From positions 29,437-93,436 of the forward strand of contig CAZVPI010000008.1 of NCBI GenBank assembly GCA_964628035.1: 64,000 nucleotides of DNA, in the 5' to 3' direction. The translations under genes and the position numbers were made by a program. Source of the DNA: an uncultured Clostridia bacterium (GTDB lineage Bacteria > Acidobacteriota > Aminicenantia > UBA2199). Each line of letters opens with the position of its first letter. Within the stretch, counting starts at the first letter, position 1. Positions 1 to 64,000 of this stretch are shown here, one piece after another. Below the pieces are notes generated by a model. The model saw nothing but the letters and a program-made list of their open reading frames with translations. It made no database searches and had not been told where the DNA came from.

Positions 1-114
1 CGCCCCGGCCTCGTCCAGCGACAGCAGGCTCAGCGAGAGGCCGCCGGCGCGAAGGAACTCCTCGATCTCGCGCCTCTTGCCCCGGTTGCGCGTGGCCAGG
101 AGCAGCCGGGTCAT
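1..114 (-). CDS. rdgB: Non-canonical purine NTP pyrophosphatase (RdgB/Ham1 family). Only the N-terminal 38 codons are in the window; the gene runs off the start
   Basis: Reverse complement of 1-114 translates MTRLLLATRNRGKRREIEEFLRAGGLSLSLLSLDEAGA. The ATRN.GK..E motif is typical of Ham1/RdgB N-termini. Its ATG overlaps the upstream MgtC stop as ATGA. Confidence 0.5.
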   Translation of the reverse strand, partial: MTRLLLATRNRGKRREIEEFLRAGGLSLSLLSLDEAGA

Positions 115-758
115 AGATTTTCCGAGAGGACCTCTTGGACGCCCTCGAGCATCATGACCTTGTCGAGAAACTCGCGGTTCTTGATCTCCGAGGTGGTGAA
201 GATGATCTCGAACTCGTAGGCCCCGGGGCGGCGGTTCAGCCGCGAGCTGCTGGCGCGTATGTTCAGCTCGGTCAGGATGCGGCGCATCTCGACCAGCAGC
301 GAGGCCTTTTCCTCGGTGGTGATGACGTAGACGCAGTTCTGCTTCTGGCGCTCGATCGCCAGCAGGAGGAAACGGAAGGCGGTCAGCACCAGGACCACCA
401 GCAGGGTGACCAGGAAGGCCAGCAGGGTGAAGCCGCCGCCGACGGCGATGCCGATGGCGGCCACGGTCCAGATGGTGGCGGCGGTCGTCAGGCCGTGCAC
501 GGCGAAGCGGGCCTGGATAATGGCGCCGGCGCCCAGGAAGCCGATGCCGGTGACGATCTGGGCCGCAAGCCGCGCCGGGTCGGCCGCCGGCGCCTGGGCG
601 GCGATCTTGAAGGAGAGGATGGTGATCAGGGCGCTGCCGACGGCGATGAGGATGTTGGTGCGCAGCCCGGCCTCCTTGTGGGCCAGCTCGCGCTCCAGGC
701 CGACGATGCCGCCGAGCATGGCCGCCAGCAGGATCTTCAGGATGACGCCGATCTCCAT
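111..758 (-). CDS. MgtC/SapB family membrane protein
   Basis: 215-aa ORF. Hydrophobic N-terminal half with GLERE...GLRTNILIAVGSALI, as in the MgtC family, followed by a soluble C-terminal domain. Confidence 0.75.
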   Translation of the reverse strand: MEIGVILKILLAAMLGGIVGLERELAHKEAGLRTNILIAVGSALITILSFKIAAQAPAADPARLAAQIVTGIGFLGAGAIIQARFAVHGLTTAATIWTVAAIGIAVGGGFTLLAFLVTLLVVLVLTAFRFLLLAIERQKQNCVYVITTEEKASLLVEMRRILTELNIRASSSRLNRRPGAYEFEIIFTTSEIKNREFLDKVMMLEGVQEVLSENL

Positions 759-762
759 TTTC

Positions 763-1674
763 TCACCTCAGCAGGAAGGCGATGGCGAAGACCGCCAGCA
801 GGAACAGCGTGTACAGCAGGAAATAGGGGTTCTTCAGCTGCTTCTCCGGCTCCTCGGCGGCGTCGCGGTCCTGGATCGACTTGAGCATGAACATGACCAG
901 GTAAAAGACGATGAACGGCATGGCGTAGAGAAAGGTCGCCAGCCGCGAGCGCGCGGCGAACAGGATGAACAGGGCCAGGAAGGCCAGGCCGTTGGCGGTC
1001 ATGAAGGCGGCCAGGCCGGCGATGCTCGAGCGGCCCAGCGAGCGCCGGTAGTTGCGCGCCTCCTCGGGGGAAAGGAACTTTTTCTCGGCCACGCGCTTGC
1101 CGATCATCAGGAAATTGCCGAAGGCCCACCAGGCGGCCAGCAGGCTCAGCGGCGGGAAGGAGTCGGCCAGGACATGCCAGCCGATCAGGAAGCGGATGGG
1201 GTTGTTGGCCGACTCCAGCGTCGAATCGAGGTACGGCAGGTCCTTGACGCGCAGCGGCGGCACGTTGTACAGCAGGCCGGCCAGAAGGAGCGCCGCCAGG
1301 CTCCAGGCGCAAGCCGGGCGGAAGGCCAGGAAGGCGATGGCCAGGGCCGACGCCGAGAGCAGGGCCCAGCCGCCTACGAGCACAGGCGCGCTGATCTCCT
1401 TGGCCACCAGCGGCCGGTTCTTTTTCCGGGGGTGGTGGGCGTCGTACGGGGCGTCGGTGATCTCGTTGACGATGTAATTCGCGGTGGAGGCCATCCAGGT
1501 GAGGAGGAAGGCCAGGGCCAGGCGCAGCGCCAGCCCCACGGTCAGGTCCGCGGGAAAACGGGACGGCTCGACCAGGAACACGGCGGCCGAGCCGACGACG
1601 ATGGCGATGCTGCGCGGCCAGCGGTCGAGGCGCAGCGAGGCCAGGTACAGGCTACTCTTCCCTCTTGCGGGCAT
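763..1674 (-). CDS. UbiA-family aromatic/decaprenyl-phosphate prenyltransferase
   Basis: 303 aa with multiple TM helices. NYIVNEITDAPYDAHHPRKKNRPL is an NxxxDxxxD Asp-rich motif characteristic of UbiA prenyltransferases. Confidence 0.75.
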   Translation of the reverse strand: MPARGKSSLYLASLRLDRWPRSIAIVVGSAAVFLVEPSRFPADLTVGLALRLALAFLLTWMASTANYIVNEITDAPYDAHHPRKKNRPLVAKEISAPVLVGGWALLSASALAIAFLAFRPACAWSLAALLLAGLLYNVPPLRVKDLPYLDSTLESANNPIRFLIGWHVLADSFPPLSLLAAWWAFGNFLMIGKRVAEKKFLSPEEARNYRRSLGRSSIAGLAAFMTANGLAFLALFILFAARSRLATFLYAMPFIVFYLVMFMLKSIQDRDAAEEPEKQLKNPYFLLYTLFLLAVFAIAFLLR

Positions 1675-2542
1675 AGACCTCCCAGGAATCGAACAACTGC
1701 AGTCTCAAGTGTAGCTTTTTCAGCGCTCCTTGTAAAGCCGAGCCCTTGAGCCCGGGCAGCAGGCGCGTCGCCAGGTAATAGGCGGTGAAGTGCCAGGCGA
1801 AGCGCCGGCTGGCGGCGATCTCGAAACCGTAGCGGCCGAGCAGCCGGCGCAGCGAGCGGCGGTTGAAGAAATTCACGTGGGCCGTGCGGTAGTGCCACCA
1901 GCGGCCGCCCAGGATGCGGGCGGCCAGGCTGCCGACGTCCGGGGTGACGATGACCAGCACCCCCCCGGGTTCCAGCAGGGGCGTGAGGGCGGCCATCAGG
2001 GCGCACGGGTCGGTGACGTGCTCCAGGACGTCCAGCAGGGTCACGATGCGGAACGTCTCGCCCCGCGGGTATTGCTCGGCCGTGCCGCGGAAGAGCTCCA
2101 GGCCGAAGCGCCGCTCGGCCTCGGCGGCCAGCGACGCGGACGGCTCGATGCCGCGCACGACGTAGCCGGCCGCCCGCGCCAGGTCGAGGAAAATGCCGCT
2201 GGCGGCGCCCACGTCGAGGAGGCGGCAGCCCGGCGGGGCGAAGGCGGCGAGCCGCCTCAGAATGGCGGCGAAGTTGCGCCCGCGCCCCTCCCCTTCCTGG
2301 CCGTACTCCTCGTCCTCGAGGGCGGCGTAGAATCCGGCGATGGCCTCCGGGTCGGGCGCCGGATCGGCGAACACGAAGCCGCAGTCGCGGCAGGAGGAAA
2401 GGGCCCAGCGCGACCCGTAGCGGCTGTCGGTGATCTTGAAGTCGCCGGCGTTGACGGCAACGGGATCGACGGTCCCCTTCTTGAACGGGCGGATGCGCCC
2501 GCCCCCGCACAGGGGGCAGCTGGCAAGCGGAGCAAGCTTCAT
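1652..2542 (-). CDS. Class I SAM-dependent methyltransferase
   Basis: The real start is the internal ATG (MKLAPLAS...) of a longer track ORF whose 5' part is Arg-rich antisense noise. LLDVGAASGIF is a SAM-binding glycine motif. An N-terminal CPLCGG...CRDCG motif looks like a zinc ribbon. Confidence 0.7.
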   Translation of the reverse strand: MKLAPLASCPLCGGGRIRPFKKGTVDPVAVNAGDFKITDSRYGSRWALSSCRDCGFVFADPAPDPEAIAGFYAALEDEEYGQEGEGRGRNFAAILRRLAAFAPPGCRLLDVGAASGIFLDLARAAGYVVRGIEPSASLAAEAERRFGLELFRGTAEQYPRGETFRIVTLLDVLEHVTDPCALMAALTPLLEPGGVLVIVTPDVGSLAARILGGRWWHYRTAHVNFFNRRSLRRLLGRYGFEIAASRRFAWHFTAYYLATRLLPGLKGSALQGALKKLHLRLQLFDSWEVYARKREE

Positions 2543-4734
2543 TCTTCCCTTTCCGGCCGGACCGCTCCGACGGGTCCGGCCGGTCTGACTTCTTCGGAAA
2601 AGAAGTGCTTCTTCCAGAACCCGATCGAGGCAAGGGCGTTCTCCAGGGCCTTCTTGCCGCGGATGCCGTGGCGCTGGCCCGGGTAGATCATCAGCTCCAG
2701 CGTCTTGCCCTGGTCGAGCAGAACGTCGAGCAGCTGCAGCGAGTTTTGCATGTGCACGTTGTCGTCCATGCTGCCGTGGGTCAGGCGCAGGCCGCCGCGG
2801 TAGGAGGCGGCGTGGGTGAGGACGGAGGCCTGGCGGTAGCCCTCGGGATTTTCCTGCGGCGTGTCCATGTAGCGCTCGGTATAGACCGAGTCGTACAGGG
2901 TCCAGTCGATCACCGAGTATTCGGCGATGCCGCAGGAGAAGAGGTCGGGGGCCGACACCACGGCCAGGGCGGCGACGTAGCCGCCGTAGCTGCCGCCGCT
3001 GATGCCGATGCGCTCCGCCGCGACGAAGGGCTGCCGGCGCAGCCAGGCGACGGCGCTGCCGTAGTCGGCCATCTCCCACTTGCCCAGGCAGCGGTGCATG
3101 AGCTCCTCGCCGCGCTTGCCGTGGTGGCCGGCGCCGCGATGGTCCACGGTCATGACGATGATGCCCTGCGTCGCCAGGTACGCGTCGTCCAGGCGGCGGG
3201 GAAAGGCGTCGCGGACCGAGCGGGCGCCGGGACCGCCGTACAGGCTCAGCACCACGGGGTATTTTTTGGCTGGATCGAAGCCGGGCGGCAGGATCCAGGC
3301 GGCGGGCAGCATCACGCCGTCGGCGGCGGGGATGCGGAAGATCTCGCGCCGGCCCAGGTCGAGGGCGGCCAGCGCCGGGGTGGAGCTGTCGCCCAGTTCG
3401 CGCAGCAAACGGCCGTCGCCGGCGCACAGCCGCAGCGCGGCCGGCCGATCCAGCGCGGACCAGCGGTCGAGGAAGAAGGCTCCGCGCGCCGACACGTCGG
3501 CGAAGTGCGATCCGCCGCCGACCGTCAGGCGCAGGGGCTCGCCTCCCGACCACGAGATCCGGTAGAGGTCGCTGCGCGTCGAATCCTCCTTGTCGGCGCT
3601 GAAGAACACCAGGCCGCGAGGCTCATCGACCGCCTGGATGGCGCCCACCGACCACTCGCCGGCGGTCAGGGCCCGCTCGTTGCCGGAGGCGTCGATGCGC
3701 AGCAGGTGGGTCCAGCCGCCCTTGCTGCTCAGCAGCAGCAGGGAGCCGTCGGCCAGCGGCACGAAGCTGCGGCCGTCCAGGAAGTCGATCCAGGCTTTCT
3801 GCCGCTCGCTGTAGGCCAGGCGCAGCGTCCTGGCGGCGAGGTCGTATTCATAGATGCGCAATTCGTCCTGGCCGCGGTTGAGCCACTGCAGGTAAGCCTT
3901 GTCCCCCTGCGGCGACCAGGCGAGGAAGGTCAGGTAGTGCTCGCCGCTATCCGCGAAAGAGACCCAGTCGATCTTTCCGCCCTCGGCCGCGACGAAGCCC
4001 GCCTTGACCTCGGGGTTGGGGAAACCGGGCTTGGGGTAGCGCTGCATCTCGAGCCGGCCGTAGGCGCCCTCGGCCGCGAACAGGGGGAAGCGCGGCACCC
4101 GCGACTGGTCGAAGCGCAGAAAGGCGATGCGCCTGCCGTCGGGGCTCCACTCGAAGGCGCGGTAGCGGCTGGCGCGGCCGAGGATCTCCTCGTAATAGAC
4201 CCACGAGGCGTACCCGTTGAGGATCTCCTCGCCGCCGTCGGCGGTCAGGCGCACCGGGGCGCCGCCGTCGACGTCGGCCGCATAGAGGTCGCCGCCGCAG
4301 GTGAAGGCCAGGCGTCGCCCGTCGGGAGAAAAGACCGGGTTCTCCTCCGCGGCCGGGGTGGAGGTGACGCGGGTCAGCCGGCCGGTTCGGGCGCGGAACA
4401 CGAACAGGTCGTTTTCGTGGACGAAGGCCAGGGCGGAGAAGTCGGGGCGGCGCGCAGCGGGTCGCAGCCAGTCCAGGCCCTCGGGGCCGGTTTTTCGCCA
4501 GCGGTCGGGATCGAACAGGACGCGGGCGCGGCCGCTGCGGGCGTCGACGCGCAGGGCCCTGCCGCCGCGCAGCTCCACGTAGGCCGAGTCGTCCAGCCAG
4601 GGGCCCGCCTCGGGCAGGGGCTTGAACAGCGGCTCACCGCGGTTCAGGAAGGCCTGCTCCAGGGTCAGTTTCTTCAACTCCCCGGCCTGGAGGCCGAGAG
4701 CGCAAGCCAGCAACAAAGGGATCAACCGTTTCAT
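2539..4734 (-). CDS. S9-family serine peptidase, DPP-IV-like (beta-propeller plus prolyl oligopeptidase domain)
   Basis: Start at MKRLIPLLLACALG (signal peptide). GGSYGGY is the catalytic Ser motif. An N-terminal beta-propeller region has WSPDG repeats. Confidence 0.85.
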   Translation of the reverse strand: MKRLIPLLLACALGLQAGELKKLTLEQAFLNRGEPLFKPLPEAGPWLDDSAYVELRGGRALRVDARSGRARVLFDPDRWRKTGPEGLDWLRPAARRPDFSALAFVHENDLFVFRARTGRLTRVTSTPAAEENPVFSPDGRRLAFTCGGDLYAADVDGGAPVRLTADGGEEILNGYASWVYYEEILGRASRYRAFEWSPDGRRIAFLRFDQSRVPRFPLFAAEGAYGRLEMQRYPKPGFPNPEVKAGFVAAEGGKIDWVSFADSGEHYLTFLAWSPQGDKAYLQWLNRGQDELRIYEYDLAARTLRLAYSERQKAWIDFLDGRSFVPLADGSLLLLSSKGGWTHLLRIDASGNERALTAGEWSVGAIQAVDEPRGLVFFSADKEDSTRSDLYRISWSGGEPLRLTVGGGSHFADVSARGAFFLDRWSALDRPAALRLCAGDGRLLRELGDSSTPALAALDLGRREIFRIPAADGVMLPAAWILPPGFDPAKKYPVVLSLYGGPGARSVRDAFPRRLDDAYLATQGIIVMTVDHRGAGHHGKRGEELMHRCLGKWEMADYGSAVAWLRRQPFVAAERIGISGGSYGGYVAALAVVSAPDLFSCGIAEYSVIDWTLYDSVYTERYMDTPQENPEGYRQASVLTHAASYRGGLRLTHGSMDDNVHMQNSLQLLDVLLDQGKTLELMIYPGQRHGIRGKKALENALASIGFWKKHFFSEEVRPAGPVGAVRPEREE
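2553..2583 (-). other. Perfect 11-bp inverted repeat hairpin (CCGGCCGGACC-9nt-GGTCCGGCCGG) inside the last 15 codons of the S9 peptidase gene, 10 nt upstream of the methyltransferase ATG
   Basis: Seen directly: CCGGCCGGACCGCTCCGACGGGTCCGGCCGG. It is GC-rich and has no T-run. Confidence 0.6.
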
Positions 4735-4787
4735 GCTTCCTCCATGGTCACTTGCTACGCAACGACCGGGCAAAACGTTGCGGAGAA

Positions 4788-6059
4788 TCAGACGACGAAG
4801 CCGGCGGGGATCTCCATGTCCTTGGGGATCACGGTGATGCCGTCGACGATGCTGTAGCGGTCGTGCGTGTAGTTCAGCAGCCCCTTCTCGTTGAGCAGCC
4901 TGGCCCCGGCGCCCAGGCGCACGTTCTTGTCCAGGATGGCGTTGCGCACGATGCAGTCGCGGCTGATGCCGACCGGGGGGCGGCCGCGGCGCTCGTTCTC
5001 GGCCTTTTCCTCGGCGCTCTCGTAAAAATCGGCGCCCATCATGACCACCCGCTCCAGGTAGGAGTTGGCGCGGATCACCGAGCGCGTGCCGATGACGGTG
5101 TTGCTCAGCTTGCTGCCCTCGATGATCGAGCCGTCGGAGATCAGCGAATAGTGGACGTCGCAGTTCTCGATCTTGGACCCGGGCAGGAAGCGCTTGCGGG
5201 TGAAGATCGGCGCCTCCTCGTTGTAGAAGTCGAAATGGGGAATGGGGTTGGCGAAGTCGAGGTTGGCCTCGAAAAAGGCCTTGATGGTCCCGATGTCCTC
5301 CCAGTAGTCGTTGAAGACGTAGGCAAACACGCGGCGGCCGGCGATGGCGTCGGGGATGACCTCGCGGCCGAAGTCCTCCTTGACGTTGTGCTCCAGCAGG
5401 TCGATCAGCACATCTTTCTTGAAGATATAGATGCCCATGGAGGCGATGTGCGTCAGGCTCGCGTCGCGCAGCCCCAGGTAGGAGGGCGGGGTGGCCAGCT
5501 CGTCCAGCAGGGCGTCGCCCTTGGGTTTCTCCACGAAGCGGACGATGCGCCGCCTGTCGTCGGTCTGCAGGATGCCGAAGTCGCCCGCCTTGGCGCGCGG
5601 GACCGGCTTGACGGCGATGGTGATTTCGGCCCCGTTCTCCTGGTGGCAGCGCATGAACTCCTGCAGGTTGATGCGGTAGAGCTGGTCGCCGGACAGGATC
5701 ACCACCGTGCCGACCTTCTGGTGCTTGATGTAATGGATGTTCTTGCGCACGGCGTCGGCCGTCCCCTGGTACCAGTTGGAGTCCTCGATGGTCTGCTGGG
5801 CGGCCAGGATCTGCAGGAAGCCGTCGGAGAAGCCGTCGAAACGGTAGGATTGGGCGATGTGGCGGTGCAGCGAGGCGGTGTTGAACTGGGTCAGGACCAT
5901 GATCTTGCGGATGTTCCAGTGCAGGCAGTTGGAGATGGGGATGTCGATGAGGCGGAACTTGCCGCCGATGGGCACCGCCGGCTTGGCGCGGAACTTGGTC
6001 AGGGGATACAGGCGGGTGCCGCGGCCGCCGCCCAAGATCACGGCCAGGGTGTTTTTCAT
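4788..6059 (-). CDS. glgC: Glucose-1-phosphate adenylyltransferase
   Basis: Starts MKNTLAVILGGGRGTRLYPLTK...PAVP.GGK, the diagnostic GlgC N-terminus. C-terminal left-handed beta-helix region. The 5' extension in the track ORF is not protein-like. Confidence 0.9.
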   Translation of the reverse strand: MKNTLAVILGGGRGTRLYPLTKFRAKPAVPIGGKFRLIDIPISNCLHWNIRKIMVLTQFNTASLHRHIAQSYRFDGFSDGFLQILAAQQTIEDSNWYQGTADAVRKNIHYIKHQKVGTVVILSGDQLYRINLQEFMRCHQENGAEITIAVKPVPRAKAGDFGILQTDDRRRIVRFVEKPKGDALLDELATPPSYLGLRDASLTHIASMGIYIFKKDVLIDLLEHNVKEDFGREVIPDAIAGRRVFAYVFNDYWEDIGTIKAFFEANLDFANPIPHFDFYNEEAPIFTRKRFLPGSKIENCDVHYSLISDGSIIEGSKLSNTVIGTRSVIRANSYLERVVMMGADFYESAEEKAENERRGRPPVGISRDCIVRNAILDKNVRLGAGARLLNEKGLLNYTHDRYSIVDGITVIPKDMEIPAGFVV

Positions 6060-6107
6060 GGGGCCATAGTAGATTCTGGCCAGGGGAAAGTCAATATGTT
6101 GAATGGC

Positions 6108-6349
6108 GAACTCAGTGACGAGAGGCGCGCTTCGCGCGCAGGGTAAAAGGCAAAAGTACAGAGGCGCAAGCAGGGACGGCGTCACGGAGTGACGACCGCC
6201 AGAGGCAGCGAAGGAGCGACTCCTGATGATGAGAGGGACAACTCGGCTGACGTGAAAAAAGGAGCACACTGGACGAAGGAGAAGAAATAGCTTGACCTAT
6301 TGCCACTTCTCTTCCCTCCTCACCCGTCACTTGTCACTTGTCACTGATC
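6108..6349. mobile_element. MITE/REP-like element, family 1 (terminal inverted repeats containing GTGACAAGTGAC), copy 1
   Basis: Left end GAACTCAGTGACGAG. Right end CGTCACTTGTCACTTGTCACTGATC is its inverted complement. The internal block GAGGCGCGCTTCGCGC...AAAAGGCAAAAGTACA is shared with the copy at 21029. Confidence 0.6.
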
Positions 6350-7026
6350 TCTTCTAATTGTCCGCCATGGAGCAGGTATCTCCTGTCCGTGAGCCGGGCC
6401 AGCTGCGGGTTGTGGGTGGCGACGACGGCGCTGAGGCCGCGGTCGGCGATCAGCCGCCGCAGCAGGGCGAAGACCGCCTCGCCGGTCTTCCAGTCGAGGC
6501 TTCCGGTCGGCTCGTCGGCCAGCAGCAGGCGCGGCCCGTTGAGCAGGCTGCGGGCGATGGCCGCCCGCTGCCTTTCCCCGCCCGAAAGTTGGTGGGGCAT
6601 GGCATCGAGCCGGTCGCCCAGGCCCACCTCGGCCAGCAGCGCCGAGGCCCGCTCCAGGGCCTGGCGCTTGCGGAAAGCGCGCACCAGCCCCGGTGCGGCT
6701 ACGTTCTCCCGCACCGTCAGCTCGGGCATCAGGTAATGGAACTGGAAGACGAAGCCGATGTCGCGGTTGCGGTAGTCGGCGAGCCGCCGGCGGCCGAAGG
6801 CGGCGATCTCCTCGCCGTCGAAGCGGATGCTCCCCCCGTCGGGACGGTCGAGCGAACCGAGCAGGTGCAGCAGCGTGCTCTTGCCCGAGCCCGAGGCGCC
6901 GGTGACCGACACGACGCTCCCCCGCGCCAGCTCCAGGGACAGGCCGTTCAAAATGACCAGCCGCTCGCGGTTCGGCTGGACAAAACTCTTGCGGATCTCC
7001 CTTGCCTCAAGGATCGGGTCGGACAT
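6334..7026 (-). CDS. ABC transporter ATP-binding protein (LolD/MacB/FtsE-like)
   Basis: Walker A GASGSGKST, signature LSGGERQR, Walker B LLLADEPT. 230 aa. Confidence 0.85.
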   Translation of the reverse strand: MSDPILEAREIRKSFVQPNRERLVILNGLSLELARGSVVSVTGASGSGKSTLLHLLGSLDRPDGGSIRFDGEEIAAFGRRRLADYRNRDIGFVFQFHYLMPELTVRENVAAPGLVRAFRKRQALERASALLAEVGLGDRLDAMPHQLSGGERQRAAIARSLLNGPRLLLADEPTGSLDWKTGEAVFALLRRLIADRGLSAVVATHNPQLARLTDRRYLLHGGQLEEISDK

Positions 7027-7038
7027 GCGCTTCTCCTT

Positions 7039-7521
7039 TCAGCCCTCGCCGGGGCGGGGCGCCGCGTCCGGCAGGACCGCGATGACGGCCTTGAGCCGGG
7101 GCAGCCAGTAGTCGTTCAGGATTTCCACGCGCACCCAGCCGCCGGAACTGGGGGCGTGCACGAAGCTTCCCTGCCCCAGGAAAATGGCCGTATGCCAGGA
7201 CTTTTTCAGGCGGAAGGCCAGGATGTCGCCCGGCTGGGCCTGGTGCAGGCGCACCGCCCGGCCGAGGCGCGATTGCTCGCGGGCGCTGCGCGGCAGGCGG
7301 ATGCCGAAGCAGTCGTAGACGTACGCCACCAGCCCGCTGCAGTCGAAGCCGTCGATGTCGCCTCCTCCATACACATAGGGCAGGCCGGCCAGGCTCGCGG
7401 CCAGCAGCGCCACCCGGCCGCGCAGCGCCGGGCGGCCGGGCGGCTCGGTGCGCACGGCGCAGGAGGCGGCGGCCAGCAGCGCCAGGGCTGCCAGGGGTCG
7501 GGCGAGTCGGAGGGGGATCAT
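7039..7521 (-). CDS. NlpC/P60 (C40) family peptidoglycan endopeptidase lipoprotein
   Basis: Signal/lipobox-like N-terminus (LLAAASCA), catalytic DCSGLVAYVY, and a downstream His (HTAIFLG). Confidence 0.8.
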   Translation of the reverse strand: MIPLRLARPLAALALLAAASCAVRTEPPGRPALRGRVALLAASLAGLPYVYGGGDIDGFDCSGLVAYVYDCFGIRLPRSAREQSRLGRAVRLHQAQPGDILAFRLKKSWHTAIFLGQGSFVHAPSSGGWVRVEILNDYWLPRLKAVIAVLPDAAPRPGEG

Positions 7522-7552
7522 CTGCGCTGCGTCCTTGCCGGGGCATGGGAGA

Positions 7553-7634
7553 TGCGAAAGGGGGGACTCGAACCCCCAGGCCTTGCGGCATCAGATCCTA
7601 AGTCTGACGTGTCTGCCAATTCCACCACTTTCGC
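7553..7634 (-). tRNA. tRNA-Leu, anticodon UAG, class II with long variable arm; CCA not encoded
   Basis: Reverse complement reads GCGAAAG-TG-GTGG-AATTGGCAGA-CACG-TCAGA-CTTAGGA-TCTGA-TGCCGCAAGGCCT-GGGGG-TTCGAGT-CCCCC-CTTTCGC-A. It has a perfect 7-bp acceptor stem, a 5-bp anticodon stem and a 5-bp T stem. GTTCGAGTC is the T loop. Anticodon TAG. Confidence 0.85.
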
Positions 7635-7752
7635 GGCCGCCCGGGGCGAAAATACCACGGGCGGCGGCGGTTGTCAAATCATTCGCCAAGGGTTTGACAT
7701 CGTGGAATCCTTCTGCTATGGTGGAAAAAGGAAATCCGTTCGGGAGGTTGCG

Positions 7753-8598
7753 ATGCCAAGCAAAAACAAAAGACTTGTCCGCGCCGTTCCGGCGCTGCTC
7801 CTGTCTTTCGGGCTGCTCGCGCTGCTCTGGCAGGCGGGCTGCCGCATGGAGACCCGTGAAGTCGGCCGCACGGCCGGCAGGCTGGAACAGATCCGCAAGG
7901 CGGGAAAGATCGTCGTCGGCACCAGCGCCGATTACCCGCCCTACGAATTCCGCCTCCTGCCCGATCTGGACCAGGAGATGGTGGGCATCGACATCGACAT
8001 CGCCGAGGCCATCGCCGCCAACCTAAGCGTCAGGCTGGAGCTCCGCGACATCGTGTTCAGCCGCCTGTTCGACGAGCTGGCGGCTGGGAACATCGACCTG
8101 GCCCTGGCCGGGCTGGCGCCGACCGAGAACCGCAAACGCGTAGCCGACTTCTCCATCCCCTACTACAAGGCGATGCAGAACATGCTGATCCGCGCCGAGG
8201 ACAAGGAGCGCATCCAACTGGTCGAGGACCTGCGCGGCAAGGTGGTGGGCACGCAGCGCGGATCGATCCAGGAGGACCTGGCCCGCAACCTGCTCAACGG
8301 CGCCGCCTTCTTCCTGCACGAGGAGATCGACGAGCTGATCGGCGCCCTGCTGCGCAAGGAGATCGACGCCATCATCCTGGAGAGGCCCGTGGCCGAGACC
8401 TACGCCGCCCGCGCCCCCGGATTCCTGCTGAACCTCGAATGCGACGCCGAAGGCCAGCACCTGGAATCGGCGGCGGCGGTGCGCAAGGGCGACGCGGAGC
8501 TCCTGGAGCGGGTCAACCAGGTCCTGAAGCAGTTGATCGCCGAGAACAAGATCACCGAATCGGCGGAAGCCGCCAAGCTATTGGCGAACAAGATTTAG
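7753..8598 (+). CDS. Amino-acid ABC transporter substrate-binding protein (family 3 SBP), no adjacent permease or ATPase
   Basis: GGAGG RBS 8 nt upstream of the ATG. Signal peptide MPSKNKRLVRAVPALLLSFGLLALL. Type-3 SBP layout with VVGTSADYPPYEF ... DLALAGL. Confidence 0.8.
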   Translation: MPSKNKRLVRAVPALLLSFGLLALLWQAGCRMETREVGRTAGRLEQIRKAGKIVVGTSADYPPYEFRLLPDLDQEMVGIDIDIAEAIAANLSVRLELRDIVFSRLFDELAAGNIDLALAGLAPTENRKRVADFSIPYYKAMQNMLIRAEDKERIQLVEDLRGKVVGTQRGSIQEDLARNLLNGAAFFLHEEIDELIGALLRKEIDAIILERPVAETYAARAPGFLLNLECDAEGQHLESAAAVRKGDAELLERVNQVLKQLIAENKITESAEAAKLLANKI

Positions 8599-8635
8599 CC
8601 GTTACTGTGATAGCGGTCGCAGCAGCCAAGGGCGA

Positions 8636-8760
8636 ACACCAGTGATGCGTGATGAGAAAAGCCAAGAACGAGCATACGTGATAGGCATTGAGAAAAGCCG
8701 AGAACAAGCTTTCGTGATCCGGAAGAGCCAAGACTGAGCGAGAACTCGGCGCAAGGAGCA
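8636..8760. repeat. Purine-rich degenerate tandem repeat (GTGATGAGAAAAGCCAAGAAC...); a related copy is at 62283-62320
   Basis: Three imperfect units of about 30 bp begin CGTGAT and carry AAAAGCC(A/G)AGAAC. 62290-62316 matches the same motif. Confidence 0.5.
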
Positions 8761-8799
8761 GGGCGGAGAACGCGGGGAAAGAAAGATGCATGCTCGCTT

Positions 8800-8935
8800 C
8801 ACAGTTGCCTTTTGCCCTTCGCCTTTTGCCTTGAGCCATCGTTCAGGTCAAGCGCAAAATGACTATTCAGCGCCTTTTCTTCAATTTTTGTCTTTTGCCT
8901 TTTCCCTTTCACCTTGTAAGCGCCTTGGTTTGGGT
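8800..8935. repeat. GCCTTTTGCC direct-repeat element (also at 49253-49316 and 62440-62475)
   Basis: TTGCCTTTTGCCCTTCGCCTTTTGCCTTG then GTCTTTTGCCTTTTCCCTTTCACCTTG. The complement motif GGCAAAAGGC occurs inside the family-1 elements. Confidence 0.45.
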
Positions 8936-8991
8936 CATGGGAATTTGTCCGCGGCTTGCCGCTTGCCGTTTCCGACGCTGACACGAACCCC

Positions 8992-10947
8992 ATGATACGC
9001 CTGCAGGACGTCCGGCTCGCCTATCGCGACAAGCCCATCTTCGCCGGGATCAGCTGGCTGATCTCCGACCGCAGCCGCGTCGGCCTGGTGGGCGACAACG
9101 GCGTCGGCAAGACCACCCTGCTGCGCGCCATCCAGGGCTCCGTGGCCCTGGACGGCGGGTCGATCGAAGTCTCGCGCTCGCAGCGCATCGGCTACCTGCC
9201 CCAGGACCTGGTCGAGCTGGAGCCGCTGCCGCTCATGGACACCCTGAAACGGCGCAGCGGCCACGAGGCGATGGAGCGGGCCGTGCAGGCCAGCCAGGAG
9301 CGCATCGCCGCGGGCGACCACGGCCGCGAGGGGTTCGCCTCGCTGCTCGACTGCTTCGACGCCGCCTCCGAGGCCTTTCTCCTGCGCGACGGCTATGGGT
9401 TCGAGGCCCGCGCCCGGCGCATCCTCAAGGGGCTGGGTTTCGCACCCGGCGACGAGGCGCGAAACTGCCGCGACTTCTCCGGCGGCTGGAAGATGCGCAT
9501 CCTGCTGGCCGTGCTCCTCCTCTCCGACCCGGAGATCATGCTGCTTGACGAGCCCACCAACCACCTGGACACCGACAGCATGGAATGGCTGGAAAGCTAC
9601 CTGCGGGGCTATGAGGGGACCCTGCTGGCCGTCTCCCACGACCACATGTTCCTCGACAAGATGGTGGGACAGGTCGCCGAGCTCGACCGCGGCCGTCTCA
9701 CCCTCTACAAGGGAGATTACAGTTATTATCTAAGGGAGAAGGAGCGCCGGGCGGCGGCGCTGGCCAAGAAGCGCGAGCTGCAGAGAGCCGAGATCAAGCG
9801 CATCCAGGCCTACATCGACCGCTTCCGCGCCAAGGCCAGCAAGGCCTCCGAAGTGCAGAGCCGCATCAAGCAGCTGGAGAAGTTCGAACTGCTGCCCGAG
9901 CAGCAGGGCGCCAAGGCCGTCCATTTCCGCTTCCCGGAGGGACGGCGCAGCGGCCGCGAGGTGCTGGCGGTCCGCGACCTGGCGAAGTCCTACGGCGGCC
10001 GCGAGGTCTTCGCCGGGGTGAACTTCACCCTGCAGCGCGGCGACAAGGCCGCCCTGCTGGGGGTCAACGGCGCAGGCAAGACGACCCTGGCCCGCATCCT
10101 GTCCGGGAGCGAGCCGCCCAGCCGCGGCGCGGTCGAATGGGGGTTCCAGGTGCAGACCGCCTTCTTCTCCCAGGAGAGCCAGGGCAACGTCGACTACGGG
10201 GGGACGGTATGGCAGGAGGCGCGGGGTGTCGAGGGCCGGGCCAGCGACCTGGAGGTGCGCAACCTGCTGGGCGCCTTCCTGTTTTCCGGCGACGACGTGA
10301 ACAAGCCGGTGGCGGTGCTCTCGGGCGGCGAGAAGAGCCGCCTGGCGCTGGTCAAGATCCTGCTCGGCGCCAGCAACTGCCTGATCCTGGACGAACCGAC
10401 CAACCACCTCGACCTCAAGACGAAGGAGATCTTCCAGAACGCGCTCCTGCATTATTCGGGGACGATCCTGCTGGTGTCGCACGACCGCCATTTCCTGGAC
10501 AACCTGGTGGGCCGGGTGCTGGAGCTTCGCGACGGCCGGCTGCACGAATACCTGGGCAACTATTCCGACTTCCTGCGCAGGCGCGAAGCCGAGCTGGCGG
10601 CCGAGGCGAGCGGGCAGTCCGCGCCGGCCCCCGTCCGCCAGGAGGAGCCGCGCAGAAGCGGGCGCACGCGCGAGGAGCGGCGGCTCGAGGCCGAGGAACG
10701 CAACCGCCTAGGCCGCGCCCGCCGCGAGCTGGCCGGGAAGGTCCAGGCGCTGGAGGCCGAGATCGGCGCGCTGGAAGAGGTCAAGAGCCGGAACCACAGG
10801 TGGTTGTGCGACCCCGATGTGCTCCGCGACTCGCCGCGCGTCCAGGAGCTCATGAAGGAGCTCAGCGCCGCCGAGACAAGGCTGAAGAAGCGTCTGCCCG
10901 AGTGGGAGAAGCTCATGGCTCAGCTCGAAGAGCTGAACGCGAACTGA
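8992..10947 (+). CDS. ABC-F family ATPase (two tandem ABC domains, Uup/EttA/YheS-like) with C-terminal coiled coil
   Basis: Two Walker A sites (GDNGVGKTT, GVNGAGKTT) and two signatures (FSGGWKMR, LSGGEKSR). No TM domain. Arg/Glu-rich coiled-coil tail. The ATG at 8992 gives MIRLQDVRLAY; the track ORF started at an upstream TTG. Confidence 0.85.
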   Translation: MIRLQDVRLAYRDKPIFAGISWLISDRSRVGLVGDNGVGKTTLLRAIQGSVALDGGSIEVSRSQRIGYLPQDLVELEPLPLMDTLKRRSGHEAMERAVQASQERIAAGDHGREGFASLLDCFDAASEAFLLRDGYGFEARARRILKGLGFAPGDEARNCRDFSGGWKMRILLAVLLLSDPEIMLLDEPTNHLDTDSMEWLESYLRGYEGTLLAVSHDHMFLDKMVGQVAELDRGRLTLYKGDYSYYLREKERRAAALAKKRELQRAEIKRIQAYIDRFRAKASKASEVQSRIKQLEKFELLPEQQGAKAVHFRFPEGRRSGREVLAVRDLAKSYGGREVFAGVNFTLQRGDKAALLGVNGAGKTTLARILSGSEPPSRGAVEWGFQVQTAFFSQESQGNVDYGGTVWQEARGVEGRASDLEVRNLLGAFLFSGDDVNKPVAVLSGGEKSRLALVKILLGASNCLILDEPTNHLDLKTKEIFQNALLHYSGTILLVSHDRHFLDNLVGRVLELRDGRLHEYLGNYSDFLRRREAELAAEASGQSAPAPVRQEEPRRSGRTREERRLEAEERNRLGRARRELAGKVQALEAEIGALEEVKSRNHRWLCDPDVLRDSPRVQELMKELSAAETRLKKRLPEWEKLMAQLEELNAN

Positions 10948-11185
10948 GGGGTGGTGATCGTGGTGGTAACCGCAATCAATGGAACAACAAACCCGAGATG
11001 GCGCAGTTCCGAAATAGAGAAATCATGTTGCCAAGTGGCAGAGGGATGGAGTTGTAAAGCGGAATAAGCCCCATACAGTGCATTTTTTCCGACGTTACCC
11101 CTCTGCAACGTTGTCTCTCTATCACTTTTAAAAACCACTTGAGCGCCTTCTCCACCACAACCACCAGCACGATCACCGCCGCTCA
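10948..11185. mobile_element. MITE/REP-like element with GGTGGTGATCGTGGTGG-type inverted ends, directly after the ABC-F stop
   Basis: Left end GGGGTGGTGATCGTGGTGGTAACC. Right end CACCACAACCACCAGCACGATCACC is an imperfect inverted complement. About 238 bp, non-coding. Confidence 0.45.
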
Positions 11186-11221
11186 AAAGGTAAAAGTGAG
11201 AGGCCTTGGGCTATCCCGGAT

Positions 11222-11300
11222 CATGAATTGCGAATCACGAATCACGATAACTTGCCTATAGATCGTTCCCTTGCTGTTCCAATCACCCATCACCAATTCC
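11222..11300. repeat. GTGATTCG-motif repeat (family 4 relative)
   Basis: GAATCACGAATCACGATAAC ... GTTCCAATCACCCATCACCAATTCCTCATCAC. Same motif family as 35862-35960 and 46905-47031. Confidence 0.4.
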
Positions 11301-11386
11301 TCATCACAAGAATGGGTTCGTTCAGGGCCTGCTCCTACCACTATCGCCATCACTTTTTCTTGTGCTAAAATGCCCTGGGAGGCAAC

Positions 11387-12130
11387 ATGAAACACCCCGT
11401 GCTCCTTGTGACCCTCGTTTCCATCCTCGCGATCCCGATGCTCCGGGCAGAGACCCTCGAGGATCTCCTGCAGCTGGGCGACGGGCTCTATGCCCGGCGC
11501 GGCGAGCCGGGAATGGCGGCCCAGGCCCTGGCCCGCTACCAGGAGGCGCTGAAGCAGGCGCCCGATGATTTCCCGGCGATCGTCAGGAACCTGCAGGCCT
11601 TGTATTTCGTGGGCGACCTGGCGGCCGACCAGGAACAGAAAAAGCGGCTTTTCAAGGAGGGCATGGACCTGGCGGCGCGCGCAGCGGCCCTGAAGCCCGG
11701 CCGCGTCGAGGGCCATTACTGGCTGGGGGTGCACACCGGGAGCTACGGTCAGGCGCGCGGCGTGCTCAAGTCGCTCTTCCTCAAGAACGACATCATCCGC
11801 GCCATGGAGCGCGCGATCGAGCTCGACGGCGCCTACGAGCAGGCCGGCGCCTACTGCGTGCTGGGCCGCCTTTACTACGAAGTCCCGGGCCTGTTCGGCG
11901 GCAGCAAGAAAAAGTCGCGCCACTACCTGGAGACCTGCCGCGGCATAGCCCCCAAGAGCTCGGTCTGCCTCCTTTTTCTGGCCGAGACCTACTGGGCGCT
12001 GGGCGAGAAGGACCTGGCCGTCAGGACCCTGGAGACGCTCCTGGCCCTGGAGCCCGACCCCGACTGGGTCCCCGAGACCGAGGCCGACAAGAGGGAAGGG
12101 GCGCGGCTGCTGAAAAAGTACAGAAAATGA
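11387..12130 (+). CDS. Secreted hypothetical protein, TPR-like helical repeats
   Basis: GGGAGG RBS. Signal peptide MKHPVLLVTLVSILAIPMLRA. Protein-like composition with Ala/Leu-rich helical repeats. No recognisable catalytic motif. Confidence 0.6.
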   Translation: MKHPVLLVTLVSILAIPMLRAETLEDLLQLGDGLYARRGEPGMAAQALARYQEALKQAPDDFPAIVRNLQALYFVGDLAADQEQKKRLFKEGMDLAARAAALKPGRVEGHYWLGVHTGSYGQARGVLKSLFLKNDIIRAMERAIELDGAYEQAGAYCVLGRLYYEVPGLFGGSKKKSRHYLETCRGIAPKSSVCLLFLAETYWALGEKDLAVRTLETLLALEPDPDWVPETEADKREGARLLKKYRK

Positions 12131-12176
12131 CCGCGCCCCCCCTTGCAATCGCGCCGGTTTTTTGGTAGATTTTAAA

Positions 12177-13265
12177 ATGACAAACACATACGTCCTGGCA
12201 ATAAACCCCGGTTCCACATCGACCAAGATCGCCATCTTCAAGGGCGAGGAGAAGGTCCTGGGCCAGAACATCTCCCATTCCGCGGAGGAGCTGGCGCCGT
12301 TCCCGCGCATCATCGACCAGCACCGCTTCCGCGAGAAGGTGATCCTGGAGTTCCTGAAAAAGAACGCCTTCGACGTCCGCCAGCTGGCCGCCGTCGTCGG
12401 CCGCGGCGGGCTGCTGGGTCCGATGGCCTCCGGCACCTACCGGGTCAACGACGACATGATCGAGTTCCTGCGCACCAACAAGACCGAGCACGCCTCCAAC
12501 CTGGGGGCGCTGCTGGCCAGCGACATCGCCAGGGAGATCGGCGTCGAGGCCTACATCGTCGACCCGGTGACCGTCGACGAGATGACCGAACTGGCCCGGG
12601 TCACGGGCCGCCCCGAGATCCCGCGCATCAGCATCTTCCACGCCCTGAACCAGAAAGCCGCCGCCCGCCTGGCCGCGCGCCAGCTGGGCAAGCCCTATGA
12701 CGCCTGCCGCCTGATCGTCGCCCACCTGGGCGGCGGCATCTCGGTCGGCGCCCACATCGACGGCAAGGTCGTCGACGTCAACAACGCCCTGAACGGCGAC
12801 GGGCCCTTCGCCCCCGAACGGGCCGGGTCGCTGCCCAGCTGGAGCCTGATCGAACTGGCCACCTCGGGCCGCTACGACCTGGCGGCGCTCAAGAAGATGA
12901 TCACCGGCCAGGGCGGCATCGTCGCCCACCTGCAGGTCAACGACATGCGCAAGGTGGAGGAGATGGTCAAGGCCGGCGACGCCAAGGCCACGCTGGTCTT
13001 CGAGGCCATGGCCTACAACGTGGCCAAGGAGATCGGCGGGCTGGCCGCCGTGATGGAGGGGCGGATCGACGCCGTCGTCCTGACCGGGGGCATCGCCTAC
13101 GACACGCTCTTCGTCGAACTGGTCCGCCGCCGCGTCGGCTTCCTCGGCAAGCTGATCGTCCTGCCGGGCGAGGACGAGATGGCGGCCCTGGCCCAGGGCG
13201 GGCTGCGCGTTCTGCGGGGAGAGGAGAAGCCGAAACACTGGAAGAAAGCAGGAGGAAACGCATGA
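12177..13265 (+). CDS. buk: Butyrate kinase
   Basis: MTNTYVLAINPGSTSTKIAIF is the acetate/butyrate kinase N-terminal ATP-binding motif. VAHLGGGISV. About 360 aa. Confidence 0.88.
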   Translation: MTNTYVLAINPGSTSTKIAIFKGEEKVLGQNISHSAEELAPFPRIIDQHRFREKVILEFLKKNAFDVRQLAAVVGRGGLLGPMASGTYRVNDDMIEFLRTNKTEHASNLGALLASDIAREIGVEAYIVDPVTVDEMTELARVTGRPEIPRISIFHALNQKAAARLAARQLGKPYDACRLIVAHLGGGISVGAHIDGKVVDVNNALNGDGPFAPERAGSLPSWSLIELATSGRYDLAALKKMITGQGGIVAHLQVNDMRKVEEMVKAGDAKATLVFEAMAYNVAKEIGGLAAVMEGRIDAVVLTGGIAYDTLFVELVRRRVGFLGKLIVLPGEDEMAALAQGGLRVLRGEEKPKHWKKAGGNA

Positions 13266-14167
13266 AGCCGATGAGGAAGCTGAGCGAGATCGAGACGCTG
13301 GTCAAGTCCAAGAAGAACTTCCAGATGGCCGTGGCCTACGGCCAGGACGAGGACACGATCCTGGCGGTCAAGCGCGCCGTCGAGGAGAAGATCGTCGACG
13401 CCATCATGATCGGCGACGAGAAGGTGATCCACGAGCAGTGCGCCCGGCTGAAGGTCGATCCCGGCCTGTTCCAGATCCTGAACGAGCCCGACGAGAAAAA
13501 AAGCGGCGACAAGGCCGTGCGCCTGATCATCGACGGCAAGGCCCAGATCCTGATGAAGGGGCTGATCTCGACCCCCTATTACCTGAAGCCCATCCTGAAC
13601 AAGGAATACAACCTGGTCGGCAAGGACGGCGTCCTGTCGCACACCGCCATCCTGGAGGTGCCGACGTACGACAAGCTGCTGTTGGTCTCCGACGTGGCCA
13701 TGATCCCCTACCCCGACCTGAGCCAGAAGATGCAGATGATCCAGTACAACGTCAAGATCGCGGCCAAGCTCGGGATCGAGAAGCCCAAGGTGGCGCTGCT
13801 GACGGCCAACGAGAAGGTCTCCGACAAGATGCCCTGCACCATGGAGGCGGCGGTCCTCGCCAAGATGGCCGAGCGCAAGCAGATCAAGGGCGCCGTCGTC
13901 GACGGACCGCTGGCCCTGGACGTGGCCATCTCCAAGCACGCCCTCGAGGTGAAGGGGCTGACATCGCCGGTCGAGGGCTACGCCGACATCCTGATCATGC
14001 CCAACATCGAGGCGGGGAACATCTTCTACAAGGCGACGACCCTTTTGGCCAAGGGCAAGCTGGCCGCCGTGGTCACCGGCGCCCCCTTCCCGGCCATCCT
14101 CACCTCGCGCGCCGACGACGACGACAGCAAGTATTATTCAATAGTCCTGGCGGCAGCCTTGGTCTAG
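13262..14167 (+). CDS. ptb: Phosphate butyryltransferase / phosphotransacylase
   Basis: PTA_PTB fold: ...SHTAILEVP...DVAMIPYPD...VALLTANEKVSDKMP...IMPNIEAGNIFYK. Its ATG overlaps the buk stop (ATGA). Confidence 0.85.
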   Translation: MKPMRKLSEIETLVKSKKNFQMAVAYGQDEDTILAVKRAVEEKIVDAIMIGDEKVIHEQCARLKVDPGLFQILNEPDEKKSGDKAVRLIIDGKAQILMKGLISTPYYLKPILNKEYNLVGKDGVLSHTAILEVPTYDKLLLVSDVAMIPYPDLSQKMQMIQYNVKIAAKLGIEKPKVALLTANEKVSDKMPCTMEAAVLAKMAERKQIKGAVVDGPLALDVAISKHALEVKGLTSPVEGYADILIMPNIEAGNIFYKATTLLAKGKLAAVVTGAPFPAILTSRADDDDSKYYSIVLAAALV

Positions 14168-14393
14168 AACTCAGTGACGAGCGACCAGTGCCGAGTGACA
14201 AGAGAAGACTAAAATTCCAGATCATGAATCCCGAATTCCAAACAAATCCTCAGCGCTGGATTCGAATGTCCCAAACGAAAGCCTTTGCGCGTGTCAGAAC
14301 TCGGTACCAAGTGGCCGCAAAGAAATGGCCTCAGTGATTCGCTCTATTGCGGTTCCTTGTTACTGGTCACTCGTCACGGGTCACTGAGCTGTT
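14165..14393. mobile_element. MITE/REP-like element, family 1, copy 2
   Basis: The left end TAGAACTCAGTGACGAGCGACCAGTGCCGAGTGACAAG begins within the ptb stop. The right end CTTGTTACTGGTCACTCGTCACGGGTCACTGAGCTGTTC is its inverted complement and abuts the stop of the convergent gene at 14394. Confidence 0.6.
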
Positions 14394-15194
14394 CTATTCC
14401 TCAGCCGCCATGGGCATGATGCTGGTTTCGGTGTAATCGGCGGGGATCTCGAAGAAGGCGGCGGGCAGGTTCTTGCTGCCCAGCGACAGCACCTCCATGA
14501 CCGTGCGGCTCTTTTCCTTGGCCCGGCCCTTCTTGTCGATCGAGGTGTTGACGGTGACCATCTTCAGGGGGAAGCCCAGGCCGGCCTCGGCCTTCATCTG
14601 CTGTTCGATCAGCGCGTCCAGGTCCTCGATGCCGGTCTTGAAGTCGCGGAAGCGGAAGGCCTCGGCCATCTCCTCCATGGCGCGGAACTTGGGGGTCGAC
14701 CAGGTCTCCTTCTCCACCTTCTCGTGGCTCTTGCTCTTGATGATGGCGATCTTCACTTCCATGTCGTATTCCATGAGCATCTTGCTGTGCAGGCAGGGGT
14801 AGCCGAGGAGGGTCTCGGTGCCGAGCTTCTCGACGTTGACCACCGGGTCCTTGATCTTGATCTTGACCAGCTTGCCGACCGCGCCGGCCAGTTGCAGCAT
14901 GGCGTTCAGCGGCAGGCGGGCGTAGGTCTTCTCCGCGGGGTTGACCAGGTACAGGGTCTCGTCGGCGGCCTTGAACAGCCAGTAGGAGCCCTGCTTGAAC
15001 ATCTCGCTCTCGTAGGCGACGGTCTCGAAGATCTGCTTGACGTTGCCGCCCTGGGCGTAAGCCTGCAGGACGATGGTGTTGCTCTGGCCCTTGGCCTCCG
15101 CCTGGGTGACGGTGCGGGCCTTCCATTCCACGCCGGCAAAGGAGCCTAACGCAAAGATCAGGATGAACAGCGAAACCAAAATGGCTTTTTTCAT
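14394..15194 (-). CDS. Secreted hypothetical protein
   Basis: AGGAGG RBS. Signal peptide MKKAILVSLFILIFALGSFAG. Protein-like composition, no recognisable motif. Confidence 0.6.
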   Translation of the reverse strand: MKKAILVSLFILIFALGSFAGVEWKARTVTQAEAKGQSNTIVLQAYAQGGNVKQIFETVAYESEMFKQGSYWLFKAADETLYLVNPAEKTYARLPLNAMLQLAGAVGKLVKIKIKDPVVNVEKLGTETLLGYPCLHSKMLMEYDMEVKIAIIKSKSHEKVEKETWSTPKFRAMEEMAEAFRFRDFKTGIEDLDALIEQQMKAEAGLGFPLKMVTVNTSIDKKGRAKEKSRTVMEVLSLGSKNLPAAFFEIPADYTETSIMPMAAEE

Positions 15195-15262
15195 GGTTTT
15201 TTCCTCCTGGGGTCTGGGAGCATTATATCTCAACGGCTCCAGAAATATCAATGCTCAAGTTT

Positions 15263-15484
15263 CTCGGCGTACGGCTTACGGCGTAAGGCGTACGGAAGAA
15301 ACAAAATCAACGCCCGCTGCCACCCCTACAACGATCACCACCGCTTAGAAATTGTTGAAGCTCATTGCTTGCTGTTGCTGACACCAACCCTAACACGGAA
15401 GCTGGTCTTCTTGCTTTTGCCGTTCGCCGTCAGCCGAGTCTGCCTTTCCTTCCGTACGCCGTATGCCCTACGCCGTACGCCGAG
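15263..15484. mobile_element. MITE/REP-like element, family 2 (CTCGGCGTACGG-type ends), copy A
   Basis: Left end CTCGGCGTACGGCTTACGGCGTAAGGCGTACGG. Right end CCGTACGCCGTATGCCCTACGCCGTACGCCGAG is its inverted complement. About 220 bp between a promoter region and the ALDH 3' end. Confidence 0.6.
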
Positions 15485-15487
15485 TCT

Positions 15488-16852
15488 TCAAGAGAGCACG
15501 ACGGTCTTGATGTTCACGAACTCCTTGAGCCCGTAGCCCGAGAGCTCGCGGCCGTAGCCCGACATCTTGACGCCGCCGAAGGGCAGCCGCGGGTCGGACT
15601 TGACCATGCCGTTGATGAAGACCGAGCCGGCCTCGATCCGCGCCGCCATCCCCGCCGCCCGCTGCGGGCGGGCGCTCCAGACCGACGCCCCCAGGCCGAA
15701 GGGGGTGTCGTTGGCGATGCGCAGCGCCTCCTCCTCGTCGTGGGCCTGGATCAGGGCGGCCACCGGCCCGAAGAGCTCCTCGTCGTAGGCCGGCATCCCC
15801 GGCTTGACGCCCTCCAGCACCGTGGGCTGGAAGAAGAATCCCCTGCCGGCGATGCGCCCGCCGCCAACGAGGACCCGGGCGCCGCGGCGCAGCGATTCCG
15901 CCACCTGGCGCTCCAGCTCCGCGACCAGGTCGGCGCGGGCCAGGGGACCCAGGTCGTTGGCCTCGTCGAGCGGGTCGCCGGTTTTCAGGCCCGCCACCGC
16001 GGCGGTAAAGGCCTTGCGGAAGCGGGAGTACGCCGGCTTGACGACGATGAAGCGCTTGGCGGCGATGCAGCTCTGGCCGTTGTTGATCATGCGCGCGCTG
16101 ACGGCGGCGGCGACGCATTTGGACAGCGGGGCGTCGGCCAGCACCAGGAAAGGATCGCTGCCGCCCAGTTCGAGGACCGTTTTCTTCAGGGCGCGGCCGG
16201 CGGCGGCGGCCACGGCGCGGCCGGCGGCGTCGCCGCCGGTGAGGGTGACGGCGCGCACCAGCGGATGGGCCACCAGCGGCTCGACCCGCTTCGAGCCCAG
16301 GCGCAGGGTGGTGAAGGCCGCCGGCGGAAAGCCGGCGCGGCGGAAGACCTCCTCGATGCGGCAGGCGCAGCCGGTGACGTTGGCGGCGTGCTTGAGCAGG
16401 CAGACATTGCCGGCCAGCAGCGCCGGGGCCGCGAAGCGGAACACCTGCCAGAACGGGAAGTTCCAGGGCATCACCGCCAGGACCACTCCCAGGGGATCGA
16501 AGCGCACATGGCTGGAGGCGGCGTCGGCCGCGACCGGCTCGGGGGCCAGCAGCTCCGGACCGCGCCCGGCGTAGTACTCGCAGACCAGGGCGCACTTCTC
16601 GACCTCGGCGATGGCCTGGAGGATGGGCTTGCCCATCTCCTCGCTCATCAGCCGCCCCAGGCCGTTCTTTTCCGCGCGCAGCACGGCCGCCGCCTTTCGC
16701 AGCGGCGCTGCGCGCTGGCCGCAGCCCAGGCCGCCCCAGGAGGCGAAGGCCCTGTGGGCCTTGCGCACGGCAGCCTCCACCTCGGCGTCCGTATGCTCCT
16801 CGTAGCTGGCGATCAGCTCGCCCGTGGCCGGATTTATGGATTTCAAGGCCAT
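15488..16852 (-). CDS. NAD(P)+-dependent aldehyde dehydrogenase (succinate-semialdehyde dehydrogenase-like)
   Basis: Start MALKSINPATGE. ALDH hallmarks: catalytic Cys in NNGQSCIAAKRF, Glu motif LELGGSDP, and FGPV. Confidence 0.85.
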   Translation of the reverse strand: MALKSINPATGELIASYEEHTDAEVEAAVRKAHRAFASWGGLGCGQRAAPLRKAAAVLRAEKNGLGRLMSEEMGKPILQAIAEVEKCALVCEYYAGRGPELLAPEPVAADAASSHVRFDPLGVVLAVMPWNFPFWQVFRFAAPALLAGNVCLLKHAANVTGCACRIEEVFRRAGFPPAAFTTLRLGSKRVEPLVAHPLVRAVTLTGGDAAGRAVAAAAGRALKKTVLELGGSDPFLVLADAPLSKCVAAAVSARMINNGQSCIAAKRFIVVKPAYSRFRKAFTAAVAGLKTGDPLDEANDLGPLARADLVAELERQVAESLRRGARVLVGGGRIAGRGFFFQPTVLEGVKPGMPAYDEELFGPVAALIQAHDEEEALRIANDTPFGLGASVWSARPQRAAGMAARIEAGSVFINGMVKSDPRLPFGGVKMSGYGRELSGYGLKEFVNIKTVVLS

Positions 16853-16903
16853 GAGCCCTCCCGTATTGGACAAACTGACCCATTCTAAACCAATCCAAAA
16901 CTT

Positions 16904-16970
16904 TTCAGCAACTTGAAGGTACGACGGTCCATCGAGGTTCCACGTACCATGTACCACGTTCCACGTTAGC
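16904..16970 (+). repeat. Dispersed about 60-bp repeat, family B (TTCAGCAACTTGAAGGTACGACGGTCCATCGAGGTTCCACGTACCATGTACCACG), copy 1
   Basis: Near-identical copies at 23264-23314 and 44925-44976. Reverse-orientation copy at 29809-29874. Partial copies at 34790-34825 and 23446-23560. Confidence 0.65.
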
Positions 16971-17048
16971 GCGCATCAGATGCTTTGGTGCAGGTCGAGC
17001 TCCAAGCGGGTACTTTGGCATAAAAAAGGCAAGAATGAAGAAAACGGG

Positions 17049-17176
17049 CATTTTTCTTACCCTACGCCTTACGCCCTATGCCTTACGCCAAGTGTATTTT
17101 GCTTTGCTAACGTCGTCACTGAAGTCCGTCTTCTTGCTGCTGCCGTACGCCGTGCGGCCTATGCAGCACGCCGAGC
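17049..17176. repeat. Family 2 element remnant (two right-end-type GCCTTACGCC/CCGTACGCC blocks)
   Basis: CCCTACGCCTTACGCCCTATGCCTTACGCCAAG and CCGTACGCCGTGCGGCCTATGCAGCACGCCGAG are both in right-end orientation, so this is a rearranged or truncated copy. Confidence 0.4.
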
Positions 17177-17260
17177 CGCGCCTTTGACACATCGACCGTC
17201 CTTTGATATAAGGAAATTCCGCGAGCAAACGCTTCGATCACGGGCTTCACCGGAGGTTCT

Positions 17261-18658
17261 ATGGGCGGATTCTTCGGCGTGGCGTCCAAGGGCAACTGCC
17301 TGGCCGACGTCTTCTACGGCACCGACTACCACTCCCACCTGGGGACCAAGCGCGGCGGCCTGGCCCTGGCCGGAGACGGCGGCTTCGCGCGCGTCATCCA
17401 CAACATCGAGAACACCCAGTTCCGCTCCAAGTTCGACGCCGACCTCGGACGCCTGAGCGGCCGCTGCGGCATCGGCGTCATCAGCGACACCGACGACCAG
17501 CCGCTGCTCATCCGCTCGCACCTGGGCGACTACGCGCTGGTCACCGTGGGCGTGGTGGCCAACGCCGAGGCCCTGGCCCGCGACGCCTTCCGCCAGCGGC
17601 GCCTGCACCTGGCGGAGATGGGCAGCGGCGACATCAATCCCACCGAGGTCGTGGCCTCGCTGATCAACCGCGAGGACAGCTTCGAGGCCGGCATCGCCCG
17701 CGTGCTGGCCGAGGTCGAGGGCTCCTGCTCGCTGCTCGTGCTCACCCGCGACGGCCTCTTCGCCGCCCGCGACCGCCGCGGCCGGACGCCGGTGATCATC
17801 GGCCGCAAGCCGGGGGCCACGGCGGTCAGCTTCGAGACCTGCGCCTTCGCCAACCTCGACTATCTCCCCGAGCGCGGCCTGGGGCCGGGAGAGATCGCCT
17901 TCGTCGGCGCCGAGGGCTGGGAGACGCGCAAGGCGGCGGAGGAGCGCCTGCAGATCTGCTCCTTCCTGTGGGTCTATTACGGCTATCCCGCCTCCACCTA
18001 CGAGGGGATCAACGTCGAGGAGGTGCGCAACCGCTGCGGCGCCGCGCTGGCCGGCCGTTTCCCGGTCGCCGTCGACTACGTGGCCGGCATCCCCGATTCG
18101 GGGATCGGCCACGGGCTGGGCTATGCCGCCGCCGCCGGGCTCCCCTTCCGCCGCCCCTTCGTCAAGTACACCCCCACCTGGGCCCGCAGCTTCATGCCCC
18201 AGCACCAGGAGGTGCGCGACCTGGTGGCGCGCATGAAGCTGATCCCCATCCGCGAGCTGATCGCCGGCCGGCGCATCCTCTTCTGCGAGGACTCGATCGT
18301 GCGCGGCACCCAGCTGGGCGACACCATCCGCCGCCTCTTCGACGCCGGCGCCGCCGAGATCCACATGCGCCCGGCCTGCCCGCCGCTCCTCTTCGGCTGC
18401 AAGTTCCTCAACTTCTCGCGCTCGCGCTCGGAGATGGACCTGGCCACGCGCCGGGCGATCCGCGAACTGGCCGGAGCCGACGCCGATCCGGCGGCCTTTG
18501 TGCGCCCGGACGCCGACGGCTTCGCGGGCATGGAGGAATGGATCCGCCGCCGCCTCGGCCTCACCTCCCTCAAGTACCAGTTGATGGAGGACCTGGTGGC
18601 GGCCATCGGCCTGCCCAAGGAGAAGCTGTGCACCTATTGCTGGGACGGAGTAGAATAG
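17261..18658 (+). CDS. Amidophosphoribosyltransferase-like protein (PurF homologue) lacking the N-terminal catalytic Cys
   Basis: GGAGG RBS. The N-terminus MGGFFGV replaces the canonical MCGI(V/F)G. The PRPP-binding loop is retained (RILFCEDSIVRGTQ), with C-terminal cysteines CPPLLFGC...CTYCWDG. There is an in-frame upstream stop at about 17204, so no Cys-containing extension is possible. Confidence 0.8.
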   Translation: MGGFFGVASKGNCLADVFYGTDYHSHLGTKRGGLALAGDGGFARVIHNIENTQFRSKFDADLGRLSGRCGIGVISDTDDQPLLIRSHLGDYALVTVGVVANAEALARDAFRQRRLHLAEMGSGDINPTEVVASLINREDSFEAGIARVLAEVEGSCSLLVLTRDGLFAARDRRGRTPVIIGRKPGATAVSFETCAFANLDYLPERGLGPGEIAFVGAEGWETRKAAEERLQICSFLWVYYGYPASTYEGINVEEVRNRCGAALAGRFPVAVDYVAGIPDSGIGHGLGYAAAAGLPFRRPFVKYTPTWARSFMPQHQEVRDLVARMKLIPIRELIAGRRILFCEDSIVRGTQLGDTIRRLFDAGAAEIHMRPACPPLLFGCKFLNFSRSRSEMDLATRRAIRELAGADADPAAFVRPDADGFAGMEEWIRRRLGLTSLKYQLMEDLVAAIGLPKEKLCTYCWDGVE

Positions 18659-18872
18659 GAACGAGCTACAGTGAAGAGTAAAAAGCGAACAGTGTAAGAG
18701 TCGTGAAGAAACCAAGAGCAAGCAAACCGAAAAGCAAACAATGGACTATAGTGAAAAGGTCTAGAGAGAGACAAACGCAAGCACCGGTTCACACATTCAA
18801 CTTCAAGACGACGAATTGCTCTTTTTGTTTCACTTTTCACTTTTCACTTTTCACTTACAAGGAGGTTTTCGC

Positions 18873-21038
18873 ATGAAAAACATATTCCTCATCCTGCTGC
18901 TGCTGGGCCTGGCCGCCCTGCTGCCCGCCGAGGAAGGCATGTTCCCGCTGAGCGAGATCCACAAGCTCGACCTCAAGGCCCGCGGCTTCGAGCTGGCCCC
19001 GGCCGAGCTGTACAATCCCAGCGGCGTCAGCCTGGTCGACGGCATCATCAACCTGGGCGGCTGCACGGCCAGCTTCATCTCTCCCGAGGGGCTGATCCTG
19101 ACCAACTACCACTGCGCCTTCGGCGCCATCCAGGCGCTGACCACCCCCGAGAACGACTACCTGCGGGACGGCTTCACCGCCGCCACGGCCGCCGACGAGC
19201 TGCCCGCCCCCCGCTACACGGCGCGACTGATCGAGTCCTACCGCGACGTGTCGCGCGAGGTGCTCGCCGCGGTCAAGAAGCGGATGGACCACGCCCAGCG
19301 CAGCAAGGCCATCGAGGAGAAGATCAAGCGCATGGAGGTCGATGTGGAAAAGTCCCTGCCGGGCCGGCGCGCCGAGGTGGCCGAGATGTTCCGCGGCAAG
19401 ACCTACGTGCTGTTCGTCTACGCCAACATCAAGGACGTGCGCCTGGTCTACGCCCCGCCGCGGGCCATCGGCGAGTTCGGCGGCGAGGTGGACAACTGGA
19501 CCTGGCCGCGGCATACCGGCGATTTCGCCCTGATGCGCGCCTACGTCGCCCCCGACGGCTCGTTCGCCGACCATTCCCCGGCCAACGTCCCCTACCGCCC
19601 CAAGAAGCACTTCCAGGTGTCGGCGGCCGGGGTCGACGAGGGCGACTTCGTCTTCGCCCTGGGCTATCCCGGCAGCACCCACCGCCACAAGTCGTCGCAC
19701 TACCTGGCCTTCGAGGAGGAGGTGCGGCTCCCCTTCACCATCGAGCTGGGCCGCTGGATCATCGAGCTGAAGGAGACGATGAGCCAGGAGAGCCGCGCCA
19801 CGGCCATCAAGCTGGCCTCGTCGCTGCAGGGGCTCTGGAACGGCGTCAAGCGCAGCGAGGGGCAGCTGAAAGGGCTGCGCAACCTGGGGCTGGCCGTGCG
19901 CCGGCGCCGCCAGGAGGAGGAGTTGCAGACGTTCATCGCCGCCGACAAGGGGCGGCGCAAGAAATACGGCACCCTGTTCGCCCGCCTCGACAGCGCCTAC
20001 GCCGACATGCGCCGGCGCGCAACCCGCGACATGACCCTGGCCAACCTGGTGAGCGGAAGGGTCTCCACCCTGCTGGGGAACGCCTTCCGCATCTGCCTGG
20101 CCTCCTACGAGCGCGCCAAGCCCGACACCCAGCGCGAGGAGGCCTTCATGGACCGCAACTTCGAGCGCACCGAGCGCATGATGACCATGGCCCTGCGGGA
20201 TTACCATGAGCCGGCGGAACGGGCCGTCCTGCGCCATATGCTGGGCCGGGCCGCCGCCCTGCCGGCCAACGAGGCCGTGCCGGCGGTCCAGAGGATCGTC
20301 AACGGCGGCGAGCCCGGACAGGCCCTGGATGACTTCCTGGACAAGGCCCTGGCTGAAACGAAACTGAAGGACCCGGCCGTGGTCAGCGCCTGGCTGAAAA
20401 CGCCCCAGGCCGGGCTGAAGGCCCAGAAGGACCCGTTCCTGCGCCTGGCCTTCGACCTCTACCCCGATTACCTGGAGATGAAGGAGGCCGAAAAGCGCGA
20501 CAAGGGGATCCTGGACCCGCTGCTGGCCCAGCTGGTCGACGTCAAGAAGGAGTTCCAGGGGACCGATTTCATCCCCGACGCCAACTCCACCCTGCGCCTG
20601 ACCTACGGCCGCATCCGCCCCTATTCCCCGGCCGACGCCGTCGAGATGAGGCCCTTCACCACCCTGCGCGGCATCGTCGAGAAAACGGTCCTGCACAAGG
20701 GGTCCGAGGACTTCTCGGCGCCGCAGCGGCTGCTCGACCTGGCCGCCGCGGGTGATCACGGCGCCTACGCCCACCCGCGCCTGGGGGATGTCCCGGTGGC
20801 CATGCTCTACGACATGGACACCACCGGCGGCAACTCGGGCTCGCCGGTCTTCAACGCCCGCGGCGAGCTGATCGGCCTGAACTTCGACCGCGTCTACGAG
20901 GCGACGATCAACGACTTCGCCTGGGACCCGTCCTACAGCCGCTCCATCGGCGTCGACACCCGCTTCCTCCTCTGGTCGCTGGACAAGTTCAGCAAGGCCC
21001 GGAGACTGCTGGAGGAGATGGGGATAGGGACGAAGTGA
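18873..21038 (+). CDS. S46-family dipeptidyl-peptidase (DPP7/DPP11-like)
   Basis: AAGGAGG RBS. Signal peptide MKNIFLILLLLGLAALLPA. The chymotrypsin-fold triad is split across the protein: His in NYHCAFG, Asp in RHTGDFALMRAY, Ser in TTGGNSGSPVF. Confidence 0.88.
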   Translation: MKNIFLILLLLGLAALLPAEEGMFPLSEIHKLDLKARGFELAPAELYNPSGVSLVDGIINLGGCTASFISPEGLILTNYHCAFGAIQALTTPENDYLRDGFTAATAADELPAPRYTARLIESYRDVSREVLAAVKKRMDHAQRSKAIEEKIKRMEVDVEKSLPGRRAEVAEMFRGKTYVLFVYANIKDVRLVYAPPRAIGEFGGEVDNWTWPRHTGDFALMRAYVAPDGSFADHSPANVPYRPKKHFQVSAAGVDEGDFVFALGYPGSTHRHKSSHYLAFEEEVRLPFTIELGRWIIELKETMSQESRATAIKLASSLQGLWNGVKRSEGQLKGLRNLGLAVRRRRQEEELQTFIAADKGRRKKYGTLFARLDSAYADMRRRATRDMTLANLVSGRVSTLLGNAFRICLASYERAKPDTQREEAFMDRNFERTERMMTMALRDYHEPAERAVLRHMLGRAAALPANEAVPAVQRIVNGGEPGQALDDFLDKALAETKLKDPAVVSAWLKTPQAGLKAQKDPFLRLAFDLYPDYLEMKEAEKRDKGILDPLLAQLVDVKKEFQGTDFIPDANSTLRLTYGRIRPYSPADAVEMRPFTTLRGIVEKTVLHKGSEDFSAPQRLLDLAAAGDHGAYAHPRLGDVPVAMLYDMDTTGGNSGSPVFNARGELIGLNFDRVYEATINDFAWDPSYSRSIGVDTRFLLWSLDKFSKARRLLEEMGIGTK

Positions 21039-21272
21039 CGAGTGACGAGTGACAAGTGACGAGGCGCGCGCTTCGCGCACAAGGCAAAAGTACAAAGGCA
21101 AAGGGAAAGACAACGGCACAAGGGGAAGACGAACGGCCGCAGGATAAAGAATGAGTCATCAGGATGAGAAAGAAAGGAACTCATTCCAGAAAAGGAGATG
21201 CAATCGTTCGAACCTATCGCTGTTTTTCTTCTCTCGTCCCTTGTTACGTGTCACTTGTCACTGAGGTTCGCT
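21029..21272. mobile_element. MITE/REP-like element, family 1, copy 3
   Basis: The left end GACGAAGTGACGAGTGACGAGTGACAAGTGAC overlaps the S46 stop (ACG AAG TGA). The right end CTTGTTACGTGTCACTTGTCACTGAGGTTCG overlaps the GT2 stop (TAA on the minus strand). The internal GAGGCGCGCGCTTCGCGCACAAGGCAAAAGTACAAAGGCAAAG matches the copy at 6108. Confidence 0.65.
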
Positions 21273-22134
21273 GGTTCTTCTTCAGTAGCTCTAGGATCTG
21301 CTTTGCCGCGCTCCTTTCCTCGGCGTCCCTGCTGCGCAGCCCTTTCCAGCGGAACTTGAGCCAGAGGTAGAGTTTCAAGGCGCCGAGCTGCCATCCGGGC
21401 AGGTGCTTGCGGTACACGGTCAGCTGGCTGCGGCGGTACTCGACGGCCGTGCGCGCCGGCATCGAGCCGACGCTGGCGCCCCCCAGGTGGACCATGCGCG
21501 CCCCGGGGTAGAAATAAACCGCCCGCCCCTGGCTGCGCAACCGGGCGCACAGCTCGCTGTCGTCGAAGTAGAGGAAGATCTCCTCGTCGAAAACACGGCC
21601 GCCGGGGAAAAAGGCGGCGCGGGTGAGCAGGCAGCAGCCGCTGACCCAGCCCACCTGACGCGTCCGCAGGCGCTCCGGGCGCCGCCGCCTGGCCAGGGGC
21701 GCGGCCACGGCCTTCTGCCAGAACTCGGAAAAGAGCGACAAGGGGCGGCCGTACGACAGCTGCAGGCTGTGGTCGTCGTTCAGGACCAGCGGGCCCACGG
21801 CGCCTGCATCGTCCCGCTCCTCGGCAAAGGCGACCAGCCGGGCCAGCGTGTCGGGGAAGACGCGGGTGTCGCTGTTGAGAAAGAGCAGGAACTCGCCGCG
21901 GGCCACGGCGGCGCCGCGGTTGTTGCCGCGGGTGAAGCCCAGGTTTTCCGGATTGCGGACGACGCGGATGCGCTCCAGGAACGGGGCCAGCTTGGATTCG
22001 AACTCCGCGGCGGCGTTGTCGACGACGATGACCTCGAAGGGGAACGGGGCCTCGCTGGCCAGCAGCGCGGCCAGGGCCCGGCGCAGGACCTGCTCCTGCT
22101 CGCGGCTGACGACCAGGATGACCGAGAGCTTCAT
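21244..22134 (-). CDS. Family 2 glycosyltransferase
   Basis: MKLSVILVVSREQEQVLRRAL...VIVVDNAA...LNSD is a GT-A N-terminus with a DXD-like motif. 296 aa. Confidence 0.85.
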   Translation of the reverse strand: MKLSVILVVSREQEQVLRRALAALLASEAPFPFEVIVVDNAAAEFESKLAPFLERIRVVRNPENLGFTRGNNRGAAVARGEFLLFLNSDTRVFPDTLARLVAFAEERDDAGAVGPLVLNDDHSLQLSYGRPLSLFSEFWQKAVAAPLARRRRPERLRTRQVGWVSGCCLLTRAAFFPGGRVFDEEIFLYFDDSELCARLRSQGRAVYFYPGARMVHLGGASVGSMPARTAVEYRRSQLTVYRKHLPGWQLGALKLYLWLKFRWKGLRSRDAEERSAAKQILELLKKNQRTSVTSDT

Positions 22135-22149
22135 CGGCGCGCGGCCGGC

Positions 22150-23187
22150 CTATTCCAGAATGATCTTGCCGGCGTTGCCCGCGAGCCCGACCTCGAAGGC
22201 CTCACGGAAGCGGGCCATGGGGAAGCGGTGGGTGATCAGCGGCGCCAGATCGACCCTGCCCGAGACCAGCAGGGCGTCCATCTGGAACCAGGTGTCGTAC
22301 ATGCGCCGGCCGTTGATGCCCTGGACGGTCACCCCCGCGAAGATGACGTCCCTGGCCAGGTCCAGGGTCAGGGGCTTGGCCGGGATGCCCAGCAGCGAGT
22401 AGCGGCCGTTCTTGCGGATGGCGCGGAAGCCCTGGGCGATGGCCGCCGGGTGGCCCGACATCTCCAGCACCACGTCGACACCCTGGCCGCCGGTGAGGCC
22501 GCGCACGACCTCCTCCACGCTCTCGGCCACCGGGTCGATGACGCGGTCGGCGCCCATCTTCTTCGCCAGCTCGCGGCGGAAGGGCATCACCTCGCTCAGC
22601 AGGACCAGCGAGGCGCCGGCCGCCTTGCACACCGGGACGGCGGCGATGCCGATCGGCCCGCCGCCGAGCACCAGGAAGGACTTGCCCACGGTGGCGCCGG
22701 CCATGACCGTGTGCACGGCGTTGCCGAAGGGGTCGTAGACCGCCGCCCACTCGGGGTCGATCCCCTTGGGCACGCGCCACAGGTTGCTCTCGGGCACGGC
22801 GATGTAGTCGGCGAAGCTGCCGTCGCCGTCGACGCCGAGGATGACCACGTTCTCGCACAGGTGGGCGTTGCCCGTCCGGCACTGGAAGCACTGGTTGCAG
22901 ACGACGTGCATCTCGGCGGTGACCAGATCCCCCACCCGGTAGTGGCGCACGGAGGCGCCGGCCTCGACGATCTCGCCGTAGAACTCGTGCCCGGTCGTGA
23001 CCGGGGGCTTGATGCGGTTCTGCGACCACTCGTCCCACTTGTAGATGTGCAGGTCGGTGCCGCAGATGGCGCGCTTGATCACCCGCACCAGGACCTCGCC
23101 GCTCTGGATGGCGGGAATGGGTACCGTTTGCAGCTCCAGCCCCGGCCCGGCCTTCATCTTGCGCAACGCTTGCATCGTGCCTTTCAT
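22150..23187 (-). CDS. tdh: L-threonine 3-dehydrogenase (zinc-dependent MDR family)
   Basis: The N-terminus MKGTMQALRKMKAGPGLELQTVPIP is like Tdh. Zinc ligands in ICGTDLHIYKWDEW...GHEFYGE, structural-Zn Cys cluster CNQCFQC, Rossmann motif GGGPIG. Confidence 0.88.
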   Translation of the reverse strand: MKGTMQALRKMKAGPGLELQTVPIPAIQSGEVLVRVIKRAICGTDLHIYKWDEWSQNRIKPPVTTGHEFYGEIVEAGASVRHYRVGDLVTAEMHVVCNQCFQCRTGNAHLCENVVILGVDGDGSFADYIAVPESNLWRVPKGIDPEWAAVYDPFGNAVHTVMAGATVGKSFLVLGGGPIGIAAVPVCKAAGASLVLLSEVMPFRRELAKKMGADRVIDPVAESVEEVVRGLTGGQGVDVVLEMSGHPAAIAQGFRAIRKNGRYSLLGIPAKPLTLDLARDVIFAGVTVQGINGRRMYDTWFQMDALLVSGRVDLAPLITHRFPMARFREAFEVGLAGNAGKIILE

Positions 23188-23263
23188 CAGGGATTCTCCT
23201 TAGAGCGAAGGAGCCATTGTAGTACGAATGGCCAACTTAAGCAAGTGAAGGGAACCCGGACTA

Positions 23264-23314
23264 TTCAGCAACTTGAAGATACGACGGCCCATCAAGGTAC
23301 CACGTACCACGTAT
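23264..23314 (+). repeat. Family B dispersed repeat, copy 2
   Basis: TTCAGCAACTTGAAGATACGACGGCCCATCAAGGTACCACGTACCACGTATT. Confidence 0.6.
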
Positions 23315-23445
23315 TAAGTACAAAGTAAAAAAGCCCTTGGAATTCCTCAAGCTTAAAGCCGCTTACGTTATAAGCAGTAACGCAATCACCTATTTCTAAG
23401 GCTTGTACGTTCACAGGATTTTTCTGGCTTTAAACATGGTACATG

Positions 23446-23560
23446 GTACGTGGTACGTGGTACCTCGAAGGACCGGGAGGTTTTTGTTCTCGAGATGGTA
23501 TGTGGTACCTCGACGGACTGGAGGTATTCAGGTCTTGAGATGGGATGTGGCATGTGGTAC
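23446..23560 (-). repeat. Two partial tandem family B copies in reverse orientation
   Basis: GTACGTGGTACCTCGAAGGACCGGGAGG and TATGTGGTACCTCGACGGACTGGAGGT are the reverse complement of the CCTCGATGGACCGTCGTACC core. Confidence 0.45.
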
Positions 23561-23588
23561 GTTCTGGCTCTCATGGTATAATGCCCGC

Positions 23589-24398
23589 ATGAAAAAAAGC
23601 ACTGTGCTGTGGCTGCTGGCCCTGCTGCCGACCCTGCTGCTGGCCGTCTACCAGCGCCTGAGCGGCCCCACCCACCCGCTGAAGGCGACCGAGGGCGACG
23701 GCGCCGCCCGCGTCACCTACAGGCTCTACCGCAGCTGGACGAGCCACCGGCCGCTGCCGGTGCGCGTCGCCGGCGACGGCATCGTCTCCATGCGCCTGCT
23801 TCACCGCCGCTTCCCCCCGGTCGAGGGCGAGGAGTGGGCGCCGGTGACGATGAAGACCCGCGGCGGAGCCTTCGTCGGCGACGTGCCGGGACAGCCGGCC
23901 GCCGGCAAGGTGGCCTACCGCATCGAGGCCGTAACCCCCTCCGGCAGCTTGTGGCTGAACGGCGGCGAGCCGGTCGTCGCCCGCTTCAAGGACGAGGTCC
24001 CGGCCTGGGCCCTGGTCCCGCACGTGCTGTTCATGTTCGCCGGGCTGCTCCTGGCTTTCCGCACCGGGCTGGGTGCGCTGCTGCGCCTGGAGGGCTGGGA
24101 GAGGCTCCTGCCCTGGACCGTGATCGTCACCGCCGCCGGAGGCCTGTTCCTCGGGCCGCTGGTGCAGAAGTACGCCTTCGGGTCTTTCTGGACCGGCTTC
24201 CCGCTCGGCCGCGACCTGACCGACACCAAGACCCTGTTCGTCATCCTGATCTGGCTGGCGGCGCTGTTCCTGAAGAGGAAGAGCCGCTGGTGGACGGTGG
24301 CGGCCATGCTGCTGATGATCGGCGTCTACATGATCCCCCATTCCATCTTGGGATCGGAGCTTGACTACAAGACGGGAAAGATCGTCACAGCGAAATAG
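23589..24398 (+). CDS. Hypothetical integral membrane protein
   Basis: Start MKKSTVLWLLALLPTLLLAVY, with several further TM segments. The upstream part of the track ORF (23403-23588) is repeat DNA, not coding. Confidence 0.6.
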   Translation: MKKSTVLWLLALLPTLLLAVYQRLSGPTHPLKATEGDGAARVTYRLYRSWTSHRPLPVRVAGDGIVSMRLLHRRFPPVEGEEWAPVTMKTRGGAFVGDVPGQPAAGKVAYRIEAVTPSGSLWLNGGEPVVARFKDEVPAWALVPHVLFMFAGLLLAFRTGLGALLRLEGWERLLPWTVIVTAAGGLFLGPLVQKYAFGSFWTGFPLGRDLTDTKTLFVILIWLAALFLKRKSRWWTVAAMLLMIGVYMIPHSILGSELDYKTGKIVTAK

Positions 24399-24401
24399 AA
24401 A

Positions 24402-24642
24402 CTCGGCGTGGGGCGCAGGGCGTAGGGGGAAGAGGAAGAAAAAACTCGGCATAGGGCGTAGAGGAAGAAGAAGAAAAGACCTTGGCGAAGGGAACGGCAA
24501 CAATCGATCTGTAGCTTTTCTCTTGCGCCTGAAACTCACGCCTCATGCCGAGACCACCAATGCATTTCCCCTTGGTGAAATGAAAGGCAGAGACCGGTCT
24601 ATGGCTATTCCCTTACGCCTAATGCCTTCCGCCTTACGCCAA
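24402..24642. mobile_element. MITE/REP-like element, family 2, copy C (composite)
   Basis: Left ends AACTCGGCGTGGGGCGCAGGGCGTAGGGGG and AACTCGGCATAGGGCGTAGAGG. Right end CCCTTACGCCTAATGCCTTCCGCCTTACGCCAAG. Confidence 0.5.
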
Positions 24643-24644
24643 GA

Positions 24645-25652
24645 TCAAAGTCCCAAGCTATTGAATGTTTCTTCGGCTTCTAGAACGAGCCCTTTGACGA
24701 TCTCCTTGACCGGCTTGCTGTCCTGGATCAGCCCCACGCTCTGGCCGGCCATCAGCGAACCGTGCTCGACGTCGCCCTCCTGGACGGCGCGGCGCAGGGC
24801 CCCCACCCAGTACTTCTCCACCTCGTACTGGGCCTGGATGCGGGAGATCTCGCCGCGCTCCAGCTTCTGGATCAGCTCGAGCTGCAGGCGGCCGAACTCC
24901 TCGCTGCCCTTGTTCTTCAGGGCGCGGACGGCGACCACCGGCAGGGCCGAACTGTACTGCGGGGTGGCGAAGGCCTCGCGCGCCCGCGCCTTGCGGAAGC
25001 GCTCCTTGAAGGCCGGGTGGCAGGGGCTTTCCTCGGCCATGGCGAAGATCGTCCCCATCTGCACGCCGGCCGCCCCCATCAGCAGCAGGTGGGCGACCAT
25101 GCGCCCGGTGGCGATGCCGCCGGCGACGAAAACCGGCAGCTGCGGGTAATGGAACAGGACCTGCTGGATGAGGACGATGGTCGAGACATGGCCGATGTGG
25201 CCGCCGGCCTCGCTCCCCTCGAGGATCAGGGCGTCGGCGCCGTAGTCGATCATGCGCTCGGCGATCGAGTCGTTGGAGGCGAAGCACAGCACCCTGGCGC
25301 CGCTCTCCTTGGCGATGCGCACCTCTTCCTGGCGCGGGAAGCTGCCGGCGAAGACGATGTAGGGAACGCACCACGAGGCGACCTTTTCCAGGTGGGACAG
25401 GTAGTTGGGGGCGATGGTGATCAGGTTGACGGCGAAGCGGCAGCCGCAGGACTGCAGGGCGCGGACTTCCTTCTCCAGCACCTCGGTGGGCATGTTGCCG
25501 GCGGCCAGCACGCCGAAGGCGCCGGCGTCGGCCACGGCCTTGACCAGCCCCGAGGTGCTGATCCAGGTCATGGCGCCGGCGATCAAGGGATATTCGACGC
25601 CCAGGAAGTCGCGGCCTCTTTGCCAGTATTTTTCGTGCTTAGCGGCTATCAT
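24645..25652 (-). CDS. Nitronate monooxygenase / FabK-like FMN-dependent enoyl reductase (NPD family)
   Basis: Start MIAAKHEKYW. GVEYPLIAGAMTWIS and GAFGVLAAG motifs of the 2-nitropropane dioxygenase/FabK TIM-barrel family. Confidence 0.75.
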   Translation of the reverse strand: MIAAKHEKYWQRGRDFLGVEYPLIAGAMTWISTSGLVKAVADAGAFGVLAAGNMPTEVLEKEVRALQSCGCRFAVNLITIAPNYLSHLEKVASWCVPYIVFAGSFPRQEEVRIAKESGARVLCFASNDSIAERMIDYGADALILEGSEAGGHIGHVSTIVLIQQVLFHYPQLPVFVAGGIATGRMVAHLLLMGAAGVQMGTIFAMAEESPCHPAFKERFRKARAREAFATPQYSSALPVVAVRALKNKGSEEFGRLQLELIQKLERGEISRIQAQYEVEKYWVGALRRAVQEGDVEHGSLMAGQSVGLIQDSKPVKEIVKGLVLEAEETFNSLGL

Positions 25653-25677
25653 AATAGATATTTTAACATGACATGCA

Positions 25678-25882
25678 CTCGGTGACAAGTGGTGCGAAGC
25701 AGCACGGAGCGAACCTTGAGACAATGTCCCGAAGGCAATCAAACGAGATTCCAGGAAAAAACAATGCGGCCGCACAAAGACCTGAAGCAGGGCATGATGG
25801 TTATCAGGAAGATTGTTGAACTTGCAAAAGGATATCCTGCTGCAACTCGCTATCTTGCTGGCTCCTTGTCACTTGTCACTCG
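25678..25882. mobile_element. MITE/REP-like element, family 1, copy 4
   Basis: Left end CTCGGTGACAAGTGGTGCGAAGC. Right end CCTTGTCACTTGTCACTCGCCACC. It sits in the divergent region between the NMO and histidine-kinase genes. The internal 78-codon ORF is not credible. Confidence 0.5.
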
Positions 25883-25954
25883 CCACCCGTCTCAGGAGAT
25901 CATTTTTTCTATTGTGCTAAGTTGAGAAATGGAATATAATGACTTATCCTGGCA

Positions 25955-26754
25955 ATGAAAATCACCGAATACACTCCCGGCGGCGAAGCGGCCGCACCGT
26001 CCGCACCGCTGCCCGCGGCCATGGCCGCCGCCCGCGACGCCCTGCTGTTGGAAGCCCTGCCGGGCATCTTCCACAAGCTGAAGAACAAGCTGACCCCCAT
26101 CCTGGGCTTCAGCCAGATCCTCAAGTCCCGCGGCTGCGACGATTTCGCGAGCGAGCGCCTGGAGCGCATCGAGCGCAACGCATACGAGCTGACCGAGAAC
26201 CTGAACGCGCTCAAGGAGTACAGCCGCCGAACGTCCCCGGCCCTGCAGGCTGCCGCCCTGGACAGCCTCCTGGAAGGGATGGCCGGCGACTGGCAGGCCC
26301 TGGCCGACCGCGCGGCCGCCCGCGTCGTCCTGGAGCTGGAGCCTGGGCTGCCCGAGCTGCCCCTCGACGGCGACCAGGTGCGCTTCCTGCTGCTGGAGCT
26401 CATTGGCAACGCCGCCCGGGCCCTGCGCGCCAGGTCCGCCGCGGAGCGCGAGATCCGCGTCTCGCTGCGCCGCTGCGGCGGGGCGCTGCGCCTGGCCGTG
26501 CGCGACAACGGCCGCGGCCTGGCGCCCCAGGAGCTGGAGTCCGTCTGGAACCCCTTTGCCGCCGGCGAGGGCGGCGGCGCCGGCCTGGGGCTGTCCCTGT
26601 GCGACGCGGCCGTCGCCCGCCACGGGGCCCGACGCTCCGTGGCCTCGGTCCCCGGCGAGTTCAGCGAATTCCGCATCGACTTCCCCCTGCCCCCCCCTGC
26701 CGGGCGCCGGCAGGGACGCCAAGGGGAAAAATCCGTGAATCCAAAGGAGGAACC

Positions 26755-26758
<4 letters not shown>
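25955..26758 (+). CDS. Small cytoplasmic sensor histidine kinase (HisKA + HATPase_c only), no adjacent response regulator
   Basis: H-box HKLKNKLTPILGFSQIL. N-box LLLELIGNAARA. G boxes DNGRGL...GGGAGLGLSL. No TM segments. Its stop overlaps the ppdK ATG (ATGA). Confidence 0.75.
26745..26750 (+). promoter_or_regulatory. Shine-Dalgarno (AGGAGG) for ppdK
   Basis: AAAGGAGGAACC ATG; spacing 5 nt. Confidence 0.6.
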
Positions 26759-29568
<2,810 letters not shown>

Positions 29569-29592
29569 ACGGTAGTCAGTAGACAGTAGAAA

Positions 29593-29628
29593 GGCCATTC
29601 CGCGAGATCGCGGGATGGCCTTTTTTTT
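29593..29628 (+). terminator. Rho-independent terminator after ppdK
   Basis: GGCCATTCCGCG-AGAT-CGCGGGATGGCC is a 12-bp stem with one G-U pair, followed by TTTTTTTT. Confidence 0.8.
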
Positions 29629-29808
29629 GGGAAGAAATGGTAATAATAGTGATAGTGGCAGTAGCAGCGTAGAAGCGATCATTCAGCTCAAGCGCAAAGC
29701 ATCTTCTCTTGCTTTCCCCCTTTACCTCCCCCTTGATGACTGATTCTCGTTTCTAGGAGTGAGAAGCTCTTAGAGCGCGGCAGGCCCCCAAGCATCGAGT
29801 GCTCGCTA

Positions 29809-29874
29809 ACGTGGTACACGGAACGTTGTACGTGGTGCCTCGAAGGACCGTCGCACCTTCAAATTGTTGACCAG
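29809..29874 (-). repeat. Family B dispersed repeat, reverse-orientation copy
   Basis: ACGTGGTACACGGAACGTTGTACGTGGTGCCTCGAAGGACCGTCGCACCTTCAAATTGTTGACCAG is the reverse complement of the family B consensus. Confidence 0.6.
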
Positions 29875-29932
29875 TTCTGTTCTTTCTAGCCGACTTGACT
29901 TCGCCTCCCCCATTTCATAAAATTTCCTCGCC

Positions 29933-30861
<929 letters not shown>

Positions 30862-30865
<4 letters not shown>

Positions 30866-31632
30866 AAGCCGGCATCCGCGGCATCGCCGTCAACACCTTC
30901 CGTGAGTCGGCGCGCAACAAGATGTTCTACCTGCTCGTCTTCTTCGGCGTCCTTTTCGCCTTCAGCTCCAAGCTGGTCAGCTTCCTGACCCTCGGCGACG
31001 CCACGAAGGTGCTCAAGGACACCGGCCTGGCGGCCATCAATTTCTTCTGCGTGCTGATCGCCGTCTTCACCGGCATCAACCTGGTCTACAAGGAGGTCGA
31101 GAAGAAGACCGTCATCAACATCCTGAGCAAGCCCATCCGCCGCGAGGAGTTCATCCTGGGCAAGTTCCTGGGGCTGGCCCTGACCCTGCTGGCCGCCCTG
31201 GGCGCCATGGCCGCCCTCTTCTTCGCCTTCTTGGCCCTCTCCGGCGGCGGCTTCGACCTCGGCATCCTGCTCTACTTCTTCATGCTCTACCTGGAGCTGC
31301 TGATCCTCATCGCCCTGTCGCTGCTCTTCTCCTCCTTCACCACCCCCATCCTCTCCTTCCTCTTCACCGTGTCGCTCTACCTGATCGGCCAGGTGCTGTG
31401 GACCTACAACGAGTTCAAGGACTACCTGGCCGTCCCCGCCTGGCGGTTCGTCAGCGAAATATTCTATTACGCGCTGCCCAACCTGCACAAGTTCAACATC
31501 AAGAGCGAGGTGGTGCTGGGACAGCTGCCTGGCCTGTCCACGGTCCTCCATGCCGTTCTCTACGCGCTGCTGTACGTCGCCGCCCTGCTGGCCCTGGCCG
31601 TGCTGGTCTTCCGCAGCCGGGAATTCCGATGA
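30862..31632 (+). CDS. ABC-2 family transporter permease
   Basis: Start MKAGIRGIAVNTFRESARNKMFYLLVFF. Six predicted TM helices. Its ATG overlaps the ATPase stop (ATGA). Confidence 0.75.
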
Positions 31633-32498
31633 TGCGCCGCCCCACCGGCGAGGTCCTGAAGGGAGGCTGGCTCGCGGCGACGGCGCTGGCCGGCCTGCTG
31701 CTGGCCGGCGGCGCGCAGCAGCGCTACGACGCCACCGTCGACTACTTCGCGGAGCGCAACGCCTTCGTCTCCCTGCCCTCGGGCAGGACCCTGAAGGCCC
31801 TTTCCTTCGGCTATCACGCCCTGGCCGCCGACCTGCTCTTCATCTGGTCGATCCAGTTCTACTCGACCTATCACATCCGCAACCGCTTCGAATTCATCGA
31901 GCGGGTCTACGAGGCGATCACCGATGTGTCGCCGACCTACAAGTCGCCCTACATCGTCGGTTCGCTGATCATGGTCCACGAGAAGCGGGACGTGCCCATG
32001 GCCCTGCGCCTGCTGGAAAAGGGCTCGCGGCACAATCCCGACGAGTGGCTCTTCGACCACGACGCCGGCTTCTACTGCTACAAGTACCTGAAGGACTACG
32101 CCAGGGCGCAGAAGTACTACAACCGCGCCGCCGCCAAGCCCGGGGCGCCGCCGTTCCTCCGCCGCCTGAAGGCCCACATGGTCTACCTGCGCGACGACCC
32201 GCAGGTGGCCACGCGCATGTGGCTCGACATCTACCGCAACGCCAGGGACACCCTGACCCGCGACTCGGCCTTCAACCACCTGTACCAGATCAAGGCCGAG
32301 GCCGACCTGCCGCTGCTGGCCGAGAAGATCGCCGCCTACCGCGGGCGCTTCCGCAGGCCGCCGGCCGCCCTGTCCGATCTGGTCGCGGCCGGGCTGCTCC
32401 GCGAGGTGCCCCGGGATTTCGCCGGCCAGGAATACCGCTACGACCCGGCGAGCGGCGAGGTGACGGCGCAGAGGATATTCCGGTGGAAGAAGCGCTGA
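31629..32498 (+). CDS. Hypothetical protein with N-terminal membrane anchor
   Basis: ATGATG start overlapping the permease stop. MMRRPTGEVLKGGWLAATALAGLLLAGG, then a soluble domain rich in aromatics. No recognised motif. Confidence 0.5.
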   Translation: MMRRPTGEVLKGGWLAATALAGLLLAGGAQQRYDATVDYFAERNAFVSLPSGRTLKALSFGYHALAADLLFIWSIQFYSTYHIRNRFEFIERVYEAITDVSPTYKSPYIVGSLIMVHEKRDVPMALRLLEKGSRHNPDEWLFDHDAGFYCYKYLKDYARAQKYYNRAAAKPGAPPFLRRLKAHMVYLRDDPQVATRMWLDIYRNARDTLTRDSAFNHLYQIKAEADLPLLAEKIAAYRGRFRRPPAALSDLVAAGLLREVPRDFAGQEYRYDPASGEVTAQRIFRWKKR

Positions 32499-33250
32499 GC
32501 GCCGTCCTGGGGCTGATCGTCGGCAGCTTCCTCAACGTGGTCATCCACCGCCTGCCGCTCGGGCAGGAGGTCGTCTTCCGCCCCTCGCACTGCCCGCGTT
32601 GCCAGGCCGCCATCCCCTGGTACCTGAACGTGCCGGTGCTGAGCTACCTGGCGCTCGGCGGGCGCTGCCGCTTCTGCCGCGCCGCCATCTCGCCGCGCTA
32701 TCCCCTCGTCGAGGTCCTGACCGCCTTCAGCTTCTGGCTGGCCTGCCACGCCTTCGGCCCCGGCCTGCACGGGGCCGCCGTCGCCGTCTTCCTCTCGCTG
32801 CTGATCGCCCTGGCCTTCATCGACCTCGCGCACATGATCCTGCCCGACGAGCTCACCCTGGGCGGCGCCGCGCTCTTCCTCGTCTACGCCTTCTTCCACC
32901 CCGAGATCGCGGCGCGCGACGCACTCCTCGCCGGTTTCGGCGCGGCCCTGTTCTTCGCCGGACTTTTTTATTTCTACCTCAAGGTGCGCAAGATCGAGGG
33001 GCTCGGCTTCGGCGACGTCAAGATGGCGCTGCTGCTCGGGCTGTTCCTGGGCCCGCGGCGCATCACGGTGGCCATCCTGCTGGCCTCGTTGTCCGGGGTG
33101 CTGGTGGGGCTGTTCTTCATCCTGTTCCGCAAGAAGGACCTGAAGCTGGCCCTGCCCTTCGGCCCCTTCCTGGCGCTGGGCGGCTACCTGTCGCTTTTCT
33201 GGGGCGAGGCGCTGCTGGCCTGGATCGGCTCGCTGTGGGGCCTGCCGTGA
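32483..33250 (+). CDS. Prepilin peptidase (A24 family, type IV leader peptidase/N-methyltransferase)
   Basis: Putative GTG start. Zinc-binding CPRC...CRFC tetracysteine pair. Catalytic Asp in AFIDLAHMILPDE and GFGDVKMALLLGLFLG. Confidence 0.8.
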   Translation: MEEALSAVLGLIVGSFLNVVIHRLPLGQEVVFRPSHCPRCQAAIPWYLNVPVLSYLALGGRCRFCRAAISPRYPLVEVLTAFSFWLACHAFGPGLHGAAVAVFLSLLIALAFIDLAHMILPDELTLGGAALFLVYAFFHPEIAARDALLAGFGAALFFAGLFYFYLKVRKIEGLGFGDVKMALLLGLFLGPRRITVAILLASLSGVLVGLFFILFRKKDLKLALPFGPFLALGGYLSLFWGEALLAWIGSLWGLP

Positions 33251-34764
33251 GGCGCTCGTCGCTGGTGCTGCTGCTGGTGGTCGAGGCGTTGTCGCTGTTC
33301 CTATTCGAGAACATGCGCTCCCTGTTCGCCAGCCTGGAGGAGAACGAACGCCAGGCGATCACGGCCCATGCCGAGCTCCAGGCCGAGCTGCACCTGCTGC
33401 GCGCCGGGGCCGGTCGGCAGGGGGACGTGCCCCTGCGCTCGGACGATTTCGCCTCCATCGCCCGCCTGCCGCGCCCCGAGTCCGGGAAGCGGCTGCTGCA
33501 GGCGGACGGCGCCCTGCGCCTGGAGATCCGCAGGCCGCTCGGCGACGGCGGGCTGCTCTTCGTCAAGGAGGTCGATTCGCCGCAGCTGCACTCGTTCCAG
33601 GGCATGCGCAAGGTGCTGTCGCTGCTGGTCCTGGTCCTGGGCCTGGCCCTGGTGGTCAGCGGCTTCACCCTGGTCTCCCAGCTGCGTCGCCGCAAGCCCG
33701 AGGAGCCCGCCGGCGCCGTAGCGCCGCTGCAGGACTACCTGGCCGACCTCAAGAACTCCCAGGCCGAGCTCCAGGAGATCGTGGCCAGCGAGCGCCGCTC
33801 TTCCAGCCGCCAGGAGGAGCTGAACCGCAGCATCCTGAACATCGTCCCCCTGGGGGTGATCTATCTGTCGGCCAACGGCCGCGTCGAGCTGTTCAACCCG
33901 GCGGCGCAGAAGCTGTTCGGCCGCAGCCTGGCCGCGGTGAAGAACGCCCCCCTGTCCCAGGCTCTGCCCGGGCACGACGGGCTGGTCGCCTTCATCCTCG
34001 GCGCCGGCCGCCGCCGCCACGCCGAGTTCGAGAGCGGCCAGGCCGTCCTGGCCGTCGACGTGGTCCCCGTGGGCGCGGGCGACGCGGGCGCCGGGGCGGG
34101 GCGGCTGGCGCTGGTGCGCGACGTCAGCGAGGAGCGCCTGCGCGAGCGGGTGCGCCGCCAGAACGAGAACCTGATCATGCTCGGCGAGATGGCCGCCTCG
34201 CTGGCCCACGAGGTGCGCAACTCGCTGGGGGTCATCCTGGGCTACACCAAGGGGCTGGGCGGCGAGGCGGAGAAGAAGGCCAAGGTCGTCAACGAAGTGC
34301 AGTTCATGACCGACATGATGGAAAGCTTCCTGCGCTTCGCCAGGCCGGTCGACAAGGTGGCGCGCCGGCCGGTGGAGATCGGGGCGCTGCTGCAGGCGGC
34401 GGCCGCGGCCCACGGCCTGGCCGTCGACCTGCCGCCCGGCCGCCTCGAGCTGGCCAGCGACCCCCTGCTGCTCAACATCATCTTCTCCAACCTGGCGCTG
34501 AACGCCCGCCAGGCCGGCGCCGCCAGGCTCACCGCCGCCTTCGCGCCGGGGGAGGCCCCGTCGGTGCTCATCAACGACGACGGCGCGGGGATCCCCGCAG
34601 CCAACGCCGAGAAGATCTGGCTGCCCTTCTTCAGCTCCCGGGACAAGGGGACGGGCATGGGGCTGGCCACGGTCAAGAAGCTGGCCGGAGCGTTGGGAGC
34701 GGACATCCGGCTGGAGAATCCGGGAGAGCCGGGAGCTAGATTCAGAATTACTTTCTACACATAG
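33247..34764 (+). CDS. Membrane-bound sensor histidine kinase (two TM segments, PAS-like region, HisKA, HATPase_c), no adjacent response regulator
   Basis: GTG overlapping the prepilin-peptidase stop. H-box MLGEMAASLAHEVRNSL. N/G boxes IIFSNLALNARQAG...DDGAGIP...GTGMGLATV. Confidence 0.8.
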   Translation: MRRSSLVLLLVVEALSLFLFENMRSLFASLEENERQAITAHAELQAELHLLRAGAGRQGDVPLRSDDFASIARLPRPESGKRLLQADGALRLEIRRPLGDGGLLFVKEVDSPQLHSFQGMRKVLSLLVLVLGLALVVSGFTLVSQLRRRKPEEPAGAVAPLQDYLADLKNSQAELQEIVASERRSSSRQEELNRSILNIVPLGVIYLSANGRVELFNPAAQKLFGRSLAAVKNAPLSQALPGHDGLVAFILGAGRRRHAEFESGQAVLAVDVVPVGAGDAGAGAGRLALVRDVSEERLRERVRRQNENLIMLGEMAASLAHEVRNSLGVILGYTKGLGGEAEKKAKVVNEVQFMTDMMESFLRFARPVDKVARRPVEIGALLQAAAAAHGLAVDLPPGRLELASDPLLLNIIFSNLALNARQAGAARLTAAFAPGEAPSVLINDDGAGIPAANAEKIWLPFFSSRDKGTGMGLATVKKLAGALGADIRLENPGEPGARFRITFYT

Positions 34765-34789
34765 CGGTCAGTCAGCTAGAACTCCAAAC

Positions 34790-34825
34790 TCGTCAGCATC
34801 TTGAAGGTACGCCGGCCCACCCAGG
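34790..34825 (+). repeat. Partial family B repeat
   Basis: TCGTCAGCATCTTGAAGGTACGCCGGCCCACCCAGG. Confidence 0.4.
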
Positions 34826-34832
34826 CGCCACG

Positions 34833-35044
34833 CCGGCGTCCCTGGCAAGGGCGCCGTCCCCGAGGGACAGGCTGCCTGAGGGGGACCGGCGTCCCTGGCA
34901 AGGGCGCCGTCCCCGAAGGACAGGCTGCCTGAGGGGGACCGGCGTCCCCGGCAAGGGCGCCGTCCCCGAGGGACAGGCTGCCTGAGGGGGACCGGCGTCC
35001 CCGGCAAGGGCGCCGTCCCCGAGCGGGGTTCCACGTTCCACGGT
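34833..35044. repeat. 53-bp tandem repeat, four copies, non-coding
   Basis: Unit CCGGCGTCCC(T/C)GGCAAGGGCGCCGTCCCCGA(G/A)GGACAGGCTGCCTGAGGGGGA starts at 34833, 34886, 34939 and 34992. Each unit contains GTCCC..GGGAC and CAGGC..GCCTG mini-palindromes. Confidence 0.85.
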
Positions 35045-35163
35045 GGCGAGCATAAGGTGCCTGGGGGCATGTTGAGCTCCAGGCATTTTCCCCGGCTGAA
35101 ACAATAGAGTCCGAGAATGGCTGTTGCTGACACCAACGCTAACACCAACACTCGTTGTTCGGT

Positions 35164-35169
35164 TATAAT
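35164..35169 (+). promoter_or_regulatory. Candidate -10 box (TATAAT) immediately upstream of ispD, possible leaderless transcript
   Basis: GGTTATAATATGCCCATGAAAACC. The TATAAT ends 6 nt before the ATG at 35176. There is no SD sequence. Confidence 0.3.
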
Positions 35170-35175
35170 ATGCCC

Positions 35176-35853
35176 ATGAAAACCACAGCCATCATCCTGG
35201 CCGGGGGCACGGGGTCCCGTTTCAAGAGCAAGGAACCGAAACAGTTCCACAAGCTGGGAAAAAGGACATTGCTCGACCACTGCCTGCAGCGTTTCCAGGA
35301 GCACAAGGACATCGCGGAGATCGTCCTGGTCTGCCCCAAGGCCTTCCTGGGGAAGGCGCAAACGATCGCCGCCGGGTACAAGAAGGTGGCGATGGTCGTT
35401 GCCGGCGGCAGGACCAGGCAGCAGTCGTCGGCCATCGGCGTAGCCGCGGCCGGGAGCGCCGAGTTCGTCCTCATCCACGATGCGGCGCGAGCCGTGGTGC
35501 CGAGGGATGTCATCACCCGGGTGCTGAAGGCCCTGGCCCGCAGCGCCGCCGTCATGCCGGTGCTGGCCGCGGGGGACACCCTTGTGCGCGTGGACGACAA
35601 GGGAACGGTGAACGCCGTGCTCGATCGCGAAAAGCTGCGCCGCGTCCAGACCCCCCAGGGCTTCCGCGCTTCGATCATCCGCATCGCCCACCGCCTGGCC
35701 CAGGAAGACGGCAAGACCGACGCTCCCGATGACTGTTCGTTGATCCTGGCATACGGCCTGGCCCCGATCGCGACCGTGGAAGGAGACGCGGCCAATATCA
35801 AGATCACGGTTCCCCTGGATCTGAAACTGGCGGAGCCAATCCTGAAAACCTAG
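35176..35853 (+). CDS. ispD: 2-C-methyl-D-erythritol 4-phosphate cytidylyltransferase
   Basis: MKTTAIILAGGTGSRF is the IspD P-loop. VQTPQGFR. Confidence 0.85.
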   Translation: MKTTAIILAGGTGSRFKSKEPKQFHKLGKRTLLDHCLQRFQEHKDIAEIVLVCPKAFLGKAQTIAAGYKKVAMVVAGGRTRQQSSAIGVAAAGSAEFVLIHDAARAVVPRDVITRVLKALARSAAVMPVLAAGDTLVRVDDKGTVNAVLDREKLRRVQTPQGFRASIIRIAHRLAQEDGKTDAPDDCSLILAYGLAPIATVEGDAANIKITVPLDLKLAEPILKT

Positions 35854-35861
35854 TGATCAGA

Positions 35862-35960
35862 GACGGCAAACGAGCGAACTAGCTTGGTGATTCGTAATTC
35901 GTGATCAGTGATTGGAACGGCATTGGTGGCGATCTCTAGCGAGCTATGGTGATTCGTAAT
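35862..35960. repeat. Direct repeat TGGTGATTCGTAATTCGTGAT x2 (family 4 relative)
   Basis: Copies at about 35869-35889 and 35938-35958. Confidence 0.5.
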
Positions 35961-35964
35961 TCGT

Positions 35965-36062
35965 GATTCTAGAAGAAAAATAGGTGAACGGTGTACGGTT
36001 TACGGTGTACGGGAAAATCCTAAGCCACCCAAGTCGTTCTTAGGCTTCTTCGTCTACCGTCC
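35965..36062. repeat. Short family 3 element (GGTGTACGG-type ends)
   Basis: GTGAACGGTGTACGGTTTACGGTGTACGG ... CGTCTACCGTCCACC. Confidence 0.4.
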
Positions 36063-36195
36063 ACCCAAAGTTGTTTATTCCTTTTACCTTTTACCTGCAA
36101 AGCACTCTTGCTTTACCCCCCCACCCCTTTACCCCTCTCCCCTGAATCCTGCTGTCAATTCCCGGGCGAATGCGCTATAATACGCCCCGTACCCC

Positions 36196-39100
36196 ATGAG
36201 CAAAAAACGCTTTCTCTTCACCGGTGGCGGCACCGGCGGCCACGTCTATCCCAATGTCGCCATCTACGAGGCGCTGAAGGAGAAGCATCCCGACGCCGAG
36301 TTCCTCTACGTGGGCACGCGCCGCGGCAGCGAGGCCTCGATCATCCCCTCCCTGCCCCAGCCCATGGAGTTCGTCGCCGTTCCCGCCCTGGGCCTGCCGC
36401 AGCGGCTGAAAAGCCCCAGGACGCTCCTGGCCGTCTTGGCCATCCTGTGGGGGGCGTTGCGCAGCCTGTTCATCCTGCGCCGCTTCAAGCCCGACGTGAT
36501 CATCGGCAGCGGCGGCTACGCGGCGGCGCCGGTGCTGCTGGCCGCGGCCCTGCTGCGCAGGCCGGTGTTCATCCACGAGCAGAACGCCGTGCCCGGGCGC
36601 ATGAACCTGTTCATCGCCCGCTTCGCCGCCAGGATCGGCGTCGCCTTCCCCTCGACGGCGGCGTTTTTCCCGGCGGCCAAGGTGGTCCAGGCCGGCTATC
36701 CGCTGCGCAAGTCGATCCGCGCCGCGGCCGCCAACGCCGCGGCGGCGCGGGAGAGGCTGGACATCCCGCCCAATAGCCGCGTCCTCTTCATCTGCAGCGG
36801 CAGCATGGGGGCGCGCACCATCAACCGCGCCGCGGTCGAGGCCATGCCGCGCCTGCTCTCCATCCCCAACCTCTTCGTCGTCATGTCGACAGGCAAGGCC
36901 TACGGCAAGGCCTACAAGGCCTACGACGACACGGTGAGCCGGCTGGAGCGCATGGGCTATCCCCCGCAGATCGAAGGCCGGCTGCTGGTGCAGGAGTATT
37001 TCGACCCGGTCGCCGACGTTTACGCCGTGTCCGACCTGGTGGTGGCCCGGGCCGGCGCCGGCACAGTCCAGGAGCTCGGGGCCCGCGGGCTGCCCGCCAT
37101 CCTGGTGCCCAAGATCGACCTGCCCGGAGACCACCAGGTGCTGAACGCCCGCGAGGTCGAGAAGGCCGGCGGCGCCCGCGTCCTCTATGAGGAGGCGCAG
37201 CCGGGTGGCAAGGCGGGGCGGATCGTCCTGTCCGCCGACTCCCTGGCCTCGGCGGTCGAGGAGCTGCTCGCCGCCCCCGAGCAGCTGGGAACCATGCGCC
37301 GCCACCAGCTGGCTGGCGAAAGGCGCGACAGCGCCGCCGTCATCCTGGAGGCGCTGGAGCGCATGGAAGCCGGCCGCGAGAAGGCCGAAACCGGCGAGAT
37401 CAAGGTCTTCTACCTGCAGGCGGTCGACGAGGAGAAGAACCTGGAGCTCCCCTTCCCCTCGACGGTGGTCGGCAACACGTTCCTGAGCGACGTGGTGCTG
37501 GAAAAGGCCGCCGCCCCCGTCCGCTTCACCATCAAGCTCCTGCCCGAGGGCGATGTTCCGGCCATGGTCCGCCTGCAGCGCGGCCGCGTGCTGCTCAACG
37601 GCCGCCCGGTCAGCGACTGGCTGCCCCTGCATTCCGGTGACCGGCTGGAGGTCGAGGATCACGCCTACGTTTTCAAGAGCTACCAGGAAAAGGTCGCCGA
37701 CAAGGACCGCAGCGTCTGCCCCAGCGCCGCCGCCCATCCCGGCTCGCCCCTGGTGGCGCGGCTGGCCGACTTCGGCCGCGCCATCGCCGCCGCAGCCCTG
37801 TTCGGCGCCGGCCGCGTGGTCGACGCCTTCACCGCCGCCCTGGCCGTCGTCGGCTTCCTGCGCCGGCTGGTCGGCGCCAACGCCATGAGCCGCGTCTTCA
37901 TGCCCATCTTCGCCCGCCTCTTCCAGCGCGCCTCGCGGGGCAAGGCCTGGGAGGCGGCCACGGCGCTGAGCGCCGGCACCGCCCTGCTGTCTCTGGCCAT
38001 CGCCGTGCTGGGCCTGCTGCTGGCGCCGGCGCTCGTGGGCCTGGCCTTCCCCGGCTTCGGCCCAGGCGGCACCGCCACCACGGCGGCCAACATGCTGCGC
38101 ACGCTGCTGCCCGCGGCCTTCCTGGGCACGCTGGCGGCGCTGGCCTCCGTCTACCTGCGCGCCTTCGGCAGGCGCCTCGTCACCGAGGCCTCGGGCCTGC
38201 TGTTCACCGTCGCGGCCATCGCCGGCATTTTCCTCTTTTACCACGGCAGCGGCCCCTATGCCCTGGCCTGGAGCATCCTCCTGGCCTCGCTGCTGCAGGT
38301 GGCCCTGCTGGCCCCCTACCTGGCCGCGACCCTGGCCCGGCCCGAGCTGGAGTTCGTCTTCCGGCCGTCGTTCCGCGCCTCGCGCCAGGTGAACCGCAAG
38401 TACGTCGCCCGCCTGGCGCCGGCCGGCCTGGGCGCCGCCCTGTCCCACGCGCCGCCGCTGATCGAGCGCTGCATCGGCTCCTGGCTGGCGGTCGGCTCGG
38501 TCTCGGCCCTCTATTTAGCCACCGAGCTGGCCCGCCTGCCCTTCACCCTGGTGGCGCGCGCCGCCCAGGGCCGGACGCTGCGCGACCGCCAGGCCCCGGT
38601 CATGCCCATGGACCGGGCGCGGCAGAGCCGGGTGCTGGCCGACGGCTTCCGCGACAACCTGTTCCTGCTGGCGCCGCTTTCGATCCTGCTGGTCGTGCTG
38701 GCCGGCCCCTTCGTCTCGCTGCTGCTCGCCCGCGGCCACTTCTCCGCCGCCGAGGCGGCGGCCACGGCCCGCGTCCTGCAGTTTTACGCCATCGGCCTCA
38801 GCGGCTGGGGGCTGCAGGCGCTGACCGCGCGCCTGTTCCACTCGCGCCTGGAGGAGCGCAGCGCCATCGTCACCGACCTGCTGCTGCTGGCCGTGCAGCT
38901 GCCGCTCACGGTCGCCCTGGCGCGCACCAGCCTGGGCGTCGCCGGCATCGCCCTGGCCGCCTCGCTGGCGGCGCTGGCGGTCGGCCTGGGCCGCGTCGCC
39001 CTGCTGCAGCTGCGCCTGCGCCGCGAAGGGGCGGCCCCGGCGGCGGGCGAATTCGCCTCCTCGACGCTGAAGACCCTCGGCGCCTCGCTGCTGATGGTCA

Positions 39101-39975
39101 TCGCCCTGGCCGAGGCCGAGTTCGTCTTCCGCCGCATCGAGTTCCGCGTGCCCTTCTGGCGCGACCTGATCCTCTGCGTGTCGCTGGCCTTCATGGGCAC
39201 GGCGGTCTATCTCCTGGCCTCGCTGCTGCTCAAGAACAAGGGCATCCTGATGTTCCGCAAGCGCCGGCGCGACCGGCGCAACGGCGCCCCGCTGTCGCTG
39301 CTGTCGCCGTTCCGCTTCCTGGACGTGGTCTCGGCCAACCCCGATTTCTACAAGGCCGAGTACCGCTACAAGACCGGCGTCTACCTGGCCAGCCCTTCCT
39401 GGGAGGTGCGCAACGTCGGCATCAAGCTGGCCGGGCTGTTCAAGGACCGCTCCAAGGTCCCGTACCTGACCGACCTGCTGAACAGCGGCCGGGCCAACGG
39501 TTTCATGCGCCGCAACGCCCTGCAGGCGCTGCGCAGCATCAACCCCTGGGGCCCGGAGCTGGAGGAACTGGCCCTGCGCCTGCTCCGCGACCGCTACTAC
39601 GAGGTGCGCAGCGCCGCCATCGACTGGCTGGGGCAGAACATCGGCGAGGCCGGATACGCCCGCCTGCGGCCGCTGCTGGAACGGCGCCTGGCGCGGGGCG
39701 GCATCCAGGAAAAGACCGCCTGCCTGCGCCTGGTCGCACGCAAGGGCGGTCTGGAGGACCTGCCGCGGCTGCGCCGGCTCTACCTGCACAGCAGCTCGCT
39801 GCTGCGCGAGGAGGTGCTGGAGGCCCTCTACTCCTTCCTGCGCCGCGGCCTGCTCGAGGCCGACGCCGCGCGCCGCGAGGCCCGGCAGGTGCTGGTCACC
39901 TCCGACCACCTGACCCCCGAGTTCCGCGTCAAGTCCATCCTGCTGCGCATCCTCCGCGAGAGTGAACGCCCATGA
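36196..39975 (+). CDS. Single 1259-aa polypeptide fusing MurG (GT28 lipid II glycosyltransferase), an FHA-like domain, MurJ/MviN (lipid II flippase) and C-terminal HEAT repeats
   Basis: Residues 1-395 are MurG (RFLFTGGGTGGHVYPNVAI is the G-loop, GSGGYAAAP). Residues 405-495 are FHA-like (VVGNTFLSDVVL...RVLLNGRPV...GDRLEV). Residues 515-1040 are MurJ (FGAGRVVDAFTAALAVVGFLRRLVGANAMSRVFMPIFARL, about 14 TM helices). Residues 1070-1259 are HEAT-like repeats (EVRSAAIDWLGQ, RRNALQALRSI). There is no stop or frame break at the junctions in the supplied track. Confidence 0.8.
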   Translation: MSKKRFLFTGGGTGGHVYPNVAIYEALKEKHPDAEFLYVGTRRGSEASIIPSLPQPMEFVAVPALGLPQRLKSPRTLLAVLAILWGALRSLFILRRFKPDVIIGSGGYAAAPVLLAAALLRRPVFIHEQNAVPGRMNLFIARFAARIGVAFPSTAAFFPAAKVVQAGYPLRKSIRAAAANAAAARERLDIPPNSRVLFICSGSMGARTINRAAVEAMPRLLSIPNLFVVMSTGKAYGKAYKAYDDTVSRLERMGYPPQIEGRLLVQEYFDPVADVYAVSDLVVARAGAGTVQELGARGLPAILVPKIDLPGDHQVLNAREVEKAGGARVLYEEAQPGGKAGRIVLSADSLASAVEELLAAPEQLGTMRRHQLAGERRDSAAVILEALERMEAGREKAETGEIKVFYLQAVDEEKNLELPFPSTVVGNTFLSDVVLEKAAAPVRFTIKLLPEGDVPAMVRLQRGRVLLNGRPVSDWLPLHSGDRLEVEDHAYVFKSYQEKVADKDRSVCPSAAAHPGSPLVARLADFGRAIAAAALFGAGRVVDAFTAALAVVGFLRRLVGANAMSRVFMPIFARLFQRASRGKAWEAATALSAGTALLSLAIAVLGLLLAPALVGLAFPGFGPGGTATTAANMLRTLLPAAFLGTLAALASVYLRAFGRRLVTEASGLLFTVAAIAGIFLFYHGSGPYALAWSILLASLLQVALLAPYLAATLARPELEFVFRPSFRASRQVNRKYVARLAPAGLGAALSHAPPLIERCIGSWLAVGSVSALYLATELARLPFTLVARAAQGRTLRDRQAPVMPMDRARQSRVLADGFRDNLFLLAPLSILLVVLAGPFVSLLLARGHFSAAEAAATARVLQFYAIGLSGWGLQALTARLFHSRLEERSAIVTDLLLLAVQLPLTVALARTSLGVAGIALAASLAALAVGLGRVALLQLRLRREGAAPAAGEFASSTLKTLGASLLMVIALAEAEFVFRRIEFRVPFWRDLILCVSLAFMGTAVYLLASLLLKNKGILMFRKRRRDRRNGAPLSLLSPFRFLDVVSANPDFYKAEYRYKTGVYLASPSWEVRNVGIKLAGLFKDRSKVPYLTDLLNSGRANGFMRRNALQALRSINPWGPELEELALRLLRDRYYEVRSAAIDWLGQNIGEAGYARLRPLLERRLARGGIQEKTACLRLVARKGGLEDLPRLRRLYLHSSSLLREEVLEALYSFLRRGLLEADAARREARQVLVTSDHLTPEFRVKSILLRILRESERP

Positions 39976-41078
39976 TCGCCTGGCTCAGTGAACTGTTCGC
40001 CGACCTGCCCGGGCAGCGGCTGCTGACCTACATCACCTTCCGCGCCCTGATGGCCATCCTCACCTCGTTCGCCGTGGGCATCGTGCTGGGGCGGCGCATC
40101 ATCCGCGCCATCTACCAGCTGAACTTCCGCGACCGCGCCCGCGACTTCGGCGACATGTCGCCGCGCAACAAGGACGGCACGCCGACCATGGGCGGGCTGA
40201 TCCTCTTCTTCTCCATGCTGGTCTCGGCGCTGCTGTGGGGCAGCTGGCGCAAGCCCAACGACTTTTTCCTGATCACCATCCTGTTCACCGCCTTCTGGTT
40301 CACGGCGCTGGGCTTCTTCGACGACTACCTGAAGAACATCCGCGGCTCCAGCGACCTGGGCATGAACCGCGGCCTGAAGCTGCTGCTGCAGGGGCTGTTC
40401 GGCGTCATCCTGGCCCTGCTGGTGCTGGGAAGGGAATCGTCGCCGTTCGTCGCCGGCACGGCCACCCTGCTGCATGTCCCCTTCTTCAAGACGCCGCTGG
40501 TCGACCTGGGCGTCCTCTATTACCCGTTCATCGTGCTGGCGGTGATCGCCATCGCCAACGCCATCAACTTCGCCGACGGCCTCGACGGCCTGGCCAGCGT
40601 CCCCTCGGGGCTGGTGAGCGCCGTCTACGCCGTCTTCGCCTACATCATCGGCAACTCGATCGCCGCCAAGTACCTCTGGTTCTCCTACATCCCCGGGGCC
40701 GGCGAGCTGGTGGTGGCCCTGGCGGCGCTGGTCGGCGCCCTGGCCGCCTTCCTGTGGTTCAACGCCTACCCGGCCGAGGTGTTCATGGGCGACACCGGCT
40801 CGCTGCTCATCGGCGGCGTCATCGCCACGTCGGCGGTGCTGCTGAAGCAGGAGCTGCTGTTCCTGATCGCCGGCGGCGTCTTCGTCATCGAGTTCCTGTC
40901 GGTCTTCATCCAGGACGTCATCGGCATCAAGCTGCTCAAGCGGCGCCTCTTCTACCGCGCCCCCATCCACCACACCTTCCAGTTCCTGGGCATCGCCGAG
41001 CCCAAAATCGTCGTCCGTTTCTGGATCCTGGCCGTGATCTTCACCCTGGTCAGCCTGATCAGCATCAAGCTGCGCTGA
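39972..41078 (+). CDS. mraY: Phospho-N-acetylmuramoyl-pentapeptide transferase
   Basis: Its ATG overlaps the fusion gene stop (ATGA). MraY motifs NAINFADGLDGLA and FMGDTGSL. 10 TM helices. Confidence 0.9.
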   Translation: MIAWLSELFADLPGQRLLTYITFRALMAILTSFAVGIVLGRRIIRAIYQLNFRDRARDFGDMSPRNKDGTPTMGGLILFFSMLVSALLWGSWRKPNDFFLITILFTAFWFTALGFFDDYLKNIRGSSDLGMNRGLKLLLQGLFGVILALLVLGRESSPFVAGTATLLHVPFFKTPLVDLGVLYYPFIVLAVIAIANAINFADGLDGLASVPSGLVSAVYAVFAYIIGNSIAAKYLWFSYIPGAGELVVALAALVGALAAFLWFNAYPAEVFMGDTGSLLIGGVIATSAVLLKQELLFLIAGGVFVIEFLSVFIQDVIGIKLLKRRLFYRAPIHHTFQFLGIAEPKIVVRFWILAVIFTLVSLISIKLR

Positions 41079-41097
41079 AGCGCCCGCGAGGAGCCCC

Positions 41098-43980
41098 ATG
41101 CCCGAAAAGCCGAACGGAGTTCAAGAAGCAAACCCCGACGCCACCCCCTGGCACGCCCTGAGCGCCGCCGAGGTCGCCCGCGAGCTCGCCACCCCGGCCG
41201 GCCGCGGCCTGGACGAGGAGGAGGCCGCCCGGCGCCGCGATCTGCACGGCCGCAACGAGATCGCGGCCGCGCCGCGCCCCACCTTCCTGAAGCTGCTGCT
41301 GGCCCAGTTCGACAACTTCATCATCCTGCTGCTGATCGGCGCCGCCGCCGTCTCCGGCTTCCTGGGGGAGTGGATCGAGGCGGCGGCCATCCTGGCCATC
41401 GTGCTGCTGAACGCCTTCCTGGGCGTGATCCAGGAGCAGCGGGCCGAGCAGGCGCTGGCCGCGCTCAAGAAGCTGGCGGCGCCCGAGGCGCAGGTGCTGC
41501 GCAACGGCTCGCGGCGCTCGCTGCCGGCGCCCGAGCTGGTTCCGGGCGACATCGTGTTCATCGAGGCCGGCAACTACGTGCCGGCCGACCTGCGCCTGCT
41601 GGAGGCGGTGAACCTGCGCCTGGAGGAGGCGGCGCTGACCGGCGAGTCGCTGCCGGTGGAAAAGGACGCCGCCATCCGCCTGGAGGCCGACGTGCCGCTC
41701 GGCGACAGGCGCAACACCGCCTTCATGGGCACGCTGGCCGCCGCCGGCCGCGGCACCGGCATCGTGGTCAGCACCGGCATGCACACGCAGATCGGGCTGA
41801 TCGCCGCCATGCTGCAGAAGGTCGAGCAGGAGTCGACGCCGCTGCAGAAGCGGCTGGACGGCCTGGGCAGGACTCTGGGCCTGGCCGCCATCGTCGTCTG
41901 CGCCGCCGTCTTCGCCCTCGGCCTGCTGCGCGGCCACGAGGCGCTGCAGATGTTCATGCTCGCCGTCGGCCTGGCCATCGCCGCCGTCCCCGAGGGGCTG
42001 CCGGCGGTGGTGACCATCAGCCTGGCCTTGGGCATGCGCGAGATGGTCAAGCGCCACGCCCTGATCCGCCGCCTGGCCTCGGTGGAGACGCTGGGCTCGA
42101 CCACGGTCATCTGCACCGACAAGACCGGCACCCTGACCCAGAACAAGATGACCGTCACCCGCCTGTGGGCCGACGACGACCTGGTCGAGGTCACCGACGC
42201 CGGCGCGGTGCTGGCCGGCGAGTTCCGCCAGAACGGCAGGGCCGTCGACATCAACGATCACCCGGCCATCGAGACCGCCCTGTGGATCGGCGCCCTGAAC
42301 AATGACGCCTGCATGGAGATCTCGGGCGAGAGCGGCGGCCGCGGCCCCACCTACCGCATGGTCGGCGACCCGACCGAGGGGGCGCTGCTGGTGGCGGCGG
42401 CCAAGGCCGGCTGCCTGCCGCGGCCCCTGTCCGAGGCCTACCCGCGCGTCTCCGAGGTGCCCTTCGACGCCACGCGCAAGAACATGATCACCGTGCACCA
42501 CATCTTCGCCCCGCGCCTGGCCGACTCCTCGCCCTTCGACGAGAGCCACCGCGACAGCGGCTACGCCGTGGCCGTCAAAGGAGCCCCCGACATGGTGCTG
42601 AAGCTGTGCAGCCGCTACCAGCGCCGCGACAACAGCGTGGCCCCGCTCGACGAGGCGACCCGCCAGCGCATCCTGGAGGCCAACACGGCCATGACCCGCG
42701 CCGCCCTGCGCGTGCTGGGCTTCGCCTACCGCGTCGACCAGGAGAAGCCCGACCCCCAGGACGTGCCGACGCTGGAGCGGGACCTGGTCTTCGTCGGCCT
42801 GGCCGGCATGATCGACCCGCCGCGCGCCGAGGTGGCGCCGGCGCTGGCCAACGCCGCCGCGGCCGGCATCCGCACCATCATGATCACCGGCGACTACCCG
42901 GAGACGGCGCGGGCCATCGCCTCATCGATCGGCCTGCTGCGCCCCGGCCACCAGGTGCTCAGCGGCCGCGACGTCGACCTGCGCAGCGCCGACGAGCTGC
43001 GGCGCGAGGTGCGCCGCACCGACGTCTTCGCCCGCGTCTCGCCCGAGCACAAGCTGCGCATCGTCGAGGCGCTGCGCGCCGAGGGCGAGGTGGTGGCCAT
43101 GACCGGCGACGGCGTCAACGACGCCCCCTCGATCAAGGCCGCCGACATCGGCGTGGCCATGGGCATCACCGGCACCGACGTGGCCAAGGAGAGCGCCGAC
43201 ATGGTGCTCACCGACGACAACTACGCCAGCATCGTCTCGGCCGTCGAGCAGGGCCGGATCATCTACGACAACATCCGCAAGTTCGTCTTCTTCCTCCTCT
43301 CCTCGAACGTGGCCGAGATCGCCATCATCTTCCTGGCCACCCTGGCCGGCCTGCCGGCGCCGCTGACCGTCATCCAGCTGCTGTGGCTGAACCTGCTGAC
43401 CGACGGCGCGCCGGCGCTGGCGCTGGCCATGGAGAAGGGCGACCCGGAGATCATGAAGCGCAAGCCGCGCCCGCCGGCCGAGCCGGTGATCAACTCCACC
43501 ATGCGCCTGGGCATCGTTGTGCAGACCGTGGCCCAGGCCGGCGCCGTGCTGACGGCGTTCGCCCTGGGGCTGCTCTGGCACCTGCGCGCCGGCGACGCGC
43601 TGCCCCCCGGCGCCAACCCCGTCGCCTTCCTGCTCGGCTACGACTGGCGCGGCCTGGACGTGCAGACCGCCGAGACCATGGCCTTCGTCACCCTGTCGCT
43701 GTGCGAGCTGTTCCGCGCCTACACCGTGCGCTCCGAGCGCCTGTCGGTGTTCCGCATCGGCGTCTTCTCCAACCGCTCCATGCAGCTGGCGGTGGGCGTC
43801 TCGCTGGCGCTGCTGTTCCTCGTCGTGTCCGTGCCGTTCCTGCAGCCTGTTTTCAACACCCATTTTCCCAGCGCCCGCGAGTGGGCGGTCGTGCTTGGAC
43901 TAGCCTTAGTGCCTGCTATGGCTGAAGAAATCACCAAGTGGTTCTTGCGGCGAGCTGACAAGAAACGGTTCTCGGCATAA
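41098..43980 (+). CDS. P-type cation-transporting ATPase (P2, Ca2+-ATPase-like)
   Basis: N-terminal domain HALSAAEVAREL...GL. Phosphorylation site ICTDKTGTLT. TGES. MITGDYPETA. Hinge MTGDGVNDAPSIKAADIGVAMG. Confidence 0.9.
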   Translation: MPEKPNGVQEANPDATPWHALSAAEVARELATPAGRGLDEEEAARRRDLHGRNEIAAAPRPTFLKLLLAQFDNFIILLLIGAAAVSGFLGEWIEAAAILAIVLLNAFLGVIQEQRAEQALAALKKLAAPEAQVLRNGSRRSLPAPELVPGDIVFIEAGNYVPADLRLLEAVNLRLEEAALTGESLPVEKDAAIRLEADVPLGDRRNTAFMGTLAAAGRGTGIVVSTGMHTQIGLIAAMLQKVEQESTPLQKRLDGLGRTLGLAAIVVCAAVFALGLLRGHEALQMFMLAVGLAIAAVPEGLPAVVTISLALGMREMVKRHALIRRLASVETLGSTTVICTDKTGTLTQNKMTVTRLWADDDLVEVTDAGAVLAGEFRQNGRAVDINDHPAIETALWIGALNNDACMEISGESGGRGPTYRMVGDPTEGALLVAAAKAGCLPRPLSEAYPRVSEVPFDATRKNMITVHHIFAPRLADSSPFDESHRDSGYAVAVKGAPDMVLKLCSRYQRRDNSVAPLDEATRQRILEANTAMTRAALRVLGFAYRVDQEKPDPQDVPTLERDLVFVGLAGMIDPPRAEVAPALANAAAAGIRTIMITGDYPETARAIASSIGLLRPGHQVLSGRDVDLRSADELRREVRRTDVFARVSPEHKLRIVEALRAEGEVVAMTGDGVNDAPSIKAADIGVAMGITGTDVAKESADMVLTDDNYASIVSAVEQGRIIYDNIRKFVFFLLSSNVAEIAIIFLATLAGLPAPLTVIQLLWLNLLTDGAPALALAMEKGDPEIMKRKPRPPAEPVINSTMRLGIVVQTVAQAGAVLTAFALGLLWHLRAGDALPPGANPVAFLLGYDWRGLDVQTAETMAFVTLSLCELFRAYTVRSERLSVFRIGVFSNRSMQLAVGVSLALLFLVVSVPFLQPVFNTHFPSAREWAVVLGLALVPAMAEEITKWFLRRADKKRFSA

Positions 43981-44088
43981 GGCGTAAGGCTTAGGGTGCA
44001 AGGGAAAAGCCATAGACCGTTCTTTGCTTTCCCTAAGCTGAGGTCTTTTCTTTTTTCCTTACGCCTTACGCCCTGCGCCCTACGCCGA
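43971..44088. mobile_element. MITE/REP-like element, family 2, copy B (short)
   Basis: The left end CTCGGCATAAGGCGTAAGGCTTAGGG overlaps the ATPase stop (TCG GCA TAA). The right end CCTTACGCCTTACGCCCTGCGCCCTACGCCGAG is its inverted complement. Confidence 0.55.
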
Positions 44089-44130
44089 GGACCTTGAAAA
44101 TCCCCTGAATCTGCGCTACAATCAATCATC

Positions 44131-44907
44131 ATGCGAAATCCGTTCAAACGCACGCCCAAGCCTCCCAAGCCGCCCAGAACCGTCTCCGTCTTCCGCGAGT
44201 ATTTCGAGCTCATCGCCGAGACGCTGATCTACGTGTTCTTCGTCAACACCTTCCTGCTGCAGTCTTTCGTCATCCCCACCCCCTCGATGGAGAGCACGCT
44301 GCTGGTCGGCGACCACCTGCTGGTCAACAAGGTGGCCTATTCCAACTCCATCAGCAAGCTCGGCAACTTCCTGCTGCCGCAGGTGGAGATCCGGCGCGGC
44401 ATGATCGTCACCTTCAAGGCGCCGCCCGACATGGAGAAGGAGTACGTCAAGCGCGTGATCGGCATGCCCGGCGACCGGCTGCGCATCGAGGGCCGCAGGG
44501 TGTTCGTCAACGGCCGGCAGCTCCCCGAGACCTACACGCAGTACATCGGCAGCGACTCCGCGGCCGGGTTCCCTCCGCAGAACCACTACGACTGGTACTT
44601 CCAGTTCCCCGTCAAGTTGCGCACGACGCAGCGGAACCCCGACGGCAGCGTCGACTACGTCGTCCCCCAGCGCTATTACTTCTGCATGGGCGACAACCGC
44701 GACAACTCCTTCGACTCCCGCTACTGGGGGCCGGTCCCCTTCGACTATGTCGTAGGCAGGCCCTGGCGCATCTATTGGTCGTACGAGTCGAACACCGAGG
44801 AGTACCTGACGCCGGGGCTGATCTACAAAATCAAGGACATCGCCTTGACTGTCGTGAGGTTTTTCTCGCATACCAGGTGGGAGAGAACTATTAAGGCTAT
44901 TGAATAG
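44131..44907 (+). CDS. lepB: Signal peptidase I
   Basis: PTPSMESTLLVGDHLLVNK is the S26 Ser box. KRVIGMPGD is the Lys box. GDNRDNSFDSRYWG. Confidence 0.9.
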   Translation: MRNPFKRTPKPPKPPRTVSVFREYFELIAETLIYVFFVNTFLLQSFVIPTPSMESTLLVGDHLLVNKVAYSNSISKLGNFLLPQVEIRRGMIVTFKAPPDMEKEYVKRVIGMPGDRLRIEGRRVFVNGRQLPETYTQYIGSDSAAGFPPQNHYDWYFQFPVKLRTTQRNPDGSVDYVVPQRYYFCMGDNRDNSFDSRYWGPVPFDYVVGRPWRIYWSYESNTEEYLTPGLIYKIKDIALTVVRFFSHTRWERTIKAIE

Positions 44908-44924
44908 AAACGAGCTCAGGACAA

Positions 44925-44976
44925 TTCAGCAACTGGAAGGTACGACGGTCCATCGAGGCACCATGTACCAGGTACC
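44925..44976 (+). repeat. Family B dispersed repeat, copy 5
   Basis: TTCAGCAACTGGAAGGTACGACGGTCCATCGAGGCACCATGTACCAGGTACC. Confidence 0.6.
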
Positions 44977-45044
44977 CAATACCATGTTAATGACAGAGGA
45001 ATGGCCACGGCAGAGACATCGGTATTCAACGTGGAACATAGAAT

Positions 45045-46910
45045 GTGGTACTTGGAACATCTAACAGAGCGTTCAGTTCCTTCGAATGGCGCGAGAGCCG
45101 ATATAATTTGACAAAGCAGCAAGAAATAAGCCACTTTAAAGGGCACTGGCTGGTTAATTATCAGAAGGAACAATACACTTTTCAAGATATTTTAGTTATT
45201 TTGCTTGAAATTCAGGATTATTTTAACAAAAACGGCATTGAATTTGAGAATTTAAATGTAAAAATCAATAATAAAGGCGATAAAAGTCATTATTTTAAAG
45301 AAAACCAAACTGTTTACTTGAATATTGGCGATAATTTGGCTGAATTTGAGGAAATTGGCAAAAAACCGGAAGAAATCGCCAAGTTCAAGGCACTAGGGAA
45401 ACCTGTCAAGACAGTTTCGCTGCTGTTTCCCAGGCTGGAAAGCGATCCAAGATGGCGGAGCATGGGGATGCCGGCAGGGCAGCTCCTATTGTCGTCAAGC
45501 CTCAAAGCCCATGGATTCGAGCCGGTTCCCCTTGCACTGGCGATTCCGGGCAAAATAAGCCTTTCTGGGGCGTTTTCGGTGGATTTGGCCGGCTTCACCC
45601 TGTTCGAGGACCTTCTGCCCCTCCTGAGGCCGGTTTTGGCCGATTTTCGCCTATCCTACAGGGGAATCGTGGCCGCAGGCGGCCCCTTCCCCACCCTGGC
45701 CCCCATGGCGGCCATGTACCACCTGCCCGAGATCAATTTAATGGTCCGCGGCGAGGCCGAATTCGTCCTGCCCGGGATCCTCGCTGCCTTGAATAAGAGT
45801 GACGCCGAAGGGTTCTTCTCCCATGAAGGGGTCTTCTGGCATCACGACGGGGTGATCGCCATGGCCGGCTTCGACAAGGTGGTTAGGCCGGACGACCTGG
45901 CCTCCCTGCCAATTGACCTGGGCTTCCTGAAGCCCAACGACCTGGGCAACGGCCTGGAGATGAACTTCTCCCGCGGCTGCCGCAGGGGCTGCGTCTTCTG
46001 CTGCCGGGCCCAGGGGAGCCGCATGCGGAAGATGCCGCCGTGGAAGGCCGGAGAGCTGCTGTCGGCTTACGCCGGCAAGGTCGACCGGCTCGGCGCCGGC
46101 GGCGTGGCAACCAGGACGGTCAACATCAACGACGACGACATCCTGCAGGACCCCGCATACGCCCGGGATATCTTTGCGGCCATCAAGCGGCAGGGGCTGC
46201 GCATTTTCGGCATCCAGACCTCGACCGCATCGCTGGCCAAGGCCGACGGCTCGCCGAACGCCCAGGTTCTCGAGTTGGCCGCCGACTCCGACCTTTTCGT
46301 CAATAGCGCTCCCCTGCTATGGCTGGGGACCGACACGTTCCTGCAAGGCCGCGCCCAACGGCTGGGAAAGAAGCTTCCTCCGCCTGCTCAATTCAGGGAA
46401 CTGCTGGCGGAGATGGAGCGACGGCGGATCCGCCATTATCACTATTGGATCAGCAGCGACGGCGATTCCACCTGGCCCGAATTCGTCGGGGAATTGGAAT
46501 CGATCTTTTCACTTTTCAAGGATTTCCCGAACTTCGGCCTTCTGGCCCACGCCCCCTTCCTCGTCCCCTATCCTTCCAGCGTCCTGTTCTCCCAGCTGCC
46601 AGAAAGCGATCCACGCCTGAAGATCAAGCTGGACATGGAAGCCCCCGATCCGCGCTTCCGCTACAAGGTCGTCGAGCGCATGGAGGCGTCCTGGCCCCAG
46701 CTCAATGCCCTGCTGCGCAACGAAAAGGCCGGAGGCGAGAAGGGCTTTTTTGATTTCCTGAAAGAAAAGGATCTAACGGCCGCCGCCCAGTTAGGGTATC
46801 ATTTTTTAAAGCAGGAAATGTTTCAAGACCCAAGGCGGGAGCCAGAGTTGCAAATCGCCAAGGGGATGCTGGAAGAAGTAATCGAAGATTACCTTGATCG
46901 TGGCTCGTGA
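45045..46910 (+). CDS. Radical SAM protein (probable B12-binding-domain class) with an N-terminal about 110-aa region encoded by about 30% GC DNA
   Basis: CxxxCxxC radical-SAM cluster motif in NFSRGCRRGCVFCC. The preceding ...MVRGEAEFVLPGIL resembles a cobalamin-binding Rossmann segment. Nucleotides about 45100-45420 are strongly AT-rich yet keep an open frame encoding Lys/Asn/Glu-rich protein-like sequence. The exact start is uncertain. Confidence 0.7.
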   Translation: MVLGTSNRAFSSFEWRESRYNLTKQQEISHFKGHWLVNYQKEQYTFQDILVILLEIQDYFNKNGIEFENLNVKINNKGDKSHYFKENQTVYLNIGDNLAEFEEIGKKPEEIAKFKALGKPVKTVSLLFPRLESDPRWRSMGMPAGQLLLSSSLKAHGFEPVPLALAIPGKISLSGAFSVDLAGFTLFEDLLPLLRPVLADFRLSYRGIVAAGGPFPTLAPMAAMYHLPEINLMVRGEAEFVLPGILAALNKSDAEGFFSHEGVFWHHDGVIAMAGFDKVVRPDDLASLPIDLGFLKPNDLGNGLEMNFSRGCRRGCVFCCRAQGSRMRKMPPWKAGELLSAYAGKVDRLGAGGVATRTVNINDDDILQDPAYARDIFAAIKRQGLRIFGIQTSTASLAKADGSPNAQVLELAADSDLFVNSAPLLWLGTDTFLQGRAQRLGKKLPPPAQFRELLAEMERRRIRHYHYWISSDGDSTWPEFVGELESIFSLFKDFPNFGLLAHAPFLVPYPSSVLFSQLPESDPRLKIKLDMEAPDPRFRYKVVERMEASWPQLNALLRNEKAGGEKGFFDFLKEKDLTAAAQLGYHFLKQEMFQDPRREPELQIAKGMLEEVIEDYLDRGS

Positions 46911-47031
46911 TTCGTGATTGGAACAGCAATAGTCGGTCTACTTGTATCTCTCATCAACTATTGCCATGGCTCGCAAATTTTCCATGCATGCTTTTCTCCA
47001 ATCACTGATCACTCATTACTAATCACGGATC
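46905..47031. mobile_element. MITE/REP-like element, family 4 (GTGATTCGTGATTGG-type ends), between convergent genes
   Basis: The left end CTCGTGATTCGTGATTGGAACAGCAATAG overlaps the radical-SAM stop (TCG TGA). The right end CCAATCACTGATCACTCATTACTAATCACGGATC overlaps the methyltransferase stop (TAG on the minus strand). Confidence 0.55.
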
Positions 47032-48401
47032 CTGCGCATGAGATACAGCACCCTCTTCGACCCTGCTACGGCTTCCCTGCGCTCGATCGCAAAATGCTTC
47101 TGGAACTCGCGTTCGAACCCCTCTTGGGTGTAGCCCGGGAAGACGTCCTCGCGGGTGGCCAGCAGCAGCCGCACCTGCGAATCGTCCTTGGGGATGAACT
47201 CGACGACCAGGCTGCGGCACAGGCGGCTGAAGAAGAGGGCGATCCTGGCCAGGGGCAGGTTGTTGCTGATGGCGAGGTGGTGGACCAGCGCCAGCGCCAG
47301 GACCATGTCGACGGGGCCGCGCTCCAGCAGCGACATGCGCTCGGTGTTCTCCCAGCCGATGCCCGGGCTGGGGTTGGTCATGTCGCCGACCAGGGGCAGG
47401 AGGAACTTGTCCTTCTCCCTGCGGCACTGCAGGTAGTTCTTCTCCACGGCGGCGGCGTCGATGTCGATGGCCACGGTGCGGATGCCGCGCGAGGAGGCCA
47501 GGCGGCTGAAGACGCCGCGGTTGGCGCCGATGTCCCAGACGTCGCGCGGCCCGCCCTGCAGGCACCCGGCGACGAATTCCCTCTTGGCCGCGAACGCCTG
47601 GTCGGAATAATTCGTGCCGTCGTAATATTCGGCCCATTCGCTGCCGCCCGGGCGCCAGGAGAGGTTGCGCACCGCCCCCTCCAGGCTGTTCAGCAGGGCC
47701 AGCAGCGCGAAGCGGCTCATGGGCCGTGACTTGGCCTGGACCGGCTTGTCGGCGTAGCGCTTCTGGGCGCGGGCGTGGGCGTGGATGTGGGACAGGAGCG
47801 AGAATTTCAGCCGCGTGCGCCAGGGCAGCAGGGCCGAGGCCAGGTCGAGCGGCAGGCCGTCCAGGTGCAGCCGCGACAGCTGGTTCAGGCGCACGTCGCG
47901 CCAGGCCATGATCGCCAGCGGCGCCAGGAAGTGCTGGCAGAACTGGCGGTAGGCCACCCAGGGCCGCCCTTCCGGGCAGCGCTCGAAGGAGAGGGTGTCG
48001 ATCAGCTGCGGCCGGCCGTCGACGAACTGCACGTTGTAGGCGCTGGCGTCCTTGAGCGACAGGCCGTGCTCCAGCGCCAGCTTCTGGATTTCCAGCGTCA
48101 GCAGCGCCGCGTCCTTGAGCTGGCTGAAGCTCCACTCGTAGGGGTAGGAGATGAAGGGGATCTTTTGCGGGCGGATGACCTTGTAGGCAAGATCCGGGGC
48201 CGCCGGCTCCGCATCGCATTCCTCGTGCGGGGTCAGCCGGTTGTCGGCAGCGAGCTTGTCGTAAAGCCCGGAGGCGATCAGGAGGTCGTAATCCTGGCGG
48301 CAGACCCGGTTGATTTGGCGGTAGAGAATGCCGTCGCGCCGGAACAGGAACCCGCTGGGGTCGCGGAAGGAGCCGGAGACGGCCTCCCGGTCACTGGCCA
48401 T
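47019..48401 (-). CDS. Two-domain protein: N-terminal domain of unknown function plus C-terminal class I SAM-dependent methyltransferase
   Basis: VWDIGANRGVFS is the SAM-binding G-loop. An acidic residue follows in AIDID. The N-terminal about 250 aa has no recognised motif. Protein-like composition. Confidence 0.7.
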   Translation of the reverse strand: MASDREAVSGSFRDPSGFLFRRDGILYRQINRVCRQDYDLLIASGLYDKLAADNRLTPHEECDAEPAAPDLAYKVIRPQKIPFISYPYEWSFSQLKDAALLTLEIQKLALEHGLSLKDASAYNVQFVDGRPQLIDTLSFERCPEGRPWVAYRQFCQHFLAPLAIMAWRDVRLNQLSRLHLDGLPLDLASALLPWRTRLKFSLLSHIHAHARAQKRYADKPVQAKSRPMSRFALLALLNSLEGAVRNLSWRPGGSEWAEYYDGTNYSDQAFAAKREFVAGCLQGGPRDVWDIGANRGVFSRLASSRGIRTVAIDIDAAAVEKNYLQCRREKDKFLLPLVGDMTNPSPGIGWENTERMSLLERGPVDMVLALALVHHLAISNNLPLARIALFFSRLCRSLVVEFIPKDDSQVRLLLATREDVFPGYTQEGFEREFQKHFAIERREAVAGSKRVLYLMRRIRD

Positions 48402-48615
48402 CGGTTTTTTTCGAGAACAGCCCCGAGACGAATTTCCTTATCTTCTGCCAGTAGATCTTGACGGCGAAGGAGGCCGCGACCAGGGCGGCGACGATGACCT
48501 GGAAGACGTAGCTGCCCGTGCCCGGGTCGATGTAGCCGTAGGAGTAGATCGGGAAGAGCAGAGAAACAGCCAGGACCAGCAGCAGGGTCTCAAAAGGCCT
48601 CTTGAATGCCCTCAT
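48391..48615 (-). CDS. Small hypothetical membrane protein (74 aa, two TM helices) overlapping the methyltransferase start by 11 nt
   Basis: MRAFKRPFETLLLVLAVSLLFPIYSYGYIDPGTGSYVFQVIVAALVAASFAVKIYWQKIRKFV. Hydrophobic helices flank a YIDPGTGS turn. Confidence 0.4.
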   Translation of the reverse strand: MRAFKRPFETLLLVLAVSLLFPIYSYGYIDPGTGSYVFQVIVAALVAASFAVKIYWQKIRKFVSGLFSKKTDGQ

Positions 48616-48679
48616 AGTTGCACCTCAATTGAATGGGTATCCGTTTCAAATGATCTTCCGGCAAGAAGCATGACAGAAA

Positions 48680-48830
48680 TAGTATACCCCTTTTTTGTTG
48701 AAAAGCCAAGCAGGAAACAGAGAAACCGGGAAGACCCAAGAAAAGGACGCAAAAAAGGTAAAAGGTGAAAGTGGAAGAGAAGGCCCAGTCAAGGGAAGAG
48801 AAAAGAGGGGAAAAAAAGAGGAAGGCCCTA
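48680..48830 (+). repeat. About 150-nt polypurine (A/G) tract with almost no T, carrying AAAAGCCAAG-type motifs
   Basis: AAAAGCCAAGCAGGAAACAGAGAAACCGGGAAGACCCAAGAAAAGGACGCAAAAAAGGTAAAAGGTGAAAGTGGAAGAGAAGG... Confidence 0.7.
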
Positions 48831-48840
48831 ATTCGAGCTT

Positions 48841-49075
48841 TTGGATGCTTTTAAGCTTATCGAAGCGGGGATGTTTTTAAGTGCGGCCGATTCGCCAAGA
48901 AGTGATTCGGTTTCTTTGGAATTGTTCAAATCCATCTCGCCGAGGATCCGAAGCCAATGGTCCGCTTCCCGGATTTCCTTTAAAGATGTTTTCGCTTTGT
49001 TGCTAAAATCGGCACGAGAACAGGCGGCCTGCGCTTCCTCGTAATGTGCCCCGCAAGAGGTCGCGGCCTAGGTCA
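48841..49075 (-). pseudogene. Possible degenerate remnant of a four-helix-bundle (TIGR02436/Avd-like) gene, no start codon
   Basis: Minus-strand frame reads ...YEEAQAACSRADFSNKAKTSLKEIREADHWLRILGEMDLNNSKETESLLGESAALKNI. This weakly resembles the A.GSL.ELET.L.IA..LGY core of that family. Low confidence. Confidence 0.2.
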
Positions 49076-49389
49076 ATTGAAATTTCACTACATGCAGCGA
49101 TGAACCGCTTCCCTGGCGTCTTAGCATTTTTTTTGTATCAACCGCGAAGCGAAACAGCCCTGAGCACCGTTCCTTTCCTTTCCTTTAATTTGCCTGTGCT
49201 TATTAGAAACACCTGTACTTTCCGTCAACCACTTGCCACATTTTTCATGCAAGTCGGTTTATTCAAGGGCTTTTCACTTTTTCCTTTTGCCTTTTTCCTT
49301 TTGCCTTTCAAGTGCCACAGCACTTTCAAAACTATTGCATATGGCCTTGTTCTCAAGTATAATCGTTTTACTTCACCTCGAGGCCTCCT

Positions 49390-50262
49390 ATGAAAATCAC
49401 AACAAAAGACCTCCGTCGCAATCTGGCCGATCTGGCCCTGGTCGTGTTGGGCTCGGTCATCATGGGCATCGGCTATTCGCTGTTCCTGATCCCGCACCAC
49501 TTCGTCCCCGGGGGCGTCTCGGGCATCGCCATGATCGTCAACTACTTCAGCAGGCTGCCGCTGGGCATGCTGATCATGGTCCTGAACATTCCCGTGTTCA
49601 TCCTGGGCGTCAGGATCATGGGCAAGAAATACGCCCTGCGCTCGCTGCTGGGCATGGTCATCTCCTCGCTGTTCATCGACTTTTTCCAGGAGATCCTGGG
49701 CCTGAAATCGGCCACCGACAACACCATCCTGGCCGCCATATACGGCGGCTTCATGCTGGGGGTGGGGCTGGGGCTGGTCTTCCGCGGCCGCGCCTCGACC
49801 GGCGGCTCCGACATCCTGGGCCAGATCCTCAACCGCTGGACCGGCATGTCGGTGGGCATCGCCATCATGCTCATCGACTTCTTCATCATCTCGGCTTCGG
49901 GCGTGGCCTTCAAGCAGCTGGAAGCGCCGCTGTACGGCTACATCGTGCTGTTCATTTCCTCGAACGTCATCGATATGATCCTCGAGGGCTGGAATTACAC
50001 CAAGATGGTGCTCATCACATCAACAAAAAACGACGAGATCCAGGATTTCATCCTGAACACGTTGGACCGCGGCGGCACGGCGTTGCGCTCGCGCGGCCTG
50101 TACCTCAACCGCGAGGGCGAGACCATCCTGACCGTCATCCACCGCAAGCAGCTGCCCGAGTTGCGGCGCTTCGTCAAGGAGACCGACCCCCATGCCTTCG
50201 TCATCATCAATGACACCTATGCCGTCCTGGGCAAGGGATTTAAAGTCACGCAAGTCAACTAG
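49390..50262 (+). CDS. YitT-family membrane protein (DUF161 + DUF2179)
   Basis: GGAGG RBS. Four or five TM helices with a C-terminal soluble domain (...VLITSTKNDEIQDFIL...AFVIINDTYAVLGKGF). This layout is typical of YitT/YqfU. Confidence 0.8.
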   Translation: MKITTKDLRRNLADLALVVLGSVIMGIGYSLFLIPHHFVPGGVSGIAMIVNYFSRLPLGMLIMVLNIPVFILGVRIMGKKYALRSLLGMVISSLFIDFFQEILGLKSATDNTILAAIYGGFMLGVGLGLVFRGRASTGGSDILGQILNRWTGMSVGIAIMLIDFFIISASGVAFKQLEAPLYGYIVLFISSNVIDMILEGWNYTKMVLITSTKNDEIQDFILNTLDRGGTALRSRGLYLNREGETILTVIHRKQLPELRRFVKETDPHAFVIINDTYAVLGKGFKVTQVN

Positions 50263-50263
50263 C

Positions 50264-50722
50264 ACTCGGTAAACGGTACACGGTGGACGGTAGACGGTGA
50301 AAGCACGTAATGGAATTCCGAATATTCTGGAAAATTGGTTTACGGTTGACGGTACACGGCAGACGGAATGGCCCTAAAACAGCTTGACGCGTTCATTGGC
50401 TTTGCCATATCCCGCACAGCGTTTTTGTATGCCACACCGGTTGTCTATTTGAGCCGGAAGTATCACCCTCCGCTATATGGCTGGGGCTGGACACCGCCGC
50501 TCTGCGTGCTTGATCCCCAAGTCCAAAATCCTTGTCGCAACTCCCCTTCCCAGAGATATCCTATAATTTTACTGCCAGCCTTTTCCCTCTCTGGCAGGCT
50601 TTCAAATCCCGAAATCCCTGATGATCAGCCATTTCTTTGCTTCTCTCTTCCTATCTGCCGTCTACCGTCTTCCGTACGCCCATTTCTTCTTATTTTTCAC
50701 CGTAAACCGTCCACCGTCCACC
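50264..50722. mobile_element. MITE-like element, family 3 (GGT[GA][TG]ACGG-type inverted ends), about 460 bp
   Basis: The left end CACTCGGTAAACGGTACACGGTGGACGGTAGACGGTGAAA lies directly after the YitT stop. The right end TTTCACCGTAAACCGTCCACCGTCCACC lies 7 nt before the Wzc stop. The internal 141-codon ORF is not protein-like. Confidence 0.5.
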
Positions 50723-50729
50723 AATTTCT

Positions 50730-52979
50730 CTATTTCTCAATTCTAGATTCTTCCAGCTCCGCATCAGATCCATACTTATACTGGTACGAATAATACCCCG
50801 ATCCAGCCTTGCGCGCGTTGAGCTTGTTCAGGATGACGCCGAAGAGCTTGATGCCGAACTTGGCGATCTCGTCGCGCGCCTTCTCGATGGTCTTGCGCGG
50901 CGTCTTGCCGCCCAGGGTGACCAGGATGATGCCGTCGCCCTGCTCGCCCAGCAGGATGGCGTCGGAGCCGGCCATCAGCGGCGGCGTGTCGATGAAGACG
51001 TGGTCGTAGCGGTTCTTGAGGCTCTCCAGCAGCTCCCTCATGGCCCTGGAGGTAAGGAGCTCGGCCGGGTTGGGCGGCACCGGGCCCGAGGGGATCAGCT
51101 GAAGGTTGGGCTCGCCCGGGCACTCGTGGACGATCTCGTCCAGGCTCGAGCGGCCGACCAGGTGCGAGGTCAGGCCCGAGGTGTTCTTCAGGCGGAAGAC
51201 CTTGTGCAGGCGCGGACGGCGCAGGTCGCAATCGACGGCCAGGACCTTGCGCCCCTGCTGGGCGAAGGCCACGGCCAAATTGATGGTCGTCACCGTCTTG
51301 CCCTCCTGGGGCAGCGGCGAGGTGGCGACCATGACCTTGGGCGGATGGTCGGGGGCCAGCAGCAGCGAGGTGCGGATGTAGCGGTAGTGCTCGGCGATCA
51401 TCGACTCGGGCTCGCGCAGGTTGATCAGCTCCACCGCCTTGGGCTTGCCGTCTTCTTCCTGCCTCTTGCGCTCGGAGTAATAGGGCTGGTACAAGTGGCG
51501 CTTGGCCGCCAGCGAGGTGTCGGGGACGAAGCCCAGGGCCGGCAGGCGCAACAGCTTTTCCACGTCCTCGGGCGACTTGACCGTGTTGTCCAGGTACTTG
51601 AGGGCGAAGACGACGAACACGCCCAGGCCCAGGCCCAGCATCAGGGCCATCAGCAGCGTGCGCCTGCGGTTGGGCGAGAAGGGGCCGGGCGGCACCTCGG
51701 CGCGGTCGACGATCTTGATGTTGGAGGTCTGCAGCCCCTCCAGGCGCGCCGAGAGCATCGACTCCTTCTCCTTGCGCGTCAGGTGGTCGAGGAGGCTGCG
51801 CATGTTCTCGACCTCGATCTTCAGGCTGTTGTAATAGATGGCGCTGGCGTTGCTGGAGACCACGCTCCCCTTCTGCTGGGTCAGCATCTCCTGCAGCGAG
51901 TTCTCCTTCTTGAGCGCCGCCTGGTACTCGGCCTCGGCCTGGTTCAGGACTTTGCGGGCGATGTCGGCCGTCTCCTCGGCGATGCGCTTCTGCAAGGCGT
52001 CCAGCTGGGTCTTCAGCCGCTGCATCTCGGGGTAGGAGTCCTGGAAGATCTGCGACTTGCGCTTGTACTCCGACTCCTTGCTCGAGTACTCCTGCTTCAG
52101 GCCGGTGATCAGGGCGCTGGCGCGCACCTCGGAGTAGTTGTCGTAGGATTTGCTGCGCAGCTCGCGGTAGAGAGACTCGCGGTTGATGCGCTCGATCTGG
52201 GCGGCGGTGAAGGCGGCGTTCAGGTCGGAGAGCTTCTGCACCACGGTGCTGTCCTCGCCGCGGATGTAATACAACTCCTTGCGCTTGCCGTATTCCTGCA
52301 GCTCCTGCTCCTTCTGCGCCAGCGAGCGGCGCATGTCCTCGATCTGGGCGGTGAGGAACTCGGAGGCCTGCTGCGACGACTCGGCCTTCATCTCCAGGTT
52401 GAACTCGACGAACTTGTCGAACAGGGTGTTGACGGCGAAGGCGGCCAGCTTGGGGTCTGGGGAAACGTAGGTCACCTCCAGCAGGCGGGTGTTCTCGACG
52501 TTGGCGACCTGCAGCGAGCCCAGGAACCCCGAGATGGCGCCGCTCAGGCGCAGTCGCGCCGCGGCCTCCGGATCTTCAGCCTCTTCTTTCCCCTGCTCCT
52601 TGTCCCCCTTCTTCCCGTCGGACTTGGGCAACGGGGCGAACTTCTCCAGCTCCTCGATCACCTTGCGGGCCAGGGAGCGGCTGGTCAGCACGCGGATCTG
52701 GGTGTTGAGGTACTCGTTGTTCCAGTCGTTGTCGTAGGCGTACCACTGGTTGAGCAGGTTCAACTGTCCTCGCCCCTCCTTCTCGATCAGCAGCGTGCCG
52801 CGCGCCTTGAACAGCGGCGTCTGCATCTGCACGCGCACCAGGGCGGCCAGCAGCACGGCGCCGGCGACGAACAGGATGAGCCTGTACTGGCTGCGTACCA
52901 GATCCCAGATCTCGTGAAAGTTGATCCCCTCCTCGGCCAGCAGGTCTTCGTTCGCCGCGATTCCGCTCATGGGGTTCAT
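50730..52979 (-). CDS. Polysaccharide co-polymerase / tyrosine autokinase (Wzc/EpsB-like), paralogue 1
   Basis: N-terminal Wzz/GumC domain with two TM segments. C-terminal Walker A in TSPLPQEGKTVTTINLA, Walker B VFIDTPPL, and DxD. About 60-65% identical to the ORF at 56725-58965. Confidence 0.85.
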   Translation of the reverse strand: MNPMSGIAANEDLLAEEGINFHEIWDLVRSQYRLILFVAGAVLLAALVRVQMQTPLFKARGTLLIEKEGRGQLNLLNQWYAYDNDWNNEYLNTQIRVLTSRSLARKVIEELEKFAPLPKSDGKKGDKEQGKEEAEDPEAAARLRLSGAISGFLGSLQVANVENTRLLEVTYVSPDPKLAAFAVNTLFDKFVEFNLEMKAESSQQASEFLTAQIEDMRRSLAQKEQELQEYGKRKELYYIRGEDSTVVQKLSDLNAAFTAAQIERINRESLYRELRSKSYDNYSEVRASALITGLKQEYSSKESEYKRKSQIFQDSYPEMQRLKTQLDALQKRIAEETADIARKVLNQAEAEYQAALKKENSLQEMLTQQKGSVVSSNASAIYYNSLKIEVENMRSLLDHLTRKEKESMLSARLEGLQTSNIKIVDRAEVPPGPFSPNRRRTLLMALMLGLGLGVFVVFALKYLDNTVKSPEDVEKLLRLPALGFVPDTSLAAKRHLYQPYYSERKRQEEDGKPKAVELINLREPESMIAEHYRYIRTSLLLAPDHPPKVMVATSPLPQEGKTVTTINLAVAFAQQGRKVLAVDCDLRRPRLHKVFRLKNTSGLTSHLVGRSSLDEIVHECPGEPNLQLIPSGPVPPNPAELLTSRAMRELLESLKNRYDHVFIDTPPLMAGSDAILLGEQGDGIILVTLGGKTPRKTIEKARDEIAKFGIKLFGVILNKLNARKAGSGYYSYQYKYGSDAELEESRIEK

Positions 52980-54580
52980 TGTACCACGATTTTGACCGCG
53001 ACCTTGCTCTCGAAGCGCAACAGCGGGGCGCCTATGACGAATTTTGCCGGAAGTTCCCCGCCGTAGCTTTCGGCGGCGATCTTCTCATCGACGAACACCT
53101 GCACCAGCTGCCCAGAACCGATCTTGGCGCGCCAAGCCGGGTCGATCGTCACCTCGATCTCGGGCTGGTTGAACAGGAACGCATAGTGGGGAGCGTTGAA
53201 GCGGTTGATCACCAGGAAGCGGCTTTCGGCCACCTGGGCCAGCCTGGCGTCAAGCTCGGGATCGGGACGGCCATCGGCGCCCAGGACGTTGCGGATGCGC
53301 TGCACCCGCCACAAGACGTCCTGGTTGTCGGGCTGGTTCTCGTAGAGCTCGCGGGCGACGGCCTCGGCGGCGGTCATCAGCTTGCTGCAGTAATAGGAGT
53401 CGGCCAACAGCAGCAGGATGTCGGTGTAATCGGCGGCCTGCTCCTTTTTTATGAACGAGATCCCCTTGCGTATGGCCTCGATCTCGGAAATCACGCCGCC
53501 GTAATCCCCCTTCCTGAAGGCGATCATCGTCTTCAGCCGCAGCGAGGGGAAGTCGTTCTCCTTGAAGTAGTTGCGGTCCTGCAGGAGCTTCTGCAGCTGG
53601 TCGAGCTCGCCCAGCCCCGGGTGCTCGGCGATGAAATACTCGATGATCTCGCGCAGCCGCGCTGCCTGCTTCGCGTCGGTCCGGGCCGGGGCGATCAGGG
53701 CGTCGATGGCCCCGATCAGCAGCGTGCGCCGCAGCTTGAGGAACTTGTCGCGGTCGAAGCCAGCATCCGGGTGCAGGCGGCTGTAGCCCTTGATGGACCG
53801 GGCCTGGCTCAACAGGGAGAGCGATTGTTCCAGGCTGGCCCCGCCCTGCAGGTTCAGCTCGTTATGTCGACGCTCCAGGCTGTCGAGGGTGTTGGCTTCA
53901 TGGAGGGCCAGCATCTCCCAGCGCTTGGCCAGCGGCAGGCCGGAGACGGTCAGCTGGTCGGCCGCCGGCCCGAAAAAGTCGGGCTTCAGCTGCAGCAGCC
54001 GCATCAGCAGGGGGACGTCCTGGACGTAAAGCGACCAGGCCTCGACCAGGGGGCTGAACTCGCTCCAACCGACATAGGGCATGACCCCGGCGAGGAGCTC
54101 GGAGCAGAATTTCCGGTCCGGCTCCTCCAGGAGCGGCCACAGCGAGAAGAACATGCGGCCGCAGTCGAGGGCGATGTTCTTGTTGCTGCCGCGGATCGAG
54201 GCGGCGCGCTTGAGCTCGCGCACGCCGAGCTCGAAATAGTCGTTGTCCACGGCGCTGAAGCGCAGATAGGCCTTGGACAGGTAGTAACGGGCCTGGTAAT
54301 CGAGGGGGTTGCGGCCGATGCCCTTGGCCAGCAGGCGCATGGCCTGCTTGATCTGGGCCTCGCTCCCGCCGCCCTCGCCCGCCTCCAGCAGGGCGAAGGC
54401 GGTGTCGGTGTGCAGGCGGCTCGAGAGGGAGAGGTCGATCAGCCTCAGCGGGGGCTTGGCGGGTTTCGCGCCGGCGCCGGGCGTCGAAGCAAGGAGGAGC
54501 GACAGCTCGGCGGCGAACTGGACCAGGAAGAACAGCCCCAGGAGCAGGGCGAAAAGGATGAGAAGCCTGCTAGATCTCAT
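52976..54580 (-). CDS. Exported hypothetical protein, TPR-like
   Basis: Signal peptide MRSSRLLILFALLLGLFFLVQF. Protein-like composition. Start and stop overlap the flanking genes (ATGA). Confidence 0.55.
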   Translation of the reverse strand: MRSSRLLILFALLLGLFFLVQFAAELSLLLASTPGAGAKPAKPPLRLIDLSLSSRLHTDTAFALLEAGEGGGSEAQIKQAMRLLAKGIGRNPLDYQARYYLSKAYLRFSAVDNDYFELGVRELKRAASIRGSNKNIALDCGRMFFSLWPLLEEPDRKFCSELLAGVMPYVGWSEFSPLVEAWSLYVQDVPLLMRLLQLKPDFFGPAADQLTVSGLPLAKRWEMLALHEANTLDSLERRHNELNLQGGASLEQSLSLLSQARSIKGYSRLHPDAGFDRDKFLKLRRTLLIGAIDALIAPARTDAKQAARLREIIEYFIAEHPGLGELDQLQKLLQDRNYFKENDFPSLRLKTMIAFRKGDYGGVISEIEAIRKGISFIKKEQAADYTDILLLLADSYYCSKLMTAAEAVARELYENQPDNQDVLWRVQRIRNVLGADGRPDPELDARLAQVAESRFLVINRFNAPHYAFLFNQPEIEVTIDPAWRAKIGSGQLVQVFVDEKIAAESYGGELPAKFVIGAPLLRFESKVAVKIVVQ

Positions 54581-55934
54581 GGCTGAACTCGCGGCGGTGG
54601 GTGGCCAGCTTGATCCCCAGCGCCAGCAGGGCCAGGAACAGGAAGGCGTTGGCCGGGATGCGCAGGGAGAAGTCGAAGAAGGAGTGGAAGAAGGCGGCGA
54701 AGACGGCGGTCAGGACGCCCAGCACGGCCGGCTTGACCTCGGGATGGCGGCGGGAGATCCACATGCGCAGGAGCGAGAAGACGATGACGGCCAGCAGGGC
54801 CATGAAAACGACGAAGGCCGGGAGGCCCATGTCGGCCAGCGACTCGACATACTCGTTGTGGGCATGGTTCACCCAGCCCGTCTCCTTGCCGTAGAGGAAG
54901 TAGGCGTACTTGAACGTGCCCAGCCCGGTGCCGAACAGGGGGAAATCGCCGAACATCTTCAGCGAGTTCGCCCAGTAATCGACACGGCCGCCCTCGATGT
55001 AGTTCCCGGCGAGAAACTTCTCCAGCGTGCTCTGCAAGCCGACGAACACGGCCAGCAGCGTGCCCAGGATGAAGACCAGGCGCAGGTGGCGGCGGGCGTT
55101 GAAATTCACCCGCAGGTAGACCGACATCTGGGCGAAGAAGAGGACCGAAAGCACCAGGACGGCGATGCCGGAGCGGCAGCCGGTCAGGTAGATGGCGCCG
55201 GCCATCACCGCCGGAGCCAGGAACAGCAGGATGAGCGGGCGGTCGTCGGCCAGGTGCAGCACCTTGTCCTTCAGCGACTGGCCGGGATCGAAGAGATGGA
55301 GGCGGGCGAACAGAAGGCCCATGGCGACCGGGAAAAGCAATTCCAGGTAAAAGGAAAAGTGGTCGGCGTTGTAGATGGTGCCGCGCAGGAACTGCGAGGC
55401 GTGCTCGTCGGGCATGAAGAAGAGAAAGAAATTCTTGTTGCCGCCGCCCAGCTTCAGCAGCCCGAAAATGGCCTGGCCCACGCCCGAGGCCACGAGCGTG
55501 GAAAACAGGATGAAAATGTCGTTCCGGCTCCATTCGACGCGCAGCAAGGCGATGAAGAAGAGGGCATAGACCAGGAAGCGGCCCAGGGCCAGCAGCGTCT
55601 CGCCCGGGATCAGGCTCAGGGAGTGGAACGCGGGCAGCGAACCGGAAAGGTTCTGCAACACCCTGGCCCCTCCGGGGGAAAGCCATTTGAGCAGGAAAAT
55701 GGGCAGGGGAACGAGCTGCAGGACGATCAGCGCGAAGAAGACCAGGGCCAGGACCCTCATCGGCCGCTGGAAGAGAAACTGGTAGGGCGCCTGAGGACCC
55801 AGGAAAACCAGGAGGGAGAAGAGGGCGAACAGGGCAAAGCACAGGGGCTGCCAGACGCCGCCGGCGCATCCCAGGGGCAGGGGCGACAGCACCAGCAGGA
55901 CCTGCAGCAGCAGACGCAGGGTTTTTCGGCTCAT
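54570..55934 (-). CDS. O-antigen ligase / Wzy-type polymerase family membrane protein
   Basis: About 11 TM helices. A large periplasmic loop carries ...NHAHNEYVESLADMGLPAF, as in the Wzy_C/O-antigen ligase family. Confidence 0.75.
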   Translation of the reverse strand: MSRKTLRLLLQVLLVLSPLPLGCAGGVWQPLCFALFALFSLLVFLGPQAPYQFLFQRPMRVLALVFFALIVLQLVPLPIFLLKWLSPGGARVLQNLSGSLPAFHSLSLIPGETLLALGRFLVYALFFIALLRVEWSRNDIFILFSTLVASGVGQAIFGLLKLGGGNKNFFLFFMPDEHASQFLRGTIYNADHFSFYLELLFPVAMGLLFARLHLFDPGQSLKDKVLHLADDRPLILLFLAPAVMAGAIYLTGCRSGIAVLVLSVLFFAQMSVYLRVNFNARRHLRLVFILGTLLAVFVGLQSTLEKFLAGNYIEGGRVDYWANSLKMFGDFPLFGTGLGTFKYAYFLYGKETGWVNHAHNEYVESLADMGLPAFVVFMALLAVIVFSLLRMWISRRHPEVKPAVLGVLTAVFAAFFHSFFDFSLRIPANAFLFLALLALGIKLATHRREFSHEI

Positions 55935-56722
55935 GAGTCGCGCCTGCGGAAGAAGTCGAAGAACGAGCGCCTGGAATGGCTGGAAACCGGCTCGCCGATG
56001 TCGGGGATGGCCTCGTCGGCGAGGATGGCGGCCGGGATCCCTTCGAGGAACAGGTCGACTTTGTCAGGGTCGACGCCGGTGAGCAGGGCCCGGACATACG
56101 ACAAGCCGGGGCGGCGGCTCTCCAGGTCGTGGGCGTCGGAGGCGACGACGTGGACCAGGTTGTCCTGCAGCAGGTCGTAGGCGCAGCGCCGCGCCTCGTG
56201 GCCGAAATCGCCGCGGAAGCTGCCGGCGTTCACCTGGCACAGGGCGCCGGCCTTGACCAGCTCGCGCAGCACCGCGGGAGAGCGCTGGATCTCCTGGTTG
56301 CGCTCGGCGTGGGAGATGACCGGGATCAGGTCCTCGGTCTGCGCCTTGAAGATGAACTCCTTGGTGTGGGCGTAGACGTAGTCGGCCGGGAACTCGAGGA
56401 GGAAATAGGAGCCGTTGTTGATGGTCAGCAGGTCGCGGTTGGCCTTGAGAATGGCCAGCAGGTCGGTGGTGAAATAGACCTCGGCGCCCTGGACGATCTT
56501 CAACTTCAGGCCTTCCCTCTCCAGTTGCTTGCGCCAGCGGGCCCAGGACTTGCGCAGCCCGTCCAGGTCCTTGAACCTGGACATGCCGCTGCAGCAGTGC
56601 GGGGTGACGACGACGGTGTCGATGCCGTCGGCCTCGGCCAGGCGCAGCATGGCCAGCGAGGTCTCGTCGTCGCCGGCGCCGTCGTCGACGCCGGGCAGGT
56701 AGTGGCCGTGTAGATCGATCAT
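55931..56722 (-). CDS. PHP-family manganese-dependent protein-tyrosine phosphatase (CpsB/YwqE-like)
   Basis: The MIDLHGHYLPGVDDGA metal-binding motif. Downstream PHCCSG, HAER and VVASDAHD motifs. Confidence 0.85.
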   Translation of the reverse strand: MIDLHGHYLPGVDDGAGDDETSLAMLRLAEADGIDTVVVTPHCCSGMSRFKDLDGLRKSWARWRKQLEREGLKLKIVQGAEVYFTTDLLAILKANRDLLTINNGSYFLLEFPADYVYAHTKEFIFKAQTEDLIPVISHAERNQEIQRSPAVLRELVKAGALCQVNAGSFRGDFGHEARRCAYDLLQDNLVHVVASDAHDLESRRPGLSYVRALLTGVDPDKVDLFLEGIPAAILADEAIPDIGEPVSSHSRRSFFDFFRRRDS

Positions 56723-56724
56723 TT

Positions 56725-58965
56725 CTAGACTCTCCCCTCTTCCTCGGAGCGGTATTCTCCGTATTTGTAATGGTAGGGCGAATAGGCGTAGGCGAGGCGG
56801 CGCAGGTTGACCTTGTTCAGGATGAGACCGTACAGCTTGATGCTGAACCTGGCGATCTCGTCCCTGGCCTTCTGCACCACCTTGCGCGGCGTCTTGCCGC
56901 CCCAGGCCACCAGCAGCAGCCCGTCGGCATGCTCGCCCAGCAGGATGGCGTCCTGGATGCCCATCAGCGGCGGCGCGTCGATGAAGATGAAGTCGAAGTG
57001 CTGGCGCAGCGCCGCCATCATTTCGCGCATGCCCTTGGAGATGATCAGTTCCACCGGGTTGGGCGGGATGGGGCCCGAGGGCAGCACGTGCAGGTTGGGC
57101 TCGCCCGGGTAGCGGTGGATGATCTCCTCGATGCGGCCGCGGCCGGTGAGGAACGAGGAGATGCCGGCGGTGTTCTTGATGCGGAAGATCTTGTGCACGC
57201 GGGGGCGGCGCAGATCGGCGTCAAGGATCAGCACTTTTCTGCCCAGCTGGGCGAAGGCCACGGCCAGGTTGATGACGGTGACGGTCTTGCCCTCCTGGGG
57301 CAGGGCCGAGGTGGCCACGAAGACCTTGGGCGGCTGGTCGGGGTTGGAGAGGAGGAGCGAGGTGCGGATGTTGCGGTAGTGCTCGGCGAAGGTCGACTCG
57401 GGGTCGCGGAGGTTGACCAGTTCGATGGCCTTGATCTTCTCCTCGTTCTGCTGCTTCTTGCGGTCGGAGTAATAATGATTGTAGTAGGACTGGGCGGCCC
57501 GGACGCCGACGGCCGGGATGTAGCCCAGCGCCGGGAGCTTCAGGATTTTTTCCACCTCTTCGGGCGACTTGATGGTGTTGTCGAGGTAGTTCAGGGCGAA
57601 GATGAGGAAGATGCCGCCGCCGATGCCCAGCATCAGCGCCATCAGGATCGTGCGCTGCTTGTTGGGCGAGAAGGGGCGCTGGGGCACGCGGGCGCGGTCG
57701 ACGACCTTGATGTTGGAGGTCTCGGTCCCTTCCAGGCGCGAGGTGAGCATCGACTCCTTCTGCTTGCTGATCAGGAAGTTGAGCAGCGTGCGCATGTTCT
57801 CGACCTCGATCTTCAGGCTGTTGTAGTAGATGGCGTCGGCGTTGCTGGAGACCACGCTCCCCTTCTGCTGGTCGAGCATCTCCTGCAGGTAGTTCTCCTT
57901 CTTGAGCGCCGCCTGGTACTCGGCCTCGGCCTGGCCCAGCACCTTGCGGGCGATATCGTTCGTCTCCTCGCCGATGCGCTTCTGCAGGCCGTCCAGCTGC
58001 GAGCGCAGGCGCTGCATCTCGGGATAGGAGTCCTGGAAAATCTGCGACTTGCGCTTGTACTCCGACTCCTTGGCCGAGTACTCGGTCTTCAGGCTGGTGA
58101 TCAGCGGATTGTTGCGAACTTCCGAATAGCTGTCGAAGGTCTTGCCCTTCAGCTCCCGGTAGGTGGCCTCGTGGTTCACCCGCTCGATCTGCGCCTGGGT
58201 GAAGGCGGCGTTCAGGTCCGACAGCTTCTGCACCACCGTGCTGTCGCTGCCGCGGATGTAATACAGCTCCTTGCGCTTGCCGTACTCCTGCAGCTCCTGC
58301 TCCTTCTGGGCCAGCGAGCGGCGCATCTCCTCGATCTGGGCGGTCAGGAACTCGGCCGCCTGCTTGGTCGATTCGGCCTTCATCTCCAGGCTGAACTCGA
58401 TGAACTTGTCGAACAGGGTGTTGACCGAATGGGCGGCCAGCTTGGGGTCGGAGGAGACGTAGCTCACCTCCAGCAGGCGGGTGTCGGGGATCTGGCTGAC
58501 CCCCAGGCCGCCCAGGAAGGACATCGACTTGGCGTCGGCTATGAGTTCCTTGCGCGTCTCGGGGTCGACCTCCTTCTCCTTGCCGCCGAACAGGGGCTTC
58601 CTGGCCTTGGGTGCCCTGGCCTCGTTGCCGGGCAGGCGCTCCAGCTCCTCGACCACCTTCTGCGCCAGCGACTGGCTGGTCAGGATGCGGATCTGGGTGT
58701 TGATGTATTCGCCGCGGAAGTCGCTGTCGAAGGCCCAGTACTGGTTCAGCACGTTCAGGTTGCTGCGCCCCTCTTTTTCGATCAAAAGCGTCCCCTGGGC
58801 CCTGTACATGGGGGTTTGCAGCTGGACGCGTATCAGGGCCGCCAGCAGGACGAAGCCGGCGAAATAGTAGATGATCATGCGCCGCTTCTTGATGAGCTCC
58901 CAGATCTCATGGAAATGGATCCCTTCTTCCTGCAGCAGGTCCAGGCTTTCGTCGGCTGTGGCCAT
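56725..58965 (-). CDS. Polysaccharide co-polymerase / tyrosine autokinase (Wzc/EpsB-like), paralogue 2
   Basis: The start at MATADESLDLLQEEGIHFHEIW is an internal ATG of the track ORF; the upstream 36 codons are Arg/Ser-rich and not protein-like. Walker A TSALPQEGKTVTVINLA, Walker B IFIDAPPL. Confidence 0.85.
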   Translation of the reverse strand: MATADESLDLLQEEGIHFHEIWELIKKRRMIIYYFAGFVLLAALIRVQLQTPMYRAQGTLLIEKEGRSNLNVLNQYWAFDSDFRGEYINTQIRILTSQSLAQKVVEELERLPGNEARAPKARKPLFGGKEKEVDPETRKELIADAKSMSFLGGLGVSQIPDTRLLEVSYVSSDPKLAAHSVNTLFDKFIEFSLEMKAESTKQAAEFLTAQIEEMRRSLAQKEQELQEYGKRKELYYIRGSDSTVVQKLSDLNAAFTQAQIERVNHEATYRELKGKTFDSYSEVRNNPLITSLKTEYSAKESEYKRKSQIFQDSYPEMQRLRSQLDGLQKRIGEETNDIARKVLGQAEAEYQAALKKENYLQEMLDQQKGSVVSSNADAIYYNSLKIEVENMRTLLNFLISKQKESMLTSRLEGTETSNIKVVDRARVPQRPFSPNKQRTILMALMLGIGGGIFLIFALNYLDNTIKSPEEVEKILKLPALGYIPAVGVRAAQSYYNHYYSDRKKQQNEEKIKAIELVNLRDPESTFAEHYRNIRTSLLLSNPDQPPKVFVATSALPQEGKTVTVINLAVAFAQLGRKVLILDADLRRPRVHKIFRIKNTAGISSFLTGRGRIEEIIHRYPGEPNLHVLPSGPIPPNPVELIISKGMREMMAALRQHFDFIFIDAPPLMGIQDAILLGEHADGLLLVAWGGKTPRKVVQKARDEIARFSIKLYGLILNKVNLRRLAYAYSPYHYKYGEYRSEEEGRV

Positions 58966-58981
58966 GGTGCTCACGCTTCTC

Positions 58982-59845
58982 CTAGAGGATGCTCTCGGGG
59001 ACGAACACGACGTCGAAGGCCTGCAGGGCGAAGTCCTTCTGCCCGCCGCCCAGGATCTCCTTGACGTCGACATAGATTTTCTTTTCCCTGCCGTCCTCGG
59101 TGCGGGTGACCAGCACCTTGCCGCGGCGGGCGCGGTCGGTGAAGCCGCCGGCCTGGGCGATGGCGCGTAGCAGGGTCACCTCGTCGGTCCCTTTCTTCAT
59201 GCGCACGGCGCCCGGGTTCTTGACCTGGCCGAAGACATAGATGTCGAGGAACTGGCTCCCGGGCACGTTGATGATGTCGCCCGGGAAGATCGGGATGTTG
59301 TACCTGGGATTGGCCTTGACCAGCAGCTCGTCGAGCTTGATGGTCAGCGACAGGCCGGGGCCGCTCTTGAACTGGCGGAAGACGACCACCGAGTCGCTGG
59401 CCTGCTCGCTCAGGCCGCCGGCCATGGAGATGACCTGCAGCAGCGACTGGCGGCCGATCAGGTCGTGCTGGCCCGGGTTCTTGACCGCGCCCATGATCGA
59501 TATCTTCTTGCTCTGGAACTCCTTGATGAAGATCGTCACCTGGGCGTTTTTCAGGTAGTTCTTCTCCAGCCTGGTCGCAAGTTCCTTCTCGAGTTGCAAC
59601 CGGTTCAATCCCTCGGCCCGGATCTCACCCAGCAGCGGCAGGCTGATCATGCCGTTTTCAGAGACGCGGACCGTAATGTTCAACTCAGGGACTTCGAACA
59701 CGGAGATCTGCAACAGGTCCTTGGCGCCTATTTGATACTCGTAGGTTTGATCAGGAACGGAGCCAGCTTGCGCATGGATAAGACGTGGAAGCGGCAGTGA
59801 TAGGGATAGCAGAAAGATGAGACCCAGAGTTTTTTTGCTATTCAT
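58982..59845 (-). CDS. Polysaccharide export outer-membrane lipoprotein Wza (Poly_export + SLBB domains)
   Basis: Start MNSKKTLGLIFLLSLSL (signal). IGAKDLLQISVFEVPELN is the PES motif. Two SLBB-like repeats (...PGDIINVP...). Confidence 0.85.
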   Translation of the reverse strand: MNSKKTLGLIFLLSLSLPLPRLIHAQAGSVPDQTYEYQIGAKDLLQISVFEVPELNITVRVSENGMISLPLLGEIRAEGLNRLQLEKELATRLEKNYLKNAQVTIFIKEFQSKKISIMGAVKNPGQHDLIGRQSLLQVISMAGGLSEQASDSVVVFRQFKSGPGLSLTIKLDELLVKANPRYNIPIFPGDIINVPGSQFLDIYVFGQVKNPGAVRMKKGTDEVTLLRAIAQAGGFTDRARRGKVLVTRTEDGREKKIYVDVKEILGGGQKDFALQAFDVVFVPESIL

Positions 59846-59987
59846 GATTGGCTCCAAAAGAGAAGTGAAGAAGGATGGTGAAAGTGATTGTTCAGGAAAA
59901 ATTCCCAATGTCCTTTTTTAAAAGAGCTCGTCATCGGCTCGCTACTACCACGGTCACTACCTCTACCCCTCATAGCTCTTTTCATGT

Positions 59988-61208
59988 CTAAAACCCATAC
60001 TGCAAAAACGCTCCCCAGTAGCTCCTGGCATAATCGAGCTCCAGCACGTCCGATGTCAATCGGTATATGTTGTACGAAAAGCCCAGAGACGTTTTGCCGA
60101 AGAACGGGATGGCCAAATAATACTGCTGCTGGCGGATGCGGTCGCTGCGCTGTAACTGCAGGTCGATGAACGAGCGGTACCTCAGCCTGCCGTCGCGATG
60201 GTTGCCCCCGGCCTTCAGGAAGCGGGTCAGGTAGACCTCGGCCCCGCCACCGAAGGAGTTGTCATCATAAAATACATCGCTGGAATAATAAGAAAACCGT
60301 GTGTCGATCGCATAGAAAACATTCAATCGCACGCGGTCGGCCAAGGTGAGTCGCACGTCTCCCCTGCCATTGGCCCGCTGGGTGGTTTGGTACAAGGGGT
60401 TGCTCGGGTCGAAGCGCCTGACGCCGATCTGGAAGCTCCCCTGCAGCGAGCCCTTCTCGGGGAACTGCACGCCCAATCCAATCTGTTGTGCTTTGGTATT
60501 CCTTTCCAGGCTTTGCTCGAACTTGTAGTCGGTCCGCTCGTAATGGGCGTAGATGATCGTGCTGGTGAATACCGGCTTGTTCAATCTGAAGCCAAACGTA
60601 TTCTCCTCGTGGTTCAATCGTTCGGACAGATCGTAAGTGCCTAAATAGGGATCTTCATCATATTCAAGCTTGTTGAACGAAGCATAAGCGGTCACGAACA
60701 GGCTGTATGGCCTGCCTATATCGACCTCTCCCGACCATGCGCCGTCGCGATAATGGTAGGGGCTGCTGAACTCTAGCCGGGGCCTTTGGTAGAGATCGTT
60801 CTGCGCGAACCCCGCCTTGACATTGAACGGCCCGGCGTAACTGTGCGCCGCGGCCTTGAACTGGTTGCTCCAGGTCCTGAATTGCTCATTCTCCAAGTAG
60901 AACGAGTAGTATGGCAGATCTTCAACCTGCAGGATAAGCCTGTTGGCAACAATAGCCGATGCTCTTAGCCCCACTCCTATATCGCCCGTCCAGTCCGGGT
61001 ATTCCTCTTCCTGATACGTATAGATGCTGCTGGTATAGCCGACATTATCCAGCATGAGGAGCGGAGTAAGATATACGAACCCCAGCTTCAGTCTGGACTC
61101 ATTCAGGATTTTTTCTTTGACTTTAAAGAAATCATCCGAGCCAATACTCAGTGTCAGTGTCAGCGTTAGTGTTAGGAAGAGAAGAAAACGGCGGAGACGA
61201 TCACTCAT
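59988..61208 (-). CDS. Putative outer-membrane beta-barrel protein; signal peptide contains an (LT)n repeat
   Basis: MSDRLRRFLLFLTLTLTLTLSIGS. Alternating amphipathic strands rich in Y/F/G. C-terminal ...FLQYGF ends in an aromatic, typical of OMPs. Confidence 0.6.
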   Translation of the reverse strand: MSDRLRRFLLFLTLTLTLTLSIGSDDFFKVKEKILNESRLKLGFVYLTPLLMLDNVGYTSSIYTYQEEEYPDWTGDIGVGLRASAIVANRLILQVEDLPYYSFYLENEQFRTWSNQFKAAAHSYAGPFNVKAGFAQNDLYQRPRLEFSSPYHYRDGAWSGEVDIGRPYSLFVTAYASFNKLEYDEDPYLGTYDLSERLNHEENTFGFRLNKPVFTSTIIYAHYERTDYKFEQSLERNTKAQQIGLGVQFPEKGSLQGSFQIGVRRFDPSNPLYQTTQRANGRGDVRLTLADRVRLNVFYAIDTRFSYYSSDVFYDDNSFGGGAEVYLTRFLKAGGNHRDGRLRYRSFIDLQLQRSDRIRQQQYYLAIPFFGKTSLGFSYNIYRLTSDVLELDYARSYWGAFLQYGF

Positions 61209-61317
61209 TGGGGATCACCGGAAGAATTCCCCCAAAAGCCCTTTCCAACCGATGACACCCAAAAACAATGTATGAATTTTAGGAAAGGATGATCCTCATG
61301 CGGGACATCTGCGCTGG

Positions 61318-61614
61318 TCATGATGATGACTTGGCCAGGCCGCGCAGCATCTTGGATATTTCGTCGCACTCTCTTCGCAACCCCTTATTTTGGGAAGCCT
61401 CGATATAGCCAAGATCCCGTCCCAATAACAAGTGATATTGTAACTCACCTGCCGACCCATTGGCAATACCCACGATCTGCGCAGAACTCGTTGTAAAAGA
61501 CAAAATTGCCCCTCTATTCCCAGGAAATCAGTGAATTTTTGGCTCCCTCAGGAGCTCTTTCAAAATACCGGCTATGTTCTCTTCGCTGACACGAACACGA
61601 AGAGCTAGCAGCTC
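61318..61614 (-). pseudogene. Frameshifted four-helix-bundle protein gene (TIGR02436; 23S rRNA intervening-sequence / Avd-like family)
   Basis: The C-terminal half is intact from a TTG (SFTTSSAQIVGIANGSAGELQYHLLLGRDLGYIEAS...ISKMLRGLAKS). The expected N-terminal half appears in another frame upstream (...RVRVSEENIAGILKELLREPKIH*) before a TGA. Confidence 0.5.
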
Positions 61615-62127
61615 TTATTTACCTGTCGGCGAAGTCTCTTTCTCAATGATCTTTACAAAGCCATACGTAGCCCCGGCGGTTACGCCACCGATAAGGGCCC
61701 AGCCGCAGGGGGTGAGGAAGAAGCACTTGGGCGACTTGCAGCGCAGCTGGTAGCCGGGGACCTCGTCGGCCTTCTTGGGCAGGGTGAGGCAGGCCAGCTG
61801 CTTCTTGGGCTCGATCTTGATCAGCACGTCGACGTTGTAGTCCTTGCCGTCGTGCTGGATGCCGATGGCATAGGTGCCGGGGATGATGTTCTCGATCTTG
61901 TACGTGCCCTTCTTGTCCGATTTCTCCGACTGGTAGGTCCTCTCGGTGGTGGTCTCGCGGATCAGGACAACTGCGTTGGGAAGGGGCTTCTTGCCGTCAT
62001 CGGAATAGACAAAACCATGGAGCTTGCCGACCTTGGCTTCCTGTGCCGGAATCACAATGGGGAATAATGTGATCATGAACGCGGAAAGGGCCACCAGACT
62101 TATGTTTTTCCTCAGTAGACCTTTCAT
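61615..62127 (-). CDS. Exported carboxypeptidase-regulatory-like (CarbopepD_reg) domain protein
   Basis: AGGAGG RBS. Signal MKGLLRKNISLVALSAFMITLFPIVIPA. GFVYSDDGKKPLPNAVVLI and GTYAIGIQHDGKDYN are typical of Ig-like CarbopepD_reg beta-sandwiches. Confidence 0.7.
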   Translation of the reverse strand: MKGLLRKNISLVALSAFMITLFPIVIPAQEAKVGKLHGFVYSDDGKKPLPNAVVLIRETTTERTYQSEKSDKKGTYKIENIIPGTYAIGIQHDGKDYNVDVLIKIEPKKQLACLTLPKKADEVPGYQLRCKSPKCFFLTPCGWALIGGVTAGATYGFVKIIEKETSPTGK

Positions 62128-62576
62128 GGTTTTATTTCCTCCAATCATTTCTGTGCCCATTGTACCATGTTTTTTTCAAATTTCAAGTAGTCAAGGGCAG
62201 TTTTGAGTTCTTTACCATTTTCCTGATACGGGGGCGTTATTACGAACGAACAGCGGCAGTGAAAGCAGCAGCCGGGAGCGAGCGCGCGCGACGAGTGATG
62301 AGAAAAGCCAAGAACAAGCTGCATGATTCGAAATTCGTGGTTCGCAAAAGAACGGGAGTGACTTCGAGACGTTGGAGACCAGACGATGGACGTCAGCAAG
62401 GCAAAATAGACTCGGCGTAAGGCATCGGGTAAAAAGAATGTCCGCTCTCCTCACTTTTGCCTTTTGGTTTTTGCCTTGGGCATTCGCCCAGTCCCAGCGC
62501 TAAATGATTTCATAGCGCCTTCCTTCCGTTTTTTCCTCTCTCTCGCTTTACCCCTCCACCCCTAAAATCTAAGTTG

Positions 62577-63344
62577 CTACTTCTTTGAGCTTTTGATTTC
62601 ATCCATAAGATCCATGAGCTGGTGAACATAGTCCGGGTTCTTTATCTTGCTGGCGTACTTTTCCCCTGCCACCAAGTCCCCCCTTTTCAAATGGCAATAC
62701 GCCAGGTAGAACTGGGCATCTTCTCCGAGGTCTCCTCCCAGTCCGTCAATGACTTTTTCCAATCTGCCAATGCAGCGCCTGTGGTCTCCCTGCTGGAAGG
62801 CCAGATACCCTTCCAGGAAGCGAAGCCGGCGTTCGTCGTTCCTCATCTTGCCCATGACCTTGAGGTTGGCTTCGGCCTGATCAACCTGCTTGACCCTGAG
62901 CAAATCCCAGGTTTCGTAAAACATGTTCATGAAGGGCAGCATTCCGGGCTGGGCGCCGGGCTGGTCCAGATAGTTCAGCGCCCTGATCATGTTGACGATC
63001 TCCTTCTCGATCTCCCTGGGCCGCTTGGCCTTCCTGCTCCCCTCCTCTCCCAACACCGTTTTCATCTTGTCCAGCAGCGCCCTGGTCTCCCCGATCGCCC
63101 CCTTTTTGTACTGGGTGATCGCGTAGAAATAGTAGAGCTCTGCCACAAATTCCTTTTCGTCCAACAATCCAAACTCAGCCAACTGGAAACTTTCCAGGGC
63201 TTCGTCATACTTGCCCGCCTGGTATTGCAGCTTGCCCTCGTTCAGCAGATTGGAATAGAACGGATCAGCAGAATAGAGCAGCACGGTGCTTGTTAGGATT
63301 AGCAGGGTCGGCAATAACGTTTTGAATGCCATTTTGTTCTCCAT
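62577..63344 (-). CDS. Secreted TPR-repeat protein
   Basis: Signal MAFKTLLPTLLILTSTVLL. TPR-like repeats (YYFYAITQYKKGAIGETRALLDKM; AYCHLKRGDLVAGEKYASKI). Confidence 0.65.
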   Translation of the reverse strand: MENKMAFKTLLPTLLILTSTVLLYSADPFYSNLLNEGKLQYQAGKYDEALESFQLAEFGLLDEKEFVAELYYFYAITQYKKGAIGETRALLDKMKTVLGEEGSRKAKRPREIEKEIVNMIRALNYLDQPGAQPGMLPFMNMFYETWDLLRVKQVDQAEANLKVMGKMRNDERRLRFLEGYLAFQQGDHRRCIGRLEKVIDGLGGDLGEDAQFYLAYCHLKRGDLVAGEKYASKIKNPDYVHQLMDLMDEIKSSKK

Positions 63345-63409
63345 GTTCTGAAGGATTGTAACTGATTTTTGGGTGGGGGTAAAGGGATATACAGGCTATA
63401 GCGGATTAT

Positions 63410-64000
63410 TTAAAACTCAATCCCATGAGAGCGGATCCCTATATTGTACGATATGAAAATCAGGCTGACCAACAGATATTGAATTGTCATCGCCCATGCC
63501 AGAAATTTTCGCGATTGGATCTCGCGTTGAAGCAGCAAGATAATGAATGGGAGAGCGACAAAAACATGCGCTGAAGCGAGGCGGGAATGAATCAGGAAAG
63601 CGGCCAGGAAACCGCAAAAGATATACAAGAAGATATTTCTCTCAGCGATTTCCTGTTGGCGCAGGATCAATACGAGCCCCAGAAGCCCCGATAAGATGAA
63701 CGGGAACAAGATCCAGGCATAGGGAAGACGGATTAGTTTTTCAGCTTGGCTTGCGAAATTAGCGATAAAGCCGTTGATATGATTTGCCCCATTGTACGAT
63801 GAATAGGCCGGGATGGAGAGAAACAACGGCGGCAATAGGAAAAGCAGGGGGATGTTCCTGGTTTTCAAGATGGATCGGAAATGCGCCAGCACGACAAGGA
63901 AGAACATGAATCCCATGTTGATCAGGACGATGTTCAGATGCTCGAGGCTGGGATGGAACCCATGGGAAGCGAACTTCGGATGAGTGAAGCCGCCCCAGGC
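63410..64000 (-). CDS. Polytopic membrane protein, partial (the ORF continues upstream past the window end without a stop)
   Basis: Very hydrophobic, about 5 TM helices in the visible part. The in-frame upstream sequence AWGGFTHPKFASHGFHPSLEHLNIVLIN precedes the first ATG. Confidence 0.5.
   Translation of the reverse strand, partial: AWGGFTHPKFASHGFHPSLEHLNIVLINMGFMFFLVVLAHFRSILKTRNIPLLFLLPPLFLSIPAYSSYNGANHINGFIANFASQAEKLIRLPYAWILFPFILSGLLGLVLILRQQEIAERNIFLYIFCGFLAAFLIHSRLASAHVFVALPFIILLLQREIQSRKFLAWAMTIQYLLVSLIFISYNIGIRSHGIEF

Follow-up and report, generated by a model that had tools for sequence, protein, structure and literature searches.

The HsdS proteins carry exchangeable target-recognition domains, and polysaccharide gene clusters of low GC content (O-antigen or capsule) are prone to recombination and deviate in composition. 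Rhs proteins consist of a core with exchangeable C-terminal tips (PMC2935791), and flagellin has conserved ends with a hypervariable middle (PMC7018530). The variable part of the Rhs, flagellin and HsdS mosaics is a toxin tip, a surface antigen and a DNA-recognition domain, respectively.

The radical-SAM gene described here lies in a 64,000-nucleotide stretch of DNA from an uncultured Aminicenantes bacterium; the whole stretch that was analysed is referred to as the window. The gene is a mosaic with a recombining variable-domain cassette, as is evident from its flanks, its dS values and the alleles present within one species. As in the three mosaics mentioned above, the conserved flanks act as recombination handles, near-identical strains differ completely in the segment between them, and the variable segment has a history of its own, with dS far above that of the flanks and GC below that of the core. 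Unlike in those systems, what is exchanged belongs to a cofactor enzyme of cytoplasmic type, namely its N-terminal domain, the upstream spacer is swapped together with that domain, and dN/dS is below 1. Moreover, a single allele class is AT-rich here, yet it is fixed across a high-GC clade. The locus resembles the O-antigen and capsule clusters in its strain-level allelic replacement and low GC among polysaccharide genes, but the deviation is limited to about 270 nt within one gene.

The enzyme itself can be compared to the solved class B radical-SAM structures of CysS (9n1d), TokK (7kdx), MgmA (9ccb), TsrM (6wte) and OxsB (5ul2). All of them have the same Rossmann-type domain, a barrel with the CxxxCxxC motif and a C-terminal helical domain, and OxsB likewise has an extra N-terminal domain. 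The sequence identity to these enzymes is 12-16%, and the N-terminal domain (N-domain) is without a detectable fold relative. The features of the locus are listed in Table 1.

Table 1. Positions of the radical-SAM gene, its parts and its upstream flank in the window
Feature	Position	Strand	Remarks
lepB (signal peptidase I)	44131..44907	+	Pfam PF10502, E 3e-44; conserved left flank of the cassette
lepB-rSAM spacer	44908..45107	+	GC 0.49; in relatives, spacer and N-domain are replaced jointly, as a single variable cassette
Radical-SAM (rSAM) gene, predicted cobalamin-type class B fold	45045..46910	+	621 aa from GTG; compositionally mosaic
TATAAT	45102-45107		placed at about 45100 in the first-pass annotation
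TTG, likely true start	45108..45110	+	product begins MTKQQEISHFKG...
AT-rich coding segment: family-specific N-terminal domain, AT-type allele	45135..45404	+	aa 31-120; beta-alpha-beta4
Compositional boundary and right-hand recombination junction	45381..45420	+	aa 113-125
Rossmann-like (cobalamin-binding type) domain	45411..45830	+	aa ~123-262; AF2 secondary structure
CxxxCxxC [4Fe-4S]/SAM motif: C312, C316, C319	45978..46001	+	read from sequence
Second variable linker	46026..46118	+	aa 328-358; GC 0.73 here, not AT-rich

The enzyme and its N-terminal domain

The gene product is predicted to be a cobalamin-type (class B) radical-SAM enzyme of an uncharacterised subfamily. The AF2 model of the whole protein has a pLDDT of 89.5 and a pTM of 0.88, and Foldseek matched it to CysS, TokK, MgmA, TsrM and OxsB with E values of 1e-15 to 1e-12 over 507-623 aligned columns. 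The Rossmann-like domain aligns to the B12 domains of TokK, CysS and TsrM. The scores of the sequence models were 19.4 bits for Pfam PF04055 (radical SAM), under the gathering cut-off of 29.5, 13.5 bits for PF02310 (B12-binding), under the cut-off of 32.1, and 25 bits for ApyD, the best of the NCBIfam equivalogs, against the required 750. The PDB sequence profile search matched TokK alone (E = 0.002). The family is too divergent for the PF04055 sequence model, a deficit for which the modelled fold compensates. The CxxxCxxC motif reported in the first-pass annotation was confirmed, and its three cysteines are invariant across 82 aligned homologues. None of the PADLOC defence models matched the gene.

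In the ORF list the frame starts with the GTG codon, but the TTG at 45108 is probably the true start, and residues 1-26 of the GTG-started ORF probably lie outside the protein. These residues have a pLDDT below 50 in the AF2 model, the homologues begin 4-10 residues ahead of the FKG motif, and the public gene call P0132 uses the TTG. The TATAAT, placed previously at about 45100, was indeed found at 45102-45107.

The N-domain comprises about 90 residues and is confidently folded, with a pLDDT of about 95 in the AF2 model. It is present in every family member, the homologues being aligned over 94-96% of the query, and when 1.84 billion proteins were searched with its profile, it turned up solely at the N-terminus of this radical-SAM family. 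This distribution disagrees with the proposal that a foreign N-terminal domain had been fused to the gene. Compared on its own with the folds in the PDB, the N-domain had no match (best E = 1.3), and a hit to Pfam YfjL_C (23.4 bits with a cut-off of 28, over 46 residues) is taken as noise. The dN/dS of the N-domain is 0.13-0.30, and 0.13-0.28 in the clade to which the window belongs, which corresponds to purifying selection; it rises to 0.6-0.8 solely where the compared sequences are so close that they differ by few changes. Diversifying selection (dN/dS >1) was not found in the variable segment. At a guess, the N-domain might be a module for substrate or partner specificity, and it is a candidate for that role.

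The gene is surrounded by Wzy_C, Wzz/tyrosine-kinase, CpsB, Poly_export and GT4 genes, and these neighbouring polysaccharide genes have a GC content of 62-70%. Judging from this neighbourhood, the enzyme may have a role in polysaccharide modification.

Base composition of the gene and the window

The first-pass annotation had described a mosaic gene whose AT-rich 5' part is in frame and protein-coding, and this description holds, with 31% GC in the sole open frame. GC is 0.307 over 45135-45404 and 0.265 over 45150-45360, as compared to 0.61 in the gene remainder (45405-46910) and 0.64 in the whole window. The body of the gene had been put at 68% GC and was measured at about 61-63%. Upon recomputation, the trough is real, and the codon preferences of the segment are the reverse of those in the body. 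The deepest 150-nt trough of the window has a GC of 0.22 at 45154 (z = -4.8), and all the remaining 150-nt troughs have a GC of at least 0.373. The GC content climbs from 0.40 to 0.57 across 45381-45420, where the B12-binding domain begins with its first strand, and the conserved LLFPRLxSDPRW follows next.

GC3 is 0.23-0.30 in codons 31-105 versus 0.8-1.0 in codons 180-420. Lysine is encoded by AAA in 77% of cases in the N-domain versus 35% in the body, isoleucine by ATC in 23% versus 73%, and glutamine by CAA in 63% versus 23%. At matched conservation, GC3 is 0.30-0.42 in the N-domain and 0.68-0.74 in the body, whereas the sister group shows no difference between N-domain and body.

The rest of the window had been called uniformly high-GC, which does not hold: its intergenic troughs go down to 0.37-0.39 and its final 4 kb has about 50% GC.

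Several searches were aimed at the nucleotide level. The synonymous-site conservation is 0.553 in the N-domain (0.468 expected) and 0.582 in the body (0.433 expected), with no excess in the N-domain, and an Rfam scan of 44500-47300 gave no match at E up to 1. In view of these two results, no particular DNA or RNA element can be seen embedded in the stretch. Internal promoters were also considered. There are five sigma-70-like sites versus 1.2 expected, all of them in AT-rich DNA, for which the composition alone suffices. A general rule that variable regions are AT-rich was rejected too: variability and GC3 are indeed correlated in the body, but weakly (rho 0.2; GC3 from 0.68 to 0.81), and this cannot explain a GC3 of 0.3 in the N-domain. 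A replication origin or unwinding element was discarded, as the skew swings of the window track gene orientation and the stretch is coding.

The recombining cassette and its distribution

Between the loci L128 and L095, lepB and the body of the radical-SAM gene show 99-100% identity. From the 3' end of lepB to the junction between the N-domain and the B12-binding domain, the identity of the two loci is only 11-64%. Identity among L127, L128 and L095 recovers at the equivalent of the 45381-45420 junction, and a milder form of the same replacement pattern is seen in the pairs L075/L076 and L003/L005. The dS values of the N-domain versus the body are 1.55/0.11, 0.80/0.14, 0.77/0.24, 1.45/0.46 and 0.99/0.37. 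A diversity-generating retroelement was considered as the source of the variation and rejected, given the identity of 11-64%, the elevated dS and the lack of a template repeat in a short-repeat scan of 44700-45700.

The AT-rich N-domain was found in all 13 loci of the clade with DNA available and in none of the 13 sister loci. In the 13 clade loci the boundary lies at one shared alignment position, and the order lepB-rSAM-yitT, with lepB upstream of the radical-SAM gene, is conserved in clade and sister alike. The AT-rich version is common to about 30 species-level protein clusters of uncultured relatives, and the synonymous divergence among the AT-type N-domains of the clade is saturated. The GC content of the N-domain forms a gradient from the GC-type (0.55) through an intermediate (0.50) and the P0031-type (0.38) to the core AT-type (0.28-0.36), and all the hosts are high-GC.

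The 90% cluster of protein P0030 contains AT-type (P0030, P0129 and P0131) as well as GC-type (P0130) members, and the AT-type allele was seen in four assemblies. In neighbour-joining trees of 88 columns, whose deep placements (e.g. P0029 and P0031) are weak, the AT-type N-domains are monophyletic and the body of P0030 nests among GC-type bodies.

Origin and maintenance of the AT-rich allele class

The AT-rich stretch is probably an old allele class of a native N-domain, carried in a separately recombining cassette, rather than a foreign graft. By combining the above results, the likely course of events can be described. The stretch encodes the native, folded N-domain of an enzyme whose gene lies in an envelope-polysaccharide locus. 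The fast-evolving N-domain and the lepB-rSAM spacer form one recombination cassette, which extends from the 3' end of lepB on the left to the point on the right where the B12-binding domain begins with conserved sequence. A single origin is probable for the AT-type lineage, which would share its stock with the GC-rich N-domains found in the sister group and differ from them by position-by-position replacements of R to K, S to N and L/V to I. The lineage is fixed and vertically inherited in the clade of the window, across its approximately 30 species-level clusters, and has moved by homologous recombination at least once into a sister-group species, where it coexists with GC-type and intermediate alleles.

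The first-pass annotation had proposed a recent horizontal acquisition, in which the 5' segment of a low-GC donor was joined in frame to a resident high-GC gene. The sharp contrast and the low-GC codon usage of the segment are what such an event would produce, and one part of the proposal stands, as recombinational replacement of exactly this segment does occur in the family. A recent, foreign and low-GC source is nevertheless very unlikely. The segment is shared, with its boundary and its locus, by all the clade loci and protein clusters mentioned above, the synonymous divergence among its carriers is saturated, and the domain goes back to the ancestor of the family and occurs nowhere else. 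The N-domains of the sister group are closer than those of low-GC lineages: the Dayhoff-recoded distance of the AT-type N-domain is 0.49 to the GC-rich sister N-domains versus 0.60 to the low-GC lineages. At the AT-rich segment, no mobility genes or phage similarity were found, and the only repeats were short, chance-level ones inside the AT-rich DNA, none of which bracketed the segment. An ancient import followed by stasis is a less extreme form of this idea. An unsampled low-GC relative of clade and sister would have donated the segment to the clade ancestor by homologous replacement, and the AT-richness would be historical, perhaps topped up by exchange within the AT-rich allele pool. The cassette demonstrably moves between lineages, many Aminicenantes lineages of 25-35% GC carry this radical-SAM gene, and between members of the AT-type clade the N-domain dS is 2.7-3 times the body dS, which points to alleles with deeper or separate histories. 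Yet no low-GC genome was found with an AT-type-like N-domain (the minimum amino-acid distance to the low-GC lineages is 0.63, versus 0.49 to the sister group), and the graded GC series in high-GC hosts looks like drift in situ. The composition is also unchanged after saturating divergence, with no strong excess of W-to-S changes (117 versus 92 S-to-W in the N-domain, a roughly balanced parsimony count whose polarisation is unreliable at such divergence). Such an import is considered unlikely.

Two further explanations place the cause in the protein or in the data. If the domain needed to be rich in Lys, Asn, Ile, Phe and Tyr, AT-richness would be a by-product, and the FYMINK share is indeed 0.42-0.56 in the N-domain versus about 0.2 in the body. 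The synonymous sites are inverted as well, however, with a GC3 of 0.3 versus 0.8, and in the sister group Arg, Ser, Leu and Pro serve the same purpose at the equivalent positions, which makes a protein-level cause highly improbable. An artefact, either an assembly chimera or an untranslated 5' leader with translation from M140 or M142, could be imagined given the metagenome origin of the sequence, the ATG codons at residues 140 and 142, and one public gene call, P0134 (480 aa), which begins at M142. Against the chimera, considered already in the first-pass annotation, at least 24 contigs that come from several independent samples carry the identical gene and protein, and the DNA is identical in contigs taken from ENA, from JGI and from three Logan runs. 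Against the leader, the ORF's own frame alone is open in the AT-rich stretch, stops being abundant in the other five, and only 5 of 100,000 shuffled versions of 45135-45404 remained open in frame (probability 5e-5). The dN/dS and pLDDT of the N-domain, given above, also speak for a protein, and in the AF2 model the Rossmann domain has its first beta-strand at aa 123-131, ahead of M140. An artefact of either kind is thus extremely improbable.

The opposite choice of synonymous codons in N-domain and body and the persistence of the composition through saturating divergence suggest that the AT-richness is held by a force at the DNA or RNA level, either selection or a local bias. The same two facts therefore argue against protein requirements and against too little time to ameliorate. 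Possibly, the AT island might itself be under selection as a nucleotide-level feature and move along with the cassette, the coexisting cassette types representing a balanced polymorphism, although this is rather doubtful. A platform for nucleoid-protein binding or silencing, an internal promoter, or a "brake" of about 90 rare codons are possible candidates. A brake, if true, would tune the expression or the cotranslational cofactor loading of the enzyme. A balanced polymorphism, if true, would determine either the expression or the specificity of an enzyme that modifies envelope polysaccharide, and pressure from phages or grazers would be one example of its cause.

A striking GC break within a gene need not represent recent foreign DNA, and in this case it probably marks an old, separately evolving domain cassette. 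The locus may serve as a natural experiment on bacterial base composition: in the same gene at the same locus, orthologous domains exist at 30% or 60% GC. The 30% state is stable across a clade of high-GC hosts, which is hard to explain by mutation bias and time alone and bears on the debate over selection, biased gene conversion and mutation in bacterial GC content. The analysis also flags a predicted class B radical-SAM subfamily that comes from an uncultured phylum, is encoded in an exopolysaccharide locus and has a family-specific, strain-variable N-domain.

A second variable linker is found further downstream in the protein. It is insertion-prone and replaced in relatives, with insertions in P0019 and P0025. 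The identity between L128 and L095 falls to 13-73% in this region, and in the sister group GC3 dips here to 0.41-0.48.

Composition, coding status and fold of the N-terminal domain

The AT-rich 5' part of the radical-SAM gene, as described in the first-pass annotation, is evident alike from GC windows, GC3 and the position of the 64-kb minimum. In 100-nt windows the GC content is 0.22-0.32 within 45100-45350 and returns to 0.57-0.75 afterwards; in 30-nt steps it is 0.17-0.37 over 45150-45359. The segment 45135-45404 has a GC content of 0.307, whereas the remainder of the gene is at 0.61 and the window as a whole at 0.64. For codons 31-105 GC3 is 0.23-0.30, as against 0.8-1.0 for codons 180-420. 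The lowest value of the 64 kb in 150-nt windows (0.22, z = -4.8) lies at 45154. Six other troughs have minima of 0.37-0.39, and those whose position was determined are intergenic, e.g. one upstream of yitT. The body of the gene is indeed GC-rich, at 61-63% rather than the 68% reported earlier. The window is not uniformly high in GC, as intergenic spacers are at about 37-50% and the final 4 kb at about 50%.

The AT-rich stretch codes for protein. The gene is the sole long open frame at this place, the five other frames over the stretch are packed with stops, and shuffling 45135-45404 left the frame open in only 5 of 100,000 trials. Among relatives, the N-domain (residues ~31-120) has a dN/dS of 0.13-0.30 and is therefore under purifying selection. 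An AlphaFold2 model with 82 homologues as input (pLDDT 89.5, pTM 0.88) folds residues 31-120 into a compact beta-alpha-beta4 domain at a pLDDT of about 95. Shuffles, model and dN/dS all support the earlier description of an open, protein-like frame.

Residues 1-26 of the GTG-started protein are disordered in the model. Homologue N-termini lie 4-10 residues upstream of a conserved F-K-G-x-W-L-V motif, and one public gene call begins at a TTG, which is probably the true start instead of the GTG at 45045. The TATAAT noted at about 45100 is present, and it overlaps the stop codon of a mini-ORF.

Sequence models score the protein weakly (Radical_SAM 19 bits, B12-binding 13.5 bits); the best NCBIfam match is 25 bits against a 750-bit cut-off, and TokK is the sole PDB sequence-profile match (E = 0.002). 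Foldseek matches the model to structures of cobalamin-dependent radical-SAM enzymes, namely CysS, TokK, MgmA, TsrM and OxsB (E 1e-15 to 1e-12; 507-623 aligned columns), and C312, C316 and C319 are invariant among homologues. The structural match and the cysteines mark the protein as a divergent member of class B of the radical-SAM enzymes, one that has an additional N-terminal domain. A PDB fold search with the N-domain alone returned no relative (best E = 1.3).

Coordinates of the features in the window
Position	Strand	Feature	Remark
36196-39975	+	MurG-MurJ fusion	1259 aa in one ORF: MurG (GT28 N- and C-terminal), MurJ flippase, HEAT-repeat regions
45045-46910	+	radical-SAM gene	621 aa from GTG
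45086-45106		mini-ORF	six codons (ATG GCG CGA GAG CCG ATA TAA), stops one base before candidate TTG
45102-45107		TATAAT	
45108	+	candidate TTG start	
46026-46118	+	second variable segment	aa 328-358, directly after CxxxCxxC motif
46725-46907	+	3' end of radical-SAM gene	~60 C-terminal codons, GC 0.49, GC3 ~0.55
47019-48615	-	two-gene module	460-aa weakly methyltransferase-like protein, 74-aa membrane protein; between radical-SAM gene and yitT
50730-52979, 56725-59073	-	paralogous Wzz/GNVR/P-loop tyrosine-kinase-type proteins	either side of TPR-Wzy_C-CpsB genes
59700-64000		low-GC end of window	GC 0.44-0.57, markedly below the rest
59988-61208	-	406-aa ORF	no Pfam match

History of the AT-rich domain

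The feature is real and unusual; the history suggested for it, a recent acquisition of a foreign N-terminal domain from a low-GC donor, fails for this genome, and so does an assembly chimera. The identical 621-aa protein is found on at least 24 contigs (41 index blocks read), including a 329-kb ENA contig and Logan assemblies of three unrelated runs, with the same N-domain composition in their DNA; JGI contigs have it as well. Among the matches listed, each of the 120 homologues, most of them with an Aminicenantes annotation, aligns over 90-96% of the query, N-domain included. An exhaustive N-domain profile search of 1.84 billion representative proteins matched 10 sequences, nine of which are N-termini from this family. 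The remaining one, 1152 aa long and matched in 15 short stretches, is probably a low-complexity artefact, and no donor lineage outside the family was identified among the ten.

Across 119 fetched loci, the GC dip is restricted to a clade whose bodies are at least 56% identical to that of the query. Thirteen of its loci, the window's and 12 more of distinct DNA, have an N-domain with GC 0.28-0.38 and GC3 0.26-0.44, and a body with GC 0.58-0.65 and GC3 0.68-0.82. About 30 protein clusters share the signature (FYMINK fraction 0.42-0.56 in the N-domain vs ~0.2 in the body). In every member of the clade, the trough stops at one shared position of the alignment, residues ~115-125, at the Rossmann-domain junction. 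A sister group of 13 loci, at a body identity of 0.53-0.59, shows no such difference between N-domain (GC 0.50-0.65) and body, and in low-GC Aminicenantes the entire gene is at 25-35%. Clade and sister loci are orthologous, since they share ATPase-lepB-rSAM-yitT-TPR-Wzy_C synteny. The GC break is thus borne out across related genomes, and the change is not recent, since it is clade-wide at orthologous loci with a common boundary and with synonymous divergence at or beyond saturation. The drop in GC at the 3' end of the gene is common to clade and sister group.

Codon usage confirms the contrast and places the shift at the level of nucleotides. For the same amino acids in the same genes, pooled over the 13 clade loci, the N-domain favors A/T-ending codons and the body G/C-ending ones (Lys AAA 77% vs 35%, Gln CAA 63% vs 23%, Phe TTT 56% vs 25%, Ile ATC 23% vs 73%); in the sister group the two are concordant. 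Sister N-domains have Arg, Ser, Leu or Pro at the clade's Lys, Asn and Ile positions, e.g. NFSRNIRRSRFF vs NFNKNGKKNYFF; thus the protein design is retained and the letters are altered. Low conservation is not the cause: at matched column conservation, clade GC3 is 0.30-0.42 in the N-domain and 0.68-0.74 in the body.

Clade N-domains differ from those of the sister group by a mean amino-acid distance of 0.73, from those of low-GC lineages by 0.79 and from those of other lineages of high GC by 0.82. With Dayhoff-6 recoding, which dampens compositional convergence, the distances are 0.49, 0.60 and 0.62. In neighbor-joining, AT-type N-domains form a single group adjoining the sister group's intermediate allele (P0038/P0047). 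N-domain GC is graded, in high-GC hosts throughout, from GC-type (0.55) through intermediate (0.50) and P0031-type (0.38) to core AT-type (0.28-0.36). These distances, the grouping and the graded series speak more for evolution from the family's own stock than for an import from some remote lineage of low GC; the allele may still come from an unsampled low-GC close relative.

Exchange of the cassette and persistence of its composition

Two near-identical strains (L128, GC-type P0041; L095, P0038) are 99-100% identical in DNA over lepB and most of the body, but in the stretch running from the 3' end of lepB up to the junction of N-domain and Rossmann domain their identity is only 11-64%, and they part once more in the linker that follows the cluster motif. 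A third locus (L127, P0030) has flanks ~88-90% identical to both and is unalignable in the same segment; its N-domain is AT-type, and its body is merely 12.6% different from P0041. N-domain dS far exceeds body dS, within the AT-type clade as well (1.55 vs 0.11 in L128/L095, 0.80 vs 0.14 in L075/L076, 0.77 vs 0.24 in L003/L005, 1.45 vs 0.46 in L001/L002, 0.99 vs 0.37 in L058/L122). AT-type members, from four assemblies, and one GC-type member occur together in P0030's 90% cluster. Alternative alleles thus coexist inside a species-level group, and the lepB-rSAM spacer and N-domain are swapped as one block between conserved flanks.

Clade N-domains retain GC3 of 0.3-0.4 throughout despite saturation. 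Polarized third-position changes, subject to parsimony bias, are roughly balanced in the N-domain (117 W-to-S vs 92 S-to-W) and number 214 vs 529 in the body. Synonymous sites of the N-domain show no surplus conservation and Rfam gives no match; composition persists, rather than one particular sequence. Either the AT-rich state is kept by selection or local bias, or an AT-rich pool keeps replenishing the alleles. Candidate causes are a nucleoid-protein binding or silencing platform, an internal promoter, a long run of rare codons or of unstructured mRNA that tunes expression or cofactor loading, and escape of a highly diverged cassette from GC-biased conversion.

Mosaic genes are already known. 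The recognition domains of HsdS are exchangeable variable domains. Rhs tips (PMC2935791) and flagellin (PMC7018530) combine a conserved core with an exchangeable, compositionally deviant variable domain. The cassette resembles all three in its conserved core and swappable deviant domain. It differs in four features: the variable domain is the N-terminus of a cofactor enzyme, moves together with the upstream spacer and has dN/dS below 1, and one allele class alone is AT-rich, stably over a whole high-GC clade.

The second variable segment has 24-50-aa insertions in P0019 and P0025, and is swapped between L128 and L095. Its GC3 is only 0.41-0.48 in the sister group; in the window the segment is GC-rich (GC 0.73).

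Gene neighborhood

The gene lies in an envelope-polysaccharide locus with GT4, the MurG-MurJ fusion, Wzy_C, CpsB, Poly_export, lepB, yitT and two Wzz/GNVR tyrosine-kinase proteins. From this context, one might guess that the enzyme modifies a surface polymer.

The two-gene module, with a weak PADLOC mad2 match (E = 6.5e-5), is missing at the window's position in most clade loci; L002 and L126 have it on the upstream side, with 71% identity, in the gap that separates ATPase and lepB. It looks as if it relocates between sites. Small PF05635 ('23S rRNA intervening sequence protein') genes, of which the window's locus has none, are inserted variously around rSAM/yitT in L122, L125 and L126. One MAG, GCA_040961665.1, has two contigs (L120, L121) with the shared synteny and different radical-SAM proteins (P0016, P0019), and the bin is probably a mix of two related genomes.
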